This document shows, piece by piece, positions 1 to 52,764 of a DNA stretch of 52,764 bases (positions are counted from its first letter, which is position 1; each line of letters opens with the position of its first letter). The position numbers and the translations under genes were made by a program. This DNA comes from Thermovirgaceae bacterium (GTDB lineage: Bacteria > Synergistota > Synergistia > Synergistales > Thermovirgaceae): the NCBI GenBank assembly GCA_046542505.1, contig JBKHBH010000005.1:1-52764 (forward strand). Reading direction: 5' to 3'. Below the pieces are notes generated by a model. It saw nothing but the letters and a program-made list of their open reading frames with translations. It was not told the DNA's origin and made no database searches.

Positions 1-291
1 GCTGAAAGGCATCTCATGGTTCAGGACTTGGCACAGCGCCAGATTGCGTATCATTACATCTCAAGGTCACGAGCAACAGGCAACGTGGAATACCTTGCAG
101 AGGGCCTTAATCGAATTCACAAGTATTTCAGGAGCCATCCCCAGGCGAGGGAGATGAATCAGCTTCTTGCCTGGTACAAGAGGCTTGAAGAAAAAGAACT
201 TTTCGAAAGTGTCGCCGTTTATCTTCACCCCCGGTCAGGTGGAAATTCCATTGTTTCGCCGGGCCAAGGGGCAACAGACTTTAAACCATAG
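1..291 (+). CDS. 3' end of a hypothetical protein, truncated by the window start
   Basis: Frame open from base 1 (gct gaa agg cat ctc atg...) to TAG at 289-291; helical-looking sequence, no motif recognised. Confidence 0.6.
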   Translation, partial: AERHLMVQDLAQRQIAYHYISRSRATGNVEYLAEGLNRIHKYFRSHPQAREMNQLLAWYKRLEEKELFESVAVYLHPRSGGNSIVSPGQGATDFKP

Positions 292-324
292 GCCCCAATA
301 GCTCGCAAGATTTTGTGACTTGTT

Positions 325-2436
325 TCAGGAGATGTTCAGCAGTCCCTGGTATCGCGGGAAGGGCCAGAATTCGGAAGAAACGACGGCCTCTGCCTCCTGG
401 CAAAGCCTGCGGAGCTCTTCAATGGCGGGCAGGGATCTGGAGGTAAGGTCGTCTGACTGGTCCATGAGGGAAAGACCGTGAACGCCGTTTCGCATCGATG
501 AAAGGTGTTCAACAGAGACAAGAATGTCCGTCTTCAGTTTTACCAGACTGCGTATATGGTTTTTCCATTCCGAGGTATCCGTTCCGATGTTCTCGGGGAC
601 GGATGAAAAAGCTTCGCTTTCGAGACGTATCTGTTTTGAGAGCGCTGGCAGGACGCCCTCCCGGACCATGGATTCCATGACGGTCATGTCGATCTCGAGG
701 GTCTTGATGTACTGCTCGAGGCGTGTCTCATAGTAAGCGGTAATCTCTCTGTCGCTGAAGATCCCGAGATTGGCGAGAAGTTCGCGGTGCTCAGGCACCA
801 GGAAGAGACTCAGGGCCTCAAAAGTCGTTTCCGCCACGGGAAGCCCCCTCCGAATTGCCTCTTCCTCCCATTCGTCGGAATAGCAATTGCCTTCGAACCG
901 GATGTTCGCGCTCTCGTTGACGGCCGTCTTTATGGCGTCGAGGGCGGCGTCGGCGACGTCGGTTTCCGCAAGACGGGCTTCGATGCGTTCCGCTATGCGG
1001 TCCATTCCCCAGGTCCAGACAGCCAGCAACATTGTCAAAGGACCCGCCGTCGACTGGGACGAACCGGGGGCGCGGAATTCAAACTTGTTTCCCGTGTAGG
1101 CGATGGGCGCTGTCCTGTTCCGGTCGGTGTATTCGGGCTGTATCGAGGGAAGACGGTTCAGGCCGAGGTCAAGCATCCCCTTTGAGGGAAGCTCTTCGGG
1201 CAGGCCTTCGCCGATACGTTCCAGGATATTGGTCAGCACATTGCCCAGGTGGACGCTCATGATCGGCGGAGGCGCTTCGTTACCTCCAAGGCGGTGCATG
1301 TTGCCGGGCGTCGCGATGGATGCCCTCAAGAGCCCTCCGAATCGGGAAACGCCGAGAAGGAGCGAGCACAAAAGAGTCAGAAACTGCAGGTTCTTCCGCT
1401 GGCTTGAGGAGGGTTTGAGAAGGTTCCTGCCCTCGCTGTCCTGCAGAGAAAAGTTCAGGTGTTTGCCGCTTCCGTTGATGAAGGAGAAGGGTTTTTCGTG
1501 GAGCAGGAGACGAAAACCATGTCGGCTTGCGATGCGCCGCATCTGTTCCATGAGTATCTGGTTCTGGTCGACGGCAAGATTGGCCTCGGTGAATTGGGGT
1601 GCGAACTCAAACTGGCAGGGAGCCACCTCGTTGTGACGGGTCTTGAGGACCATGCCGAGAGTGAGCATTCTGTCGCTCAGGTCTTCCATAAAGGCAAGGA
1701 CCCTTGGGTGGATGGAGCCGAAATAGTGGTCCTCCATCTGTTGGCCCTTGGGAGGCGGTGAGCCCATGAGGGTTCGGCCGCAATAAAGCAGATCAGAGCG
1801 GTCTTCAGCCTTGTTGCTGTCGACGAGGAAAAATTCCTGTTCGGCTCCCATGGTGACCTGGGTCCAGCGGACGTTTCTGTTTCCGAAGAGCTTGAGAATC
1901 TTGAGAGTACGTTCCTCGACGGCTGCAAGAGCCCGAAGGAGCGGGGTCTTCATGTCCAGCGGCGTTCCATCGTTGCTGATGAATACTGAAGGAATGCATA
2001 AAGTGCCGCCTTTTTCACTTGGGATGACGAAGGCCGGGCTCGTCGGGTCCCAGGCGGTGTATCCCCGGGCTTCGAAGGTGGACCGCATCCCGCCCGAGGG
2101 GAGCGAAGAGGCGTCTGGTTCGCTCTGGATGAGTTCTTCCCCGTTGAAGGATTCCATGGGCGTTCCGCTTGCGTCCACCGTCAGAAAGGCCATGTGCTTT
2201 TCAGCTGTCAGCTCCGTACGGGGGTGGAACCAGTGGGTGTAATGGGTCGCCCCCCTGGAGACGGCCCACTCCTTCATTGCCGATGCTACGATGTCAGCCG
2301 TTGCGAAATCGAGCTTTTCTCCGCCGGACATGCTGTTTTTCAGTTTTTCAAAGGTCTGCTTGGGGAGACCCTCCCGCATTGCCTTTTCTCCGAAGACGTT
2401 GAGTCCAAAAAGTTTGGTTGGCCGCAGGTCATTCAT
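325..2436 (-). CDS. glnA: Glutamine synthetase type III
   Basis: GSIII motifs ATHYTHWFHP, EPDASSLPSGG.RSTFEARGYTAWDP, HNEVAPCQFE, LHEKPF..INGSGKH, RLGGNEAPP, DRNRT, NKFEFRAPGS. Start moved to ATG 2436, preceded by AGGAGG. Confidence 0.93.
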   Translation of the reverse strand: MNDLRPTKLFGLNVFGEKAMREGLPKQTFEKLKNSMSGGEKLDFATADIVASAMKEWAVSRGATHYTHWFHPRTELTAEKHMAFLTVDASGTPMESFNGEELIQSEPDASSLPSGGMRSTFEARGYTAWDPTSPAFVIPSEKGGTLCIPSVFISNDGTPLDMKTPLLRALAAVEERTLKILKLFGNRNVRWTQVTMGAEQEFFLVDSNKAEDRSDLLYCGRTLMGSPPPKGQQMEDHYFGSIHPRVLAFMEDLSDRMLTLGMVLKTRHNEVAPCQFEFAPQFTEANLAVDQNQILMEQMRRIASRHGFRLLLHEKPFSFINGSGKHLNFSLQDSEGRNLLKPSSSQRKNLQFLTLLCSLLLGVSRFGGLLRASIATPGNMHRLGGNEAPPPIMSVHLGNVLTNILERIGEGLPEELPSKGMLDLGLNRLPSIQPEYTDRNRTAPIAYTGNKFEFRAPGSSQSTAGPLTMLLAVWTWGMDRIAERIEARLAETDVADAALDAIKTAVNESANIRFEGNCYSDEWEEEAIRRGLPVAETTFEALSLFLVPEHRELLANLGIFSDREITAYYETRLEQYIKTLEIDMTVMESMVREGVLPALSKQIRLESEAFSSVPENIGTDTSEWKNHIRSLVKLKTDILVSVEHLSSMRNGVHGLSLMDQSDDLTSRSLPAIEELRRLCQEAEAVVSSEFWPFPRYQGLLNIS

Positions 2437-2540
2437 GGAAACGCCCTCCTTTTGTTTATAATCTGCGTATATACCACAAAATGGCTGCATATGCAAGCAA
2501 TAGTCGCATGTAAACAGATAGAAAGAGATAATTCCATACA

Positions 2541-2579
2541 TAAAAACCCCAAATCGCCTGTATACACGCGATTTGGGGT
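2541..2579 (-). terminator. Intrinsic terminator downstream of the gntR gene
   Basis: 12-bp inverted repeat ACCCCAAATCGC (2546-2557) / GCGATTTGGGGT (2568-2579), followed by a T-run on the minus strand. Confidence 0.75.
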
Positions 2580-2611
2580 ATATCTCACAGCCTCGCCAAA
2601 GGTAAGTCGAT

Positions 2612-3259
2612 TCAGGGGTTTTTCAGGGCTTTTCTGGAAAGGTCTACATGCGCGCGTATCAGATGTTCCGCCAGGTCGGCGTCGTTTTGACGAAGGGCGG
2701 ATAGGATCTGTCTGTGTTCTTCTAGGCTGGGGTTGGAATCGAAGTCGAAAAAAGATTCAAAGAGGATCATGTAGACATAAATTCGCGAAAGGATGTTCCC
2801 GACGAATTCCGAAAGCATCCGGTTGCCGCTGGCTTCGGCGATGATGCGGTGAAATGCGATATTTATACGCAGGTAGTCATCGAGCTTTCTTTCGGCGAAG
2901 GCCGTTTCCTCTTCATGGATGTTCTCCTCGAGCCTGTAGAGTTCGGGTGGACGGATCCGTTGGGCAGCCTTTCTGATGGACAGGCATTCAAGGTACTCGC
3001 GTAGCTCGTATGCATCGCGGACTTCTTCTTTTGTGGGGAAGACGAGGCGGGCGCCCAAGTTGGGGACAAAATCGACAAGCCCCTCGTTGGCGAGCCTGCG
3101 CAAAGCTTCCCGTACGGGCGTTCGGCTGACCTCGAGCTCCCGCGCAATCGACGCTTCCGGAAGACGCTGGCCCGCTGTGAGTTTTTTGCCAAAAATCCTA
3201 TTTCTCAGTTGACGGTACACGTATTCCGAAGCAGTGGAAAAGTCGTTTGGTGTTCTCAT
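2612..3259 (-). CDS. GntR-family (FCD domain) transcriptional regulator
   Basis: wHTH RLPEASIARELEVSRTPVREALRRL; FCD motifs FHRIIAEASGN and EEHRQIL. Start moved to ATG 3259 with GGAGG RBS. Confidence 0.92.
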   Translation of the reverse strand: MRTPNDFSTASEYVYRQLRNRIFGKKLTAGQRLPEASIARELEVSRTPVREALRRLANEGLVDFVPNLGARLVFPTKEEVRDAYELREYLECLSIRKAAQRIRPPELYRLEENIHEEETAFAERKLDDYLRINIAFHRIIAEASGNRMLSEFVGNILSRIYVYMILFESFFDFDSNPSLEEHRQILSALRQNDADLAEHLIRAHVDLSRKALKNP

Positions 3260-3408
3260 AAGGGTTCCTCCCGGTATAGACCGATTCAGGGTTTCTTCAC
3301 GCCCTTTTCTTACGGAAACGGATTGTACCTGATCATTGGGACCGTTGATAGCCTGCTTTGCCGGATAAACGCGGCGGCCGCGTCGAAATGGTATGCCCCG
3401 GCCGGGGG

Positions 3409-3437
3409 TTGACGTTTTAGAATAGATCATGTACAAA
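3409..3437 (+). promoter_or_regulatory. Putative sigma70 promoter of the SDR-gcvP-like operon
   Basis: TTGACG (3409-3414), 17 bp, TACAAA (3432-3437). Confidence 0.4.
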
Positions 3438-3440
3438 AGC

Positions 3441-3470
3441 ATGTATACGAAGTATACCATGTATACCATT
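3441..3470. promoter_or_regulatory. Putative GntR operator: three GTATAC palindromes at 9-bp period
   Basis: GTATAC at 3443, 3452 and 3461, between the divergent gntR and SDR genes; GTATAC-core boxes are typical of FCD-type GntR operators. Confidence 0.6.
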
Positions 3471-3513
3471 GCTGAAAAAGGGGATTTCTCTTTTTTTGAA
3501 AGGAGCGTTTCAG

Positions 3514-4260
3514 ATGTATGATGATTTGAAGGGAAGAACAGTTCTCGTGACCGGCGGCGCCAGCGGGATCGGAGAAGCGACGGCTCTGCGATTTCTCGAA
3601 GAAGGGTGCCGGGTTGCCGTTTTTGACAGGGACACAAAGGCTCTTGAGCGCCTGGTGGCAGAAAATCCGGGAATCGAGTTGGCCCTTGAGGGTGACGTTT
3701 GTTCTCCCGAAGATGTCGAAAGGGCTTTCGCGCAGATAGACAGCGGTTTCGCCCATCTTGACGTTCTCGTCTCAAACGCGGGAATCAGCGTCAGAAACCC
3801 CTTCACGGAGGTTACCTACGATCAATGGACAAAGGTCCTGAATATTAACCTCGGTGGAATGTTCCTTTTCGCCCGGGCCGCTGCGGAGCGCATGAAGGCG
3901 AAAAAGGGCGGAGTCATCCTGATGACGGCATCTACAAATGGTATGGAGGGGCATCCCCTGTACGCCGATTACAATGCTTCCAAGGCGGGGGTAATCCTTC
4001 TCACCAGGACATTAGCCTTGGAGTTTGCCCCGGATATCAGGGTGAACTGCGTGAGCCCGGGGTATGTCCTGACGCCGATGCAAAAAGCTGAATATACTGA
4101 AGAAATGCTCGAAAAGGTCAATGAAAAGATCCCCTTCAAGCGGCACGCAAAACCGTCGGAAGTGGCGGCGTTGTTTGCCTTTCTTGCGTCCTCCCAGGCA
4201 TCGTACATAACGGGGGCAAATATACCCATTGACGGTGGAGAGACAGCGGGACTTGTCTGA
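3514..4260 (+). CDS. Short-chain dehydrogenase/reductase (classical SDR, probably NAD-dependent)
   Basis: TGGASGIG, Asp after beta2 (VFDRD), NAG, YNASK, VNCVSPG, IDGG. ATG 3514 with AAGGAG RBS. Confidence 0.92.
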   Translation: MYDDLKGRTVLVTGGASGIGEATALRFLEEGCRVAVFDRDTKALERLVAENPGIELALEGDVCSPEDVERAFAQIDSGFAHLDVLVSNAGISVRNPFTEVTYDQWTKVLNINLGGMFLFARAAAERMKAKKGGVILMTASTNGMEGHPLYADYNASKAGVILLTRTLALEFAPDIRVNCVSPGYVLTPMQKAEYTEEMLEKVNEKIPFKRHAKPSEVAALFAFLASSQASYITGANIPIDGGETAGLV

Positions 4261-4288
4261 GAAACAGAACCCGAAGGAGGAAAAACAG

Positions 4289-5056
4289 ATGAAACACGAA
4301 GAACTGCTCAGTCTGAAAGGAAAGGTAGCCGTGGTGACCGGTGCTGCTTCAGGCATCGGCAAGGGGTGTGCCGAGTTCCTTGCAGACATGGGGGCGGAAG
4401 TTGTGCTTCTTGATATTTCAAAGGAAAAGGGCGAGTCTGCGGCGGCGGAAATCGCCTCGGGCGCCTCTTTCATGGAATGCGACATTACTGACGAGGCGCA
4501 GTGCAAGGCAGTGTCACGGAGAGTGAAAGAACGTTTCGGCAGGGTGGATGTTTTGGTCAACTGTGCGGGCGTTATCAGGAGAAAGAACGTCGTTGACCTG
4601 ACGGAAGAGGACTGGAATATCGTCATCGATGTCGGGCTCAAGGGGGCTTTCCTGGTATCCAAACACCTGATCCCCCTGATGGCGTCATGGGGCGGAGGGA
4701 GCATTATCAACATTGGATCAGGCTGGGGAATCAAAGGCGGACCGAATGCCGCGGCGTACTGTGCAGCCAAAGGCGGCATAACCAACCTGACGAGAGCCAT
4801 GGCCATCGATCACGGCCCTCAGAAAATCAGGGTCAATTGCGTTTCCCCGGGTGATACAGACACGCCTCTTCTGAGGGATGAGGCGAGACAGCTCGGAATT
4901 GACGAAGGTGAGTGGCTGGCCGAAAGCGCAGACAGGCCTCTTGCAAGACTCGGTGAGCCGAAGGACATCGCCATGGCGGTCTATTTCCTGGCAAGCGGTC
5001 TTTCAGGCTGGGTCTCTGGAACCAATATCGTAGTGGACGGCGGCGGAACGGCCTGA
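4289..5056 (+). CDS. Short-chain dehydrogenase/reductase (classical SDR)
   Basis: TGAASGIG, LLDIS, NCAG, YCAAK, VNCVSPG, VDGG. ATG 4289 with AAGGAGG RBS. Confidence 0.92.
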   Translation: MKHEELLSLKGKVAVVTGAASGIGKGCAEFLADMGAEVVLLDISKEKGESAAAEIASGASFMECDITDEAQCKAVSRRVKERFGRVDVLVNCAGVIRRKNVVDLTEEDWNIVIDVGLKGAFLVSKHLIPLMASWGGGSIINIGSGWGIKGGPNAAAYCAAKGGITNLTRAMAIDHGPQKIRVNCVSPGDTDTPLLRDEARQLGIDEGEWLAESADRPLARLGEPKDIAMAVYFLASGLSGWVSGTNIVVDGGGTA

Positions 5057-5099
5057 TCCTTCAGCACACCTTGAAGAAAACACAAGAGGAGGAATATTC

Positions 5100-6491
5100 A
5101 TGAGCAAACAGAAAATGGTGCACCCATACATCCCGAATTCAGACCCCCGAATTCAGAAAGAGATGCTGGAAGCCATCGGCGTTTCGGGCATAGACGAATT
5201 CTACAAGGGCATTCCTGAAGAACTTCGCGTGAAAGGATTGCTGAAACTTCCCGAAGCGCTTTCGGCTGAGTGGGACCTGAAACGGCACGTGGAAGACATG
5301 ATGCAGGAGAACACCTCCTGCCGCGACTCTCTGAGCTTTCTCGGCGGCGGCTGCTGGCAGCACCATGTGCCTGCCGTCTGCGACGAGATAAACAGGAGAT
5401 CGGAGTTTTTGACGGCTTACGCCGGAGAACCCTACGAGGATCACGGAAGATTCCAGGCGCTTTTTGAATACGCCAGCATGATGGCCGAGCTCGTTGATAT
5501 GGATGCCGTCAACGTCCCCACGTATGACGGATCACAGGCGGCTGCCACGTCGATCCGCATGGCATCCAGGATTACGGGGCGGAAAAGGGTTATTGTCGCG
5601 GCGAATGCTCATCCCGACAGGATCAGGGTGATCGAAAACTATTGCGACCCGGATATTGCCGTCGATCTCGTGAATTTCGATGAAAATACGGGAACCGTGG
5701 ATATCGGGAAGGTCGAAGCAGCCCTTGGCGATGACACAGCCGCCGTCTACATCGAGAACCCTTCCTATTTCGGCACTGTTGAGGCCGAAGGCGGGAAAAT
5801 AGCCGAAAAGGCTCACCAGGCCGGGGCGCTGCTTGTCGTGGGCTGCGACCCCTCGTCCCTTGGAGTCTTCGCACCACCGGCGAGTTACGGCGCTGATATT
5901 GCCTGCGGCGACCTGCAGCCTTTGGGAATGCACATGTATTACGGAGGGGCCCGGGCGGGTTTCATCGCCACCAGGGATGAGGAGAAATACGTTTCCGAAT
6001 ATCCTTCAAGGCTTTTTGGCATCGCTCCCACGACTCACCAGGCATGGGGTTTCGGTGACGTCGCATGGGAACGCCTGTCCTTTTCCGATCGAGAGAACGC
6101 AAAGGAGTTCGTCGGGACCGCGGCGGCTCTCTGGGCTATCACCGCCGGAGTGTACCTCGCGCTCATGGGGCCCAGCGGCATGCGGGAACTTGGAGAGGGC
6201 ATCCTCAAACGAAATGCCTATGCAAGAAAAAGGCTTTCGTCCATCCCTGGCGTGAAAGCCCTTTTCCCTGACGGAGTTTTCTTCAAGGATTTCGCCCTGA
6301 ATTTCGGCGGGACGGAAAAATCCGTGAAGGAAATCAACGAATGCCTCAGGGCGGAAGAAATCTTCGGTTGCGTGGATATTTCCGAGACGCATCCCACGCT
6401 CGGAGAAAGCGGCCTTTTCGCGGTGACCGAAATTCACACCGCGTCCGACATAGACCGGCTTGCGGACGCCCTGAAAAAGGCCGTCGCGTAA
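5100..6491 (+). CDS. gcvPA: Glycine cleavage P-protein subunit 1 (GcvPA)-like, divergent paralog
   Basis: HPYIPN N-terminus, SFLGGG..HHVPA, RSEFLTAY, YDG, ENPSYFG, GADIACGDLQPLG, AVTEIHT; substrate-site motifs are altered (see findings). Confidence 0.85.
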   Translation: MSKQKMVHPYIPNSDPRIQKEMLEAIGVSGIDEFYKGIPEELRVKGLLKLPEALSAEWDLKRHVEDMMQENTSCRDSLSFLGGGCWQHHVPAVCDEINRRSEFLTAYAGEPYEDHGRFQALFEYASMMAELVDMDAVNVPTYDGSQAAATSIRMASRITGRKRVIVAANAHPDRIRVIENYCDPDIAVDLVNFDENTGTVDIGKVEAALGDDTAAVYIENPSYFGTVEAEGGKIAEKAHQAGALLVVGCDPSSLGVFAPPASYGADIACGDLQPLGMHMYYGGARAGFIATRDEEKYVSEYPSRLFGIAPTTHQAWGFGDVAWERLSFSDRENAKEFVGTAAALWAITAGVYLALMGPSGMRELGEGILKRNAYARKRLSSIPGVKALFPDGVFFKDFALNFGGTEKSVKEINECLRAEEIFGCVDISETHPTLGESGLFAVTEIHTASDIDRLADALKKAVA

Positions 6492-6523
6492 AAACGTGAT
6501 TCTTGACAAGGGAGTTGAATGAC

Positions 6524-8086
6524 ATGGGAATGAATATAGATTCCAAGCTCAGGGATTTTCATCAGGCACGCTGGGACGAACCGATCATATACGAGATTTC
6601 GAAACCGGGAGAAAGAGGCGTATTGGTCCCGGAGTTCGGCGGCGATGACGCTGATGTGCAAATACCGGAAGGGATGAAACGCAACAGCGAACCGAACCTC
6701 CCGGAGATGGGGCAGATGCGCGTGTTGAGACATTACCTTCGGCTTTCCCAGGAAAATCTTGGCGCCGACCTCAATATTGACGTCGGCCAGGGAACATGCA
6801 CCATGAAGTACAGTCCCAAAATTAACGACCAGCTCGCGGCGAACCCGAAGGTGACCGAACTGCATCCCCGCCAGGATGAATCGACCGTCCAGGGAATTCT
6901 CAAGATGATTCACGAGACGGAGCTTTACCTTCGGGAAATATCCGGCATGGATCGGTTCTGTCTGCATCCGGGCGGCGGATCCCATGCGCTGTTGACAATA
7001 GCCTCAATCATCAGGAAATGGGTCGACAGCAGGGGTGAATCTGAAACGAGGGATGAAATCATCACCACCATTTTTTCCCATCCCTCAAACGCGGCTGTAA
7101 GCAAGCTGAAGGGTTTCAAGGTGATCACCATCTATCCCGGAGAAGACGGCCGTCCGGATATTGAAGCCCTCAAGGCCGCCGTTTCGGAACGGACCGCGGC
7201 GCTTTTGATCACCAATCCGGAGGATATAGGGATCTACAACTCGAGGATCAAAGAGTTTACGGACATTGTTCATGAAGCCGGCGGCATCTGCAGCTACGAC
7301 CAAGCCAATCTCAATGGGATCATGGGCCTTACCCGGGCCCGTGAGGCTGGGTTCGATCTTTGTTTCTTCAATCTCCACAAGACCTTCTCGGCTCCTCATG
7401 GTTGCGGCGGCCCCGGAGGCGGCGTGGTTGGAGCCACGAAGGCGCTTGCGGAGTTTTTGCCCGTGCCGCTGGTTTCTTACGACGCGAAGGGTGAACGCTA
7501 TTTCCTCGATTACGATGTGCGGAACACCATCGGCAAAGTCAAGGATTTTTATGGTGTCGTACCGGTTATCCTGAAAGCTTACGCATGGATCCGCAGTCTG
7601 GGGGCGGAAGGCCTTCTCGAGGCGGCGAAGGTAGCGGTACTGAATAACAATTACGTGTTCAAAAAAATCCTTGAAATCAGAGGCTGCTCGGCACCATACG
7701 CGGAAGGTGAGCTGAGGGTGGAACAGGTCCGTTACAGCTGGGAAGAATTGACCCGGGAAACGGGTATTACCACGGGGGATATCCAGAATCGCATGTTTGA
7801 CTTCGGCGTTCATTACTGGACGAGCCATGAACCCTGGATCGTCCCCGAGCCTGTCACCATCGAGCCTACCGAGTCTTATTCCAAGGACGAGCTCGACGAG
7901 TTTGTCGCCATACTCAAACATGTGGCCGGGGAAGCCTATGAAAACCCCGAGATGCTCAAGACGGCGCCCCATAAGAGTACTATCCACCATGTGGATCACG
8001 ACTATCTTGACGATCCCTCGAAGTGGGCCATGACATGGAGGGCGTACAAGAAGAAATTCGACGGTTATTTCGAGCCGAAGAAGTAG
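6524..8086 (+). CDS. gcvPB: Glycine cleavage P-protein subunit 2 (GcvPB)-like, divergent paralog
   Basis: RHYLRLSQEN, CTMKYSP, ITNPE, PLP-lysine motif NLHKTFSAPHG.GGPG, IEPTESYSK.ELD. Start set at ATG 6524 (GGGAG RBS); TTG 6503 is an alternative. Confidence 0.85.
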   Translation: MGMNIDSKLRDFHQARWDEPIIYEISKPGERGVLVPEFGGDDADVQIPEGMKRNSEPNLPEMGQMRVLRHYLRLSQENLGADLNIDVGQGTCTMKYSPKINDQLAANPKVTELHPRQDESTVQGILKMIHETELYLREISGMDRFCLHPGGGSHALLTIASIIRKWVDSRGESETRDEIITTIFSHPSNAAVSKLKGFKVITIYPGEDGRPDIEALKAAVSERTAALLITNPEDIGIYNSRIKEFTDIVHEAGGICSYDQANLNGIMGLTRAREAGFDLCFFNLHKTFSAPHGCGGPGGGVVGATKALAEFLPVPLVSYDAKGERYFLDYDVRNTIGKVKDFYGVVPVILKAYAWIRSLGAEGLLEAAKVAVLNNNYVFKKILEIRGCSAPYAEGELRVEQVRYSWEELTRETGITTGDIQNRMFDFGVHYWTSHEPWIVPEPVTIEPTESYSKDELDEFVAILKHVAGEAYENPEMLKTAPHKSTIHHVDHDYLDDPSKWAMTWRAYKKKFDGYFEPKK

Positions 8087-8102
8087 GGGTTGCACGAAAA
8101 TC

Positions 8103-9224
8103 ATGAAGCGCCTCGGGTTGATCGTCAACCCAATAGCCGGCATGGGAGGCCCCGTGGGTCTCAAGGGGACCGACGGCAGGAGTACCTACGAAGAAGCTCT
8201 CCGCCGCGGAAGTGTCCCGCGCGCCGAACAACGCGCGCGGGACGCCCTGCGGGCGTTGGAAGCATACAGGCACAATCTCGAAATTCTTGCCTGTGCAGGC
8301 CCCATGGGGAAAAATGTTGTTTCCGAGGCCGGATTTGATTGCAGAGTCGTTCTCGATCATTTTCAGGGAGAATTCTCTACGAGCAAGGACACAATCCGCG
8401 CTGCGCACCTTATGCGCAAGGAAAGTGCGGACCTTGTGCTCTTTGCAGGAGGTGACGGAACCGCCCGCGACGTGTGTGAAGCCATAGGGACTTTTGTTCC
8501 CGCGCTGGGCATCCCTGCGGGAGTCAAGATCCATTCAGGAGTCTTTGCGGTCAGCCCGAAAAGGGCGGGAGAGATGGCGAAAACCTTTCTCTTCGGCGGT
8601 GCAAGAGGGCGGACCAAGGAAATGGAAGTCATGGATATCGACGAGGATGCCTTCAGAAAAGACCGTGTTCAGGCCAGACTTTACGGGTACCTTTCGGTGC
8701 CCTGGGACCGGGGAAGGGTGCAAGGGTCGAAAGCGGGATCAGCAGCCTCTGAACAGGCTTCTCAGCAGGCGGTGGCCGAAGATATCGTCGAAAGGATGCT
8801 TCCTGAAAGAGCCTATATTCTTGCTCCGGGAACAACGGTGCGGGAAATTGCGCGGCGGCTTGGAGTCGAAAAGACGCTTTTGGGGATAGACGCTGTAAAA
8901 GGTGGGAGGCTTCTTGCCAGAGACCTGAATGAAAAAGAACTGCTGGAACTTCTGCAAAAAGAGGCATGTACCATCGTGGTCAGTCCTATCGGGGGCCAGG
9001 GATATATCTTCGGGAGGGGAAACCAGCAAATAAGCCCCAGGGTTATATGGGCTACGGGCAAGGAAAACATCCTCGTCGCCGCGACACCTCACAAGCTGGC
9101 GACCCTTGCGGGCAGGCCCCTTCTCCTCGATACAGGTGATGTGAAACTGGACCGGGTTCTCAAAGGTCCATGGCCGATTGTGACAGGATATCACGAGACA
9201 AGCATGTATCCCGTTTCTTTCTAG
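8103..9224 (+). CDS. ATP-NAD kinase family protein (AcoX-like)
   Basis: LIVNPIAGMGG.VGLKGTDG, GGDGTARDV, GIPAGVKIHSGVFA, GGQGYIFGRGNQQ, LDTGD. Confidence 0.85.
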   Translation: MKRLGLIVNPIAGMGGPVGLKGTDGRSTYEEALRRGSVPRAEQRARDALRALEAYRHNLEILACAGPMGKNVVSEAGFDCRVVLDHFQGEFSTSKDTIRAAHLMRKESADLVLFAGGDGTARDVCEAIGTFVPALGIPAGVKIHSGVFAVSPKRAGEMAKTFLFGGARGRTKEMEVMDIDEDAFRKDRVQARLYGYLSVPWDRGRVQGSKAGSAASEQASQQAVAEDIVERMLPERAYILAPGTTVREIARRLGVEKTLLGIDAVKGGRLLARDLNEKELLELLQKEACTIVVSPIGGQGYIFGRGNQQISPRVIWATGKENILVAATPHKLATLAGRPLLLDTGDVKLDRVLKGPWPIVTGYHETSMYPVSF

Positions 9225-9241
9225 AAAGAAATTCAAGGGAC

Positions 9242-9288
9242 AAAAAAGGACGAAAGGGGTTCACGGGACCCTTTCGTCCTTTCGTTTT
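9242..9288. terminator. Bidirectional intrinsic terminator between convergent genes
   Basis: AAAGGACGAAAGGG (9245-9258) / CCCTTTCGTCCTTT (9269-9282), flanked by A- and T-rich runs. Confidence 0.8.
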
Positions 9289-9306
9289 ATCGTTTTTGAA
9301 AACTAA

Positions 9307-9861
9307 TTACTGCGCACATTCTTTTCCGAGCCTTCGTGCCTCTTCCAGCCTGTCAGTTCCTTCGATGTCGTCAGGTCCGTGTACGCCGGAAGCATGAACC
9401 CTTCCGAGGATGTTCATTCCCAACAAGGCCGCCGATTTGTCCAGCGCGAAATCCATGCCCTCGAATACGTCGCTTGCAACGTCACCGCCTGCGGCCAAAA
9501 GAACGCAGCCTTTTCCGTTAAGGGTTTTTGACGCCTTGTCTGACGCGTAGGGTAGAAGGCGGTCCCAAAGCGCCTTGATTTGCGCGCTCCAGGTATACCA
9601 GTAGAGAGGGGCCGCGAAGACGAGGACGTCAGCGTCATCAATGGCCATGTATACTGAATCCATATCGTCTTGCAGAATGCAGTGTTTGCCGGCTTCCCAG
9701 CATTTGCGGCAGTCGATGCATGGCTTGATTGCCTTTTCGTTCAAAGGGATGAAATCGACATTGGCACCAACTTCTCTGGCACCTTCCGCAAAAGCCAGGG
9801 ACATTTTTTCAGTGTTCCCGTTCTTTCTGGGGCTTCCGAGAAAAACGAGCATCTTTTTCAC
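9307..9861 (-). CDS. Flavodoxin-family iron-sulfur flavoprotein (NADPH-dependent FMN reductase fold)
   Basis: GSPRKNGNT FMN-phosphate loop, CIDCRKC......C cysteine cluster, APLYW, K...DR. GTG start overlaps the upstream stop. Confidence 0.88.
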   Translation of the reverse strand: MKKMLVFLGSPRKNGNTEKMSLAFAEGAREVGANVDFIPLNEKAIKPCIDCRKCWEAGKHCILQDDMDSVYMAIDDADVLVFAAPLYWYTWSAQIKALWDRLLPYASDKASKTLNGKGCVLLAAGGDVASDVFEGMDFALDKSAALLGMNILGRVHASGVHGPDDIEGTDRLEEARRLGKECAQ

Positions 9862-10763
9862 GATAAAGAAACCTCCTCGTAAAAATTTTTAAACTTTTCG
9901 TGGATCCTGATAATCTCACGACGCACGGAAACATCCACCGGTTCAAGGGGCGGCCGCGGTGGGCCGCCATAGAGTCCTGCGTGATCCATGGCCGATTTGA
10001 GGCCGGGAACTCCAAAGCGCTTTGTGACTGCCTGATTAATGTCGATCAGCGCGAGCTGCAGGCGACGCGCCAGGACCATGTCCCCTCTGGAAAATGCGTC
10101 AAAAATGGCGCGACATGCCTCGGGGAAAATGTTGGCGACACCCATGGTTGCTCCATTGCATCCGACAGCGAGAGAAGGAAGCAAAAAGCTTCCGGATCCG
10201 GCGAACACACTGAAATCCCTTGCAGCGTTTTTACAGATCTGGGCGATCTGGACGATGTCACCCGAGCTGTCCTTGATGCCGGCGATGTTTTCATGGTGAG
10301 AGAGTTCGGAGGCCAGATGCCAGTCAAGGTTCCACCCCGTATTTGCAGGCATATTGTAGAGGACGACGGGAACAGGAGTGAGGTCGGCAACTTCGGTAAA
10401 ATATTTCAGGACGGCACGATGGGAATTCTGCCCCTTATAATAATGGGGAGGGAGAACAAGGACGGCGTGGCAGCCCGATTCGGCGGCGGCGAGGCTCAGT
10501 TCGGCGGTTTCTGATGTTGAGGCGCAATGGGTTCCTGCTATGATCGTGAATCTTTCGCCGGAAAGGCCTGCGCAGACCTTGAAGAGCTCGACTCTTTCTG
10601 AAAAACTGAGAAGAGGCCATTCGCCGTTCGAGCCTGCGATGACGAGACCGTCAAGGGGGGTTTTCTTCCAGTGAAGGATGTTTTTTTCGAGGGCGTCAAA
10701 GGAAATTTCCCCCTCTTTAGAAAAGGGTGTCGGAATAGGGGCGAACATTCCTTGTAGTATCAT
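9858..10763 (-). CDS. DapA/NAL-family aldolase, 4-hydroxy-2-oxoglutarate aldolase (HOGA)-like
   Basis: PIPTPF, GSNGE, YNMPANTG, Schiff-base IKDSSGD, FAGSG, VTKRFGVPGLK..MD..G.YGGP.RPPL. Confidence 0.85.
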   Translation of the reverse strand: MILQGMFAPIPTPFSKEGEISFDALEKNILHWKKTPLDGLVIAGSNGEWPLLSFSERVELFKVCAGLSGERFTIIAGTHCASTSETAELSLAAAESGCHAVLVLPPHYYKGQNSHRAVLKYFTEVADLTPVPVVLYNMPANTGWNLDWHLASELSHHENIAGIKDSSGDIVQIAQICKNAARDFSVFAGSGSFLLPSLAVGCNGATMGVANIFPEACRAIFDAFSRGDMVLARRLQLALIDINQAVTKRFGVPGLKSAMDHAGLYGGPPRPPLEPVDVSVRREIIRIHEKFKNFYEEVSLS

Positions 10764-10921
10764 GGTTACACGTCCTTTCGGAGTCTCGATCAGGCCGCCT
10801 GAAGTTCATTGAACAGGTACGGGTTTCAAGAATAACTGCTCCAAGAGACCTGTGCAAGGAAAAAGAGACGGGACGACCAATCTGCTCGGGAGAGGTTCGG
10901 ACATCTCCGCCGGAGGGAAAA

Positions 10922-11857
10922 ATGAGCGAGATACGGGTCGGGACATGTTCCTGGAGCGACAAGAGCCTTCTGTCAAGTGGATGGTACCCTGCACAAGCAG
11001 GCGATGCCGCGTCAAGACTGAGGTTTTACGCGAGCCGTTTCGACACCGTCGAAATTGACAGCAGCTTTTACGCGATTCCCTCGGAGGCCGTGCTCTACCA
11101 ATGGGTTTCCCGGACTCCTCCTGCCTTTGTCTTCAATATCAAATCCTTCGGCCTGTTTACTCATCATTTTGTAAACACGGCGTCGCTTCCGCAACGATTC
11201 AGGAAGGAGAGCAAAGAAAAAAACAGGATACGGCTTTCGGACCTGTCGAAAGAACACAGAAGGGACCTCTGGGAAATTTTTTACGAGCGCGTGATGGTTC
11301 TTCACAGGATGGGCAGGCTGGGATACCTTTTGTTTCAGTTTCCGCCTTCTTTTGACTACAGTGAGGCGGGACTCGGCTACATCAGGAGACTGGCCGGAAT
11401 CAGCAGGCCTGCGAGAGCGGCCGTCGAGGTGCGTCATCGATCCTGGATGGAAAAGGGGCGAAAAGAAAGGCTACTTGATCTTCTTCGCGAGGAAAACATG
11501 GCATATGTGGCTGTGGACGAACCTCGCCTGCTCTGGACTGTCCCCTTCGAATGGCACGTAACCGCTACCTGGGCGACAGTGTTGAGGCTTCACGGAAGAA
11601 ACAGCGATGCCTGGATAAAAAAACGAGCGACCGCTGCGGAACGTTTTGCGTACCGGTACGATCCAGCAGAGCTCGGGGTCTTTGCGGAGGAATCCAGGCG
11701 CCTCGCGGGGTCCGCAGAGCGGATATTCATTATGTTCAATAACTGCTTTCGGGATTTTGCCGTGAAAAACGCACTCCAGATGAAAGAACTGCTCGGAATG
11801 GAAAGTGACATTTCGTCCGGCGAACAGAAAGGGCTGGATTTCGACGAAAACTCTTGA
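10922..11857 (+). CDS. DUF72 (YecE-like) protein
   Basis: IRVGTCSW, FDTVEIDSSFYAIP, LFQFPPSF, VEVRHRSW, RLHGRN, YRY, FNN. Confidence 0.9.
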   Translation: MSEIRVGTCSWSDKSLLSSGWYPAQAGDAASRLRFYASRFDTVEIDSSFYAIPSEAVLYQWVSRTPPAFVFNIKSFGLFTHHFVNTASLPQRFRKESKEKNRIRLSDLSKEHRRDLWEIFYERVMVLHRMGRLGYLLFQFPPSFDYSEAGLGYIRRLAGISRPARAAVEVRHRSWMEKGRKERLLDLLREENMAYVAVDEPRLLWTVPFEWHVTATWATVLRLHGRNSDAWIKKRATAAERFAYRYDPAELGVFAEESRRLAGSAERIFIMFNNCFRDFAVKNALQMKELLGMESDISSGEQKGLDFDENS

Positions 11858-11891
11858 ACAGAAAGACAGCTGCCGGGGGAGGAGCAAATTT

Positions 11892-12863
11892 ATGAATATT
11901 CTTTTTGGTGGAAAAGCATTTGAAAAACTGCTGCCTCATTTCAGACCTCTTCTGGAGGGGCACAAACTTTCTGTTGCAGCGTCGGCGGATGACTTGCCCG
12001 AACTGGTGAAAGATACCGAGATCCTTGTTACAGGACCTATGCCTGTTACCGAAGAGCTTCTGGCCAAGGCTCCCAGATTGAAGCTTGTGCAGCAATGGGG
12101 TGTCGGAGTGGAAACGATCGACATTGATGCTTGCTCGAAACGAAATGTCCTTGTCGCAAACGTTCCCTCCCGGGGGACGGGGAATGCAGAGGGCGTGGCG
12201 GAAATCGCCGTCCTTCACTTGCTTATCCTGGCACGGAGATACGGCAAGGCGGTGCAGAATATTTCGAAAAAGAGGCTTTATTCTCCACAGGGGATCTCGC
12301 TTTGGGGGAAGAAAGCTGTTGTCATTGGACTCGGAAATGTCGGGCAATGTATTGTGGAGCGCCTGAGAGGATTCGGAATGCGTCTTGCGGGAGTGAACCG
12401 GACCAGACGCCGGGAGCACGAAAAGATGGGAATTGATTTATACGGACTGGATGATGTGGAAAGGGCTTTAAAAGGGAGCCGATTCATCCTGCTTTCCCTG
12501 GAGTTGAACGAGTCGACGCGAAGCTTTGCCGACAAAAAATTTTTCAGCTTTTTTCCTGAAAAGAGCTTTTTTGTCAACGTGGGTCGGGCGGGGCTTGTTG
12601 AAAGGCCGGCCCTTGAAAGAGCGTTGGAGAGGGGCGTTTTGGCCGGGGTGGGCATGGACGTTTTCTGGGACGAGCCTGCCGATCCTGAGGACCCGCTTCT
12701 TTCGAATCCACAGGTTGTAGTCACTCCTCATATCGGTGGAATTACAGACGCCGCCTTTGAAAAGATAACGTCCTTCGTGGTGGAGAATATCAAAAACATC
12801 GCCTTGGGGGAAAGACCTAAATCCCTGCTGAACCCGGAAGTCCTGAAAGGAACGTGTTCATGA
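11892..12863 (+). CDS. D-isomer-specific 2-hydroxyacid dehydrogenase
   Basis: GVGVETID, NAEGVAE, IGLGNVG, NVGRAGLV, DVFWDEP, TPHIGG. ATG 11892 with GGAGG RBS. Confidence 0.9.
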   Translation: MNILFGGKAFEKLLPHFRPLLEGHKLSVAASADDLPELVKDTEILVTGPMPVTEELLAKAPRLKLVQQWGVGVETIDIDACSKRNVLVANVPSRGTGNAEGVAEIAVLHLLILARRYGKAVQNISKKRLYSPQGISLWGKKAVVIGLGNVGQCIVERLRGFGMRLAGVNRTRRREHEKMGIDLYGLDDVERALKGSRFILLSLELNESTRSFADKKFFSFFPEKSFFVNVGRAGLVERPALERALERGVLAGVGMDVFWDEPADPEDPLLSNPQVVVTPHIGGITDAAFEKITSFVVENIKNIALGERPKSLLNPEVLKGTCS

Positions 12864-13573
12864 CCGCATTAAACCGTGCCGTGACGACTGCAGGTGAGAT
12901 TGCAGGGATAACCAGAAACGTTCTCTTTGATTTTGACATGACCCTTGTTGACAGCAGTGAGGCAGTCACCTTCGGATTGCAAAAGCTGTCCGGGGTTTTC
13001 TCGCTTCGGAAACCCTTGAAAGAGGAAATTTTTCGGACCATCGGGCTTCCCATGGATCGGGTGATGAAAGTTCTGTGGGGTGAATGCAGGGAGGAATGGC
13101 TCCAGTATTACCGCCAAAAGCTGTCGCCTTCGGAACGAAAATACCTGAAACTCCTGCCCGGAGCGGCCGGTCTTCTTGAAACCCTGCAAAGCATGGACAT
13201 TGCCTGCGGGGTTGTGTCGAATAGGGGGTCACTGAAGAATCTCGTCAGAGAATTCGGTCTGGAGTCGCGTTTCAGGACGATTCTTGTTCTGAACGACGGG
13301 TTTCCGCCCAAACCGGATCCCCTGTCTTTGCTTTTCGCCATGGAGCACCTTGGTGCAACAAAAGACGATACAATTTATGTGGGTGATTCCGTCATTGACA
13401 TAGAAGCTTCGCGGCGCGCAGGGGTTTTCTGTTTTGCTGTGGCGACGGGCTCTACAGGGCGCGATGCTCTTTTTTCTTCAGGAGCCTTTGACGTCTTCAA
13501 TTCGTGCCGGGAAATCGAGCAATTGTTCAAAAGGCAGAAAACCGAAAGGGCTTTAAAACGGGATGAAGGGTAA
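12860..13573 (+). CDS. HAD-superfamily hydrolase (phosphoglycolate phosphatase-like)
   Basis: FDFDMTLVDS motif I, VSN, KPDP, YVGDS.ID; ATGA overlap with the upstream stop. Confidence 0.88.
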   Translation: MTALNRAVTTAGEIAGITRNVLFDFDMTLVDSSEAVTFGLQKLSGVFSLRKPLKEEIFRTIGLPMDRVMKVLWGECREEWLQYYRQKLSPSERKYLKLLPGAAGLLETLQSMDIACGVVSNRGSLKNLVREFGLESRFRTILVLNDGFPPKPDPLSLLFAMEHLGATKDDTIYVGDSVIDIEASRRAGVFCFAVATGSTGRDALFSSGAFDVFNSCREIEQLFKRQKTERALKRDEG

Positions 13574-14507
13574 CGGACGGAGCTTCAGAAAGCGGTTTTT
13601 GGGAGTTGTCTATTTTGTTTGTGTCCTGTGCATTATAGGGGCTTCCTTTTACATATATGGCGCCTGGTGGAAGAGATACCTCGGACAGAGACCCGGCGTG
13701 GTGGTGGCGAAACCACATGTCCACAGCGATCAGATTCCTGTCGAAGCGGCCCTGCTCTGGAGGGAACAGGTAGTTAAAACCCCTTACAAGGGGCGCGTCC
13801 GGTATCCAGGGGGACAGGGGCCTTTTTTCGTGGGGACGAAGGGAACGATAGCCACGATTTCTGCCCCGAATGGCAAGACATATGCCCTGCAGGTGGAGAA
13901 ACCGGGTTTTTTTCTCGCGGCTCTCGATGGTTTGGAAGGAAAATGGAACTACAATACCCTTTGGCGGGGTTCGTCCCGCTTCCCACAGATTCGGCCCCTC
14001 CAGTTCATCCCTGAGGGGACCATGCTGGAAAAAGGTGATGCCGTCGGGAAAATTGTTTATCAGCCGCAGCCACTACGAGCCGTAATATATGTTCAGACGG
14101 ATTCCGGGTTGAAGGCCGAAATTGCCGACCACCGGATAGCTCTCAAGAAAAAGGAAGAGGACTTGCCTTTCGAGGTGGAAGTCAGGGCGGCAAATTCCCT
14201 GGGGCGGATGGTCAAGCTGTACCTGACAGTCCCTTTTTTTCCGAAAAACCGGATTCTATCAAGAAAAGAAAACTTTTTCCTGTATCTTGGAGAGAAGAAG
14301 GGAGTTGTCGTTCCCGAGAGTGCCGTTTCGACGAAAGAAGGCAGGCTCTGGGTCTATGTGGTGAAAGGTGATTCATCCTTGAGAAGGGAAATCAAAGGGG
14401 TCCCCCTGCAGGAAGATCGTTTCCTCGTCACGGGTGGGGTGGAACCCGGAGAGATGGTTCTCGTTGACAGTGACAAAGGAAAGGGAGGAGTGGTCAGGAT
14501 ATGGTAG
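13563..14507 (+). CDS. Membrane-anchored HlyD/membrane-fusion-like hypothetical protein
   Basis: N-terminal TM segment, lipoyl-like ..EKGDAVGKIV, C-terminal VVVPESAV....G..WVYVV...GVEPGEMV membrane-proximal pattern; overlaps both neighbours. Confidence 0.6.
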   Translation: MKGNGRSFRKRFLGVVYFVCVLCIIGASFYIYGAWWKRYLGQRPGVVVAKPHVHSDQIPVEAALLWREQVVKTPYKGRVRYPGGQGPFFVGTKGTIATISAPNGKTYALQVEKPGFFLAALDGLEGKWNYNTLWRGSSRFPQIRPLQFIPEGTMLEKGDAVGKIVYQPQPLRAVIYVQTDSGLKAEIADHRIALKKKEEDLPFEVEVRAANSLGRMVKLYLTVPFFPKNRILSRKENFFLYLGEKKGVVVPESAVSTKEGRLWVYVVKGDSSLRREIKGVPLQEDRFLVTGGVEPGEMVLVDSDKGKGGVVRIW

Positions 14508-15208
14508 GATCCCTGTCCGTTGCCGAAAGGGTTGCAATGGTAAAAGGCAAGATCGATGAAACGTTGTCCCGGTCGAAACAGGTGAAACGGCACGTGCAGA
14601 TTGTCGCTGTGACAAAAACCCGAACGGTAGAGGAAATGATTGAGACCGCACGCTCAGGGGTTGACGCCATCGGGGAGAACAGGGTGCAGGAAGCCCTCGA
14701 CAAGCATGAGAAGTGGCCCGAAGATCTGGACATTCCCTGGCATATGGTCGGGTATTTGCAGAGAAACAAAGCGAGAAAGGCACTTGAAATCTTTTCCTGC
14801 ATCCAGAGTCTTTCGCGAAGACGCCTTGCGGATACGCTCCAGCGGCTTATGGTAGAAAAGGGAGAAGATCTTTCTGTTTTAATAGAAGTGAACATTTCGG
14901 GCGAAGAATCGAAACACGGAGTTGAACCGGCCCAGGCCGAAGAACTTGCGGGATATGTGCTCAGCTATTGTAGCCGGCTCAGGCTGGAAGGGCTGATGGG
15001 GATAGCGCCTTTCACGGAAGACGAAAAAACTGTCCGGAATGCCTTTGCAAGGCTCAGAATTCTCAGGGACGAACTTTCGGCACAGGTGGGTGTCGACCTG
15101 CCGACATTGTCAATGGGGATGAGCGGAGATTACCTGTTGGCTGTTGCAGAGGGGAGTACCATGGTGAGGATAGGAACGGTGCTTTTCGGCAGCCGAAGAG
15201 CCGGATGA
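14501..15208 (+). CDS. yggS: PLP homeostasis protein (YggS/PLPBP)
   Basis: IVAVTKT, IGENRVQE, WHMVGYLQRNK, VNISGEESKHG, LSMGMSGDY, GSTMVRIGT.LFG. Confidence 0.95.
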   Translation: MVGSLSVAERVAMVKGKIDETLSRSKQVKRHVQIVAVTKTRTVEEMIETARSGVDAIGENRVQEALDKHEKWPEDLDIPWHMVGYLQRNKARKALEIFSCIQSLSRRRLADTLQRLMVEKGEDLSVLIEVNISGEESKHGVEPAQAEELAGYVLSYCSRLRLEGLMGIAPFTEDEKTVRNAFARLRILRDELSAQVGVDLPTLSMGMSGDYLLAVAEGSTMVRIGTVLFGSRRAG

Positions 15209-15249
15209 CGGCGTATACGCCGGAATATGGGCGAAAGGTGGGATCAGGT

Positions 15250-15777
15250 GTGGGAGAAATCCTTACAGTTCTCGATATTGAGACGGTTTCTTTCAACAAG
15301 ACATTCAGGGGGTACAGCCCCGAAGAAGTCGAGGAATTTCTTGAAAAGGTGGGTGAATCGATACAGGTCTATTCGGAAAAAGTCAAGGCTCTTGAAGCGC
15401 GCATAACCAATATGGAAGACCAGCTGAAGGAGTATCAGGAGATCAAGACTTCCCTGCAGGATGCTCTTGTCCTGGCTCAGAAAAGTGCTGAAGAAAGGGT
15501 CTCCAATGCAGAAAACAGGGCCGAAGTCATTCTGGCGGAAGCGGAAGCAAAAAGCCACAAGATCATTATAGATGCCAAGGAAAATGCGGATTCATATAAA
15601 AGGGACATAGAGCGCCTGCGCCAGGTCAGGTACCAGTTTGTTGCGGAATTCAAGGGCCTTGTCTCGAAATTCGGTTCCATGTTGAATGCTCTCGAGACAC
15701 CGCAGCTACGTGAAGAACAACGCGAAGAAAAACCTGAAGGGAAACCTGAAGAAAATTTCGAGGAGCAGGTGCGTTGA
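15250..15777 (+). CDS. divIVA: DivIVA domain protein
   Basis: LT..DI....F.KTFRGYSPEEVEEFL N-domain followed by a coiled coil (LVLAQKSAEE...A...AE.I). GTG 15250 or ATG 15205 start. Confidence 0.85.
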   Translation: MGEILTVLDIETVSFNKTFRGYSPEEVEEFLEKVGESIQVYSEKVKALEARITNMEDQLKEYQEIKTSLQDALVLAQKSAEERVSNAENRAEVILAEAEAKSHKIIIDAKENADSYKRDIERLRQVRYQFVAEFKGLVSKFGSMLNALETPQLREEQREEKPEGKPEENFEEQVR

Positions 15778-17852
15778 CGGAGGAGCATATAGAACTGGAA
15801 TCACCGGTGAGGTTTCTCAAGGGAGTCGGTCCGGTACGGGCGGAAAAGCTTGCGAGGCTGGGGATTGAAACAGTCGAGGACCTCTTGTGGCATTTCCCGA
15901 GGAGATATGAAGACAGGAGGAAACTCACACCTCTTGCATCGCTTGAGCAGGGGAGATATCATTCCATTCTGGCCCGCGTTGTCTCGATCGAGAAAAGGCG
16001 CACCAGGCGAAAGAACATGTCCCTTACCATCGCGCTTTTGACTGACGGGACAAGTCTCGCTCAGGCCGTGTGGTTCAACAGGAAAGGTCTGGACAAGATC
16101 CTGCGACCCGGATCCCGGGCCTCTTTTTATGGGAAGGCGGAGAACCGGCGCGGCCTTCTTCAGATAAGCAATCCCGAGTTCGAAGTGCTCGACGAGGACG
16201 AAGCTCCCGAGAACACGGGCGCCATCGTTCCGATCTATCCGGGGACGCAGGGCCTTTTCCAAAGATGGATCAGGGAAACAGTGAGGCGGACGCTTGATCT
16301 GGTTTCGGAAAAACTCGAGGATGTCCTTCCCCGACAGACCATTGAAAAACACGGCTTTATTTCCTTCCAGCAGGCTGTCAGCCAGATGCATTTCCCGGAG
16401 GATGAAAAGCTCTGGCGCGAAGCACGACGGCGGCTTGCTTTCGAGGAATTCTTTTTTTTACAACTTGCTTTTGGTATCAGAAGGAGTCGTTACGAAGAGG
16501 ATTCCCAAGGCCCAGTACTTGAGGACAAGGGGCGAATGACGAACATTTTCCTGAATGACATATTGCCCTTTTCCTTAACGCCGGCCCAGGAAAAAGTATT
16601 CAGGGAAATCCTGCGTGATATCTCGAGGGCCGTCCCGATGAACCGACTGCTCCAGGGGGACGTCGGATCGGGCAAGACTGTCGTGGCCGTTTTGTTCATG
16701 CTTTGTGCCGTTGATGCGGCATGCCAGGCGGCTCTCATGGCGCCCACGGAAATTCTCGCCAGGCAGCATTACGACAACATCCGGGGCTGGTTCGACGCCC
16801 TCGGCCTAGATGTTGTTTTCTTGTCGGGCTCGCTCCTGCAAAAGCAGCGGAATGACGTTCTCGCGAAACTTGCATCTGGCGAGGTAAGTGTCGTTGTGGG
16901 TACCCATGCGCTTTTGGAGAATGACGTCCGGTTCCTGCGGCTCGGTGCCATCGTCGTTGATGAACAGCACCGTTTCGGTGTCCTTCAGCGGAACAGGCTT
17001 TCAGCAAAGGGGGAGCACCCCCACGTGCTGGTAATGACGGCCACGCCCATTCCGCGGACCTTGACGCTGTCGGTGTACGGGGATCTTTCCGTTTCGGTGA
17101 TAGACGAACTGCCTCCAGGCCGCAAGGATGTTCACACTCAAATTGTTCCGGTGGCGGGAAAGCACAAACTCCTTCGTTTTTTAAAGAAAGCCATGGAAGC
17201 GGGCAGGCAGGTGTACTGGGTTTGTCCTCTCATTGAGGAAAACGAAGAGCTTTCAATACCTTCCGCCGAACGTCGTCATGACCAGCTGGCGAACCTTTTC
17301 GGGAGCGGCCGTGTCGGCCTTCTGCACGGACGGCTCCCGGGGAGAGAGAAGGAAACAATCATGGAGTCCTTTGCGCTCAACGAGATTTCACTTCTTGTAG
17401 CGACTACCGTTATCGAAGTTGGAATAGATATCCCGAACGCGACAGTCATGGTCATAGAGGAAGCACACCGTTTCGGCCTTTCGCAGCTGCACCAGCTCAG
17501 GGGACGTATCGGCAGAGGCGGGGAACGGGGATATTGCTTCCTTCTGGGAGATCCCGCCACGGAAAACGGGAAGGCACGTATTGACGCCATGTGTGAAACG
17601 ACAGACGGCTTCCGGCTCGCCGAAAAGGACCTGGAACTGCGTGGCCCGGGAGAAGTCTGCGGGACAAGGCAGCATGGGGTCACCGACTTCAGGGTTGCCA
17701 ACCTCATAAAGGACAGGGACCTGCTCGAAAAGGCCCGTGAAGAAGCTTTCCAGCTGATTGCGAAAGACCCGGTTCTTGAAAACCACCTGCTACTGAAAAG
17801 CTCGCTCATCAGGCGTTTTGAAAACACACTTGATCTGGCGGTGACAGGATGA
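15774..17852 (+). CDS. recG: ATP-dependent DNA helicase RecG
   Basis: LKGVGP, wedge domain, RLLQGDVGSGKT, DEQHRFG, MTATPIPR, QLHQLRGRIGRG, DLELRGPGE. Confidence 0.97.
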   Translation: MTEEHIELESPVRFLKGVGPVRAEKLARLGIETVEDLLWHFPRRYEDRRKLTPLASLEQGRYHSILARVVSIEKRRTRRKNMSLTIALLTDGTSLAQAVWFNRKGLDKILRPGSRASFYGKAENRRGLLQISNPEFEVLDEDEAPENTGAIVPIYPGTQGLFQRWIRETVRRTLDLVSEKLEDVLPRQTIEKHGFISFQQAVSQMHFPEDEKLWREARRRLAFEEFFFLQLAFGIRRSRYEEDSQGPVLEDKGRMTNIFLNDILPFSLTPAQEKVFREILRDISRAVPMNRLLQGDVGSGKTVVAVLFMLCAVDAACQAALMAPTEILARQHYDNIRGWFDALGLDVVFLSGSLLQKQRNDVLAKLASGEVSVVVGTHALLENDVRFLRLGAIVVDEQHRFGVLQRNRLSAKGEHPHVLVMTATPIPRTLTLSVYGDLSVSVIDELPPGRKDVHTQIVPVAGKHKLLRFLKKAMEAGRQVYWVCPLIEENEELSIPSAERRHDQLANLFGSGRVGLLHGRLPGREKETIMESFALNEISLLVATTVIEVGIDIPNATVMVIEEAHRFGLSQLHQLRGRIGRGGERGYCFLLGDPATENGKARIDAMCETTDGFRLAEKDLELRGPGEVCGTRQHGVTDFRVANLIKDRDLLEKAREEAFQLIAKDPVLENHLLLKSSLIRRFENTLDLAVTG

Positions 17853-18286
17853 CTGAAGGATTTGAAAAAGCGCTCGGTGAGGCCATGCGGATACTGGCTC
17901 GGAGGGAATATACCAAATGGGAGCTTCGATGCAAACTCACGAAAAAAGGTTATTCCGAAGACGTTGTAAAAGAAGTTCTGGATGAAACGGAGCGGGCAGG
18001 ATACGTCGATGACGGGGAGTATGCCAGGCGATTTCAGGAAACCCGCGAGGAGTGGGGATATCGCAGGGTCAAGTATGAACTCGCGAGACGTGGAATTGAA
18101 GAGGGTGTCCTCGAAAAGACCCTTGCGTATGACGAGGAAACGGAGTATGAACGAGCCATGAACCTGGTTCGCTCATGGATGCCGGGTTTGACGGAAAGAC
18201 AGCTCGCAGGACGCCTCATGCGTCGCGGATTCCGGGAGGGCCTGGTAAGAAGGCTGGTCCGTAAGGCTTGTGGAGAATCTTCGTAA
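17849..18286 (+). CDS. recX: Regulatory protein RecX
   Basis: AMRILARREYT..ELR.KL..KGY, GYVDD.EYA, G..RVKYEL.RRGI, LMRRGF. Confidence 0.85.
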   Translation: MTEGFEKALGEAMRILARREYTKWELRCKLTKKGYSEDVVKEVLDETERAGYVDDGEYARRFQETREEWGYRRVKYELARRGIEEGVLEKTLAYDEETEYERAMNLVRSWMPGLTERQLAGRLMRRGFREGLVRRLVRKACGESS

Positions 18287-18384
18287 TCTGTAGAATACTT
18301 GCTGGATCCGATTGCGTTTTTTTATTCGCCATCTTTCAATGGACAGATGACGCAACTTGACAATGGAATAGGAGTGATGCGTGC

Positions 18385-19914
18385 ATGTTGCCTGTAGTTT
18401 TAGTGGCGGGCCTTGCCGTCGGCATCGCTGTCGGTTTCCTCCTGTACAGATTGCATACCAAAAAGCAGCTCAAAGGAGCTCAGGAACAGTCTGACAAGCT
18501 GATCAAGGAGGCTTTCCAGGAGGCCGAACGCCGGAAACGTGAAATGCTGACGGAAGCAAAGGAAGAGATCCTGCATCTTCGCCAGGATGCCGAAAAGGAA
18601 GTCAAGGAACGGCGGGGTGAATTGCAGAGGGCTGAACGGCGGCTTGAGCAAAAGGAAGAGAATCTCGACAAAAAGCTTGAGAACCTGCAGAAGAAAGAGG
18701 ACGAATTCCGACAGAGGCAGGAAGACTTCCGGTCAAGGTTGGAGGAAGTCGAAAAGCTGAAGCAGGAACAGGTGAAGAGGCTGGAGGAAATAGCTGACAT
18801 GACGAGGGACGAGGCCAGGGAACACCTGCTTCGGGAAGTGGAAGAGGAAGCGTCCCACGTTATCGGACTCCGAATAAAGGAGCTTGAGGAAAAGGCCAAA
18901 AGGGAGTCCGAAAAAAGATCGAGGGAAATCGTGGTCGGTGCTATTCAACGGTGCGCCGTAGATCACACCTCGGAAATGTCGGTAAGCGTCGTCAACCTGC
19001 CGTCGGATGAAATGAAAGGCCGGATCATCGGCCGTGAGGGAAGGAACATACGTGCCTTCGAAACCTTCACTGGTGTCGACCTGATCGTCGACGATACGCC
19101 GGAGGCCGTAACGTTGAGTAGCTTCGATCCCGTCCGCCGCGAAGTGGCGAAGATATCGCTGGAAAAACTCATTCTCGACGGACGCATTCACCCGGCACGG
19201 ATCGAGGAAGTTATTGAAAAATCGCAGAAAGATGTAGAAGAAATGATTCTTGAAGCGGGTGAGGAAGCGCTCCTTGAAACGGGAACCAAGACGATGCATC
19301 CCGAACTGGTCAAGCTCATCGGCCAGTTGCGTTTCAGGAGCAGTTACGGGCAGAATGCCCTGAACCACAGCCTCGAGGTGGCTCACCTGGCCGGGATTAT
19401 GGCGGCTGAGCTTCACCTTGATGAAAGCATCGCCCGCAGGGCAGGACTGCTTCACGATATCGGAAAAGCCGTTGACCATCAGGTGGAAGGACCCCATGCC
19501 CTGATCGGGCGGGATATCGCGAGGCGATACGGTGAGGCACCCGAAATCGTCAGCGCCATCGCCTCGCACCATGAGGACGAGGAAATGACCACGGTATATG
19601 ACGTTCTCATCGCTGCGGCGGATGCTGTCAGCGCCTCAAGGCCCGGAGCAAGGCGTGAAAGCCTGGATTCATACATCCGGCGACTTGAAAAGCTCGAAAG
19701 CCTTGCGAAGACGTTCAAGGGAGTAAGCAAGGCATATGCGATACAGGCAGGCCGAGAAGTCCGCGTTATGGTGGCGCCCGGCGTGGCCGACGACGGGGCA
19801 ATCCAAAAAATAGCTTTCGACATCGCTCGAAAGATCGAGGATGAAATGAAATACCCTGGTCAGATCAAGGTGGTTGTCGTTCGGGAGACACGTTCAGTCG
19901 AGTATGCAAAGTAG
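18385..19914 (+). CDS. rny: Ribonuclease Y
   Basis: N-terminal TM, coiled coil, KH domain [16 protein letters not shown] domain [26 protein letters not shown]. Confidence 0.97.
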
Positions 19915-19924
19915 GGCAAAGCTC

Positions 19925-20743
19925 ATGAAAATACTTTTTGTCGGTGACATCATGGGAAAGCCTGGGAGGAAAATTGTCAGAAACCTCCTTCCGGAGATAA
20001 ACAAAGATTTCGGCCCTTTCGATTTCAAAATCGCCAACGCGGAAAACGCGGCGGGCGGATTCGGGCTGACGGAAAAAGTCATGTACGAGCTCTTCGGAAT
20101 GGGGTTTGATTGTTTGACAAGCGGAAACCACATATGGGACAAAAAGGAGTTCCTCCCGGTTCTCGACGGGGAAAAACGGGTGCTTCGTCCGGCCAATTAC
20201 CCGCCTGGATGCCAGGGAATCGGACAGGCGGTATTCCCCGCGGGTGGTGCGAAAATTGCGGTTTTGAACTTGCAGGGAAGGGTTTTCATGACGCCCATCG
20301 ACTGTCCCTTCAGAAAGGCCGACGAGATTCTCGAAAAGCTGGATAAACCGGTGGTAATAGTAGACTTTCATGCTGAGGCTACGTCGGAAAAGAAGGCGCT
20401 CGGACTTTATCTCGACGGGCGAGTTTCCTGCGTCATCGGAACCCATACACATGTCCAGACGGCCGATGAGCAAATTTTACCAAAAGGGACGGCCTTTATT
20501 ACGGATGTGGGAATGACCGGGGGCCAGGCAGGAGTAATCGGTATGGACAAGGAAAGCGTGTTCCATCGTTTTCTGACAGGTACTCCGGCGAAATTTGATG
20601 TCAGCAGGGATGATGTCAGCGTGAAGGGACTTGTGGTGGAAATCGACGAGGCCTCCGGGAGAGCCCTCGAGGTAAAGAGGATTTCAATGGAAGAAGAACC
20701 CGCCCGAGAACAAGGCGGAACAGAAAACGGAACAATGAAGTAA
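19925..20743 (+). CDS. ymdB: YmdB-family metallophosphoesterase
   Basis: ILFVGDIMG.PGR, NAENAAGGFG, TSGNHIWD, DFHAEATSEK, GTHTHVQTAD, DVGMTG; follows rny as usual. Confidence 0.93.
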   Translation: MKILFVGDIMGKPGRKIVRNLLPEINKDFGPFDFKIANAENAAGGFGLTEKVMYELFGMGFDCLTSGNHIWDKKEFLPVLDGEKRVLRPANYPPGCQGIGQAVFPAGGAKIAVLNLQGRVFMTPIDCPFRKADEILEKLDKPVVIVDFHAEATSEKKALGLYLDGRVSCVIGTHTHVQTADEQILPKGTAFITDVGMTGGQAGVIGMDKESVFHRFLTGTPAKFDVSRDDVSVKGLVVEIDEASGRALEVKRISMEEEPAREQGGTENGTMK

Positions 20744-20745
20744 AG

Positions 20746-20780
20746 AAAAAAGAGGCGGGGCAAGACCCCGCCTCTTTTTT
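20746..20780. terminator. Bidirectional intrinsic terminator
   Basis: AAAAAAGAGGCGGGG-CAAGA-CCCCGCCTCTTTTTT between convergent ymdB and hypE. Confidence 0.9.
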
Positions 20781-20781
20781 G

Positions 20782-21765
20782 TCAGCAGATGCGCGGGAGA
20801 ATTTCCCCTACGGGCATGTCCACCAGCCGGGTCCCTCCCGCTTCGGTACGCATCCCGACGAAACCGGAGTTTTCAGATGTCAGGAAGCCGATGCAGGCTG
20901 CGTCGCGGGCGATATCGTGAGTCCGGAGTCGAGCGAGTGCCTTGTCGGCGTCTTCAGGTGCGACGGCGATGACAGCACATCCTTCGCAGGCGAGATACAG
21001 GGGGTCAAACCCAAGGATATCGCAGACAGAACTGACTTCGGCGGAAAGGGGAAGGCGCTTTTCGTCGAAAAGCACCCCGAGGGAGGATGTTTCGGCCCAT
21101 TCACACAGAACGGTTCCAATGCCGCCCCTTGTGCAGTCCCGCATGCATCGCAGGCCTTCGATGTCGAGAAGGTCTTCGGCGAGATGCCAGAGAGGTGCGC
21201 AGTCCGAGAAAAGAGAGCCTGCAGAAAGATTGTATCGAGATGCGGCCACAGCGGCCCCGTGTCTTCCTACCGATGTGGTGACAATGAGAGCGTCGCCGGG
21301 TTCGAGCCTCGATATCCCCAGGTTTTGCGCCGTTACAGGGCTTCCGACGGCACAGGTGGTGATAAAGAGTCCGTCCACCTGACCGCTCGGTACGACTTTC
21401 GTATCGCCCGACACAAGTCTGACTGAAAGGTCGGAACACACGGAACCGGCGCTTTTCATGTAAGAAAGCAGTTCCTCCTTTTCCAGACCTTCTTCCGCAA
21501 CCAGGCTCATGGCGAGATATTTCGGTTTCGCGCCCCGCATGGCCAGATCGTTTATGCTTCCGCAAACGGCAAGTTTCCCGATGTCTCCGCCCGGGAAAAC
21601 CCTTGGAGTGACGGTGAATCCGTCGATGGTTATGGCGAGCCCCTTTTCGGGGATGGCGCAGTCCTCTTGTTCAAGGCCGGAAGCCCCAAAGGAATGGAGG
21701 ATGTCGGAAATGAGCTCCGACGAAAGGCGTCCGCCCGATCCGTGTCCTGTACTCAGGCGTTCCAT
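20782..21765 (-). CDS. hypE: Hydrogenase maturation protein HypE
   Basis: HGSGG, FPGGDIGKLAVCGS.NDLAM.GA, GDTKVV, MRDCTRGG, C-terminal LPRIC. ATG 21765 with AAGGAG RBS. Confidence 0.95.
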   Translation of the reverse strand: MERLSTGHGSGGRLSSELISDILHSFGASGLEQEDCAIPEKGLAITIDGFTVTPRVFPGGDIGKLAVCGSINDLAMRGAKPKYLAMSLVAEEGLEKEELLSYMKSAGSVCSDLSVRLVSGDTKVVPSGQVDGLFITTCAVGSPVTAQNLGISRLEPGDALIVTTSVGRHGAAVAASRYNLSAGSLFSDCAPLWHLAEDLLDIEGLRCMRDCTRGGIGTVLCEWAETSSLGVLFDEKRLPLSAEVSSVCDILGFDPLYLACEGCAVIAVAPEDADKALARLRTHDIARDAACIGFLTSENSGFVGMRTEAGGTRLVDMPVGEILPRIC

Positions 21766-22853
21766 GATGTTTTTATCTCCTTTTGGGCGTAAGTATAGTA
21801 GGCCGAGCAGCTTCCCTCGTTTGAAACCATACAGGGACCGACGGGATGGACCGGCGTGCAGGATGTGGCGAAGAGCGGGCAATCTCGTGGGGAGATCAGC
21901 CCCTTGAGCACATCTCCGCACCGGCATCCTTCAGGCGGTGGCGCGGAATTGACTGTAATGTCCAGCATGGAAGCCGCGTCAAAGGTTTTATATGGTTCTT
22001 TCAGGCTGTATCCGGATTCCGGGATCGTCCCGAGTCCTCTCCAGGATGAATCCGAGCGTTCGAAAACCTTCTCGATCGACTTTCTTGCCGTTTCATTTCC
22101 TTCCGGTCGCACGGCCCGGGGATACATGGAACGGATGTCCGGGCGTCCCGTCCGGATCTGCCGGAGGATTTCCACAAGCCCCAGCATGATGTCCCGCGCC
22201 TCGAATCCGGCGACGGCGCAGGACTTGCGAAATTTTTCCGTCAAAAACCGGTAGGGCTCGAGTCCGATAATGACTGTGACGTGACCGGGGAGAAGGAAGC
22301 CGTCGATGGAAAGATCCGGTGCCTCGGCCAGAAGCCGCAGAGCCGGCGGAACTCGCTTGTGAAGGCAAAGAACAAAAAAATTTCCGAGTTTTTTCGCATG
22401 AGCTTCCAGGATTACCGAAGCCGTGGCGGGTGCGGTCGTTTCGAAGCCGATCCCGAGGAAGACCACGTCTTCATCCGGATTTTCCCGGGCGATGCGAAGG
22501 GCATCCGCCGCCGAGGTCACGACTTCTACCTTTTGTCCTCTCGAGCGGGCGTCCAGCAGGGACCCTGAACTGCCCGGGACACGCAGCATATCGCCGTAAG
22601 TGACGACAATGGTGTTCTCTCTTTCGGCAACAGCAATGGCAGCGTCGATCTCCCCCTGATCGGTGACGCAGACGGGACAGCCGGGTCCCGAAATCAGATG
22701 AAGCTTTTCGGGGAAAAGGGATTTCAGGCCGTTTCTGAAAATAGAGACGGTGTGGGTTCCGCAGACCTCCATAATAGTGGTCTCTACCGTTACGAGTCTA
22801 CGGAGAACACCGGCAAGACGTGAGATATCCTTCTCGTTACATGATTGGCGCAT
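21753..22853 (-). CDS. hypD: Hydrogenase maturation protein HypD
   Basis: MEVCGTHT, GPGCPVCV, GFETTAP, PGHV, C.CG.VLKG...P..CPLF...C.P..PVGPCMVS.EG.C. Confidence 0.95.
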   Translation of the reverse strand: MRQSCNEKDISRLAGVLRRLVTVETTIMEVCGTHTVSIFRNGLKSLFPEKLHLISGPGCPVCVTDQGEIDAAIAVAERENTIVVTYGDMLRVPGSSGSLLDARSRGQKVEVVTSAADALRIARENPDEDVVFLGIGFETTAPATASVILEAHAKKLGNFFVLCLHKRVPPALRLLAEAPDLSIDGFLLPGHVTVIIGLEPYRFLTEKFRKSCAVAGFEARDIMLGLVEILRQIRTGRPDIRSMYPRAVRPEGNETARKSIEKVFERSDSSWRGLGTIPESGYSLKEPYKTFDAASMLDITVNSAPPPEGCRCGDVLKGLISPRDCPLFATSCTPVHPVGPCMVSNEGSCSAYYTYAQKEIKTSWNA

Positions 22854-23082
22854 CAGTATCCGCCGCCAGTTGTCTGATTTCTTCCCACAGCCGGGTAATT
22901 TCAGCTTCCTCAGAGGAATCAAGTTTTTCAATTGCGAATCCCGCGTGAACGAGGACGACATCTCCTTCCGCGGCATCGGGAAGCAGGTCAGTCCGTATTT
23001 CCGTTTCCACCGGTCCTGCTGCTGCGACCGCAGAATTGTCGTCCAGTTTACGGACAATCTTGTGGGGTACGGCCAGGCACAT
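22837..23082 (-). CDS. hypC: Hydrogenase maturation chaperone HypC/HybG
   Basis: MCLAVP N-terminus, GDVVLVHAGFAI; AGGAG RBS. Confidence 0.95.
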   Translation of the reverse strand: MCLAVPHKIVRKLDDNSAVAAAGPVETEIRTDLLPDAAEGDVVLVHAGFAIEKLDSSEEAEITRLWEEIRQLAADTDAPIM

Positions 23083-23240
23083 GTGGGGTTCTCCTTTCAG
23101 ATGAGGAATACCGATATTTTATCGATCATAGGCGTCCAATATTCTAGCCCCATAACGTTAAAAGAGAAAGCGTACCGGAAAAGGTGCGGTTGTCCGGGGT
23201 GGCGGCATCGTGTAGGCTTGTTCTGGAGGCGATTCGATAC

Positions 23241-24035
23241 GTGGACGGACTTCGAGTGGGACTCCTTCAGCTTGATGTGTATCATGGGAATCCGGGCAAA
23301 AATCTTGGCAGGGCCTATGACAGAATCGAGAAGGCCGCACGGGACAGATGTCGTATCCTGGTTCTCCCTGAACTTTGGAATGCCACATGTCCCGTAACGA
23401 ATCCGAAGTCAATCCTGGATGTAAAAGACGCTTTTTTTGATATGTTGCGATCTGTCGCCGTGCGGTATGAAACGTGGATCATCACCGGCAGCCTAGCAGT
23501 TTCGACTCCAGACGGCAAAAGAAACAGGTGCTACATATTCCCCCCCGATGGCGGGCGGGACATGATTTATGACAAGGTCCACCTGTATCCCGGATTCAGG
23601 GAACCGAATCTCCTCGAGGCGGGATCATCCCTTGGGTTGTTCAGCATAGACGGGACAGACTGTGGCGTCATGATTTGTTTCGATATGGAGTTCCCGGAAG
23701 TGGCCAGGGCGCTGACCGAAAGGGGAGCGAAGATTATTTTCGTCCCCGGTGCATGGAACAGTCGGTATATCAGGTTGTGGAGGACTCTTCTGGTGGCGCG
23801 GGCGATAGAGAACCAGTCCTTTGTGGTCGGTGTGAACCGGTGTGACCGCAGCAAACGAATAGCCTTTGGAGGACAGAGCATGGTTATAGACCCCTATGGG
23901 GACGTCGTGCTTCATATGGACGACAGGGCCGGATTCGAAAGCGTTTTCCTTGAACTGGATCTGGTGAACAGGGCAAGAAAGGAACATTCCGTCTTTTCAT
24001 CAAGAAGGCCTGAGATTTACAGAAAATGGTTCTGA
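23241..24035 (+). CDS. Carbon-nitrogen hydrolase (nitrilase/omega-amidase family)
   Basis: Glu-Lys-Cys triad (LPELW, YDKVHL, ICFD.EFPE), ARAIENQ, GQSMVIDPYG, RRPEIY. GTG 23241 with GGAGG RBS. Confidence 0.9.
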   Translation: MDGLRVGLLQLDVYHGNPGKNLGRAYDRIEKAARDRCRILVLPELWNATCPVTNPKSILDVKDAFFDMLRSVAVRYETWIITGSLAVSTPDGKRNRCYIFPPDGGRDMIYDKVHLYPGFREPNLLEAGSSLGLFSIDGTDCGVMICFDMEFPEVARALTERGAKIIFVPGAWNSRYIRLWRTLLVARAIENQSFVVGVNRCDRSKRIAFGGQSMVIDPYGDVVLHMDDRAGFESVFLELDLVNRARKEHSVFSSRRPEIYRKWF

Positions 24036-24065
24036 TGTTTGCGGGTGCCTACAGAAACAGGCCGG

Positions 24066-24193
24066 TTGACCTTTTCCCGCAGGGTATTATAATCTGCTTC
24101 AATTTGAAGAAGTGACGGCCTGGAGTCGATGTGCCGTGCGGACAGGCATAGGTTGGGATTCCCGTTGTCAAAGCATGGGGTTTTGCCTATAAT
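24066..24193 (+). promoter_or_regulatory. Two tandem sigma70-type promoters upstream of the NSS transporter
   Basis: TTGACC(24066)-16-TATAAT(24088) and TTGTCA(24165)-17-TATAAT(24188). Confidence 0.6.
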
Positions 24194-24312
24194 TGTGCCA
24201 TAAAATGACAAGAAGATTATATAAAAACAGAAAGGGGGTGAGTCCCCGAGGACTAGTACTGAGTGGCTTTTTTCATGAGAGCAAGCCTGAATAATGAAGG
24301 AGGAAAGATGCC

Positions 24313-25653
24313 ATGAGCAACGGAACTGAACGGGAACAGTGGGGTTCCAAGTTAGGATTTATCCTCGCAGCCGCCGGCTCGGCTGTCGGACTCGGCAACA
24401 TCTGGCGGTTTCCGTACGTTACGGGACAAAACGGCGGAGCGGCATTCGTCGTACTTTATATTGCCCTGGTCTTCATCATCGGGTTCTCAGTCATGCTTGC
24501 CGAGATCGCTATCGGACGTAACGCCCAGCTGAACGCTGTCGGTTCTTTCAAGAAACTGAAAGGCGGCATGTGGCCCATAGTGGGCTGGATGGGAGTTATC
24601 GCGGGTTTCATCATTCTCTCCTACTATGGCGTCATCGCGGGATGGACAATGGCGTACATCGTAAAATCCTTTACGGGACTTATGGAATTTGCGGCACAAG
24701 GCGAAGCCGGAGAGGTTTTTGGTGCCTTTGTCACCAACGTCCCCCAGGTAATCGCCTGGCAAGCGCTATTCATGGTTATTACCATCTATATTGTTTATAA
24801 CGGAATCGGCGGCGGCATCGAGAAGTGCTGCCGCGTGCTGATGCCGGCCCTTTTCGTCCTGCTCCTTGTTCTGATTGTCAGGTCCGTGACACTGCCTGGA
24901 GCCGGTGAAGGCATCTCTTACTACCTGAAACCCGATTTTTCACAAATCAACGCCGGGACCCTTGGAGCAGCGCTGGGGCAGGCCTTTTTCTCCCTTTCGC
25001 TGGGGATGGGCTGCATGATCACTTACGGAAGCTATCTCGGAAAGAAAGAAGTCCTTCCCGGTGCGGCTGCACAGGTCTGCGTTCTTGACACCATGGTGGC
25101 TTTCCTTGCAGGCCTTGTCATCTTCCCAGCCGTTTTTGCCTTTGGCGTTGACGCTGGATCAGGACCCGGACTGACCTTTATCACCCTCCCAAATGTCTTT
25201 GGGCAGATGCCGGGCGGAACTGTCTGGTCGGCCCTCTTCTTTTTGCTGCTTTTCGTCGCGGCGCTCACCTCTGCCATTTCACTCCTTGAGGTCGTTTCTG
25301 CCTATGTCATCGACGAGATGAAATGGCCCCGGCACAAGGCTGCCATTGTTATGGGAATCATTATCTTCCTTCTGGGAATCCCCTCAATCCTTGGTATCGC
25401 GGGAGTGATCCCCAAGTTCGCCGGAAGGGACTTCCTGGACTCGGCGGACTTCCTTGCCTCGAATGTCCTGCTTCCACTCGGAGGGCTTTTTATCTCCCTC
25501 TTTGTCGGCTGGGTCTGGACCGATGGCGCAAAAAAGGAAGTTACCAACAACGGGAGTGCTCCTTTCGGGTTTTACGTTCCGTGGCTCTGGGTGAGCCGCC
25601 TGGTTGCACCCATTGCGATTGCCTATATCTTTATCACAGGGTTGAAATGGTAA
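24313..25653 (+). CDS. Sodium-dependent amino acid transporter (NSS/SNF family)
   Basis: REQWGSKLGFILAAAGSAVGLGNIWRFPY, GGAAF, GQAFFSLSLGMG.MITYGSY, GPGL.F, AALTSAISLLE. Confidence 0.95.
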   Translation: MSNGTEREQWGSKLGFILAAAGSAVGLGNIWRFPYVTGQNGGAAFVVLYIALVFIIGFSVMLAEIAIGRNAQLNAVGSFKKLKGGMWPIVGWMGVIAGFIILSYYGVIAGWTMAYIVKSFTGLMEFAAQGEAGEVFGAFVTNVPQVIAWQALFMVITIYIVYNGIGGGIEKCCRVLMPALFVLLLVLIVRSVTLPGAGEGISYYLKPDFSQINAGTLGAALGQAFFSLSLGMGCMITYGSYLGKKEVLPGAAAQVCVLDTMVAFLAGLVIFPAVFAFGVDAGSGPGLTFITLPNVFGQMPGGTVWSALFFLLLFVAALTSAISLLEVVSAYVIDEMKWPRHKAAIVMGIIIFLLGIPSILGIAGVIPKFAGRDFLDSADFLASNVLLPLGGLFISLFVGWVWTDGAKKEVTNNGSAPFGFYVPWLWVSRLVAPIAIAYIFITGLKW

Positions 25654-25685
25654 GCTGAAAGGCTTTACGGAAGAAAAGCGATTCA

Positions 25686-25718
25686 ACGGGGCGGACCACC
25701 ATCCGCCCCGTCACTTTT
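25686..25718 (+). terminator. Intrinsic terminator after the NSS transporter
   Basis: ACGGGGCGGA (25686-25695) / TCCGCCCCGT (25702-25711), followed by CACTTTT. Confidence 0.7.
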
Positions 25719-25721
25719 GGA

Positions 25722-25750
25722 TTGACCTTTTCTCGGGTTCATGACAAAAT
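25722..25750 (+). promoter_or_regulatory. Putative promoter of the grd operon
   Basis: TTGACC-17-CAAAAT with an extended -10 TG, just upstream of the riboswitch. Confidence 0.5.
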
Positions 25751-25766
25751 AAGGCCGCAATGGTTC

Positions 25767-25947
25767 GGATGAAGGCTGCAAGAGAGACTCCGGTAAGGTT
25801 CCGGGGCGCCGAAGGTGCAACCTTTTCCCAAAGGGGAAAGGGAAACTCTCAGGCGGAAGGATTGCAGCTGGACGATTCTCTGGACACGGCGCACATTCGT
25901 GCTCCCCGAGTGTGATGGTACTGGTCACCAGCCGGCAGGACAGAGAA
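25767..25947 (+). ncRNA. Glycine riboswitch (canonical aptamer 1 plus degenerate aptamer 2)
   Basis: Leader GGATGAA; P1 GCTGCAA/TTGCAGC; GAGAGAC..GCCGAAGGTGCAA..AAACTCTCAGG; linker TGGACGA; second P1 TTCTCTG/CAGAGAA with GGACAGAG. Lies upstream of glycine reductase genes. Confidence 0.88.
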
Positions 25948-25978
25948 CCCACCTATTCCGCGAATAGGGGGGTCTGTT

Positions 25979-26386
25979 TTGACCAACCGGTACATACTTC
26001 TGACCAACAATTCGACCTTTGCAGCCATGGCGGGTGTCGACCTTGAAATAATAAAAGGCGGCGCTGTTGATGTTATATCCCTCGCGAAGGGGCGAATTCT
26101 TGCGGGATGCCGACTCCTGCACCACCCTCTTTATGGAAATTTCACCCCACAGCAACAGCCGTTCAGGTCGTTGCTTCTGTCCTGTCCCAAAGACGAACAA
26201 GGCGAAAAATCCGACACCACCTCATACCGATTGATTGAAACGGCTTTGGAACGTTACGGTTCCCACATTCACAATTTACCGAAGCCGGAAGATTATCCCG
26301 ACAATGTACGAAATGATTACGCTTATATTGACAGGATGCTTTTGGAGGAAATACTCCTGTCTTGTTGTGGGCGTGTGCAAAGGTAA
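25979..26386 (+). CDS. grdX: GrdX protein
   Basis: ILLTNN, G.RLL.HPLYGN..P.Q.PFRS.L, DYAYID..L; first gene of the grd cluster. TTG start. Confidence 0.8.
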   Translation: MTNRYILLTNNSTFAAMAGVDLEIIKGGAVDVISLAKGRILAGCRLLHHPLYGNFTPQQQPFRSLLLSCPKDEQGEKSDTTSYRLIETALERYGSHIHNLPKPEDYPDNVRNDYAYIDRMLLEEILLSCCGRVQR

Positions 26387-26450
26387 AAAGCAATGCCGGA
26401 GGGGAATTCCCAAAAGCCGGTTCACATTTTCCGAAAGGAGGTGAGAAATA

Positions 26451-26768
26451 ATGATAGAGGTGAACAAGGACAATTTCGAGGAAGAGGTTCTCAAAAGTGA
26501 TTTGCCGGTCGTCGTCGACCTGTGGGGCCCCAAGTGCGGCCCTTGCATGTCTCTGATGCCGCAGGTAGAAGAACTCGCAAAAGAGTATGAGGGCAAGGTC
26601 AAGTTCTGCAAGCTCAATGTCGCGGAAAATCGCAGGCTTGTTATTTCCCTCAAAGTCATGGGCGTCCCGACCTTCCTGTATTACAAGGATGGCGAAATCG
26701 TCGACCGCGTGACGGGAGGGGAGGCAACGGCGGAAAAAATCCGTGCGAAGACGGAAAATTTTCTTTAG
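26451..26768 (+). CDS. trxA: Thioredoxin (glycine reductase-associated)
   Basis: VDLWGPKCGPC active site, VMGVPTF; AAGGAGGTG RBS. Confidence 0.93.
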   Translation: MIEVNKDNFEEEVLKSDLPVVVDLWGPKCGPCMSLMPQVEELAKEYEGKVKFCKLNVAENRRLVISLKVMGVPTFLYYKDGEIVDRVTGGEATAEKIRAKTENFL

Positions 26769-26814
26769 GCAAAAAAGCAGACAACGATCTTCACGTGAAA
26801 GGGGGGAAACGAAT

Positions 26815-28101
26815 TTGAAGCTTAACCTGAGAAAAGTGAACATCGCGAACGTCGAATGGGGTGGAAAAACCTGCGTCGAGACAGGAACACTCTATGTCAA
26901 CAAGGAGGAAATCATTGATCTCGCCTCCAATGACGAGCGGCTGAAAAGCGTCTCGGCAGAACTTGCACGGCCCGGCGAAAGTATCCGGATCATTCCGGTA
27001 AAGGATGTCGTGGAACCCCGTTGCAAAAGGGATGGATCGAATAATGTATTCCCCGGGTTTATCGGGGACGTTGACAGTGTTGGAGAAGGCGAAACGGTTG
27101 CCCTGTCAGGGGCAACAGTGTTGACCTGTGGAAAGATCGTGGGTTTCCAGGAAGGCATCGTTGATATGACGGGCCCCGGAGCTGAATACACACCCTTTTC
27201 GAAGACCCAAAATGTTGTTCTCGTATTCGAGCCTGTGGACGACCTTGAAAAGCATGAATACGAGGCGGCTTGCCGGATGGCCGGTCTCAAGGTGGCCCAC
27301 TACCTCGCGAAATGTGCCGTTGATGTGGAGCCCGACGAGACAAAGACCTATGAACTCCCGGATTTCGCACAAGCAATGACCTCCCATCCGGGTTTGCCCA
27401 AGGTGGCCTACCTCTATATGCTGCAGTCCCAGGGGCTTCTCCACGACACGTACGTGTATGGCGTCGACGTCAAAAAAATCATCCCGACTCTCATCCATCC
27501 CAATGAAGTTATCGACGGCGCAATCGTATCGGGTAACTGTGTCTCTGCCTGCGACAAAAACAGTACTTTCGCGCATCAGAACAACCCGGTCATCAAGGGA
27601 ATGTACGAAAGGCACGGCAGAGACTTCAATTTTGTCGGATGCATCATCACCAACGAGAATACGACTTTGGCCGACAAGAAACGGAGTTCTTCCTATGCGG
27701 TGAAATTGGCGAAGATGCTCGGAGTCCATGGACTCGTGATCTCCGAGGAAGGATTCGGGAACCCTGATACGGATCTGATAATGAACTGTCGAAAGGCGGA
27801 GCAGGCCGGGATCAAGACGGTCCTTCTGACCGACGAGTACGCTGGAAGAGACGGTGCAAGCCAATCTCTGGCCGACGCGTGTCCTGAGGCCGATGCCGTC
27901 GTAACGGCGGCGAATGCCAACGAAACAGTTGTCCTGCCAAAGCTCGAAAAGATCATAGGATTCACGGAAACGGCCGATGTTATTGCCGGCGGTTTCGATG
28001 GTTCACTCCGTGAGGACGGTTCGATCGAGGTCGAAATCCAGGCAATCACTGGAGCGACCAGCGAACTCGGACTGAGCAGAATTTCAGCTTACACAATTTG
28101 A
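26815..28101 (+). CDS. grdE: Glycine reductase complex component B proprotein (alpha/beta, pyruvoyl-forming)
   Basis: ARPGES.RIIPVKDV.EPR, GFQEGIVDMTGPGA.YTPFS, QSQGLLHDTYVYG, VSGNCVSACDKN, EEGFGNPD.DL. TTG 26815 with GGGGGG RBS. Confidence 0.9.
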   Translation: MKLNLRKVNIANVEWGGKTCVETGTLYVNKEEIIDLASNDERLKSVSAELARPGESIRIIPVKDVVEPRCKRDGSNNVFPGFIGDVDSVGEGETVALSGATVLTCGKIVGFQEGIVDMTGPGAEYTPFSKTQNVVLVFEPVDDLEKHEYEAACRMAGLKVAHYLAKCAVDVEPDETKTYELPDFAQAMTSHPGLPKVAYLYMLQSQGLLHDTYVYGVDVKKIIPTLIHPNEVIDGAIVSGNCVSACDKNSTFAHQNNPVIKGMYERHGRDFNFVGCIITNENTTLADKKRSSSYAVKLAKMLGVHGLVISEEGFGNPDTDLIMNCRKAEQAGIKTVLLTDEYAGRDGASQSLADACPEADAVVTAANANETVVLPKLEKIIGFTETADVIAGGFDGSLREDGSIEVEIQAITGATSELGLSRISAYTI

Positions 28102-28125
28102 CATATACTATTGGAGGTGACGTTC

Positions 28126-28602
28126 ATGGGCAAGCTTTCGGGCAAGAAAATGATTTTTCTCGGTGAGCGGGACGGTGTTGCCGGACCGGCCATGGAGGAG
28201 AGCCTGAAGAATTGCGGCGGCGAGGTAGCGTTTTCCGTTACCGAGTGTTTCGTCTGAACCGCCGCAGGGGCCATGGACCTGCAGAACCAGCAGCGCGTCA
28301 AAGACGCCGCTGAAAAGTTCGGACCAGAGAACGTCGTTGTGATCCTGGGCTCTTCCGATGCGGAAGGTGCAGAGATTTACGCAGAAACGGTCACGAACGG
28401 CGATCCGACTTTTGCAGGTCCTTTGGCCGGAGCCCCGTTGGGGCTCGCCGTGTACCACATACTCGAGCCGGAAATCAGGGAAGAGGCCGATCAGTCTGTT
28501 TGGGAAGACCAGATCGGCATGATGGAGATGGTCCTCGATGGTGAGGCCCTCGCGAACGCTGTGAAGGGAATCCGGGAACAGTACAGCAAGTACTCGGTGT
28601 AA
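28126..28602 (+). CDS. grdA: Glycine reductase selenoprotein A (UGA 28255-28257 = Sec44)
   Basis: ATG 28126 with GGAGGTG RBS; LGERDGV.GPAM..., TECFV-U-TAAGAMDL (CxxU), continuing in frame into the 28273..28602 ORF (AETVTNGDPTFAGPLAG); 158 aa. Confidence 0.95.
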
Positions 28603-28634
28603 GAAAAGACAACTCCTGGAAAGGGGGTGGGTAG

Positions 28635-29942
28635 ATGGCCTTTAAGGTAGTTCACTATATCAACCAGTTTTTCGCCGGGATCGGAGGCGAAGAAAAAGCC
28701 AACGTTCCTCCCGAGGCGCGAGACGGAGCCGTGGGGCCGGGTATGGCCTTGAATCAGGCTTTCGGCGATGAAGCTGAAGTGGTGGGGACGATTATCTGTG
28801 GTGATTCCTACTTCGCCGACAATATAGAGAAAGCCAGGCTGGAAATTCTGGAACTGGTGAAAAAATTCGAAGCAGACGGGCTCGTTGCGGGTCCCGCCTT
28901 TAATGCCGGGCGTTACGGAACAGCCTGTGGCGACGTTTGCGAGACCGTCGGGAAAGAACTCTCGATGCCCGCAGTTACCGGTATGTACACGGAAAACCCG
29001 GGAGTCGACATGTACAGGAAGTCCACGTACATTGTCGAAACGGCTGACAGCGCAAGAGGCATGAAGGACGCCGTACCGGCCATGGCGCGGATTCTCCTCA
29101 AGAAGCTCAGGGGAGAACCTCTGGGGAAACCCGAGGATGAGGGCTACATTCCGCGAGGCATACGGGTGAATTTCTTTGCCGAAAAGACCGGTGCTGAAAG
29201 GGCGCTGGAGATGCTTGCCAGGAAACTCAAGGGAGAGCCATTCACAACGGAGTATTCCATGCCGGTTTTCGACAGGGTTCCGCCGAACCCGCCGATTGCG
29301 GACATGTCACAGGCGAAAATTGCCCTCGTAACCTCCGGCGGAATCGTTCCGAAAGGTAACCCTGATCATATCGAGGCCTCCAGCGCATCGAAATATGGAG
29401 AATACAGCCTGGAAGGCATGGAAGTCATCTCGGTCGAAACCCATGAGACGGCTCACGGCGGATATGATCCGACTTACGCGAACGACGATCCGAACAGGGT
29501 GCTTCCCGTTGACGCAATGAGAGAGCTGGCGAAAGAAGGCGTGATCGGGAACTTTCACGAAGTTTTCTACAGCACTGTCGGGAATGGTACGTCCGTCGCA
29601 AATGCTTCGCGTTACGGAAGCGAAATCGCCGAAAAACTCAAGGACCATAATGTTGATGCCGTCATTGTCACGTCCACCTGAGGAACCTGCACTCGTTGCG
29701 GCGCAACGATCGTAAAGGAAATAGAACGAGCAGGTCTTCCGGTGGCTCACGTCTGCACCATCGTGCCCATTTCATTGACGGTTGGCGCGAACAGGATTGT
29801 CCCAGCGGTTGCCATACCGCATCCGCTGGGTGATCCGGAAAAGTCACCGGCCGAGGAAAAGAAGCTTCGCAAGGCGCTCGTGAAGAAAGCGCTTCTCGCC
29901 TTGCAGACGCCGGTAGACGAACAGACCGTATTCAACGATTAA
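28635..29942 (+). CDS. grdB: Glycine reductase complex component B gamma subunit, selenoprotein B (UGA 29679-29681 = Sec)
   Basis: VHYINQFFAGIGGEEKA, GPAFNAGRYG, TAHGGYD, TST-U-GTCTRCGAT, in frame with 29742..29942 (GANRIVP..AIPHPLG); 435 aa. Confidence 0.95.
29693..29709 (+). promoter_or_regulatory. Candidate SECIS hairpin of grdB
   Basis: TCGTTGC-GGC-GCAACGA stem-loop 11 nt after the in-frame UGA. Confidence 0.6.
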
Positions 29943-29958
29943 GCATGCTTGCATGATG

Positions 29959-29995
29959 GCCCGGCCCGGTTCCTTTAGTGTGAACCGGGCCGGGC
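29959..29995. repeat. 14-bp inverted repeat between grdB and grdC (no U tract)
   Basis: GCCCGGCCCGGTTC (29959-29972) / GAACCGGGCCGGGC (29982-29995). Confidence 0.75.
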
Positions 29996-30031
29996 AGAAC
30001 CAGAGTGTATTGTATGGAGGAGGAAAAGGTT

Positions 30032-31567
30032 ATGGCAAATGTTTCGATCCAGGGCTATGCCTATTGTTTGAACCACGTCCCGCATCTGGCCTTTCATTAT
30101 GGAATCACTCCCCTTGCGGAGCGGGAAGCACGGGGGGAGACAGAATATATACAGAAACTCAAGGAAAGAATGCAGACTTTCGACGAAGCCTGTTCCTATG
30201 CACCGAACCAGGCGTATATCGGCGCCATGGATCTTGAGACCCTTTGCGCCCAGCCCGGGCCCATGTACCAAAAAAGGCTGGGAAAGGCTTCCAGGATGGC
30301 AAAATACGGGGAAATCATGCCTGAAGAAGAATTTATCGGGCTTATGGATATATGTGACGTCTTTGACATTATCTGGCTGGAAGAAGGTTTCGCAACGAGA
30401 ATCGCCGAAAATCTGTCGAAACATCCATTGCTCGAAGAACGGCAGCTGAAAAAACTCGAAAAGGGGCATCCTTCCACCGAGATAGCAGAAGAGATCGCCA
30501 AACACGGAGCACTTCCGATTTATCTGGAAGATGAAATCGTCGGGTGCAGTCGGAAGGGCCACGAAACAGATGAATGCCTTTCGGCCTATGTCCTCATGGA
30601 AAACATCGCTTCCAAGGCAAGCGCTGTTCTCTCCCTTTTGCATCTGATAAAGAATTCGGGAATTTCGCCGGAGGAAATTGATTTCGTCGTCGAATGTTCG
30701 GAAGAGGCAGCGGGTGACGCGAACCAGCGTGGCGGAGGTAACTTTGCGAAAGCCGTGGCCGAGATTACCGGTTGTGTCAACGCGAGCGGTTTCGATGTCA
30801 GAAGTTTTTGTGCCGGTCCAGTAAACGCCGTAATCGCTGCGGGAGCACAGGTGGCGAGCGGCGTAAGGAAAAATGTCGCCGTAGTGGCCGGAGGGGCCGT
30901 GCCAAAACTTTACATGAACAGCCGGGATCATGTACGGAAGGAAATGCCGGCTCTGGAGGATTGTCTTGGAAGCTTTGCGGTGCTTTTGGGCCCAGAGGAC
31001 GGAAAGGCGCCAGTCATACGACTGGATGCCGTAGGGAAACACACCGTCGGTGCCGGATCATCGCCCCAGGCTATTACCGGCGCCCTGGTCTGGGACCCGC
31101 TCCAGAAACTGGGACTCGATTTCGATGATATCGACAAATATGCGGCAGAGCTCCACATCCCCGAGATTACACTCCCCGCGGGCGCGGGAGACGTCCCGAC
31201 GGCGAATTTCAAGATGATTGCCGCCCTGGCTGTCATGAAAGGGCAACTCGAAAAAAACGCCATGAATGATTTTGTCTCACAAAAAGGTATCCCGGGTTTC
31301 GCCCATACCCAGGGACATATCCCGTCAGGTGTCCCCTTTATTGGTCATGCCTGTGACGCCATCGCCGCCGGAGAGATGGAACGGGTAATGATTATTGGGA
31401 AAGGAAGCCTCTTCCTGGCACGTCTGACAAACCTTTCTGACGGAGCTTCCTTCGTCATTGAAAGATCCGGCGAACCGCAGGGCGGGGAGGGGCTTACGAA
31501 AGAAGACATCAGGGAAACCCTGCTCGACGCCCTTGCTGAAATAGCGGAAGGGCTCAAAAAAGACTGA
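30032..31567 (+). CDS. grdC: Glycine reductase complex component C subunit beta
   Basis: YAPNQAYIG, ECSEEAAGD.NQRGGGNFAKA.AE, DVRSFCAGP, KLYMNSRDH, GFAHTQGHIPSGVP, GKGSLFLARLTNL.DG. Confidence 0.93.
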   Translation: MANVSIQGYAYCLNHVPHLAFHYGITPLAEREARGETEYIQKLKERMQTFDEACSYAPNQAYIGAMDLETLCAQPGPMYQKRLGKASRMAKYGEIMPEEEFIGLMDICDVFDIIWLEEGFATRIAENLSKHPLLEERQLKKLEKGHPSTEIAEEIAKHGALPIYLEDEIVGCSRKGHETDECLSAYVLMENIASKASAVLSLLHLIKNSGISPEEIDFVVECSEEAAGDANQRGGGNFAKAVAEITGCVNASGFDVRSFCAGPVNAVIAAGAQVASGVRKNVAVVAGGAVPKLYMNSRDHVRKEMPALEDCLGSFAVLLGPEDGKAPVIRLDAVGKHTVGAGSSPQAITGALVWDPLQKLGLDFDDIDKYAAELHIPEITLPAGAGDVPTANFKMIAALAVMKGQLEKNAMNDFVSQKGIPGFAHTQGHIPSGVPFIGHACDAIAAGEMERVMIIGKGSLFLARLTNLSDGASFVIERSGEPQGGEGLTKEDIRETLLDALAEIAEGLKKD

Positions 31568-31582
31568 CGGGGAGTGTCATTT

Positions 31583-32737
31583 ATGTCAGAGCTCCGGGAA
31601 ATGATAGGCGAGGAACTCGCGGAGGTCATAAATATGGCCCGATCCGGAGGACCGGTTACGAGAATCGGTCTTATGGCTTCCGGAAGCGAACTGGGCCCCG
31701 AAGAGCTTCTGGTGGGCGGCATGGAAGCGGATAAAAGATATAGGGACATCCAGGTCGTCATGATCGGGCCCAAACCGGATGAATCCAATGGCCTTGAATG
31801 GATCGAAACGTCGGAGGACGAACAGGCTGTAGCGCAGGGTATGGAAAAAGCCATGAAAGACGGCAGTATTGATGGGGCCGTTGCCCTGCATTATCCTTTT
31901 CCTCTTGGCGTGACCACCGTAGGACGGGTTGTGACGCCCGCGAGGGGTAAGCCCATGTTCATTGCTTCGACGACGGGCACCAGTGCGACAACGCGGATTG
32001 AAGCCATGGTGCTGAATGCCCTGTACGGTGTTGCTGTAGCGAAATCCGCAGGGATAGAAAACCCGACTGTCGGAATCCTGAATGTTGACGGAGCCCAGAC
32101 GGTTTACAGGAGCCTCATACAGTTAAAAGAAAAAGGGTATGACCTTCGTTTTGGTGAAAGCGTGCGAAAGGACGGCGGAGCTGTTCTCAGGGGAAACGAC
32201 ATCCTGGCGGGTGCTGTGGATGTCTGCGTAACGGACACGCTCACGGGAAACGTCCTGATGAAGCTTTTCTCCGCCTATTCGACGGGCGGCAGTTACGAAT
32301 CTCTCGGGTGGGGATACGGACCTTCTGTAGGGAAAAACTGGAAGCATGTGGTGTCCATCATTTCTCGGGCTTCCGGGGCTCCGGTCATTGCAAATGCCAT
32401 CCGCCTTGCCGCTGATGTGGTGAAAGGTGATGTCGCACTGCGTGTTGCAGGGGAGCTCCAAAGAGCGGAAAAAGCAGGATACGCGGATATTCTTGCCGCG
32501 ACAGCTCCGGCGACAAAGGCCCCGGAGGATGAGGATATCGAGGCACCTCCCGCGGAACCGACGGATGAAGAGCTTCACGGTGTGGATGTACTCTCTATAG
32601 AAGACGCCGTCCGGGATCTCTGGAAAAACGGCATCTATGCGGAATCGGCCATGGGATGCACCGGCCCCGTTGTCAAGGTCGCGTCATCCCGTCTTGCTGA
32701 AGCGACAGAAATCCTGCAGAAAAATAGCTACCTGTAA
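31583..32737 (+). CDS. grdD: Glycine reductase complex component C subunit alpha
   Basis: GSELG, LHYPFPLGVTTVGRV.TP..G, DTLTGNVLMK, GWGYGP, SRASGAPVIA, catalytic ESAMGCTGPV. Confidence 0.93.
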   Translation: MSELREMIGEELAEVINMARSGGPVTRIGLMASGSELGPEELLVGGMEADKRYRDIQVVMIGPKPDESNGLEWIETSEDEQAVAQGMEKAMKDGSIDGAVALHYPFPLGVTTVGRVVTPARGKPMFIASTTGTSATTRIEAMVLNALYGVAVAKSAGIENPTVGILNVDGAQTVYRSLIQLKEKGYDLRFGESVRKDGGAVLRGNDILAGAVDVCVTDTLTGNVLMKLFSAYSTGGSYESLGWGYGPSVGKNWKHVVSIISRASGAPVIANAIRLAADVVKGDVALRVAGELQRAEKAGYADILAATAPATKAPEDEDIEAPPAEPTDEELHGVDVLSIEDAVRDLWKNGIYAESAMGCTGPVVKVASSRLAEATEILQKNSYL

Positions 32738-32891
32738 AAAAGAAATTCAAATGCGGTGATAGGGCCCGCTCGCTGCATTTGCCGGAAACAAGGCTGATGA
32801 CAGGGGGTAGATTTGCGAAAAAGGCCAAGACGGGTCGTGCCCGAAAAAGAGTAGAAACAGCTGGTTTTTGCTTGTTACTTTTTGCGTATAA

Positions 32892-32909
32892 ATGTGAAGT
32901 ATGTAACAA
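32892..32909. promoter_or_regulatory. Rex- or CRP/Fnr-like palindrome upstream of the alanine symporter
   Basis: ATGTGAA-GTAT-GTAACAA resembles TTGTGAA-N4-TT(C/A)ACAA and TGTGA-N6-TCACA. Confidence 0.35.
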
Positions 32910-32984
32910 AAGGGACTGTTGTCGGCAGAGGTGTTTTGCATGATGCCTCGAAGGAGCAAGACAAAAAAGTGCTTTCCCGTTTCC

Positions 32985-32993
32985 TGTTATAAT
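32985..32993 (+). promoter_or_regulatory. Extended -10 promoter element of the alanine symporter
   Basis: TGTTATAAT, about 130 bp upstream of ATG 33121. Confidence 0.5.
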
Positions 32994-33120
32994 CATGTTG
33001 TAGATTTTAAAAATTTAATGAGAGGAGGGTTGAAAGGAAAGCGCAGGAAAAGCGGAAAACGTGGAAAAGCAGAGAGAGGCACCATGGCACAAGAGAAGAA
33101 CAAGAGGAGGGGGGTACGAT

Positions 33121-34512
33121 ATGGAAGCGTTGATGAGAATCAACGGAGTCATCAACGGCGTCGTATGGGGGCCGCCCATGCTTGCGCTGTTGGTAGGTAC
33201 TGGAATTTACCTGACTGTTATCCTCGGGTTCCCCCAGATCCGGTATTTCGGATTCATGTTCAAGGAAATTTTCGGTCAGCTCGGCAAAAAGGCTGAAGGC
33301 GAGGGAACAATCTCCGCCTTTGGAGCGCTGGCAACGGCTTTGGCTTCGACCCTGGGGTCGGGAAACATTGCCGGAGCAGCGACGGCCATTCACCTTGGAG
33401 GTCCCGGAGCACTGTTCTGGATGTGGATTACGGCGCTCTTCGGCATGGCCACGAAGATGACGGAAGTCGCCCTTGCCGTCAAGTTCCGGGAGAAAGACGA
33501 AGCCGGCAACTGGCGCGGAGGCACCATGTACGTCATGGAGAAGGGCCTCGGACAGAAATGGCTGGCCTGGCTTTTCGCTTTCTTTACCATGTTTGCGGCC
33601 TTCGGTATCGGCAACGCCATCCAGGCCAATTCCACGGCGGAAGCGCTCAATCTGGGATTTGGTGTCCCGCACTGGATCTCCGGAGTCGGAATGGCGATAC
33701 TGGTGGCCCTTGTCATCATTGGTGGCTTGAAACGGATCGCCGAAGTGACGACATATCTTGTTCCCGCAATGGCGGTGTTCTATATTATCGGTGGCATGCT
33801 TGTCATCGTTTTTCACGCTGATCTTATTCCACAGGCAATCAGCAATGCCGTTTATTATGCCTTCAATGATCCAATGGCAATGCCTGGAGCCATTGCCGGA
33901 TGGTCCATCAAGTTGGCTCTGACCAAGGGCGTCGCTCGTGGCGTTTTCTCCAACGAAGCCGGCCTCGGATCGGCTCCCATGGTTCACGCCACAGCAGTTA
34001 CCGATCATCCTGCCAAGCAGGGATGCTATGGTATTTTTGAGGTGTTCATGGACACCATCGTTGTATGTTCCATCACCTGCATCGGCATTCTGACCACGGG
34101 CACGTTGGTCGATTTTCCGGAGCTCACTGGCGCTCAGCTGACTCTGACAGCTTTCAGCACCGTATTGGGGCAACCCGGTGTGATGATCCTTTCCCTCGGA
34201 CTTGCGATGTTCGCGTTCTCGACAATCCTCGGCTGGTATTGGTATGGCGAGACAGGGGCGACATACATTTTCGGGCTGAAAGTGACACCTGTATACAAGG
34301 TCCTTTGGATTGTCGTTGTCATTGTCGGCGCCTGGGGAGGTGGCGGCGAATTTCTGGCGAACATCTGGAATCTTTCCGACACGATGAACGGCCTCATGGC
34401 GGCGCCTAACCTGGTTGCGTTGCTCTGGCTTTCCAATGAGATGCGAAAGATCGTAAAGGATTTTGACCAGAAGCGGGCGAAAGGCAAGATAAAGGCGGAA
34501 TCGGAGAAGTAG
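33121..34512 (+). CDS. Sodium:alanine/glycine symporter (AGCS family)
   Basis: TLGSGNIAGAATAI.LGGPGALFWMW, GG.MY, GNAIQAN, RGVFSNEAGLGSAP..HA, VFMDTIVVC, MAAPNL. ATG 33121 with GGAGG RBS. Confidence 0.95.
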   Translation: MEALMRINGVINGVVWGPPMLALLVGTGIYLTVILGFPQIRYFGFMFKEIFGQLGKKAEGEGTISAFGALATALASTLGSGNIAGAATAIHLGGPGALFWMWITALFGMATKMTEVALAVKFREKDEAGNWRGGTMYVMEKGLGQKWLAWLFAFFTMFAAFGIGNAIQANSTAEALNLGFGVPHWISGVGMAILVALVIIGGLKRIAEVTTYLVPAMAVFYIIGGMLVIVFHADLIPQAISNAVYYAFNDPMAMPGAIAGWSIKLALTKGVARGVFSNEAGLGSAPMVHATAVTDHPAKQGCYGIFEVFMDTIVVCSITCIGILTTGTLVDFPELTGAQLTLTAFSTVLGQPGVMILSLGLAMFAFSTILGWYWYGETGATYIFGLKVTPVYKVLWIVVVIVGAWGGGGEFLANIWNLSDTMNGLMAAPNLVALLWLSNEMRKIVKDFDQKRAKGKIKAESEK

Positions 34513-34534
34513 CAATCTCCAGGTATAAGGAAAA

Positions 34535-34579
34535 ATTTCGCAAAGGGCGGCGGCTTCCGCCGCCCGCCCTTTGCGAAAT
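34535..34579. repeat. 16-bp inverted repeat between the symporter and alr
   Basis: ATTTCGCAAAGGGCGG (34535-34550) / CCGCCCTTTGCGAAAT (34564-34579); no U tract on the + strand. Confidence 0.75.
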
Positions 34580-34595
34580 ATAAAGGAGGAACAGG

Positions 34596-35708
34596 ATGCT
34601 CCGACCGACGCGGATGGAAGTCAGCCTGACGAATTTGAAGCGAAATATATCCAGGATACAGGAGTTTATCAGCCCGAATGCGCACATGATGGCAGTGGTC
34701 AAGGCTGACGGGTATGGCATGGGCATGGAGCGTGTCGCTAAAGCCTGTCTCGAGGCCGGGTGCACGCGTCTTGCCGTTGCGACCCCTGACGAGGCGATCA
34801 TCTTGCGGGATGCCGGAATATCCGTCCCGGTTCTTGTCATGGGACCTTCCGCGAAAGAAACGGCAAAAGAATTTGTTGAACGGAATATTACGCCCACCGT
34901 GACTGATCTTGCCTTTGCGGAAGCGCTTGGCAAGGCTGCAGCCCAGGCCGGAAAGGTCGGACGATTCCACCTGAAGATCGACACAGGCATGGGAAGAATC
35001 GGTTTTTTGCCTTCAGAAGTTCCCGGTGCCGTAGAAAAACTCCTGCAGTTCCCCGGTTTGGAAATGGAAGGCGTTTTTACCCATTTCGCTACGGCGGACG
35101 AAAGAAACCTCGAGTACACGAGAACGCAATTTCGGCGATTCGGCGAAGTGCTCGCATTGCTCAGAACGAAAAGTGTGAGATTTAGACTGCGTCATTGCTG
35201 CAACAGTGCGGCGACGGTAAACTGTCCCGACATGCATCTTGACGCTGTTCGCCCGGGGCTTGTCATGTATGGGATGTGGCCTTCCCGGTGGTGTGAGCGT
35301 CCCTTTGAACTAAAAGCAGTTTTCAGGGTCGTCACACATATAGCTGCCTTGAGGGAATTGCCCCAAGGAAGCGGAATCAGTTACGGCCTGAAATATATGA
35401 CCCGGGGGAACGAGCGGGTTGCAGTCCTTCCCATAGGGTATCATGATGGATATACTCGTCTGCTCTCGATGAAAGCCGATGTCCTCGTCAGGGGGAAAAG
35501 AGCCCCCGTGATAGGGAGTATCTGCATGGACCAGACCATGGTGGATGTGACGCACATACCTGAGGCGTGTGTCGGAGACGAGGTTGTGCTCGTTGGAGGA
35601 CAGGAATCGGAAACAATTGTGCCCGAGGAAATAGCGGGCATTCTTGGAACGATAAATTATGAGGTGCCAAACTTGTTTACCAAAAGAGTGGACCGGTTTT
35701 ATGAATAA
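34596..35708 (+). CDS. alr: Alanine racemase
   Basis: AVVKADGYGMG (PLP Lys), KIDTGMGRIG, FTHFATAD, NSAA, VRPGL.MYG, ISYG, GSICMDQ, GTINYE. Confidence 0.95.
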   Translation: MLRPTRMEVSLTNLKRNISRIQEFISPNAHMMAVVKADGYGMGMERVAKACLEAGCTRLAVATPDEAIILRDAGISVPVLVMGPSAKETAKEFVERNITPTVTDLAFAEALGKAAAQAGKVGRFHLKIDTGMGRIGFLPSEVPGAVEKLLQFPGLEMEGVFTHFATADERNLEYTRTQFRRFGEVLALLRTKSVRFRLRHCCNSAATVNCPDMHLDAVRPGLVMYGMWPSRWCERPFELKAVFRVVTHIAALRELPQGSGISYGLKYMTRGNERVAVLPIGYHDGYTRLLSMKADVLVRGKRAPVIGSICMDQTMVDVTHIPEACVGDEVVLVGGQESETIVPEEIAGILGTINYEVPNLFTKRVDRFYE

Positions 35709-35827
35709 TCCGGGTTTTCCGGGACGTCGAATCTGTGTAGCGAAGAGCCTGTATGAGGTGTTTTTTGCAAAGAAATTGTGAAATTAAACGCTAGCAAATT
35801 ACTAACCATTAGGAGGGAAATATATTC

Positions 35828-36943
35828 ATGAAAATAGGATGCCCGAAAGAAGTCAAGAACCACGAGTATCGTGTCGGATTGGTTCCAGCGGCCGTCCAGG
35901 CGTATACGAAAGCCGGCCATGAAGTATTTGTCGAGAAAGGCGCAGGTCTGGGCTCGGGTATTACCGATGAAGAATACGCATCAGCCGGGGCGAAACTGCT
36001 CGATACGGCAAAAGAAGTCTGGGAAAGCGCGGATATGATCGTAAAGGTGAAAGAGCCGCTGCCACAGGAGTATGACCATATGAAGGAGAACCAGCTCATT
36101 TACACGTATTTTCATTTTGCGGCAGATGAGAAACTCACCAAGGCCTGTATGGATAAGAAGGTCATTGCTCTTGCTTACGAGACGGTAACTGAGTCCAATG
36201 GTTCACTTCCGCTCCTCAAGCCGATGAGCGAAATCGCCGGGCGCATGTCCACACTGATGGGTGCCTATTTTCTTGCGAAGCCAAACGGGGGACAGGGACT
36301 TCTGCCGACAGGCGTTCCAGGCGTGGCTCCGGCGAACGTCGTGGTCGTCGGGGGCGGTGTCGTTGGTGCAAACGCCGCAAAGGTCGCAGCCGGGCTTGGA
36401 TGCAAGGTATCAATTTTTGACATCAACCCTGACAGGCTTGAATATCTCGAATCCATCATGCCGGCAAACGTATTCCCGATCTACAGCAATCCCATCGTCC
36501 TCGAAGCGGCGTATCGCGAGGCCGATATCCTCGTCGGAGCCGTTCTGATACCTGGAGCGAAGGCGCCCAAGCTTATCAAAAGAGAGCATCTGAAGATAAT
36601 GAAACCCGGATCGGTCATCGTCGATGTTGCCATCGACCAGGGAGGATGTGCCGAGACATCGAAGGCAACGACCCATAGCGACCCTGTTTTTGTAGTCGAC
36701 GGCGTCATCCATTATTGCGTTGCCAACATGCCCGGAGCCTTTTCGCGGACGGCGACCCTTGCCTTGAACAATTACACCCTGCCTTATGGCCTCCAGCTCG
36801 CGAACAAGGGCGTGGAACAGGCGTGCAAGGAAAATGTGGCCATCCTCAAGGGACTCAACATGTACAAGGGCAAAGTGACATTCAAGGGCGTTTCCGAAGC
36901 TTTTAACCTGACCTATACGCCGCCCGAGGAAGCTATTGCCTGA
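35828..36943 (+). CDS. ald: Alanine dehydrogenase
   Basis: IG.PKEVKNHEYRVG, VKVKEP, LLKPMSEIAGR, GGGVVG, DVAIDQGG, HYCVANMPGA. Confidence 0.96.
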   Translation: MKIGCPKEVKNHEYRVGLVPAAVQAYTKAGHEVFVEKGAGLGSGITDEEYASAGAKLLDTAKEVWESADMIVKVKEPLPQEYDHMKENQLIYTYFHFAADEKLTKACMDKKVIALAYETVTESNGSLPLLKPMSEIAGRMSTLMGAYFLAKPNGGQGLLPTGVPGVAPANVVVVGGGVVGANAAKVAAGLGCKVSIFDINPDRLEYLESIMPANVFPIYSNPIVLEAAYREADILVGAVLIPGAKAPKLIKREHLKIMKPGSVIVDVAIDQGGCAETSKATTHSDPVFVVDGVIHYCVANMPGAFSRTATLALNNYTLPYGLQLANKGVEQACKENVAILKGLNMYKGKVTFKGVSEAFNLTYTPPEEAIA

Positions 36944-36961
36944 GGCTGGATGAAGCAGCAC

Positions 36962-36993
36962 AGCGGCGGCTCCAAAGAGCCGCCGTTTTTTTT
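36962..36993 (+). terminator. Intrinsic terminator after ald
   Basis: CGGCGGCTC-CAAA-GAGCCGCCG followed by a T8 run. Confidence 0.9.
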
Positions 36994-37074
36994 GTTCGCC
37001 TTCAGGGGTATAATCCTGTAACTGAACGGGTCAAGGGAATGCAGAATGTTTCCCGCCGGAAGGAGTGTCCATTC

Positions 37075-39021
37075 TTGAAGACATTGAAATCGGCACTGGA
37101 AGGCTTCCCTGAAGCGGCTCTGGAGCCTGGACTTGTTGACAAACTGCACGAGGCGGCAAGGCTTTGCAGGATCAGGGCTGTGACAATGACGACAGTAGCA
37201 GGCAGCGGTCATCCGGCCGGGTCGCTTTCGAGCATGGAGATATGCTTGCTGACTCATGGTGTGGCGAGAATCCGGGGCGAAACAGAAACAACTGATACCA
37301 TTGACAAGGTCGTGGTGAGTCACGGCCATGTCTCCCCGGCGGTTTATTCGGTCCTTGCCTGCTATGGGCTTGTGCCCGAAGAGGACAGTCTTGCCTTTTT
37401 CAGAAAAGCCGGGAGCCCCTATCAGGGGCATGTGGTTCGCCAACTGCCGGGGGTCTTCTGGTCGACGGGCAATCTCGGCCAGGGGCTTGCTGCGGGGGTC
37501 GGTTTCGCCATCGCCAAAAAGGCCCGAAACGAAAAGGGCCGCGTATACGTCCTGATGGGGGACGGAGAACAGGTCAAGGGGCAGGTCGCTGAAGCCAGGC
37601 GTATCGCAAGACATTACGGTCTTTCGAACATTACTGTTCTTGTGGACCTCAACCATATCCAGATTTCGGGTCGAACAGAAAACATCATGACCGCCGATGT
37701 CAAAAGCCTCTGGGAAGCGGACGGATGGGATGTAGAAGAAATCGACGGCCATGACCTTTTTTCTCTTTATGATGCGCTTCAAAGAGCCGGACTTTCGAAA
37801 ACACCTCAGGTTCTTTTGTGCCGGACTGTCATGGGAAAGGGGGTTTCCTTCATGGAAGACCTTCCCGATTATCATGGCAAGGTTCCAACAGATGAGGATT
37901 ATGAAAGGGCCATATTGGAGCTGGGCGGAGACCCTGGGGTCCTTGGCATGTACCGAAAGAAACGGGCTGCATCTTTAATTCCCGAAAATGACTTCGAGGC
38001 GAAGACTCCCCCGGTGAGTCTGGACGGGGGAACGCCGAGGGACTATAGCCCGAAAGAATTGACTGACTGTCGTTCAGCCTTCGGTAAAGCCCTGGCCGAC
38101 GTAGGTGAAGCGAATTACGGGAAGAAAGGGAAAGGCCCTTTGCTTGTTTTCGACTGCGATCTTGCGGGTTCCGTCAAGGTTTCGGAGTTCGCGAAAAAAT
38201 GCCCGGAATGGTTCTATGAAACGGGAATACAGGAACATGCCACGGCCACGGCGGCAGGAGCGGCCTCCATCACCGGCTGCGCCAGCTTGTGGGCCGATTT
38301 CGGTGTCTTCGGCATTTCGGAGGTTTACAACCAGCAAAGACTCAATGACATCAATGAAACGAATCTCAAACTGGTCCTGACACACGTCGGCCTGGATGTT
38401 GGAGAGGACGGAGAAACCCACCAATGCATCGACTACATCGGGCTTTTGCGAAATCTCTTCGGCTGGAAGCTCCTTGTCCCCGCCGATCCGAACCAGGCCG
38501 ACAGAATGACTCGTTACGCCGTCACGTCACCGGGTAATATCTGTGTTGCCATGGGAAGAAGCAAAGTGCCCGTGATAACGACGGAAGAGGAAGAGCCGTT
38601 TTTTGCCGGCGATTACGAGTTCCGCTACGGGAAGGCTGATCTCCTCAGAAACGGCGGGGACCTGTCCATCCTGTGCAGCGGACACATGGCTTACAGAGCT
38701 GTGGCCGCTTGGGAAAAGCTTCGGGATCAGGGAATTACCGCCAAGGTCTATCACGTGGGCTGTCCACTGTCGATGGACGAAAATGCACTGACCGATGCGG
38801 CGGCGACGGGAAGGATCATTACCTACGAAGATCACAACAGGGAATCCGGTCTTGCTTGTCAGGTGAGCGTGACTCTCGCAGAAAAGGGTCTTTCCGCAAG
38901 GTTGCTCCGGATGGGGGTGCACCGTTATGGTGACTCCGGGAAATCCACCGAGGTCATCGAAAGAATGGGCCTTTCGGCGGAAGATCTTGTTCATGCCGCC
39001 GTCAACATGCTAAAAGGCTGA
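37075..39021 (+). CDS. tkt: Transketolase (single chain)
   Basis: SGHPAGSLS, SHGH, YQGH, STGNLGQG, ThDP motif GDGE...N, GIQEH, GEDGETHQ, ITYEDH. TTG 37075 (AGGAG RBS) or ATG 37039. Confidence 0.85.
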   Translation: MKTLKSALEGFPEAALEPGLVDKLHEAARLCRIRAVTMTTVAGSGHPAGSLSSMEICLLTHGVARIRGETETTDTIDKVVVSHGHVSPAVYSVLACYGLVPEEDSLAFFRKAGSPYQGHVVRQLPGVFWSTGNLGQGLAAGVGFAIAKKARNEKGRVYVLMGDGEQVKGQVAEARRIARHYGLSNITVLVDLNHIQISGRTENIMTADVKSLWEADGWDVEEIDGHDLFSLYDALQRAGLSKTPQVLLCRTVMGKGVSFMEDLPDYHGKVPTDEDYERAILELGGDPGVLGMYRKKRAASLIPENDFEAKTPPVSLDGGTPRDYSPKELTDCRSAFGKALADVGEANYGKKGKGPLLVFDCDLAGSVKVSEFAKKCPEWFYETGIQEHATATAAGAASITGCASLWADFGVFGISEVYNQQRLNDINETNLKLVLTHVGLDVGEDGETHQCIDYIGLLRNLFGWKLLVPADPNQADRMTRYAVTSPGNICVAMGRSKVPVITTEEEEPFFAGDYEFRYGKADLLRNGGDLSILCSGHMAYRAVAAWEKLRDQGITAKVYHVGCPLSMDENALTDAAATGRIITYEDHNRESGLACQVSVTLAEKGLSARLLRMGVHRYGDSGKSTEVIERMGLSAEDLVHAAVNMLKG

Positions 39022-39050
39022 AAATCGATTTTTGTCATGGAGGTTTTTCG

Positions 39051-39671
39051 ATGACGGTACTATCCGTGGGTGGACCGGTCATATGGGGGATCCTAGGCCT
39101 TTCTGTGCTCGCAGCCGCGATAGTTTTCGAGAGACTCTGGTTTTACCGTTCTGCATCGACGGATCCGGAGAAACTTGAACTTGCACTTGGCAAACATCTC
39201 TATCACGGCGAAAAAGAAGAGGCCATGGATCTTGTGAACGAGAAGGAAAGTTCCCTCCACCGCGTCTTCAGGGTTGCCATCATGCATTGGGGCGCGGACT
39301 CGGAAGCGCTGAAAAGCCTTGCTGAACAGGAGGTGCGTCGGGAACTGTTCAGATGGGAGCGCGGACTGGGTTTTCTTTCGGTCATAGCGAGAGTTGCACC
39401 GCTTCTCGGGCTTCTCGGAACGGTTCTCGGCATGATAGATGTCTTCAGAAACCTTCCCGCCATGAGCGGAGCGAACATGCACGTCATGGCCGAGGGGATT
39501 TGGAAGGCGTTGCTGACTACGGTTGCGGGACTTACCCTTGCCGTTCCGGTGATTCTTTGTCATGCCTACTTGATGAGCAGGGTCGAGCGGAACGAGGAAG
39601 CCTTGTGGAGAGGGGTTGATTTTCTCCTCAGGGAAAAAATGCTCGGCAGCGACAGGACCATAAGGTCATGA
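39051..39671 (+). CDS. exbB: MotA/TolQ/ExbB proton channel protein
   Basis: APLLGLLGTVLGMI..F and GIWKALLTTVAGL..A.P. Confidence 0.9.
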   Translation: MTVLSVGGPVIWGILGLSVLAAAIVFERLWFYRSASTDPEKLELALGKHLYHGEKEEAMDLVNEKESSLHRVFRVAIMHWGADSEALKSLAEQEVRRELFRWERGLGFLSVIARVAPLLGLLGTVLGMIDVFRNLPAMSGANMHVMAEGIWKALLTTVAGLTLAVPVILCHAYLMSRVERNEEALWRGVDFLLREKMLGSDRTIRS

Positions 39672-40585
39672 GAAAACTTTTTCCAGGAAGAGTGTTTTTT
39701 CCAATTGTCTTGGGCTGCCTTTGCCTGTTTTTGTTCGCTGAGGGCGCAATTGAGGGGCAAGAATCCAGTGCTCGCAGGATTGTCTCCCTTGCTCCCAGTG
39801 TCACAGAGTCACTCTTTGCAATTGGCGTCGGGAGTGATGTCGTCGGCGTAACCGATTATGACCTGTTCCCTGAAGAGGTCACGGGGCTCCCGAAAGTCGG
39901 CGGTTTTTATGATCCCTCTCTTGAAAAGATACTGGCTCTTGAGCCCGACCTCGTCGTAGGTGTCTCGACCTTCCATTCGGAGCTTCTGGCTCGTCTTGAG
40001 AGCCTGGGAATCCCGGTGCTTGGCCTGGTTGTTCACCGGCGTTTCAATGATATCCGCCTTGCTCTGGACCGCCTGGAAGAAGAGCTCGACACGCCCGGCG
40101 CTGCATCGGAAGCCTGGCGGAGTATTGTCGATGAACTGTCGGTAGTGAAAAAGAAAGTGAACCGCCTGTTCGGCGATGAGCCGCCTTCAGTAATGGTTGT
40201 TGTCTGGCACGATCCCCTGACAATTGCAGGAGGGCATAATTACATCGACGATATAATGGACGAGATCGGTCTTCCCAATGCTGCAGGCGACATCCGCTAC
40301 ACCTTTCCCGTGATCGACCGGGAAGGCCTCCTTGTGAGGGACCCCGATGTTCTCGTCGTTGCTTCTGCGTCGACGGGCATGACCTTTTCGGAAGAGGATC
40401 TCAGGTCCGTGCTGGAGGGTCTGCCAGTCAAGGCGGTGGAAACGGGACGTATTGTCACAGTGTCGGCGGATTCACTGTTTCACCCGGGACCGAGAGCGCC
40501 AAGAGCCGCCGATGAACTTGTTGACGCAATAATAAAGGTGACTGGAGGTGGCGCGAACGCCGATGAAAAAACGCTATACGACTGA
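39668..40585 (+). CDS. Helical-backbone substrate-binding protein, BtuF/cobalamin-siderophore type
   Basis: Signal peptide, RIVSLAPSVTESLFAIG, VGVTDYD.FP, PSLEKILALEPDLV, PGPR. Confidence 0.85.
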   Translation: MRKLFPGRVFFPIVLGCLCLFLFAEGAIEGQESSARRIVSLAPSVTESLFAIGVGSDVVGVTDYDLFPEEVTGLPKVGGFYDPSLEKILALEPDLVVGVSTFHSELLARLESLGIPVLGLVVHRRFNDIRLALDRLEEELDTPGAASEAWRSIVDELSVVKKKVNRLFGDEPPSVMVVVWHDPLTIAGGHNYIDDIMDEIGLPNAAGDIRYTFPVIDREGLLVRDPDVLVVASASTGMTFSEEDLRSVLEGLPVKAVETGRIVTVSADSLFHPGPRAPRAADELVDAIIKVTGGGANADEKTLYD

Positions 40586-40943
40586 TATAGAACTTACGCC
40601 ATTGATCGATGTTCTTTTCATGCTCATTGTCTTTTTTGTGCTTACCACATCATTTGCCGCATCGAGCATTTCTGTGGATCTGCCCTCGGGAACCGGTGGC
40701 CCTGTCGAGGGTGCGGTTCGTGTCATCACGGTGACGAGGCAGGGTGAGGTGTTTTACGAAGAAAAACGCGTGACACCGTCAAAAGTGGCAGCCATTCTCG
40801 CGGAAGAAGCAAAGGAAAAAAGAATTCTCATTCGGTCTGACAGGGAAGCGGCTTACGGGAACATTGTCGAGGTACTTGATGCACTCGGCAAGGCGGGCCT
40901 GACGAACATTGATCTTGCCGTGGAGGATGTTTCCGTTCCGTGA
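40563..40943 (+). CDS. exbD: Biopolymer transporter ExbD/TolR
   Basis: IELTPLIDVLFMLIVFFVLT, VDLP, IRSD..AAYG.IV.VLD. Alternative GTG start at 40548. Confidence 0.9.
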   Translation: MKKRYTTDIELTPLIDVLFMLIVFFVLTTSFAASSISVDLPSGTGGPVEGAVRVITVTRQGEVFYEEKRVTPSKVAAILAEEAKEKRILIRSDREAAYGNIVEVLDALGKAGLTNIDLAVEDVSVP

Positions 40944-41830
40944 GTAGGCTGCGAGTTTTCGTCGTTTTGAGCCTTTTGATTCATGTTGCGATTTTGGGCC
41001 TCCTGGGCAGGGTTTCCCTACGGGTTCCCGAAACAGAAGGATCCGTACCGGTGCGTGTCAGGCTTGTTTCCTCAGGTGAAAGCAATGTTCAGGAACGGAA
41101 AAGCAACGTAAAGGAAAGGGATGAGATGCCTCCAAAGAGAGAAGGACAAAAGGAAAAAACTCCAAAAAATGAGAAAAAACCGGAGAACCCTGAAGCGGCA
41201 AAACCTGAAAACAGGGAAGATGCAGCAGCCATGGAAATGATGCCAGGGGAAAATGAAAAAAAGGTCTTACATCAAAAGGATTCCATGGAATCCGCAGAAC
41301 CTGTGCAGCCCCAGGAGCCGGTAGTTCCCAAGGCGGAAACTGAAGGCGACAAAAGGGAAAAACGAAACCTCTCCGAAAAAGGCAAAACCGCGCCGGATGC
41401 CGGGCAAACTCCTGACCAAGACGCCGTACAGGAACATAGAGAAAGTGAGATAAAAGAAGGCGGAGAGGAACAAGACTCCCAGAATGGTGAGAAGAAGGCA
41501 GCTGAAAAGGAAAAAAGCGATGATGCCGCAGAAAGTGACGAGGGAGGCCAGAACCGGAGTTTTTCGACTCCTCCCGTAATCACGGAAGAAATGGTCGCAA
41601 AGAAAGTCATGCCGGTGTATCCGCTGGTTGCAAGAAGGCGTGGTGAAGAAGGACGGGTTCTCCTGCGGGTTACTCTTGAAGACTCGGGGACGGTAAAAAA
41701 GATTTTGGTAGAAGAATCCAGCGGATTCGATGACCTCGACAAGGTAGCACTTCAGGCCGTCGCGCGCTGGCTTTTCAGCCCGGAGGCGCCATCTACAGTG
41801 CTTGTGCCGGTCACGTTCAGACTGCAATGA
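40940..41830 (+). CDS. tonB: Energy transducer TonB
   Basis: N-terminal SLLIH TM anchor, charged/Pro low-complexity linker, C-terminal PVYP..ARRRGEEGRV...V...G.V....V..SSG...LD..A...V.RW.F.P. Confidence 0.88.
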   Translation: MSRLRVFVVLSLLIHVAILGLLGRVSLRVPETEGSVPVRVRLVSSGESNVQERKSNVKERDEMPPKREGQKEKTPKNEKKPENPEAAKPENREDAAAMEMMPGENEKKVLHQKDSMESAEPVQPQEPVVPKAETEGDKREKRNLSEKGKTAPDAGQTPDQDAVQEHRESEIKEGGEEQDSQNGEKKAAEKEKSDDAAESDEGGQNRSFSTPPVITEEMVAKKVMPVYPLVARRRGEEGRVLLRVTLEDSGTVKKILVEESSGFDDLDKVALQAVARWLFSPEAPSTVLVPVTFRLQ

Positions 41831-42080
41831 GATGTGTTCACAAGGGAAGCCTCGACACTCGCTCCGATGTGAAGGCGTCGGCTTCTGTTCTGCCCGGGTT
41901 CATTCGTGTACAATACAATCAATGGTTTTTTCAAGCTGAATACCTGAAAGCATCACAAAAAACAGCGTTGCCGTCGCACGCAACGGGCATGGCGCAAGAA
42001 TTTCACTAAGGCGTGGATTTTCTTGATCTCCTGTTCCTGACTCATGAGGTCGGGAGGAATCCAAAGGCAGGGAGTAACAG

Positions 42081-44228
42081 ATGAAAATCCGAAGAATATT
42101 CGCCGTACTTATAATTTTTCTCGTTACTATGATCATTGGCCATCTTGTGTTGAACTCTGTTGTTGAGATTAGGCGACAGCTTTCGGAGCTGGACCGTACC
42201 ACTACTACCGCCTTTACCCTGGTGAACCTGGAAATACAAAGGGAACTTGCACGACTGGAACAATCCCTGCCGCTGATGTTGCGCCCTGATTATGAACCCC
42301 AGGATGAGACGGTTTTCGATGTCCGCTTTGTCGCTACAGAAGGAAAGGCAGGGTTGGGAAGTGTTTTCGGCGAGCCGCCCTCTGTGGAGGCAATAAAGAA
42401 CTTGCAGGATGAATGGAAACCGCTTGCGGCGGGACAGTCAGAGACAGAAAGCGTTATAGCAAAACGAATCGCATCAGGAAAGGAAATGTACATTCTCGGT
42501 GTCGAACCCCATTTTTCTTGGTTGCTTGATCGCATGCCCACGGGGCTTGAAGCCAACCTGGCTCTGACGGGTTCGAAGGGCGAAATGCTGTGGGAGAGCC
42601 ACAACGCCTTTGGGGCCGGGCGCCCAGAAGAAAGTGCTTCCGAGTTTGCAGCAAGCTCTTCGGGATGGTTTGTCACGCCTTCTGGCAAGACGTATTGGGG
42701 TAAAGGCACTCCGGTTGCTTTCGGTCAGTTCAGGCTGTACATTCTGTATCCCCTGAGGAGGATCCTTTGGCTGCTTTTCTCGCGCCTTTCGATAACGGCG
42801 GCAATCGAGCTCTTTTTCATTGTTGTGGTAGGTACCGTTGCGCTTTTTGTGGCCAGATACGTTCTGGATCCCATGGACAGGGTAAGCCGACTTGCGCTCA
42901 AGATGCAGGACAGGCTTTTCCGGTCGACCACTTCCCGGGATCTGGCGGCAACGGTATCTCATGTTGCCGGAGGAATCAGGGAAATCAATTCGAGCAGCAG
43001 GGTAAAGGAAGTCAGGGTTTTTTGCCAGACCCTTTCAAGCGCACTCCAGAGCTATGTCTTCCAGCAGGAGAAGCTCGCAGCTGGCAGCGAGGAGCTCGCA
43101 TCCCTGAACAAGTCTCTTTCCCAGGCGAATGAGGCCCTTATCTCACGGGACCGTATATGGAGAAGGATTCTCGATGTCTCCAAAACGGTCACAATGGGTT
43201 CGGGATTCCAGCGAGGGCTCATTCTCATTGCAGAGGGGTTGCGCGATGTTTCAGGCGCTTACGGAGTCCTTATCGGGAAACGTGATCAGGAAGAAATTCA
43301 TGTCCTCGCTGGAAGCGGATTCGGGAGTGTTTTCACAGGCGTGAAAATGCCCATGGCCTCGGCAATTTTCGGGGATGAGGTTTGCCCTGAAAGTCCTGTC
43401 TGGCTGGAAAACGTTCACGCCAAGGGCAATTCACTTCCCCTCGATCCGGATATTCGGACCCAGGTGACGATTCCTATGGTTCACATGGGGAAAGTCGTGG
43501 GGAATCTGACAATCGGGTGGCGCACCCGACGCCCGGAAGACAGGGAACTGCTTGATCTTCTCGTTCCGATAGCCTCACATATAGGTGGAATGCTCAACAC
43601 CCAGACCGCTTTGCAGGAGTTGCGAAATTCCTACCAGTACCTTACGGAAAGAATGCAGAACCTGACGGCCATTTATCATGACGAAACAGCGGACCACCTT
43701 GAGCGAATGGAGCAATATTGCCGTTTTCTCGGAACAACGATGGGATTGTCTGGATCACAGGTAGATGATATTGCACTTTTTTCACGGCTGCATGACATCG
43801 GAAAGCTGAGGGTCCCCGTGGAAATCCTTTCTAAACCCACCACCCTTGAGAGCTGGGAATTCGAAACGGTCAAGCGGCACACCCTTTGGGGAGCGGAAAT
43901 AATAGGTGACGCGAGGTGGCTTGATATCGGCAGGAAAATCTGCCTCTACCATCACGAGAAATGGGACGGGTCGGGTTACCCTTATGGCATTGCAGGAGAG
44001 GACATTCCTCTTGAAGCCCGGATCGTGGCGGTGGCGGACACCTACGATGCCCTTCGTATGCAACGTTCCTACAAGGATGCCTTTTCACATGAAGCTGCCT
44101 GCAATATCATCCTGGATGGCGACGGAAGGGTCATGCCGGATCATTTCGATCCCGAGATCATCGATATTTTTGCCCGCAACGAAGACAGGATGCAGGAAAT
44201 TTTCGAATCCTCCCTGCAGGTTTCGTGA
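42081..44228 (+). CDS. Membrane-bound sensor with GAF-like and HD-GYP (c-di-GMP phosphodiesterase) domains
   Basis: Two TM segments around an extracytoplasmic region; ET.DH..R, LHDIGK, HHEKWDGSGYPYG, ARIVAVADTYDAL...R.YK, HFDP. Confidence 0.9.
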   Translation: MKIRRIFAVLIIFLVTMIIGHLVLNSVVEIRRQLSELDRTTTTAFTLVNLEIQRELARLEQSLPLMLRPDYEPQDETVFDVRFVATEGKAGLGSVFGEPPSVEAIKNLQDEWKPLAAGQSETESVIAKRIASGKEMYILGVEPHFSWLLDRMPTGLEANLALTGSKGEMLWESHNAFGAGRPEESASEFAASSSGWFVTPSGKTYWGKGTPVAFGQFRLYILYPLRRILWLLFSRLSITAAIELFFIVVVGTVALFVARYVLDPMDRVSRLALKMQDRLFRSTTSRDLAATVSHVAGGIREINSSSRVKEVRVFCQTLSSALQSYVFQQEKLAAGSEELASLNKSLSQANEALISRDRIWRRILDVSKTVTMGSGFQRGLILIAEGLRDVSGAYGVLIGKRDQEEIHVLAGSGFGSVFTGVKMPMASAIFGDEVCPESPVWLENVHAKGNSLPLDPDIRTQVTIPMVHMGKVVGNLTIGWRTRRPEDRELLDLLVPIASHIGGMLNTQTALQELRNSYQYLTERMQNLTAIYHDETADHLERMEQYCRFLGTTMGLSGSQVDDIALFSRLHDIGKLRVPVEILSKPTTLESWEFETVKRHTLWGAEIIGDARWLDIGRKICLYHHEKWDGSGYPYGIAGEDIPLEARIVAVADTYDALRMQRSYKDAFSHEAACNIILDGDGRVMPDHFDPEIIDIFARNEDRMQEIFESSLQVS

Positions 44229-44273
44229 TTTTGGCCTGTCAAAAACCTTTCCCCGCTGACAGGAGTGATGCGC

Positions 44274-45059
44274 ATGGAAGTTTGGAAACCTGGGGATCTT
44301 GTGTTCATCTGGTCACCGCAGAAAGGAGATTCCTTTCTCATTCAACTTGAGGAAGGCTCGAAACAGGATACACGACTCGGGGTTGTCAGGCACGACGAAA
44401 TCCTTGGGAAATCCCCTGGGGAAAGCGTGTTGAGCCATCTTGGACAGAAGTTCTGCCTTTTGTATCCGTCCATTTACGAATTCAGCCGGCGGGTCAAACG
44501 GAAAACACAGATCATGTTTCCCAAGGATACCGGCTTTGTCCTTCTCGCTTTAAACATCGGTCCCGGTTCCCGAGTGATCGAGTGTGGAACCGGGTCAGGG
44601 AGTTTGACGTCCGTTCTGGCTCATTTCGTTGGTGATGAAGGGAAAGTCTTCTCTTATGAACGCCGTTCCGAGTTTTCGAAGCTTGCGGAACGAAACTGCC
44701 GCAAGTGGGGCGTGGCTGACCGGGTGGAGTTCAAGGTCAAAGATATCATTGAAGGTTTTGATGAAGAGCATGTGGACGCCATGTTTCTTGATGTGCCAAA
44801 CCCATGGGACTATCTTGGACATGCCTGGCGGGCCCTGGCGGGTGGGCGCAGGCTTGGAATCCTGGTACCAACCACGAACCAGGTCGCGCAGGTTCTGGAC
44901 GGTCTTGAAGAGTGGAATTTCGTCGATCTGCAGGTTGTGGAGATCATGCTGAGACCCTACAAAACGAACAGCAGGCGCCTGAGACCGGAGGACACCATGA
45001 TAGGTCACACCGGGTTTCTCGTTTTTGGGGCAAAGACAGAGCGGACCTTGACCGCCTAA
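44274..45059 (+). CDS. trmI: tRNA (adenine-N1)-methyltransferase
   Basis: RKTQIMFPKD, IECGTGSGSLT, SYERR.EF, FLDVPNPW, RPEDTMIGHTGFL. ATG 44274 with AGGAG RBS. Confidence 0.9.
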   Translation: MEVWKPGDLVFIWSPQKGDSFLIQLEEGSKQDTRLGVVRHDEILGKSPGESVLSHLGQKFCLLYPSIYEFSRRVKRKTQIMFPKDTGFVLLALNIGPGSRVIECGTGSGSLTSVLAHFVGDEGKVFSYERRSEFSKLAERNCRKWGVADRVEFKVKDIIEGFDEEHVDAMFLDVPNPWDYLGHAWRALAGGRRLGILVPTTNQVAQVLDGLEEWNFVDLQVVEIMLRPYKTNSRRLRPEDTMIGHTGFLVFGAKTERTLTA

Positions 45060-45107
45060 ACGGATGGAGAAAATGAAGATAAAGATGAAGAGTGAAGCCG
45101 GCGAACA

Positions 45108-45680
45108 ATGACGACCCAGGAAGAAAGGAAAAGAATTCTTTTACATGTATGTTGTGCTCCCGATGCGACGGTACCGTGGCCGGAGCTGATCAGTGAAGGT
45201 CATGAAACAGCCGGTTTTTTCTACGGGGCGAACGTCCATCCCTTGGAGGAATATGAAAGAAGGCGGGATGCCGCAAGGCATGTTGCGAAAATCCTCGGGA
45301 AAAGGCTTTTCGAGGCACCATATCGTCCGGCGGCATGGGCGCACGAGGTTGCTGCCCGCTGCACCGGACTGGAGTTGATCGGAAGAGAAGGTGGCCCACG
45401 ATGCGCACTCTGTTTCCGGAGCCAGTTCGAGGCTGCAGCGGAATGTGCCCAAAAAAGGGGTTTTGATTCCCTCTGTACGACGCTTACGATCAGCCCCCAC
45501 AAGAACCCTGAACTCGTGAACGGAATAGGGAAAGCCGTTGCAGGAAGATATGGACTACACTGGATCGAAAGAATATGGAGACGTCGGGACGGGTTCAGGC
45601 TTTCAGTTTCGAAAAGCCGGGAGCTCGGATTGTATCGCCAGAAGTATTGTGGTTGTGTTTTCAGCATAAGAGGTGAATGA
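45108..45680 (+). CDS. queH: Epoxyqueuosine reductase QueH (DUF208)
   Basis: LLHVCCAPD, N.HPLEEYERR, EGG.RC..C, TTLTISPHK, LYRQKYCGC.FS. Confidence 0.92.
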   Translation: MTTQEERKRILLHVCCAPDATVPWPELISEGHETAGFFYGANVHPLEEYERRRDAARHVAKILGKRLFEAPYRPAAWAHEVAARCTGLELIGREGGPRCALCFRSQFEAAAECAQKRGFDSLCTTLTISPHKNPELVNGIGKAVAGRYGLHWIERIWRRRDGFRLSVSKSRELGLYRQKYCGCVFSIRGE

Positions 45681-45681
45681 A

Positions 45682-46680
45682 ATGGATCAAAAAGATGTGA
45701 ACGCGACACTGCCTTCAGGGAAACTGCCTCCGGATATCCTGCAGTCTGCGGTGCTCCGGTATTCGGGTGCGAAAAGACGCGAAGTGATGGTTGGACCGAG
45801 GGTCGGTGAAGATGCCGCAGTCATCGAATGGGACCGGAACAAGTACATGATCGTCACCTCCGACCCGATCGTCGGCGCCGTCAACAGGGCGGGACGCCTG
45901 CTCGTCAACGTCAATGCCAATGATATCGCTTCCAAGGGTGGTGACCCCCTCTATTTGATAACCACCCTCATTTTCCCTGGCGACACAAAAACACAACGCC
46001 TTGAAAAGATCATGGGGGAGATCCACGAGGCTTGTCTTGAAATGGGAGTGGCCCTTGTCGGTGGTCATACCGAAGTCAATGACCGCTATGATTATCCCGT
46101 TCTCGGGGCGACGATGATCGGAGCAGGTGACCTTGTTCTCAAGGCCGAGGATATCAGGCCCAAGGATGTCCTCATTGCCACAAAACATATCGGATTGGAA
46201 GGCATGTCCATAGTGGCAAACGACAGGGCGGACCTTCTGGATGGCATATTGACGACGGAAGAAATTGCCGAAGCCGCCGGATGGACGGAAAGGATCAGCG
46301 TCCTTCCGGAATCCAGGGTCTTGAGAAAATGGGCCTGTTTTATGCATGACCCTACCGAGGGCGGCCTTCTTGGCGGGATTGCCGAAATACTCAGGCTGAC
46401 GGACCTCGGATTCAATCTGGACGAAGAACGAATTCCGGTGCATGAGCTGACAAAGCGATGCGCCGTGGCACTGGATTTCGATCCCCTGCATCTTATTTCC
46501 TCAGGGGTTCTTCTTGCGGCCGTGTCACCCAAGAAAGCGCCGGAGGCTCTGGCCGAATTGCAGAGAGAAGGCGTTGAAGCCATGCAAATAGGAGTCTTTA
46601 CCGAAGAGAAAGGCAATGTCGCCCAGAACGCTACGGAGGTTCTCTGGGGCCTCTTGGAAAGGAAACAGGTCCATGACTGA
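45682..46680 (+). CDS. AIR synthase/PurM-fold protein (HypE/SelD/ThiL superfamily paralog)
   Basis: GKLPP, GP.VGEDAAV, SDPI.GA, NANDIA..G, GGHTE, MHDPTEGG, DPL.LISSG; lacks the HypE C-terminal Cys. Confidence 0.85.
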   Translation: MDQKDVNATLPSGKLPPDILQSAVLRYSGAKRREVMVGPRVGEDAAVIEWDRNKYMIVTSDPIVGAVNRAGRLLVNVNANDIASKGGDPLYLITTLIFPGDTKTQRLEKIMGEIHEACLEMGVALVGGHTEVNDRYDYPVLGATMIGAGDLVLKAEDIRPKDVLIATKHIGLEGMSIVANDRADLLDGILTTEEIAEAAGWTERISVLPESRVLRKWACFMHDPTEGGLLGGIAEILRLTDLGFNLDEERIPVHELTKRCAVALDFDPLHLISSGVLLAAVSPKKAPEALAELQREGVEAMQIGVFTEEKGNVAQNATEVLWGLLERKQVHD

Positions 46681-47779
46681 CAGAACCGGATCTTTGGAAT
46701 TACGCCTTGAAAAACTCAGGGCTGGAATAAAGAACACGGGGTGTGATGGCATCCTCCTTTCGGTCCTGGAAGGATTCGGCTGGCAGAACGTCTACTATTT
46801 TTCGGGGTTTCGGGGAAGCAGTGCCGCTGTTCTCGTGACGAAGAAGGAAAAGCTGCTGGTGACCGACGACAGGTACAGGTTGCAGGCATCGGAGCAATCC
46901 ACTTTCGATATCGTGATGCAGGGAAGACGGACCCTTTGTGCGGTCGTAAAAGAACTTCTCGAAAAAAATGGCTTGAGGCGGGTCGGAATAGACGGTCGGA
47001 ATCTCCCTGTAACGACTTTCAGGGAAATCTCGGGTCCGTGGGATCTGGAGGATGTTTCGGGCCTCCTGGCGTCGATACGGAGAGCCAAGGATTCAGGTGA
47101 AAGGGAAAACATAATAACTGCGGCCGGCATTTCGGGGGCCGCTCTTGAGAAGGTCTTAGCCGGGATAAAAGCTCAAGATTCGGAGAAAGAGATCTCGGCG
47201 GCCCTGGAATATTTCATCAAGATCGGTGGTGCGGACGGAGGCTGGCAGGATCACGAATTTATCGTCGCCTCTGGGCCGAGGAGCGCTCTTCCGCACGGCC
47301 GAGCAGGGGATCGTGTGATCCGGCCTGGAGAGTGGGCGACCATCGATTACGGAGCACGGTATTCGGGTTACGTATGTGATGTCACAAGAAACCTGGTTCT
47401 CGGAAAGATTCCTGATAAATGGAAGGAAAGGCAGGAAATATTGATCCAAGCCCAGTCAGAGGCTGTGTCGATGGTTTCACCGGGCATCCGGGCTGCGGAA
47501 GTGGACGCTGTGGCCCGAAGGGTCATAGAGGAAGCAGGATACGGAAAGCATTTCACCCACGGTCTTGGTCACGGGATCGGCCTTGACCTTCATGAAGCAC
47601 CGCATTTGGCGCCCAGCTCCGGCGATGTCCTCCAGGAGGGCGATGTTATCACCATCGAGCCCGGGATGTATTTTGATGATGAAGGCGGCATGAGGATTGA
47701 AGATGATTACGTTGTGACATCTGGAGGCGCGGAGTGTTTGACGTCGATGATTCCCAAATTCCTTTTTGCTGGATCATGA
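46673..47779 (+). CDS. Xaa-Pro peptidase (M24 family)
   Basis: NVYYFSGF.GS, TD.RY, IVASGPRSALPHG, DYGA...GY.CD.TR, HGLGHGIGL..HE.P, TIEPG.Y, RIEDD. Confidence 0.92.
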   Translation: MTDRTGSLELRLEKLRAGIKNTGCDGILLSVLEGFGWQNVYYFSGFRGSSAAVLVTKKEKLLVTDDRYRLQASEQSTFDIVMQGRRTLCAVVKELLEKNGLRRVGIDGRNLPVTTFREISGPWDLEDVSGLLASIRRAKDSGERENIITAAGISGAALEKVLAGIKAQDSEKEISAALEYFIKIGGADGGWQDHEFIVASGPRSALPHGRAGDRVIRPGEWATIDYGARYSGYVCDVTRNLVLGKIPDKWKERQEILIQAQSEAVSMVSPGIRAAEVDAVARRVIEEAGYGKHFTHGLGHGIGLDLHEAPHLAPSSGDVLQEGDVITIEPGMYFDDEGGMRIEDDYVVTSGGAECLTSMIPKFLFAGS

Positions 47780-47814
47780 CGCTTTTCATGTCCAGTTACG
47801 GCCGGAGTAAAGCG

Positions 47815-47843
47815 TTGCCATATTTCAGAAAGCATCTTATAAT
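47815..47843 (+). promoter_or_regulatory. sigma70-type promoter of the rubredoxin gene
   Basis: TTGCCA-17-TATAAT. Confidence 0.6.
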
Positions 47844-47890
47844 GTCGATCAATGGCATAGAAGAACTTATCGGGCAAGGGGGAAGAAATA

Positions 47891-48052
47891 ATGAAGAAAT
47901 ACGTATGCACCGTTTGCGGGTATGTGTACGATCCTGCCAATGGCGATCCCGATGGCGGCATAGAACCTGGAACCGCCTTTGAAGACATTCCTGACAGCTG
48001 GGTTTGTCCCGTTTGCGGAGTCGGTAAGGACATGTTCGAACCCGAAGAATAA
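47891..48052 (+). CDS. Rubredoxin (53 aa; absent from the ORF track)
   Basis: Hand translation [53 protein letters not shown]; two CxxC motifs; AAGGGGG RBS. Confidence 0.97.
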
Positions 48053-48078
48053 GCTGAGAAGGTTACATTGCCAGAACC

Positions 48079-48118
48079 GGCGGAGGTGAACAGTGCCTCC
48101 GCCTTTATTTTGTTTGTT
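48079..48118 (+). terminator. Intrinsic terminator after rubredoxin
   Basis: GGCGGAGG (48079-48086) / CCTCCGCC (48096-48103), followed by TTTATTTTGTTTGTT. Confidence 0.75.
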
Positions 48119-48171
48119 CCCCGCCTGACGTACCGATCCTCGAAAAAATGGCAAATCCCCGGACACCTGCC

Positions 48172-48199
48172 TTGACAAGCTCTGACAGCGACATATAAT
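48172..48199 (+). promoter_or_regulatory. sigma70-type promoter of carAB
   Basis: TTGACA-16-TATAAT. Confidence 0.65.
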
Positions 48200-48271
48200 C
48201 TTTTCGACTAATAGAAACCATAGTTACAAATCAGTCTATATATATACAAAACTTTATTTGGAGGTGCTTTT

Positions 48272-49315
48272 GTGGAAGAACAGCAAATGTTCCTGCAACT
48301 GGAGGACGGTACCCTCTGGCCCGGAACTGGTTGGGGCGGGATAGGCAGGGGTGAAGTCGTTTTCGATACCGCTGCTTCAGGATATCCCCAGGCTTTGACA
48401 GATCCGTCCTTTGAAGGCCAGATCGTTGTGTTTGCCTTTCCCATGCTGGGGACCTACGGTGTGGACACGAAAAACCTGGAAAGTGAATGCCCTAAAGTAC
48501 GCGGACTGGTTGCTGCATTCATCGAAGACGGCACCGCCGCCGGCGGGACTTTGAAAGAATGGCTCAGGCTGCACGAGGTTGCGTGGATTCATGGAATAGA
48601 TACACGGAGCCTTGTCAGGCATCTCAGAGAGAAAAGTGTGTTGAAGGGCGCAATCACGACTCAGCCGCAGAATGTCATTGGGGGGAGAGAAGGCAGGCAT
48701 CCGGCCCGCGTGGTTTCAGCCAGAAAGATTGTCGAAATACGAGGGACGGGTCCGCGCATCGCTGTTCTCGATTACGGTGTCAAAGAGGGGATTCTCCGGG
48801 AGCTTGAGGCGCGGAATTGCCATGTTATTCGGTTTCCCCATGATGCCCGTCCCGAAGCGATTTTAGATTACAAACCGGACGGGGTGCTGTTGGGCAACGG
48901 CCCGGGTGATCCCGCTCTTCTGGAAAAGGAAATGAAGACCGCCAGATTCCTGGCGGAACGTCTTCCCGTCGCGGGTATCTGTCTGGGAATGCAGCTTCTC
49001 GCCTTGGCGTTGGGAGCCAGAACGAAAAAGATGAACTACGGGCACAGGGGGGCGAATCATGCGGTGATTCACGTTCCTTCAGGGAAAGGATGGCTCACGA
49101 GCCAGAACCACGGTTATGAAGTCGTGGAAGGCTCTTTGTCTGATGCGGGTTTTGATCTTACCCACAAAAACCTTGGGGACGGAAGCGTGGAAGGAATCCG
49201 GCATAGAATCCTTCCCCTCCAGGGCGTCCAGTATCATCCGGAGGGTTCTCCCGGGCCGAGGGATGGCAACAGTTTTTTTGATGAATTCCTGAAAACCGCA
49301 AAAGGGGTGTTTTAA
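48272..49315 (+). CDS. carA: Carbamoyl-phosphate synthase small subunit
   Basis: LTDPS..GQIV, GIDTR.LV, DYGVK, NGPGDP, GICLGMQ (Cys nucleophile), GHRGANH, SQNHGY, QYHPE..PGP.D. Confidence 0.95.
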   Translation: MEEQQMFLQLEDGTLWPGTGWGGIGRGEVVFDTAASGYPQALTDPSFEGQIVVFAFPMLGTYGVDTKNLESECPKVRGLVAAFIEDGTAAGGTLKEWLRLHEVAWIHGIDTRSLVRHLREKSVLKGAITTQPQNVIGGREGRHPARVVSARKIVEIRGTGPRIAVLDYGVKEGILRELEARNCHVIRFPHDARPEAILDYKPDGVLLGNGPGDPALLEKEMKTARFLAERLPVAGICLGMQLLALALGARTKKMNYGHRGANHAVIHVPSGKGWLTSQNHGYEVVEGSLSDAGFDLTHKNLGDGSVEGIRHRILPLQGVQYHPEGSPGPRDGNSFFDEFLKTAKGVF

Positions 49316-52300
49316 TGAGATCCGCAGGCTCGCGACAGATTCTCGTGATAGGGTCGGGCCCGATCAGGATAGGACAAGCCGCCGAATTCGATTATTCCGG
49401 TAGCCAGGCATGCCGCGCACTGAAGGACGAAGGGCATCGCGTTATCCTTCTCAACAGTAACCCGGCGACGATCCAGACTGATGTAAGTCTGGCCGACGCC
49501 GTCTACATCCGGCCCCTTGCACCGGATGTTGTGGAAGACATTCTGAGGATCCACAGGCCTGATTCGGTAGTTGCGACCCTGGGTGGGCAGATAGCCCTGA
49601 ATCTGGTTGTAGAACTTGACGAGAAAGATCTCTGGCGAAAGTACGGCGTATCGGTTCTCGGAACGTCTCCGGATTCGATCAGAACGGCCGAGAGCAGGAA
49701 TTCGTTCAGAAAAACCATGGAATCCATCGGTGAGCCCGTAATCGAAAGCACCTATGTCGCCGATGTGAAGAGTGCCGTCGATTTTGCGGAAAATTCGGGA
49801 TTCCCCCTTGTGATCAGGCCTGATTTTACCCTTGGTGGAACAGGCGGCGGAGTTGCCAGGACTTTTGCCGAACTCAGGACCGCCGTGTCCGAAGGCCTTC
49901 ACGCCTCTCCGGCGGCCAGAGTCCTTGTTGAACGTTACCTGGAAGGGTGGCATGAAATCGAGCTGGAAGTCATTCGGGATGAAGCTGGGAACACCCTGTG
50001 TGTCTGTGGCATGGAAAACATCGACCCGATGGGGGTCCATACCGGTGACAGCATCGTGGTGGCCCCGACGCTGACGCTGACAGATTCATTGTGGCAGCGC
50101 TTTCGAGAATCTGCTTTCAGGATCGTCGGGGCTCTGGATGTACAAGGAGCGTGCAATGTCCAATATGCCCTTTCGCCCGATGCGAAAGAGTTTGCCGTCA
50201 TCGAGGTAAACCCCAGGGCAAGCAGGTCAAGTGCACTTGCGAGCAAAGCCACCGGATACCCCATAGCCAGGATGGCTGCCAAGATAGCCCTCGGGAAAAA
50301 GCTTACGGAGATGCCGAACCCGGTAACAGGCGTTGGAAGCGCCCTTTCCGAGCCCGCGCTCGATTACGTGGTCGTGAAATTTCCTAGATGGCCCTTCGAG
50401 AAATTCCCCCAGGCTGATGCCGTTGTGGGGACGAGGATGAAATCCACCGGAGAAGTCATGTCCATCGGTGTCAGTTTTGTCGAAGCTTTTTTGAAAGCCG
50501 TGAGATCTCTGGATGGGCCTTTTGGAATCGCCGACCCCGTGGTGGAAAGTATTGGAATCAAGGAACTGTTCGAGGAACTGAAACGTCCGACGCATCGGCG
50601 CATCTGGTCTGTTCTTGAATTGCTGCGACGGGGCGAGAAGGTTGGGACGATTTCGCGGATGTCGGGGATACACCCTTTTTTCGTGGAAGAACTGGTGAAG
50701 ATTTCCTCCCTTAGAACGGATCTTGAGGTCCATGGGGCCAGGGAAGACCTTTTGAAACGGGCGGCCCGGTTCAACTTCCCTGAAACAGAAACTGCAGGAT
50801 TCTGCGGTATTTCCGTGGGAAACCTCCGGAAACTTGAAGGATGGAGCGGATCCCGTCGGGGTTATAGAGAGGTGGACGGGACGGCGGGCGAGATCCCGTC
50901 CGGGTCAGGCTATTGGTACGGCTCGCGAAGCGGAGCCGATGACGGGTTGCGAGACGACCACCGGCCGGCTGTGGTCGTCCTTGGATCCGGCCCGATCAGG
51001 ATAGGACAGGGGGTTGAATTCGACTATTGTTGCGTGAAGGCCGTAGAGGCGCTGAGAAAGCGCAACATGAGAGCCGTCATGATCAACAACAACCCCGAAA
51101 CGGTCAGTACGGACCACGACATGTCCGATGCATTGTATTTCGAGCCCCTGAAGGCGGAAGATGTTCTGCCCGTTATCGCCAGGGAAGAGGCCGAAGGCGT
51201 GTTCGCCTGTTTTGGCGGTCAGACATCACTCAAGCTCGGTCTGGAGCTTGAAGAAAGGGGCGTCACGCTTTTGGGCATGCCACCGGAGGGCGTCAGGACT
51301 GCAGAAGATCGTGAAAGGTTTTCTGTCCTTCTGGATTCTCTGGGAATACTCCAGCCGAAAGGCGGCGCTGTTGCAACCATAGATGAAGGTCTGGCATGCG
51401 CAGAAAACGCAGGTTATCCTGTCATGGTCAGACCCAGTTTCGTCATCGGCGGATTGGCCATGCAGGTGGCCTCAAATCCTGAAGAGCTCAAGGAAATTCT
51501 CCAGATGGCTCTGGAAGCGGAACCGGGGCAGACGGTGCTGATAGACCGCTTTCTCCCCGGGAGGGAATTTGAAGTGGATGCCCTGTATGATGGGAAAGAC
51601 ATATTGATACCGGGCATATTTGAACATCTGGACCCGCCCGGCGTTCATTCCGGTGATTCCATTGCTGTTTTTCCGGATGCCTCCCTCGGGCCATTGCAAA
51701 AAAACGGGATTGCGGAGATTACCCGCAAGCTTGCTGAAGCTCTTGGCGTCAGGGGGATGATCAACATCCAGTTTGTCATAAACGGAGAGGATATCTATGT
51801 CATCGAGGCCAACCCAAGGGCAAGCCGGACAATACCCATTGCCTCCAAGCTGACGGGGATTCCCCTCGTTGAGTTGGCAGTCCATATAGCTCTGGGGGGA
51901 AAGCTTGAATCCGCAGCCTGGCAAACCGGACTGATCGATGGGAAGGGCCCCGTGGGAGTCAAGGTGCCTGTTTTTTCGACGGAGAAACTACCGGGAGTCG
52001 ATTCGCGTCTGGGACCTGGGATGAAGTCCACCGGAGAATCTTTGGGAGTTGCGGACAGCGTTTCCGAAGCCCTTTGGGAAGCCCTTCGGGGAGCAGGATG
52101 GGATCTTCCTGAAAAGGGGCGGTTACTCATGTCCGTCAGCGATGCTGCGAAGGGAAACGCAAGCGGCATTGCTGCGGCTTTTGTTACGCTGGGATGGGAC
52201 ATCGACGCGACAAGCGGGACGGCAGTAGTCCTCAAAAAGTGGGGAGTTCCCTGCGAAAGCACGGAAAAGGGAGAAAAGCTCCAGGAACGGATACGTGACG

Positions 52301-52470
52301 GAGACTGGGATCTTGTGGTCAATATCCCGTCGGCGTCGACGGGAGCAGTCAAAGACGGATTTGCCATCAGGCGTGCTGCGATCGAGGCCGGCGTGCCTTG
52401 CTTGGGGACGCTCCCTTCGGCTTCAGCGCTCGGTGTGGCTCTTTCGGTCAGGGCAAAAGGTAGGGAATAA
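49315..52470 (+). CDS. carB: Carbamoyl-phosphate synthase large subunit
   Basis: GSGPIRIGQAAEFDYSG, two ATP-grasp halves (EVNPRASRSSALASKATG, EANPRASRT), C-terminal MGS-like domain. Confidence 0.97.
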   Translation: MRSAGSRQILVIGSGPIRIGQAAEFDYSGSQACRALKDEGHRVILLNSNPATIQTDVSLADAVYIRPLAPDVVEDILRIHRPDSVVATLGGQIALNLVVELDEKDLWRKYGVSVLGTSPDSIRTAESRNSFRKTMESIGEPVIESTYVADVKSAVDFAENSGFPLVIRPDFTLGGTGGGVARTFAELRTAVSEGLHASPAARVLVERYLEGWHEIELEVIRDEAGNTLCVCGMENIDPMGVHTGDSIVVAPTLTLTDSLWQRFRESAFRIVGALDVQGACNVQYALSPDAKEFAVIEVNPRASRSSALASKATGYPIARMAAKIALGKKLTEMPNPVTGVGSALSEPALDYVVVKFPRWPFEKFPQADAVVGTRMKSTGEVMSIGVSFVEAFLKAVRSLDGPFGIADPVVESIGIKELFEELKRPTHRRIWSVLELLRRGEKVGTISRMSGIHPFFVEELVKISSLRTDLEVHGAREDLLKRAARFNFPETETAGFCGISVGNLRKLEGWSGSRRGYREVDGTAGEIPSGSGYWYGSRSGADDGLRDDHRPAVVVLGSGPIRIGQGVEFDYCCVKAVEALRKRNMRAVMINNNPETVSTDHDMSDALYFEPLKAEDVLPVIAREEAEGVFACFGGQTSLKLGLELEERGVTLLGMPPEGVRTAEDRERFSVLLDSLGILQPKGGAVATIDEGLACAENAGYPVMVRPSFVIGGLAMQVASNPEELKEILQMALEAEPGQTVLIDRFLPGREFEVDALYDGKDILIPGIFEHLDPPGVHSGDSIAVFPDASLGPLQKNGIAEITRKLAEALGVRGMINIQFVINGEDIYVIEANPRASRTIPIASKLTGIPLVELAVHIALGGKLESAAWQTGLIDGKGPVGVKVPVFSTEKLPGVDSRLGPGMKSTGESLGVADSVSEALWEALRGAGWDLPEKGRLLMSVSDAAKGNASGIAAAFVTLGWDIDATSGTAVVLKKWGVPCESTEKGEKLQERIRDGDWDLVVNIPSASTGAVKDGFAIRRAAIEAGVPCLGTLPSASALGVALSVRAKGRE

Positions 52471-52564
52471 GACGAGTTGCACTGTTGCGTTGTGGCTGCG
52501 AATCCTGTAGAAATACTGGGATATATATAATAATTGCGACCATGTGCAAAAGAGGGGCGATAGC

Positions 52565-52764
52565 ATGTCCGGGAAAATTTTAACCGCCATTCTGATAGTG
52601 ATGTGGGGGCTGAACTTTTCCGCAAAGCCTCTTTTAGCCGGTGCTGAGCTCAGCGTCGGCACGGAAAAAAGTTTTCCTCCCTTTGTTTTTGAGGAAGACG
52701 GGGAACTGGCCGGGTTTGAAATCGACCTCGTCAGGGAAATCACCAAGGAACTTGAGAAAGACGC
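52565..52764 (+). CDS. Amino acid ABC-type substrate-binding (SBP_bac_3) domain protein, truncated by the window end
   Basis: Signal-like N-terminus, then LSVGTEKSFPPFVF.EDGELAGFEIDLVREI; AGAGGGG RBS. Confidence 0.75.
   Translation, partial: MSGKILTAILIVMWGLNFSAKPLLAGAELSVGTEKSFPPFVFEEDGELAGFEIDLVREITKELEKD

What the first reader, a model, noticed from the sequence alone, without database searches (positions are those of the whole stretch)
2612..9224. Self-contained GntR / SDR / SDR / GcvP-paralog / AcoX-like kinase operon: candidate undescribed catabolic pathway
Seen: five co-oriented, closely spaced genes (SDR, SDR, gcvPA-like, gcvPB-like, ATP-NAD kinase family) closed by a strong terminator, divergent from a dedicated FCD-type GntR with a repeated operator between them. 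There is no gcvT, gcvH or lpd and no glycine riboswitch here, although this genome uses one at 25767. Known: canonical glycine cleavage operons with split P-proteins usually carry gcvT and often gcvH, and do not include SDRs or this kinase. Inference: a substrate-inducible pathway in which a P-protein-like PLP enzyme decarboxylates a non-glycine amino compound (for example a hydroxy/oxo amino acid made or processed by the SDRs), borrowing a lipoyl carrier from elsewhere or needing none.
Basis: partly seen in the sequence, partly recalled or inferred. Interest (0 to 1): 0.85.

Follow-up and report, generated by a model that had tools for sequence, protein, structure and literature searches.

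The report
Remodelled glycine-decarboxylase look-alike with kinase partner
This regulated five-gene operon encodes a look-alike of the glycine-cleavage decarboxylase that travels with a kinase-like protein and two dehydrogenases from bacteria to archaea, persists in genomes lacking the rest of the glycine cleavage system, and has no known function although databases name it as the ordinary enzyme.

Summary
Window 2612-9297 holds an FCD-type GntR gene divergent from SDR-SDR-gcvPA-like-gcvPB-like-NAD-kinase-family genes. A triple GTATAC operator array lies between them and a 12-bp-stem terminator closes the operon.

The P-protein pair is a paralogue. The genome's canonical gcvT-gcvH-gcvPA lies on another contig. 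The pair belongs to a separate "type-2" clade (PB 42-91% identical within the clade, 35-41% to canonical). That clade is linked to the kinase gene in 52 of 80 loci from many bacterial and archaeal phyla.

Type-2 subunits keep the PLP lysine but have a rewritten active-site loop (YTPYQPEISQG to YAGEPYEDHG). The operon persists in four 99%-complete relatives with no gcvH, gcvT, LplA or LipA found. A complex prediction supports kinase-PB binding (0.78 against 0.00 for the best control).

My best reading is a repressor-controlled, lipoyl-independent PLP decarboxylase-kinase complex that, with two NAD-type SDRs, breaks down a small amino compound. The substrate is unknown. Glycine is not excluded: a glycine riboswitch precedes two related type-2 operons, and kinase paralogues head canonical gcv operons.

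No description was found in the papers searched. Three earlier notes of this scan describe the same family in other genomes.

The parts
2612..3259 (-). FCD-type GntR transcription factor (215 aa), divergent from the operon
   Evidence: Pfam GntR 62.6 bits and FCD 100.4 bits. No NCBIfam equivalog is passed; the best is PhnR at 110.7 bits against a cut-off of 271.5. A homologue keeps the same divergent position in related loci.
3409..3437 (+). Promoter-like TTGACG, 17 nt, TACAAA upstream of SDR1 (inferred)
   Evidence: Read. A TTGAC box at a similar distance before the GTATAC array is seen in the related intergenic regions printed. It was not picked up by the consensus scan.
3429..3466 (.). Operator array: ATGTACAA plus GTATAC-N3-GTATAC-N3-GTATAC
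   Evidence: Repeats and palindrome (D2, I1). The triple GTWWAC array at 9-nt spacing occurs in 12 of 17 compared regions, including Atribacterota locus L117.
3514..4260 (+). SDR1, classical short-chain dehydrogenase (248 aa), probably NAD-preferring
   Evidence: adh_short_C2 219 bits. TGGASGIG and YNASK motifs, and FDRD at the end of beta2, read; the cofactor rule is recalled. The nearest solved structures are generic.
4289..5056 (+). SDR2, classical short-chain dehydrogenase (255 aa), probably NAD-preferring
   Evidence: adh_short_C2 227 bits. TGAASGIG, YCAAK and LDIS read. It lies directly upstream of PA2 in many loci of other phyla.
5100..6491 (+). PA2: type-2 P-protein alpha-like subunit (463 aa)
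   Evidence: GDC-P 206 bits and NF001696 484 bits. The canonical loop YTPYQPE(I/V)SQGxLQA is replaced by YAG-EPYEDHGRFQA, a change conserved across type-2 sequences.
6524..8086 (+). PB2: type-2 P-protein beta-like, PLP-binding subunit (about 520 aa; start ATG 6524 or 6530)
   Evidence: NF003346 579 bits, against 739-791 for the canonical copies. The NLHKTF lysine is kept. Thirty columns are fixed differently from canonical. It falls in a separate clade.
8103..9224 (+). KIN: NAD-kinase/DAG-kinase-superfamily protein (373 aa), predicted to bind PB2
   Evidence: Pfam NAD_kinase N and C domains. No NCBIfam family and no solved relative by sequence. Invariant NPIAGMGG, GGDGT and GGQG..GRGNQQ motifs. 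Complex score 0.78 against 0.00 for the best control. AF2 model pLDDT 88.5, with only weak NADK/DgkB fold matches.
9247..9297 (.). Intrinsic terminator between the convergent kinase and FMN-reductase genes
   Evidence: 12-bp perfect stem AGGACGAAAGGG/CCCTTTCGTCCT, a 10-nt loop, a T-rich tail on the + strand and an A-run before the stem.
9307..10763 (-). Possible accessories (uncertain): FMN reductase 9307-9861 and DHDPS-family aldolase-type gene 9858-10763, convergent with the operon
   Evidence: Pfam. Syntenic in the same-family loci only. An FMN_red gene follows KIN in Bathyarchaeia locus L102. DHDPS-family genes lie near KIN in Natronosalvus and Antarctobacter plasmids. This is a lead, not shown.

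Best explanation
The operon encodes a member of a widespread, unstudied enzyme module that is distinct from the glycine cleavage system.

PA2/PB2 is a remodelled two-subunit P-protein. It still binds PLP but works without lipoyl-H-protein and T-protein, as a decarboxylase of a small amino compound.

The kinase-family protein docks by its C-terminal hairpin on PB2 and uses ATP to phosphorylate a hydroxyl of the substrate or of the amine product.

The two NAD-type SDRs oxidise or reduce a neighbouring hydroxyl or oxo group. The substrate is therefore most likely a hydroxy- or oxo-amino acid of the Gly/Ser/Thr-related kind.

The FCD-GntR protein represses the operon at the triple GTATAC array until an acid effector binds.

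Shown here: paralogy, conserved linkage, the remodelled active-site motifs, persistence without H, T or lipoylation genes, and operator conservation. Predicted: kinase-PB2 binding. Inferred: decarboxylase chemistry, kinase acceptor, role of the SDRs, substrate class and repression.
For: - A canonical gcvT-gcvH-gcvPA exists elsewhere in the genome.
- GcvPB-model scores are bimodal: 739-791 bits for canonical copies and 511-592 for type-2. Type-2 forms one clade of 61 rows with SH-aLRT 100.
- Five of 5 distant genomes (Heimdall, Bathyarchaeota, Methanodesulfokora, C. ultunense, Thermoleophilia) hold both kinds.
- In Synergistales, 26 of 28 kinase-bearing genomes have type-2 PB. The other two have the kinase at a contig end. 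None of the 13 kinase-less genomes has it.
- PB2 lies directly upstream of KIN in 52 of 80 loci; 25 of those 52 have at least one SDR and 14 have two.
- G010, G014, G024 and G025 (each 99% complete) have the operon but no gcvH, gcvT, LplA or LipA found.
- The active-site loop and 30 PB columns are remodelled, with new invariant R396 and near-invariant R401, while the PLP Lys, the Asp of YDxAN and the His are kept.
- Kinase motifs are invariant.
- Complex score 0.78 (runs 0.79, 0.77, 0.78) against a best control of 0.00. That mark was reached by 116 of 157 solved complexes and 2 of 215 mismatched pairs. Partner pLDDT is at least 80 and contacts agree at 68% or more. No solved relative of the kinase exists by sequence, so memory of a known complex is unlikely.
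- Fusions of the kinase with an SDR, a class-III aminotransferase and a PdxB-like dehydrogenase exist.
- Aerobic plasmid versions carry an APC permease, a deacylase, an acyl-CoA synthetase and a primary-amine oxidase beside KIN-PA-PB.
Against: - Both subunits pass NCBI's equivalog cut-offs for true GcvPA/GcvPB.
- A tandem glycine riboswitch precedes the type-2 operon of L098, and one aptamer precedes its 85%-identical relative L183. That points to glycine.
- Kinase paralogues head canonical KIN-gcvT-gcvH-gcvPA-gcvPB operons (L089, L175). One follows LplA-rSAM-rSAM-gcvH in a Hadarchaeota locus. A pathway-kinase model does not explain this.
- No transporter and no enzyme to consume a phosphorylated amine lie in this operon.
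- Only 25 of 52 kinase-linked loci have an SDR nearby.
- The canonical outgroup in my tree is small: 12 rows from two phyla.
- Whether the changed residues line the active site rests partly on recalled knowledge.
Confidence: 0.4

Rival explanations
1. Glycine itself is the substrate. PA2/PB2 with the bound kinase would be an alternative glycine-decarboxylating machine that needs no H or T protein. The kinase or another partner would take the place of the lipoyl acceptor or drive the reaction with ATP.
For: - Glycine riboswitches lie upstream of type-2 operons in L098 and L183.
- The kinase family is linked to canonical gcv, gcvH and lipoylation clusters in 5 loci.
- A Kbl-like glycine C-acetyltransferase follows KIN in L091.
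- The host ferments glycine by glycine reductase.
- The predicted kinase contact on PB2 includes 436-439, beside the remodelled HxWxSHxP motif.
Against: - The riboswitch was found in only 2 of 44 type-2 loci scanned, and those two are close relatives.
- Here a GntR regulator is used, although the genome uses a glycine riboswitch elsewhere.
- The loop that shapes the glycine site is rewritten and one residue shorter.
- SDRs, permeases, a CoA ligase and an amine oxidase in other loci suggest a larger carbon skeleton.
Confidence: 0.25
2. An ordinary second P-protein. The pair would simply be a differently regulated glycine decarboxylase that uses the H, T and L proteins encoded elsewhere, and the kinase and SDR genes would be bystanders.
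For: Both subunits pass the equivalog cut-offs. This genome does encode gcvT and gcvH. PGAP names such genes GcvPA/GcvPB.
Against: - Thirteen Synergistales genomes have the operon but no gcvH and no gcvT found. Four of them are 99% complete and also lack LplA and LipA.
- The pair forms a separate clade that coexists with canonical copies in 5 of 5 distant genomes.
- Linkage with the kinase is conserved across domains, and binding is predicted.
Confidence: 0.12
3. The kinase is a cofactor-supply or maturation subunit, for example a vitamin B6 (pyridoxal) kinase that loads PLP onto P-type and other PLP enzymes. It would not be a pathway enzyme.
For: - Its partners are nearly all PLP enzymes: P, type-2 P, class I/II aminotransferases (G000:C16, G001, G007, P. 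acidaminophilum) and a class-III aminotransferase fusion.
- A fusion with a PdxB-like protein exists.
- In Tissierellia it sits next to an ECF S-component.
- PdxS was found in only 4 of 41 Synergistales genomes. Of the 11 genomes without a PdxK/ThiD-family gene, 10 carry the kinase.
Against: - 18 of 28 kinase-bearing genomes also have a PdxK/ThiD-family gene, and the pattern follows phylogeny.
- No known B6 kinase has this fold (recalled).
- The idea does not explain the SDR fusion, the methyltransferase fusions or AcoX beside a thiamine-dependent enzyme (PMC10107126, passages).
Confidence: 0.1

Closest known systems
[quoted passage not shown]
   Same: The same two-subunit architecture and fold family. 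E-values are 1.6e-68 (alpha) and 2.3e-94 (beta) to 1WYT. The NLHKTF PLP lysine is kept, and both subunits pass the NCBIfam cut-offs.
   Different: A separate clade with a remodelled alpha loop and beta motifs. It is found in genomes without H, T, LplA or LipA. It is linked to a kinase-family gene, not to gcvT/gcvH, and is predicted to bind that kinase.
AcoX of acetoin-catabolism operons (acoXABC)
   Same: A protein of the NAD-kinase family encoded beside a decarboxylating or cleaving E1-type enzyme. Its function is stated to be unknown in PMC10107126 (passages read).
   Different: Here the partner is a PLP enzyme, not a thiamine-dependent one. Sequence relatedness to a bona fide AcoX was not tested, because no named AcoX sequence was on hand. 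None of the 13 plasmid records with a match was labelled acoX; 7 were opened.
NAD kinase (NadK/PpnK) and DgkB/YegS-type lipid kinases
   Same: Pfam NAD_kinase N and C domains plus DAGK_cat. The GGDGT and NPxxGxGG nucleotide motifs are present. The weak fold matches are to NADK and DgkB.
   Different: - It has no NCBIfam family and no solved relative by sequence.
- It is about 90 residues longer than the genome's own NadK.
- IGGQGY replaces the TGSTAY motif.
- The genome has a separate canonical NadK on C65.
- TM-scores are only about 0.2-0.26.
Kinase plus PLP-enzyme pairs acting on hydroxy-amino compounds (PduX/CobD; amino-alcohol kinase plus class-III phospho-lyase) - recalled from the literature, not read here
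   Same: The same logic of a small-molecule kinase coupled to a PLP enzyme. Kinase-aminotransferase fusions and adjacent pairs exist in this family.
   Different: The kinase fold and the PLP-enzyme family both differ. No phospho-lyase is present in this operon. A role in the cobamide linker is rejected here, because CbiB is absent from this genome and from 22 of 28 kinase-bearing relatives.

Membership tests
Glycine cleavage P-protein (GcvPA/GcvPB) | Sequence passes the curated family models | tested here: met
   NF001696 484.3 bits against 364; NF003346 578.8 bits against 441. Canonical copies in relatives score 739-791.
Glycine cleavage P-protein (GcvPA/GcvPB) | PLP-binding lysine in the beta subunit | tested here: met
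   NLHKTF aligns with the same motif of 1WYT chain B. K284 is invariant in 45 type-2 sequences.
Glycine cleavage P-protein (GcvPA/GcvPB) | Conserved alpha-subunit loop YTPYQPE(I/V)SQG. The assignment to the active site is recalled; Y161/Y164 of human GLDC are listed as active site in PMC7259800, passages. | tested here: not met
   12 of 12 canonical sequences carry it (one with A in place of the second P). 56 of 56 type-2 sequences are one residue shorter there and show the Y(A/G)G-EPYEDHG-type loop, with per-column conservation of 80-96%.
Glycine cleavage P-protein (GcvPA/GcvPB) | Groups with P-proteins encoded beside gcvT/gcvH | tested here: not met
   The two groups are split by branches with SH-aLRT 100. 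Identity to canonical PB is 35-41% against 42-91% within type-2. The canonical sample is small (12 rows).
Glycine cleavage P-protein (GcvPA/GcvPB) | Occurs together with H- and T-proteins and lipoylation enzymes | tested here: not met
   13 operon-bearing Synergistales genomes have no gcvH or gcvT found. G010, G014, G024 and G025 (99% complete) also have no LplA or LipA. This genome itself has them.
Glycine cleavage P-protein (GcvPA/GcvPB) | H-protein-dependent glycine decarboxylation / glycine-CO2 exchange | not testable with these tools
   Needs an enzyme assay.
NAD kinase (NadK) | NAD_kinase domains with the GGDG motif | tested here: met
   PF01513 65.3 bits and PF20143 60.9 bits. GGDGT is invariant.
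NAD kinase (NadK) | NadK NAD-site motif (TGSTAY; recalled) and assignment by a curated NadK model | tested here: not met
   IGGQGY stands where the genome's own NadK has TGSTAY. No NCBIfam hit. A separate NadK lies on C65 with 115 bits to NAD_kinase_C.
AcoX | Encoded in an acoXABC acetoin dehydrogenase operon | tested here: not met
   The neighbours are SDRs and P-like genes.
AcoX | Sequence relationship to a characterised-locus AcoX | not tested
GntR family, FCD subfamily | N-terminal GntR winged helix plus C-terminal FCD domain | tested here: met
   PF00392 at residues 12-69 and PF07729 at 82-206.
Classical SDR | adh_short domain, TGxxxGxG and YxxxK motifs | tested here: met
   Motifs read: TGGASGIG/YNASK and TGAASGIG/YCAAK.

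The most novel reading that the evidence does not exclude
PA2/PB2 and the kinase would form a new kind of ATP-coupled PLP machine. The carbanion made by decarboxylation, or its reverse, an ATP-driven carboxylation of an amine, would be coupled directly to the bound kinase in place of the lipoyl arm of H-protein. That would give a lipoate-free route for glycine-type C1/C2 chemistry in anaerobic bacteria and archaea, Asgard lineages included.
Probability: 0.1. Interest if true: 0.95.

Novelty: new variant of a known kind. Interest (0 to 1): 0.78.

Why it matters
The family is large. It spans Synergistota, Bacillota, Actinomycetota, Pseudomonadota, Atribacterota, Aminicenantes, and Heimdall-, Bathy-, Hadarchaeota and haloarchaea.

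Automatic annotation names it as ordinary glycine cleavage. Metabolic reconstructions that count gcvPA/gcvPB as evidence for glycine cleavage or the reductive glycine pathway may therefore be misled; PMC11227167 uses them this way (passages).

Working out its chemistry would assign a function to the AcoX-type kinase family, which is still called unknown (PMC10107126). It would also show what a P-protein fold does without lipoate.

Tried and rejected
- **Aminopropanol-phosphate for cobamides** (Thr to 2-amino-3-oxobutanoate to aminoacetone to aminopropanol to its phosphate). Rejected as a biosynthetic role. CbiB was not found in this genome or in 22 of 28 kinase-bearing relatives, including the complete G004. 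A catabolic version stays possible but lacks a phospho-lyase here.
- **Kinase as the housekeeping NAD kinase.** Rejected, because a canonical NadK lies on C65.
- **SDR specificity.** The solved relatives are generic glucose, butanediol and FabG-type enzymes and gave no clue.
- **Kinase structure.** No solved relative by sequence. Foldseek gave only weak NADK/DgkB matches. The protein atlas gave only generic names.
- **All-against-all clustering of neighbours in 80 loci.** No further widely recurrent partner was found.
- **Expression.** No RNA holder was listed, and read laying was not used.
- **Literature.** Searches for AcoX, COG3199, ATP-NAD kinase with glycine cleavage, and 'GcvP-like' terms found no description of the module. 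Nakai 2005 on the P-protein structure is not held, so active-site assignments are partly recalled.
- **Earlier notes near this place or by sequence.** None were found.
- **Limit of the complex prediction.** Only kinase with PB2 was tested. Kinase with PA2, with H-protein or with canonical PB was not.

Full report
**What is in the window.** Searches give a GntR gene on the minus strand (2612-3259). Five plus-strand genes are packed with gaps of 16-43 nt: SDR1 3514-4260, SDR2 4289-5056, PA-like 5100-6491, PB-like 6524/6530-8086 and a 373-aa NAD-kinase-family gene 8103-9224.
- Pfam and NCBIfam confirm the families. The P-like subunits pass NCBI's equivalog cut-offs (484 against 364; 579 against 441). 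The kinase matches no curated NCBI family.
- A perfect 12-bp stem (9247-9258/9269-9280) with a T-rich tail ends the operon against the convergent FMN-reductase gene.
- The 254-nt divergent region holds TTGACG-17-TACAAA followed by GTATAC-N3-GTATAC-N3-GTATAC. The triple array is present in 12 of 17 homologous intergenic regions, including an Atribacterota locus. It is a real, conserved operator-like element.
- Rfam finds the glycine riboswitch at 25769-25874 before the glycine reductase genes, and none in the operon.

**The pair is a paralogue.** The genome is a 2.14-Mb, 93.5%-complete MAG. Its closest named relative is a Thermovirgaceae MAG. It has gcvT-gcvH-gcvPA at the end of contig C34.

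Across 41 genomes of the order, scores against the GcvPB model fall in two groups. Copies beside gcvT/gcvH score 739-791 bits; copies beside the kinase score 511-592 bits. Identity of the window's PB is 42-91% to the second group and 35-41% to the first. A tree separates 61 kinase-linked sequences from 12 canonical ones with SH-aLRT 100. The caveat is that the canonical sample comes from only two phyla. Five distant genomes all carry both kinds, and C. ultunense has three type-2 copies.

**Linkage.**
- The whole GntR|SDR-SDR-PA-PB-KIN arrangement recurs in every genome of the family searched and in several other families of the order. It also recurs where the flanking genes differ, and once in rearranged form.
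- 26 of 28 kinase-bearing genomes have type-2 PB. In the other two the kinase lies at a contig end. None of the 13 kinase-less genomes has it.
- Among 80 loci fetched with the kinase from the species-representative genome collection, PB2 lies directly upstream of the kinase in 52 (48 of the 73 with enough upstream DNA). One further locus has the kinase first. All three genes are present in 47. Of the 52 loci, 25 have at least one close SDR and 14 have two. A GntR homologue is seen in 6.
- The hosts include Bacillota, Actinomycetota, Atribacterota, Aminicenantes, Gemmatimonadota, Thermodesulfobacteriota, Heimdall-, Bathy- and Hadarchaeota, Methanodesulfokora and DHVE2.
- No other partner recurs widely.
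- Annotated plasmids of aerobes show KIN-gcvPA-gcvPB with LysR or TetR regulators, APC permeases, SDRs, acyl-CoA synthetases, an ArgE/DapE deacylase and a primary-amine oxidase. All of the P-like genes are named as ordinary GcvPA/GcvPB.

**Independence from the glycine cleavage system.** Thirteen operon-bearing genomes of the order have no gcvH and no gcvT found. Four of them (G010, G014, G024, G025; each 99% complete) also have no LplA and no LipA. Each has only one roughly 138-aa biotin/lipoyl-domain protein. These are 'not found' results, but they are consistent across four near-complete genomes.

**Remodelling.**
- In the alpha-like subunit the canonical YTPYQPE(I/V)SQGxLQA loop (12 of 12 sequences) is replaced by Y(A/G)G-EPYEDHG(R/K)FQA, one residue shorter (56 of 56).
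- In the beta-like subunit 30 columns are fixed differently. Examples are SAHGTNPA to FSHPxNAA, YDGANLNA to YDQANLNG, CxHExV to RxEQxR and HPPTxYFP to HxWxSHxP. The PLP lysine is kept.
- The assignment of the alpha loop to the active site rests on my recollection of the human numbering, together with the listing of Y161/Y164 as active site in PMC7259800 (passages).

**The kinase.**
- The family keeps invariant NPIAGMGG, GGDGT and GGQG..GRGNQQ motifs. These fit an active phosphotransferase of the NADK/DAG-kinase superfamily.
- It has no solved relative by sequence and only weak fold matches.
- The genome has its own NadK.
- A complex prediction of PB2 with the kinase, using my own alignments, scored 0.78 in three runs against 0.00 for the best of three controls. 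That mark was reached by 116 of 157 solved complexes and 2 of 215 mismatched pairs. Partner pLDDT was at least 80 and contacts agreed at 68% or more. The model supports binding; it does not show it.
- The interface joins the kinase's C-terminal hairpin (355-370) to PB2 195-205 and 212-217, and touches 436-439. K197 and P203 are type-2-specific columns.

**What the kinase family does elsewhere** cuts both ways.
- Fusions exist with an SDR, a class-III aminotransferase, a PdxB-like dehydrogenase and methyltransferases.
- A paralogue is followed by a HisC/CobD-like aminotransferase in this genome, in two relatives and in P. acidaminophilum.
- Other paralogues head canonical KIN-gcvT-gcvH-gcvPA-gcvPB operons (L089, L175). 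One follows LplA-rSAM-rSAM-gcvH in a Hadarchaeota locus, and others lie tail to tail with gcvH-gcvT in two archaeal loci.
- In a kinase tree the archaeal gcvH-linked copies and this genome's paralogue group together. The L089/L175 copies sit among the P2-linked ones.
- I cannot explain the link to lipoyl systems with a simple pathway-kinase model.

**Substrate.** Evidence for glycine: a tandem glycine riboswitch with a terminator-like platform lies about 250 nt before PA2 in L098. One aptamer lies before its 85%-identical relative L183. None was found in the other 42 type-2 loci scanned. L098's genome also has a canonical gcvH-PA-PB on contig ends.

Evidence for a larger amino compound: the rewritten loop, the SDRs, and the permease, deacylase, CoA ligase and amine oxidase neighbours. 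DHDPS-family aldolase-type genes also lie near the kinase in three unrelated hosts, this window among them.

The cobamide-linker idea fails, because CbiB is missing from this genome and from 22 of 28 kinase-bearing relatives.

**Verdict.** This is not a spare glycine cleavage P-protein. It is a member of a distinct, widespread, unstudied module.
- I put 0.4 on a lipoyl-independent decarboxylase-kinase complex acting, with the SDRs, on a hydroxy- or oxo-amino acid.
- I put 0.25 on an H/T-independent glycine reaction.
- I put 0.12 on an ordinary second P-protein.
- I put 0.1 on a cofactor-supply role for the kinase.

No description was found in the searches. Supplements were not consulted. Three earlier notes of this scan describe the same family in other genomes. 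They agree with this report but are not independent evidence.

Noticed in passing
L098:5529-5742 (Bacillota MAG) and L183:734-836: A tandem glycine riboswitch (55.3 and 47.3 bits) followed by a terminator-like hairpin lies upstream of a type-2 PA2-PB2-KIN-DUF436 operon. One aptamer (50.2 bits) lies upstream of an 85%-identical relative.
   Followed up: partly
L089:8977-13488 and L175:4086-9852: In two Syntrophomonadaceae-like genomes the kinase-family gene is the first gene of a canonical operon, KIN-gcvT-gcvH-gcvPA-gcvPB. In L175 a radical-SAM gene follows.
   Followed up: partly
L170:6407-10779 (Hadarchaeota): A same-strand cluster of LplA/B-type ligase, two radical-SAM genes (LipS1/LipS2-like by position; that name is recalled), gcvH and the kinase-family gene.
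   Followed up: no
G000:C16 (L045:2076-4300); also L165, L166 and L191:9001-11077: A 47%-identical kinase paralogue is immediately followed by, or overlaps, a HisC/CobD-like class I/II aminotransferase. This holds in this genome (beside urocanase), in two relatives and in Peptoclostridium acidaminophilum.
   Followed up: partly
L044:2-10251 (G026): A third arrangement, KIN-DUF436-B12/radical-SAM methyltransferase-like-PA2(-PB2), lies next to microcompartment genes: BMC shell, PduS-like, aldehyde dehydrogenase, PduO-like and Fe-ADH.
   Followed up: no
proteins P0122-P0133: Natural fusions of the kinase domain with a PdxB-like 2-hydroxyacid dehydrogenase, an SDR, a class-III aminotransferase and SAM methyltransferases.
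   Followed up: no
window 25769-32737: A glycine riboswitch (67.8 bits) precedes a glycine reductase cluster (GrdE/B-type genes, GrdC/D-like). A SECIS element lies at 29682-29719, right after the GRDB frame that ends at 29681.
   Followed up: partly
Synergistales genomes G000-G040: PdxS was found in only 4 of 41 genomes. A PdxK/ThiD-family kinase was missing from 11, and 10 of those carry the kinase family studied here.
   Followed up: partly
window 9858-10763 (-); L195:10098-11039; L197:14395-15312: A DHDPS-family (pyruvate-aldolase-type) gene lies near the kinase gene in this window, in a haloarchaeal plasmid and in a Roseobacter-group plasmid, in the latter two beside two SDRs.
   Followed up: no
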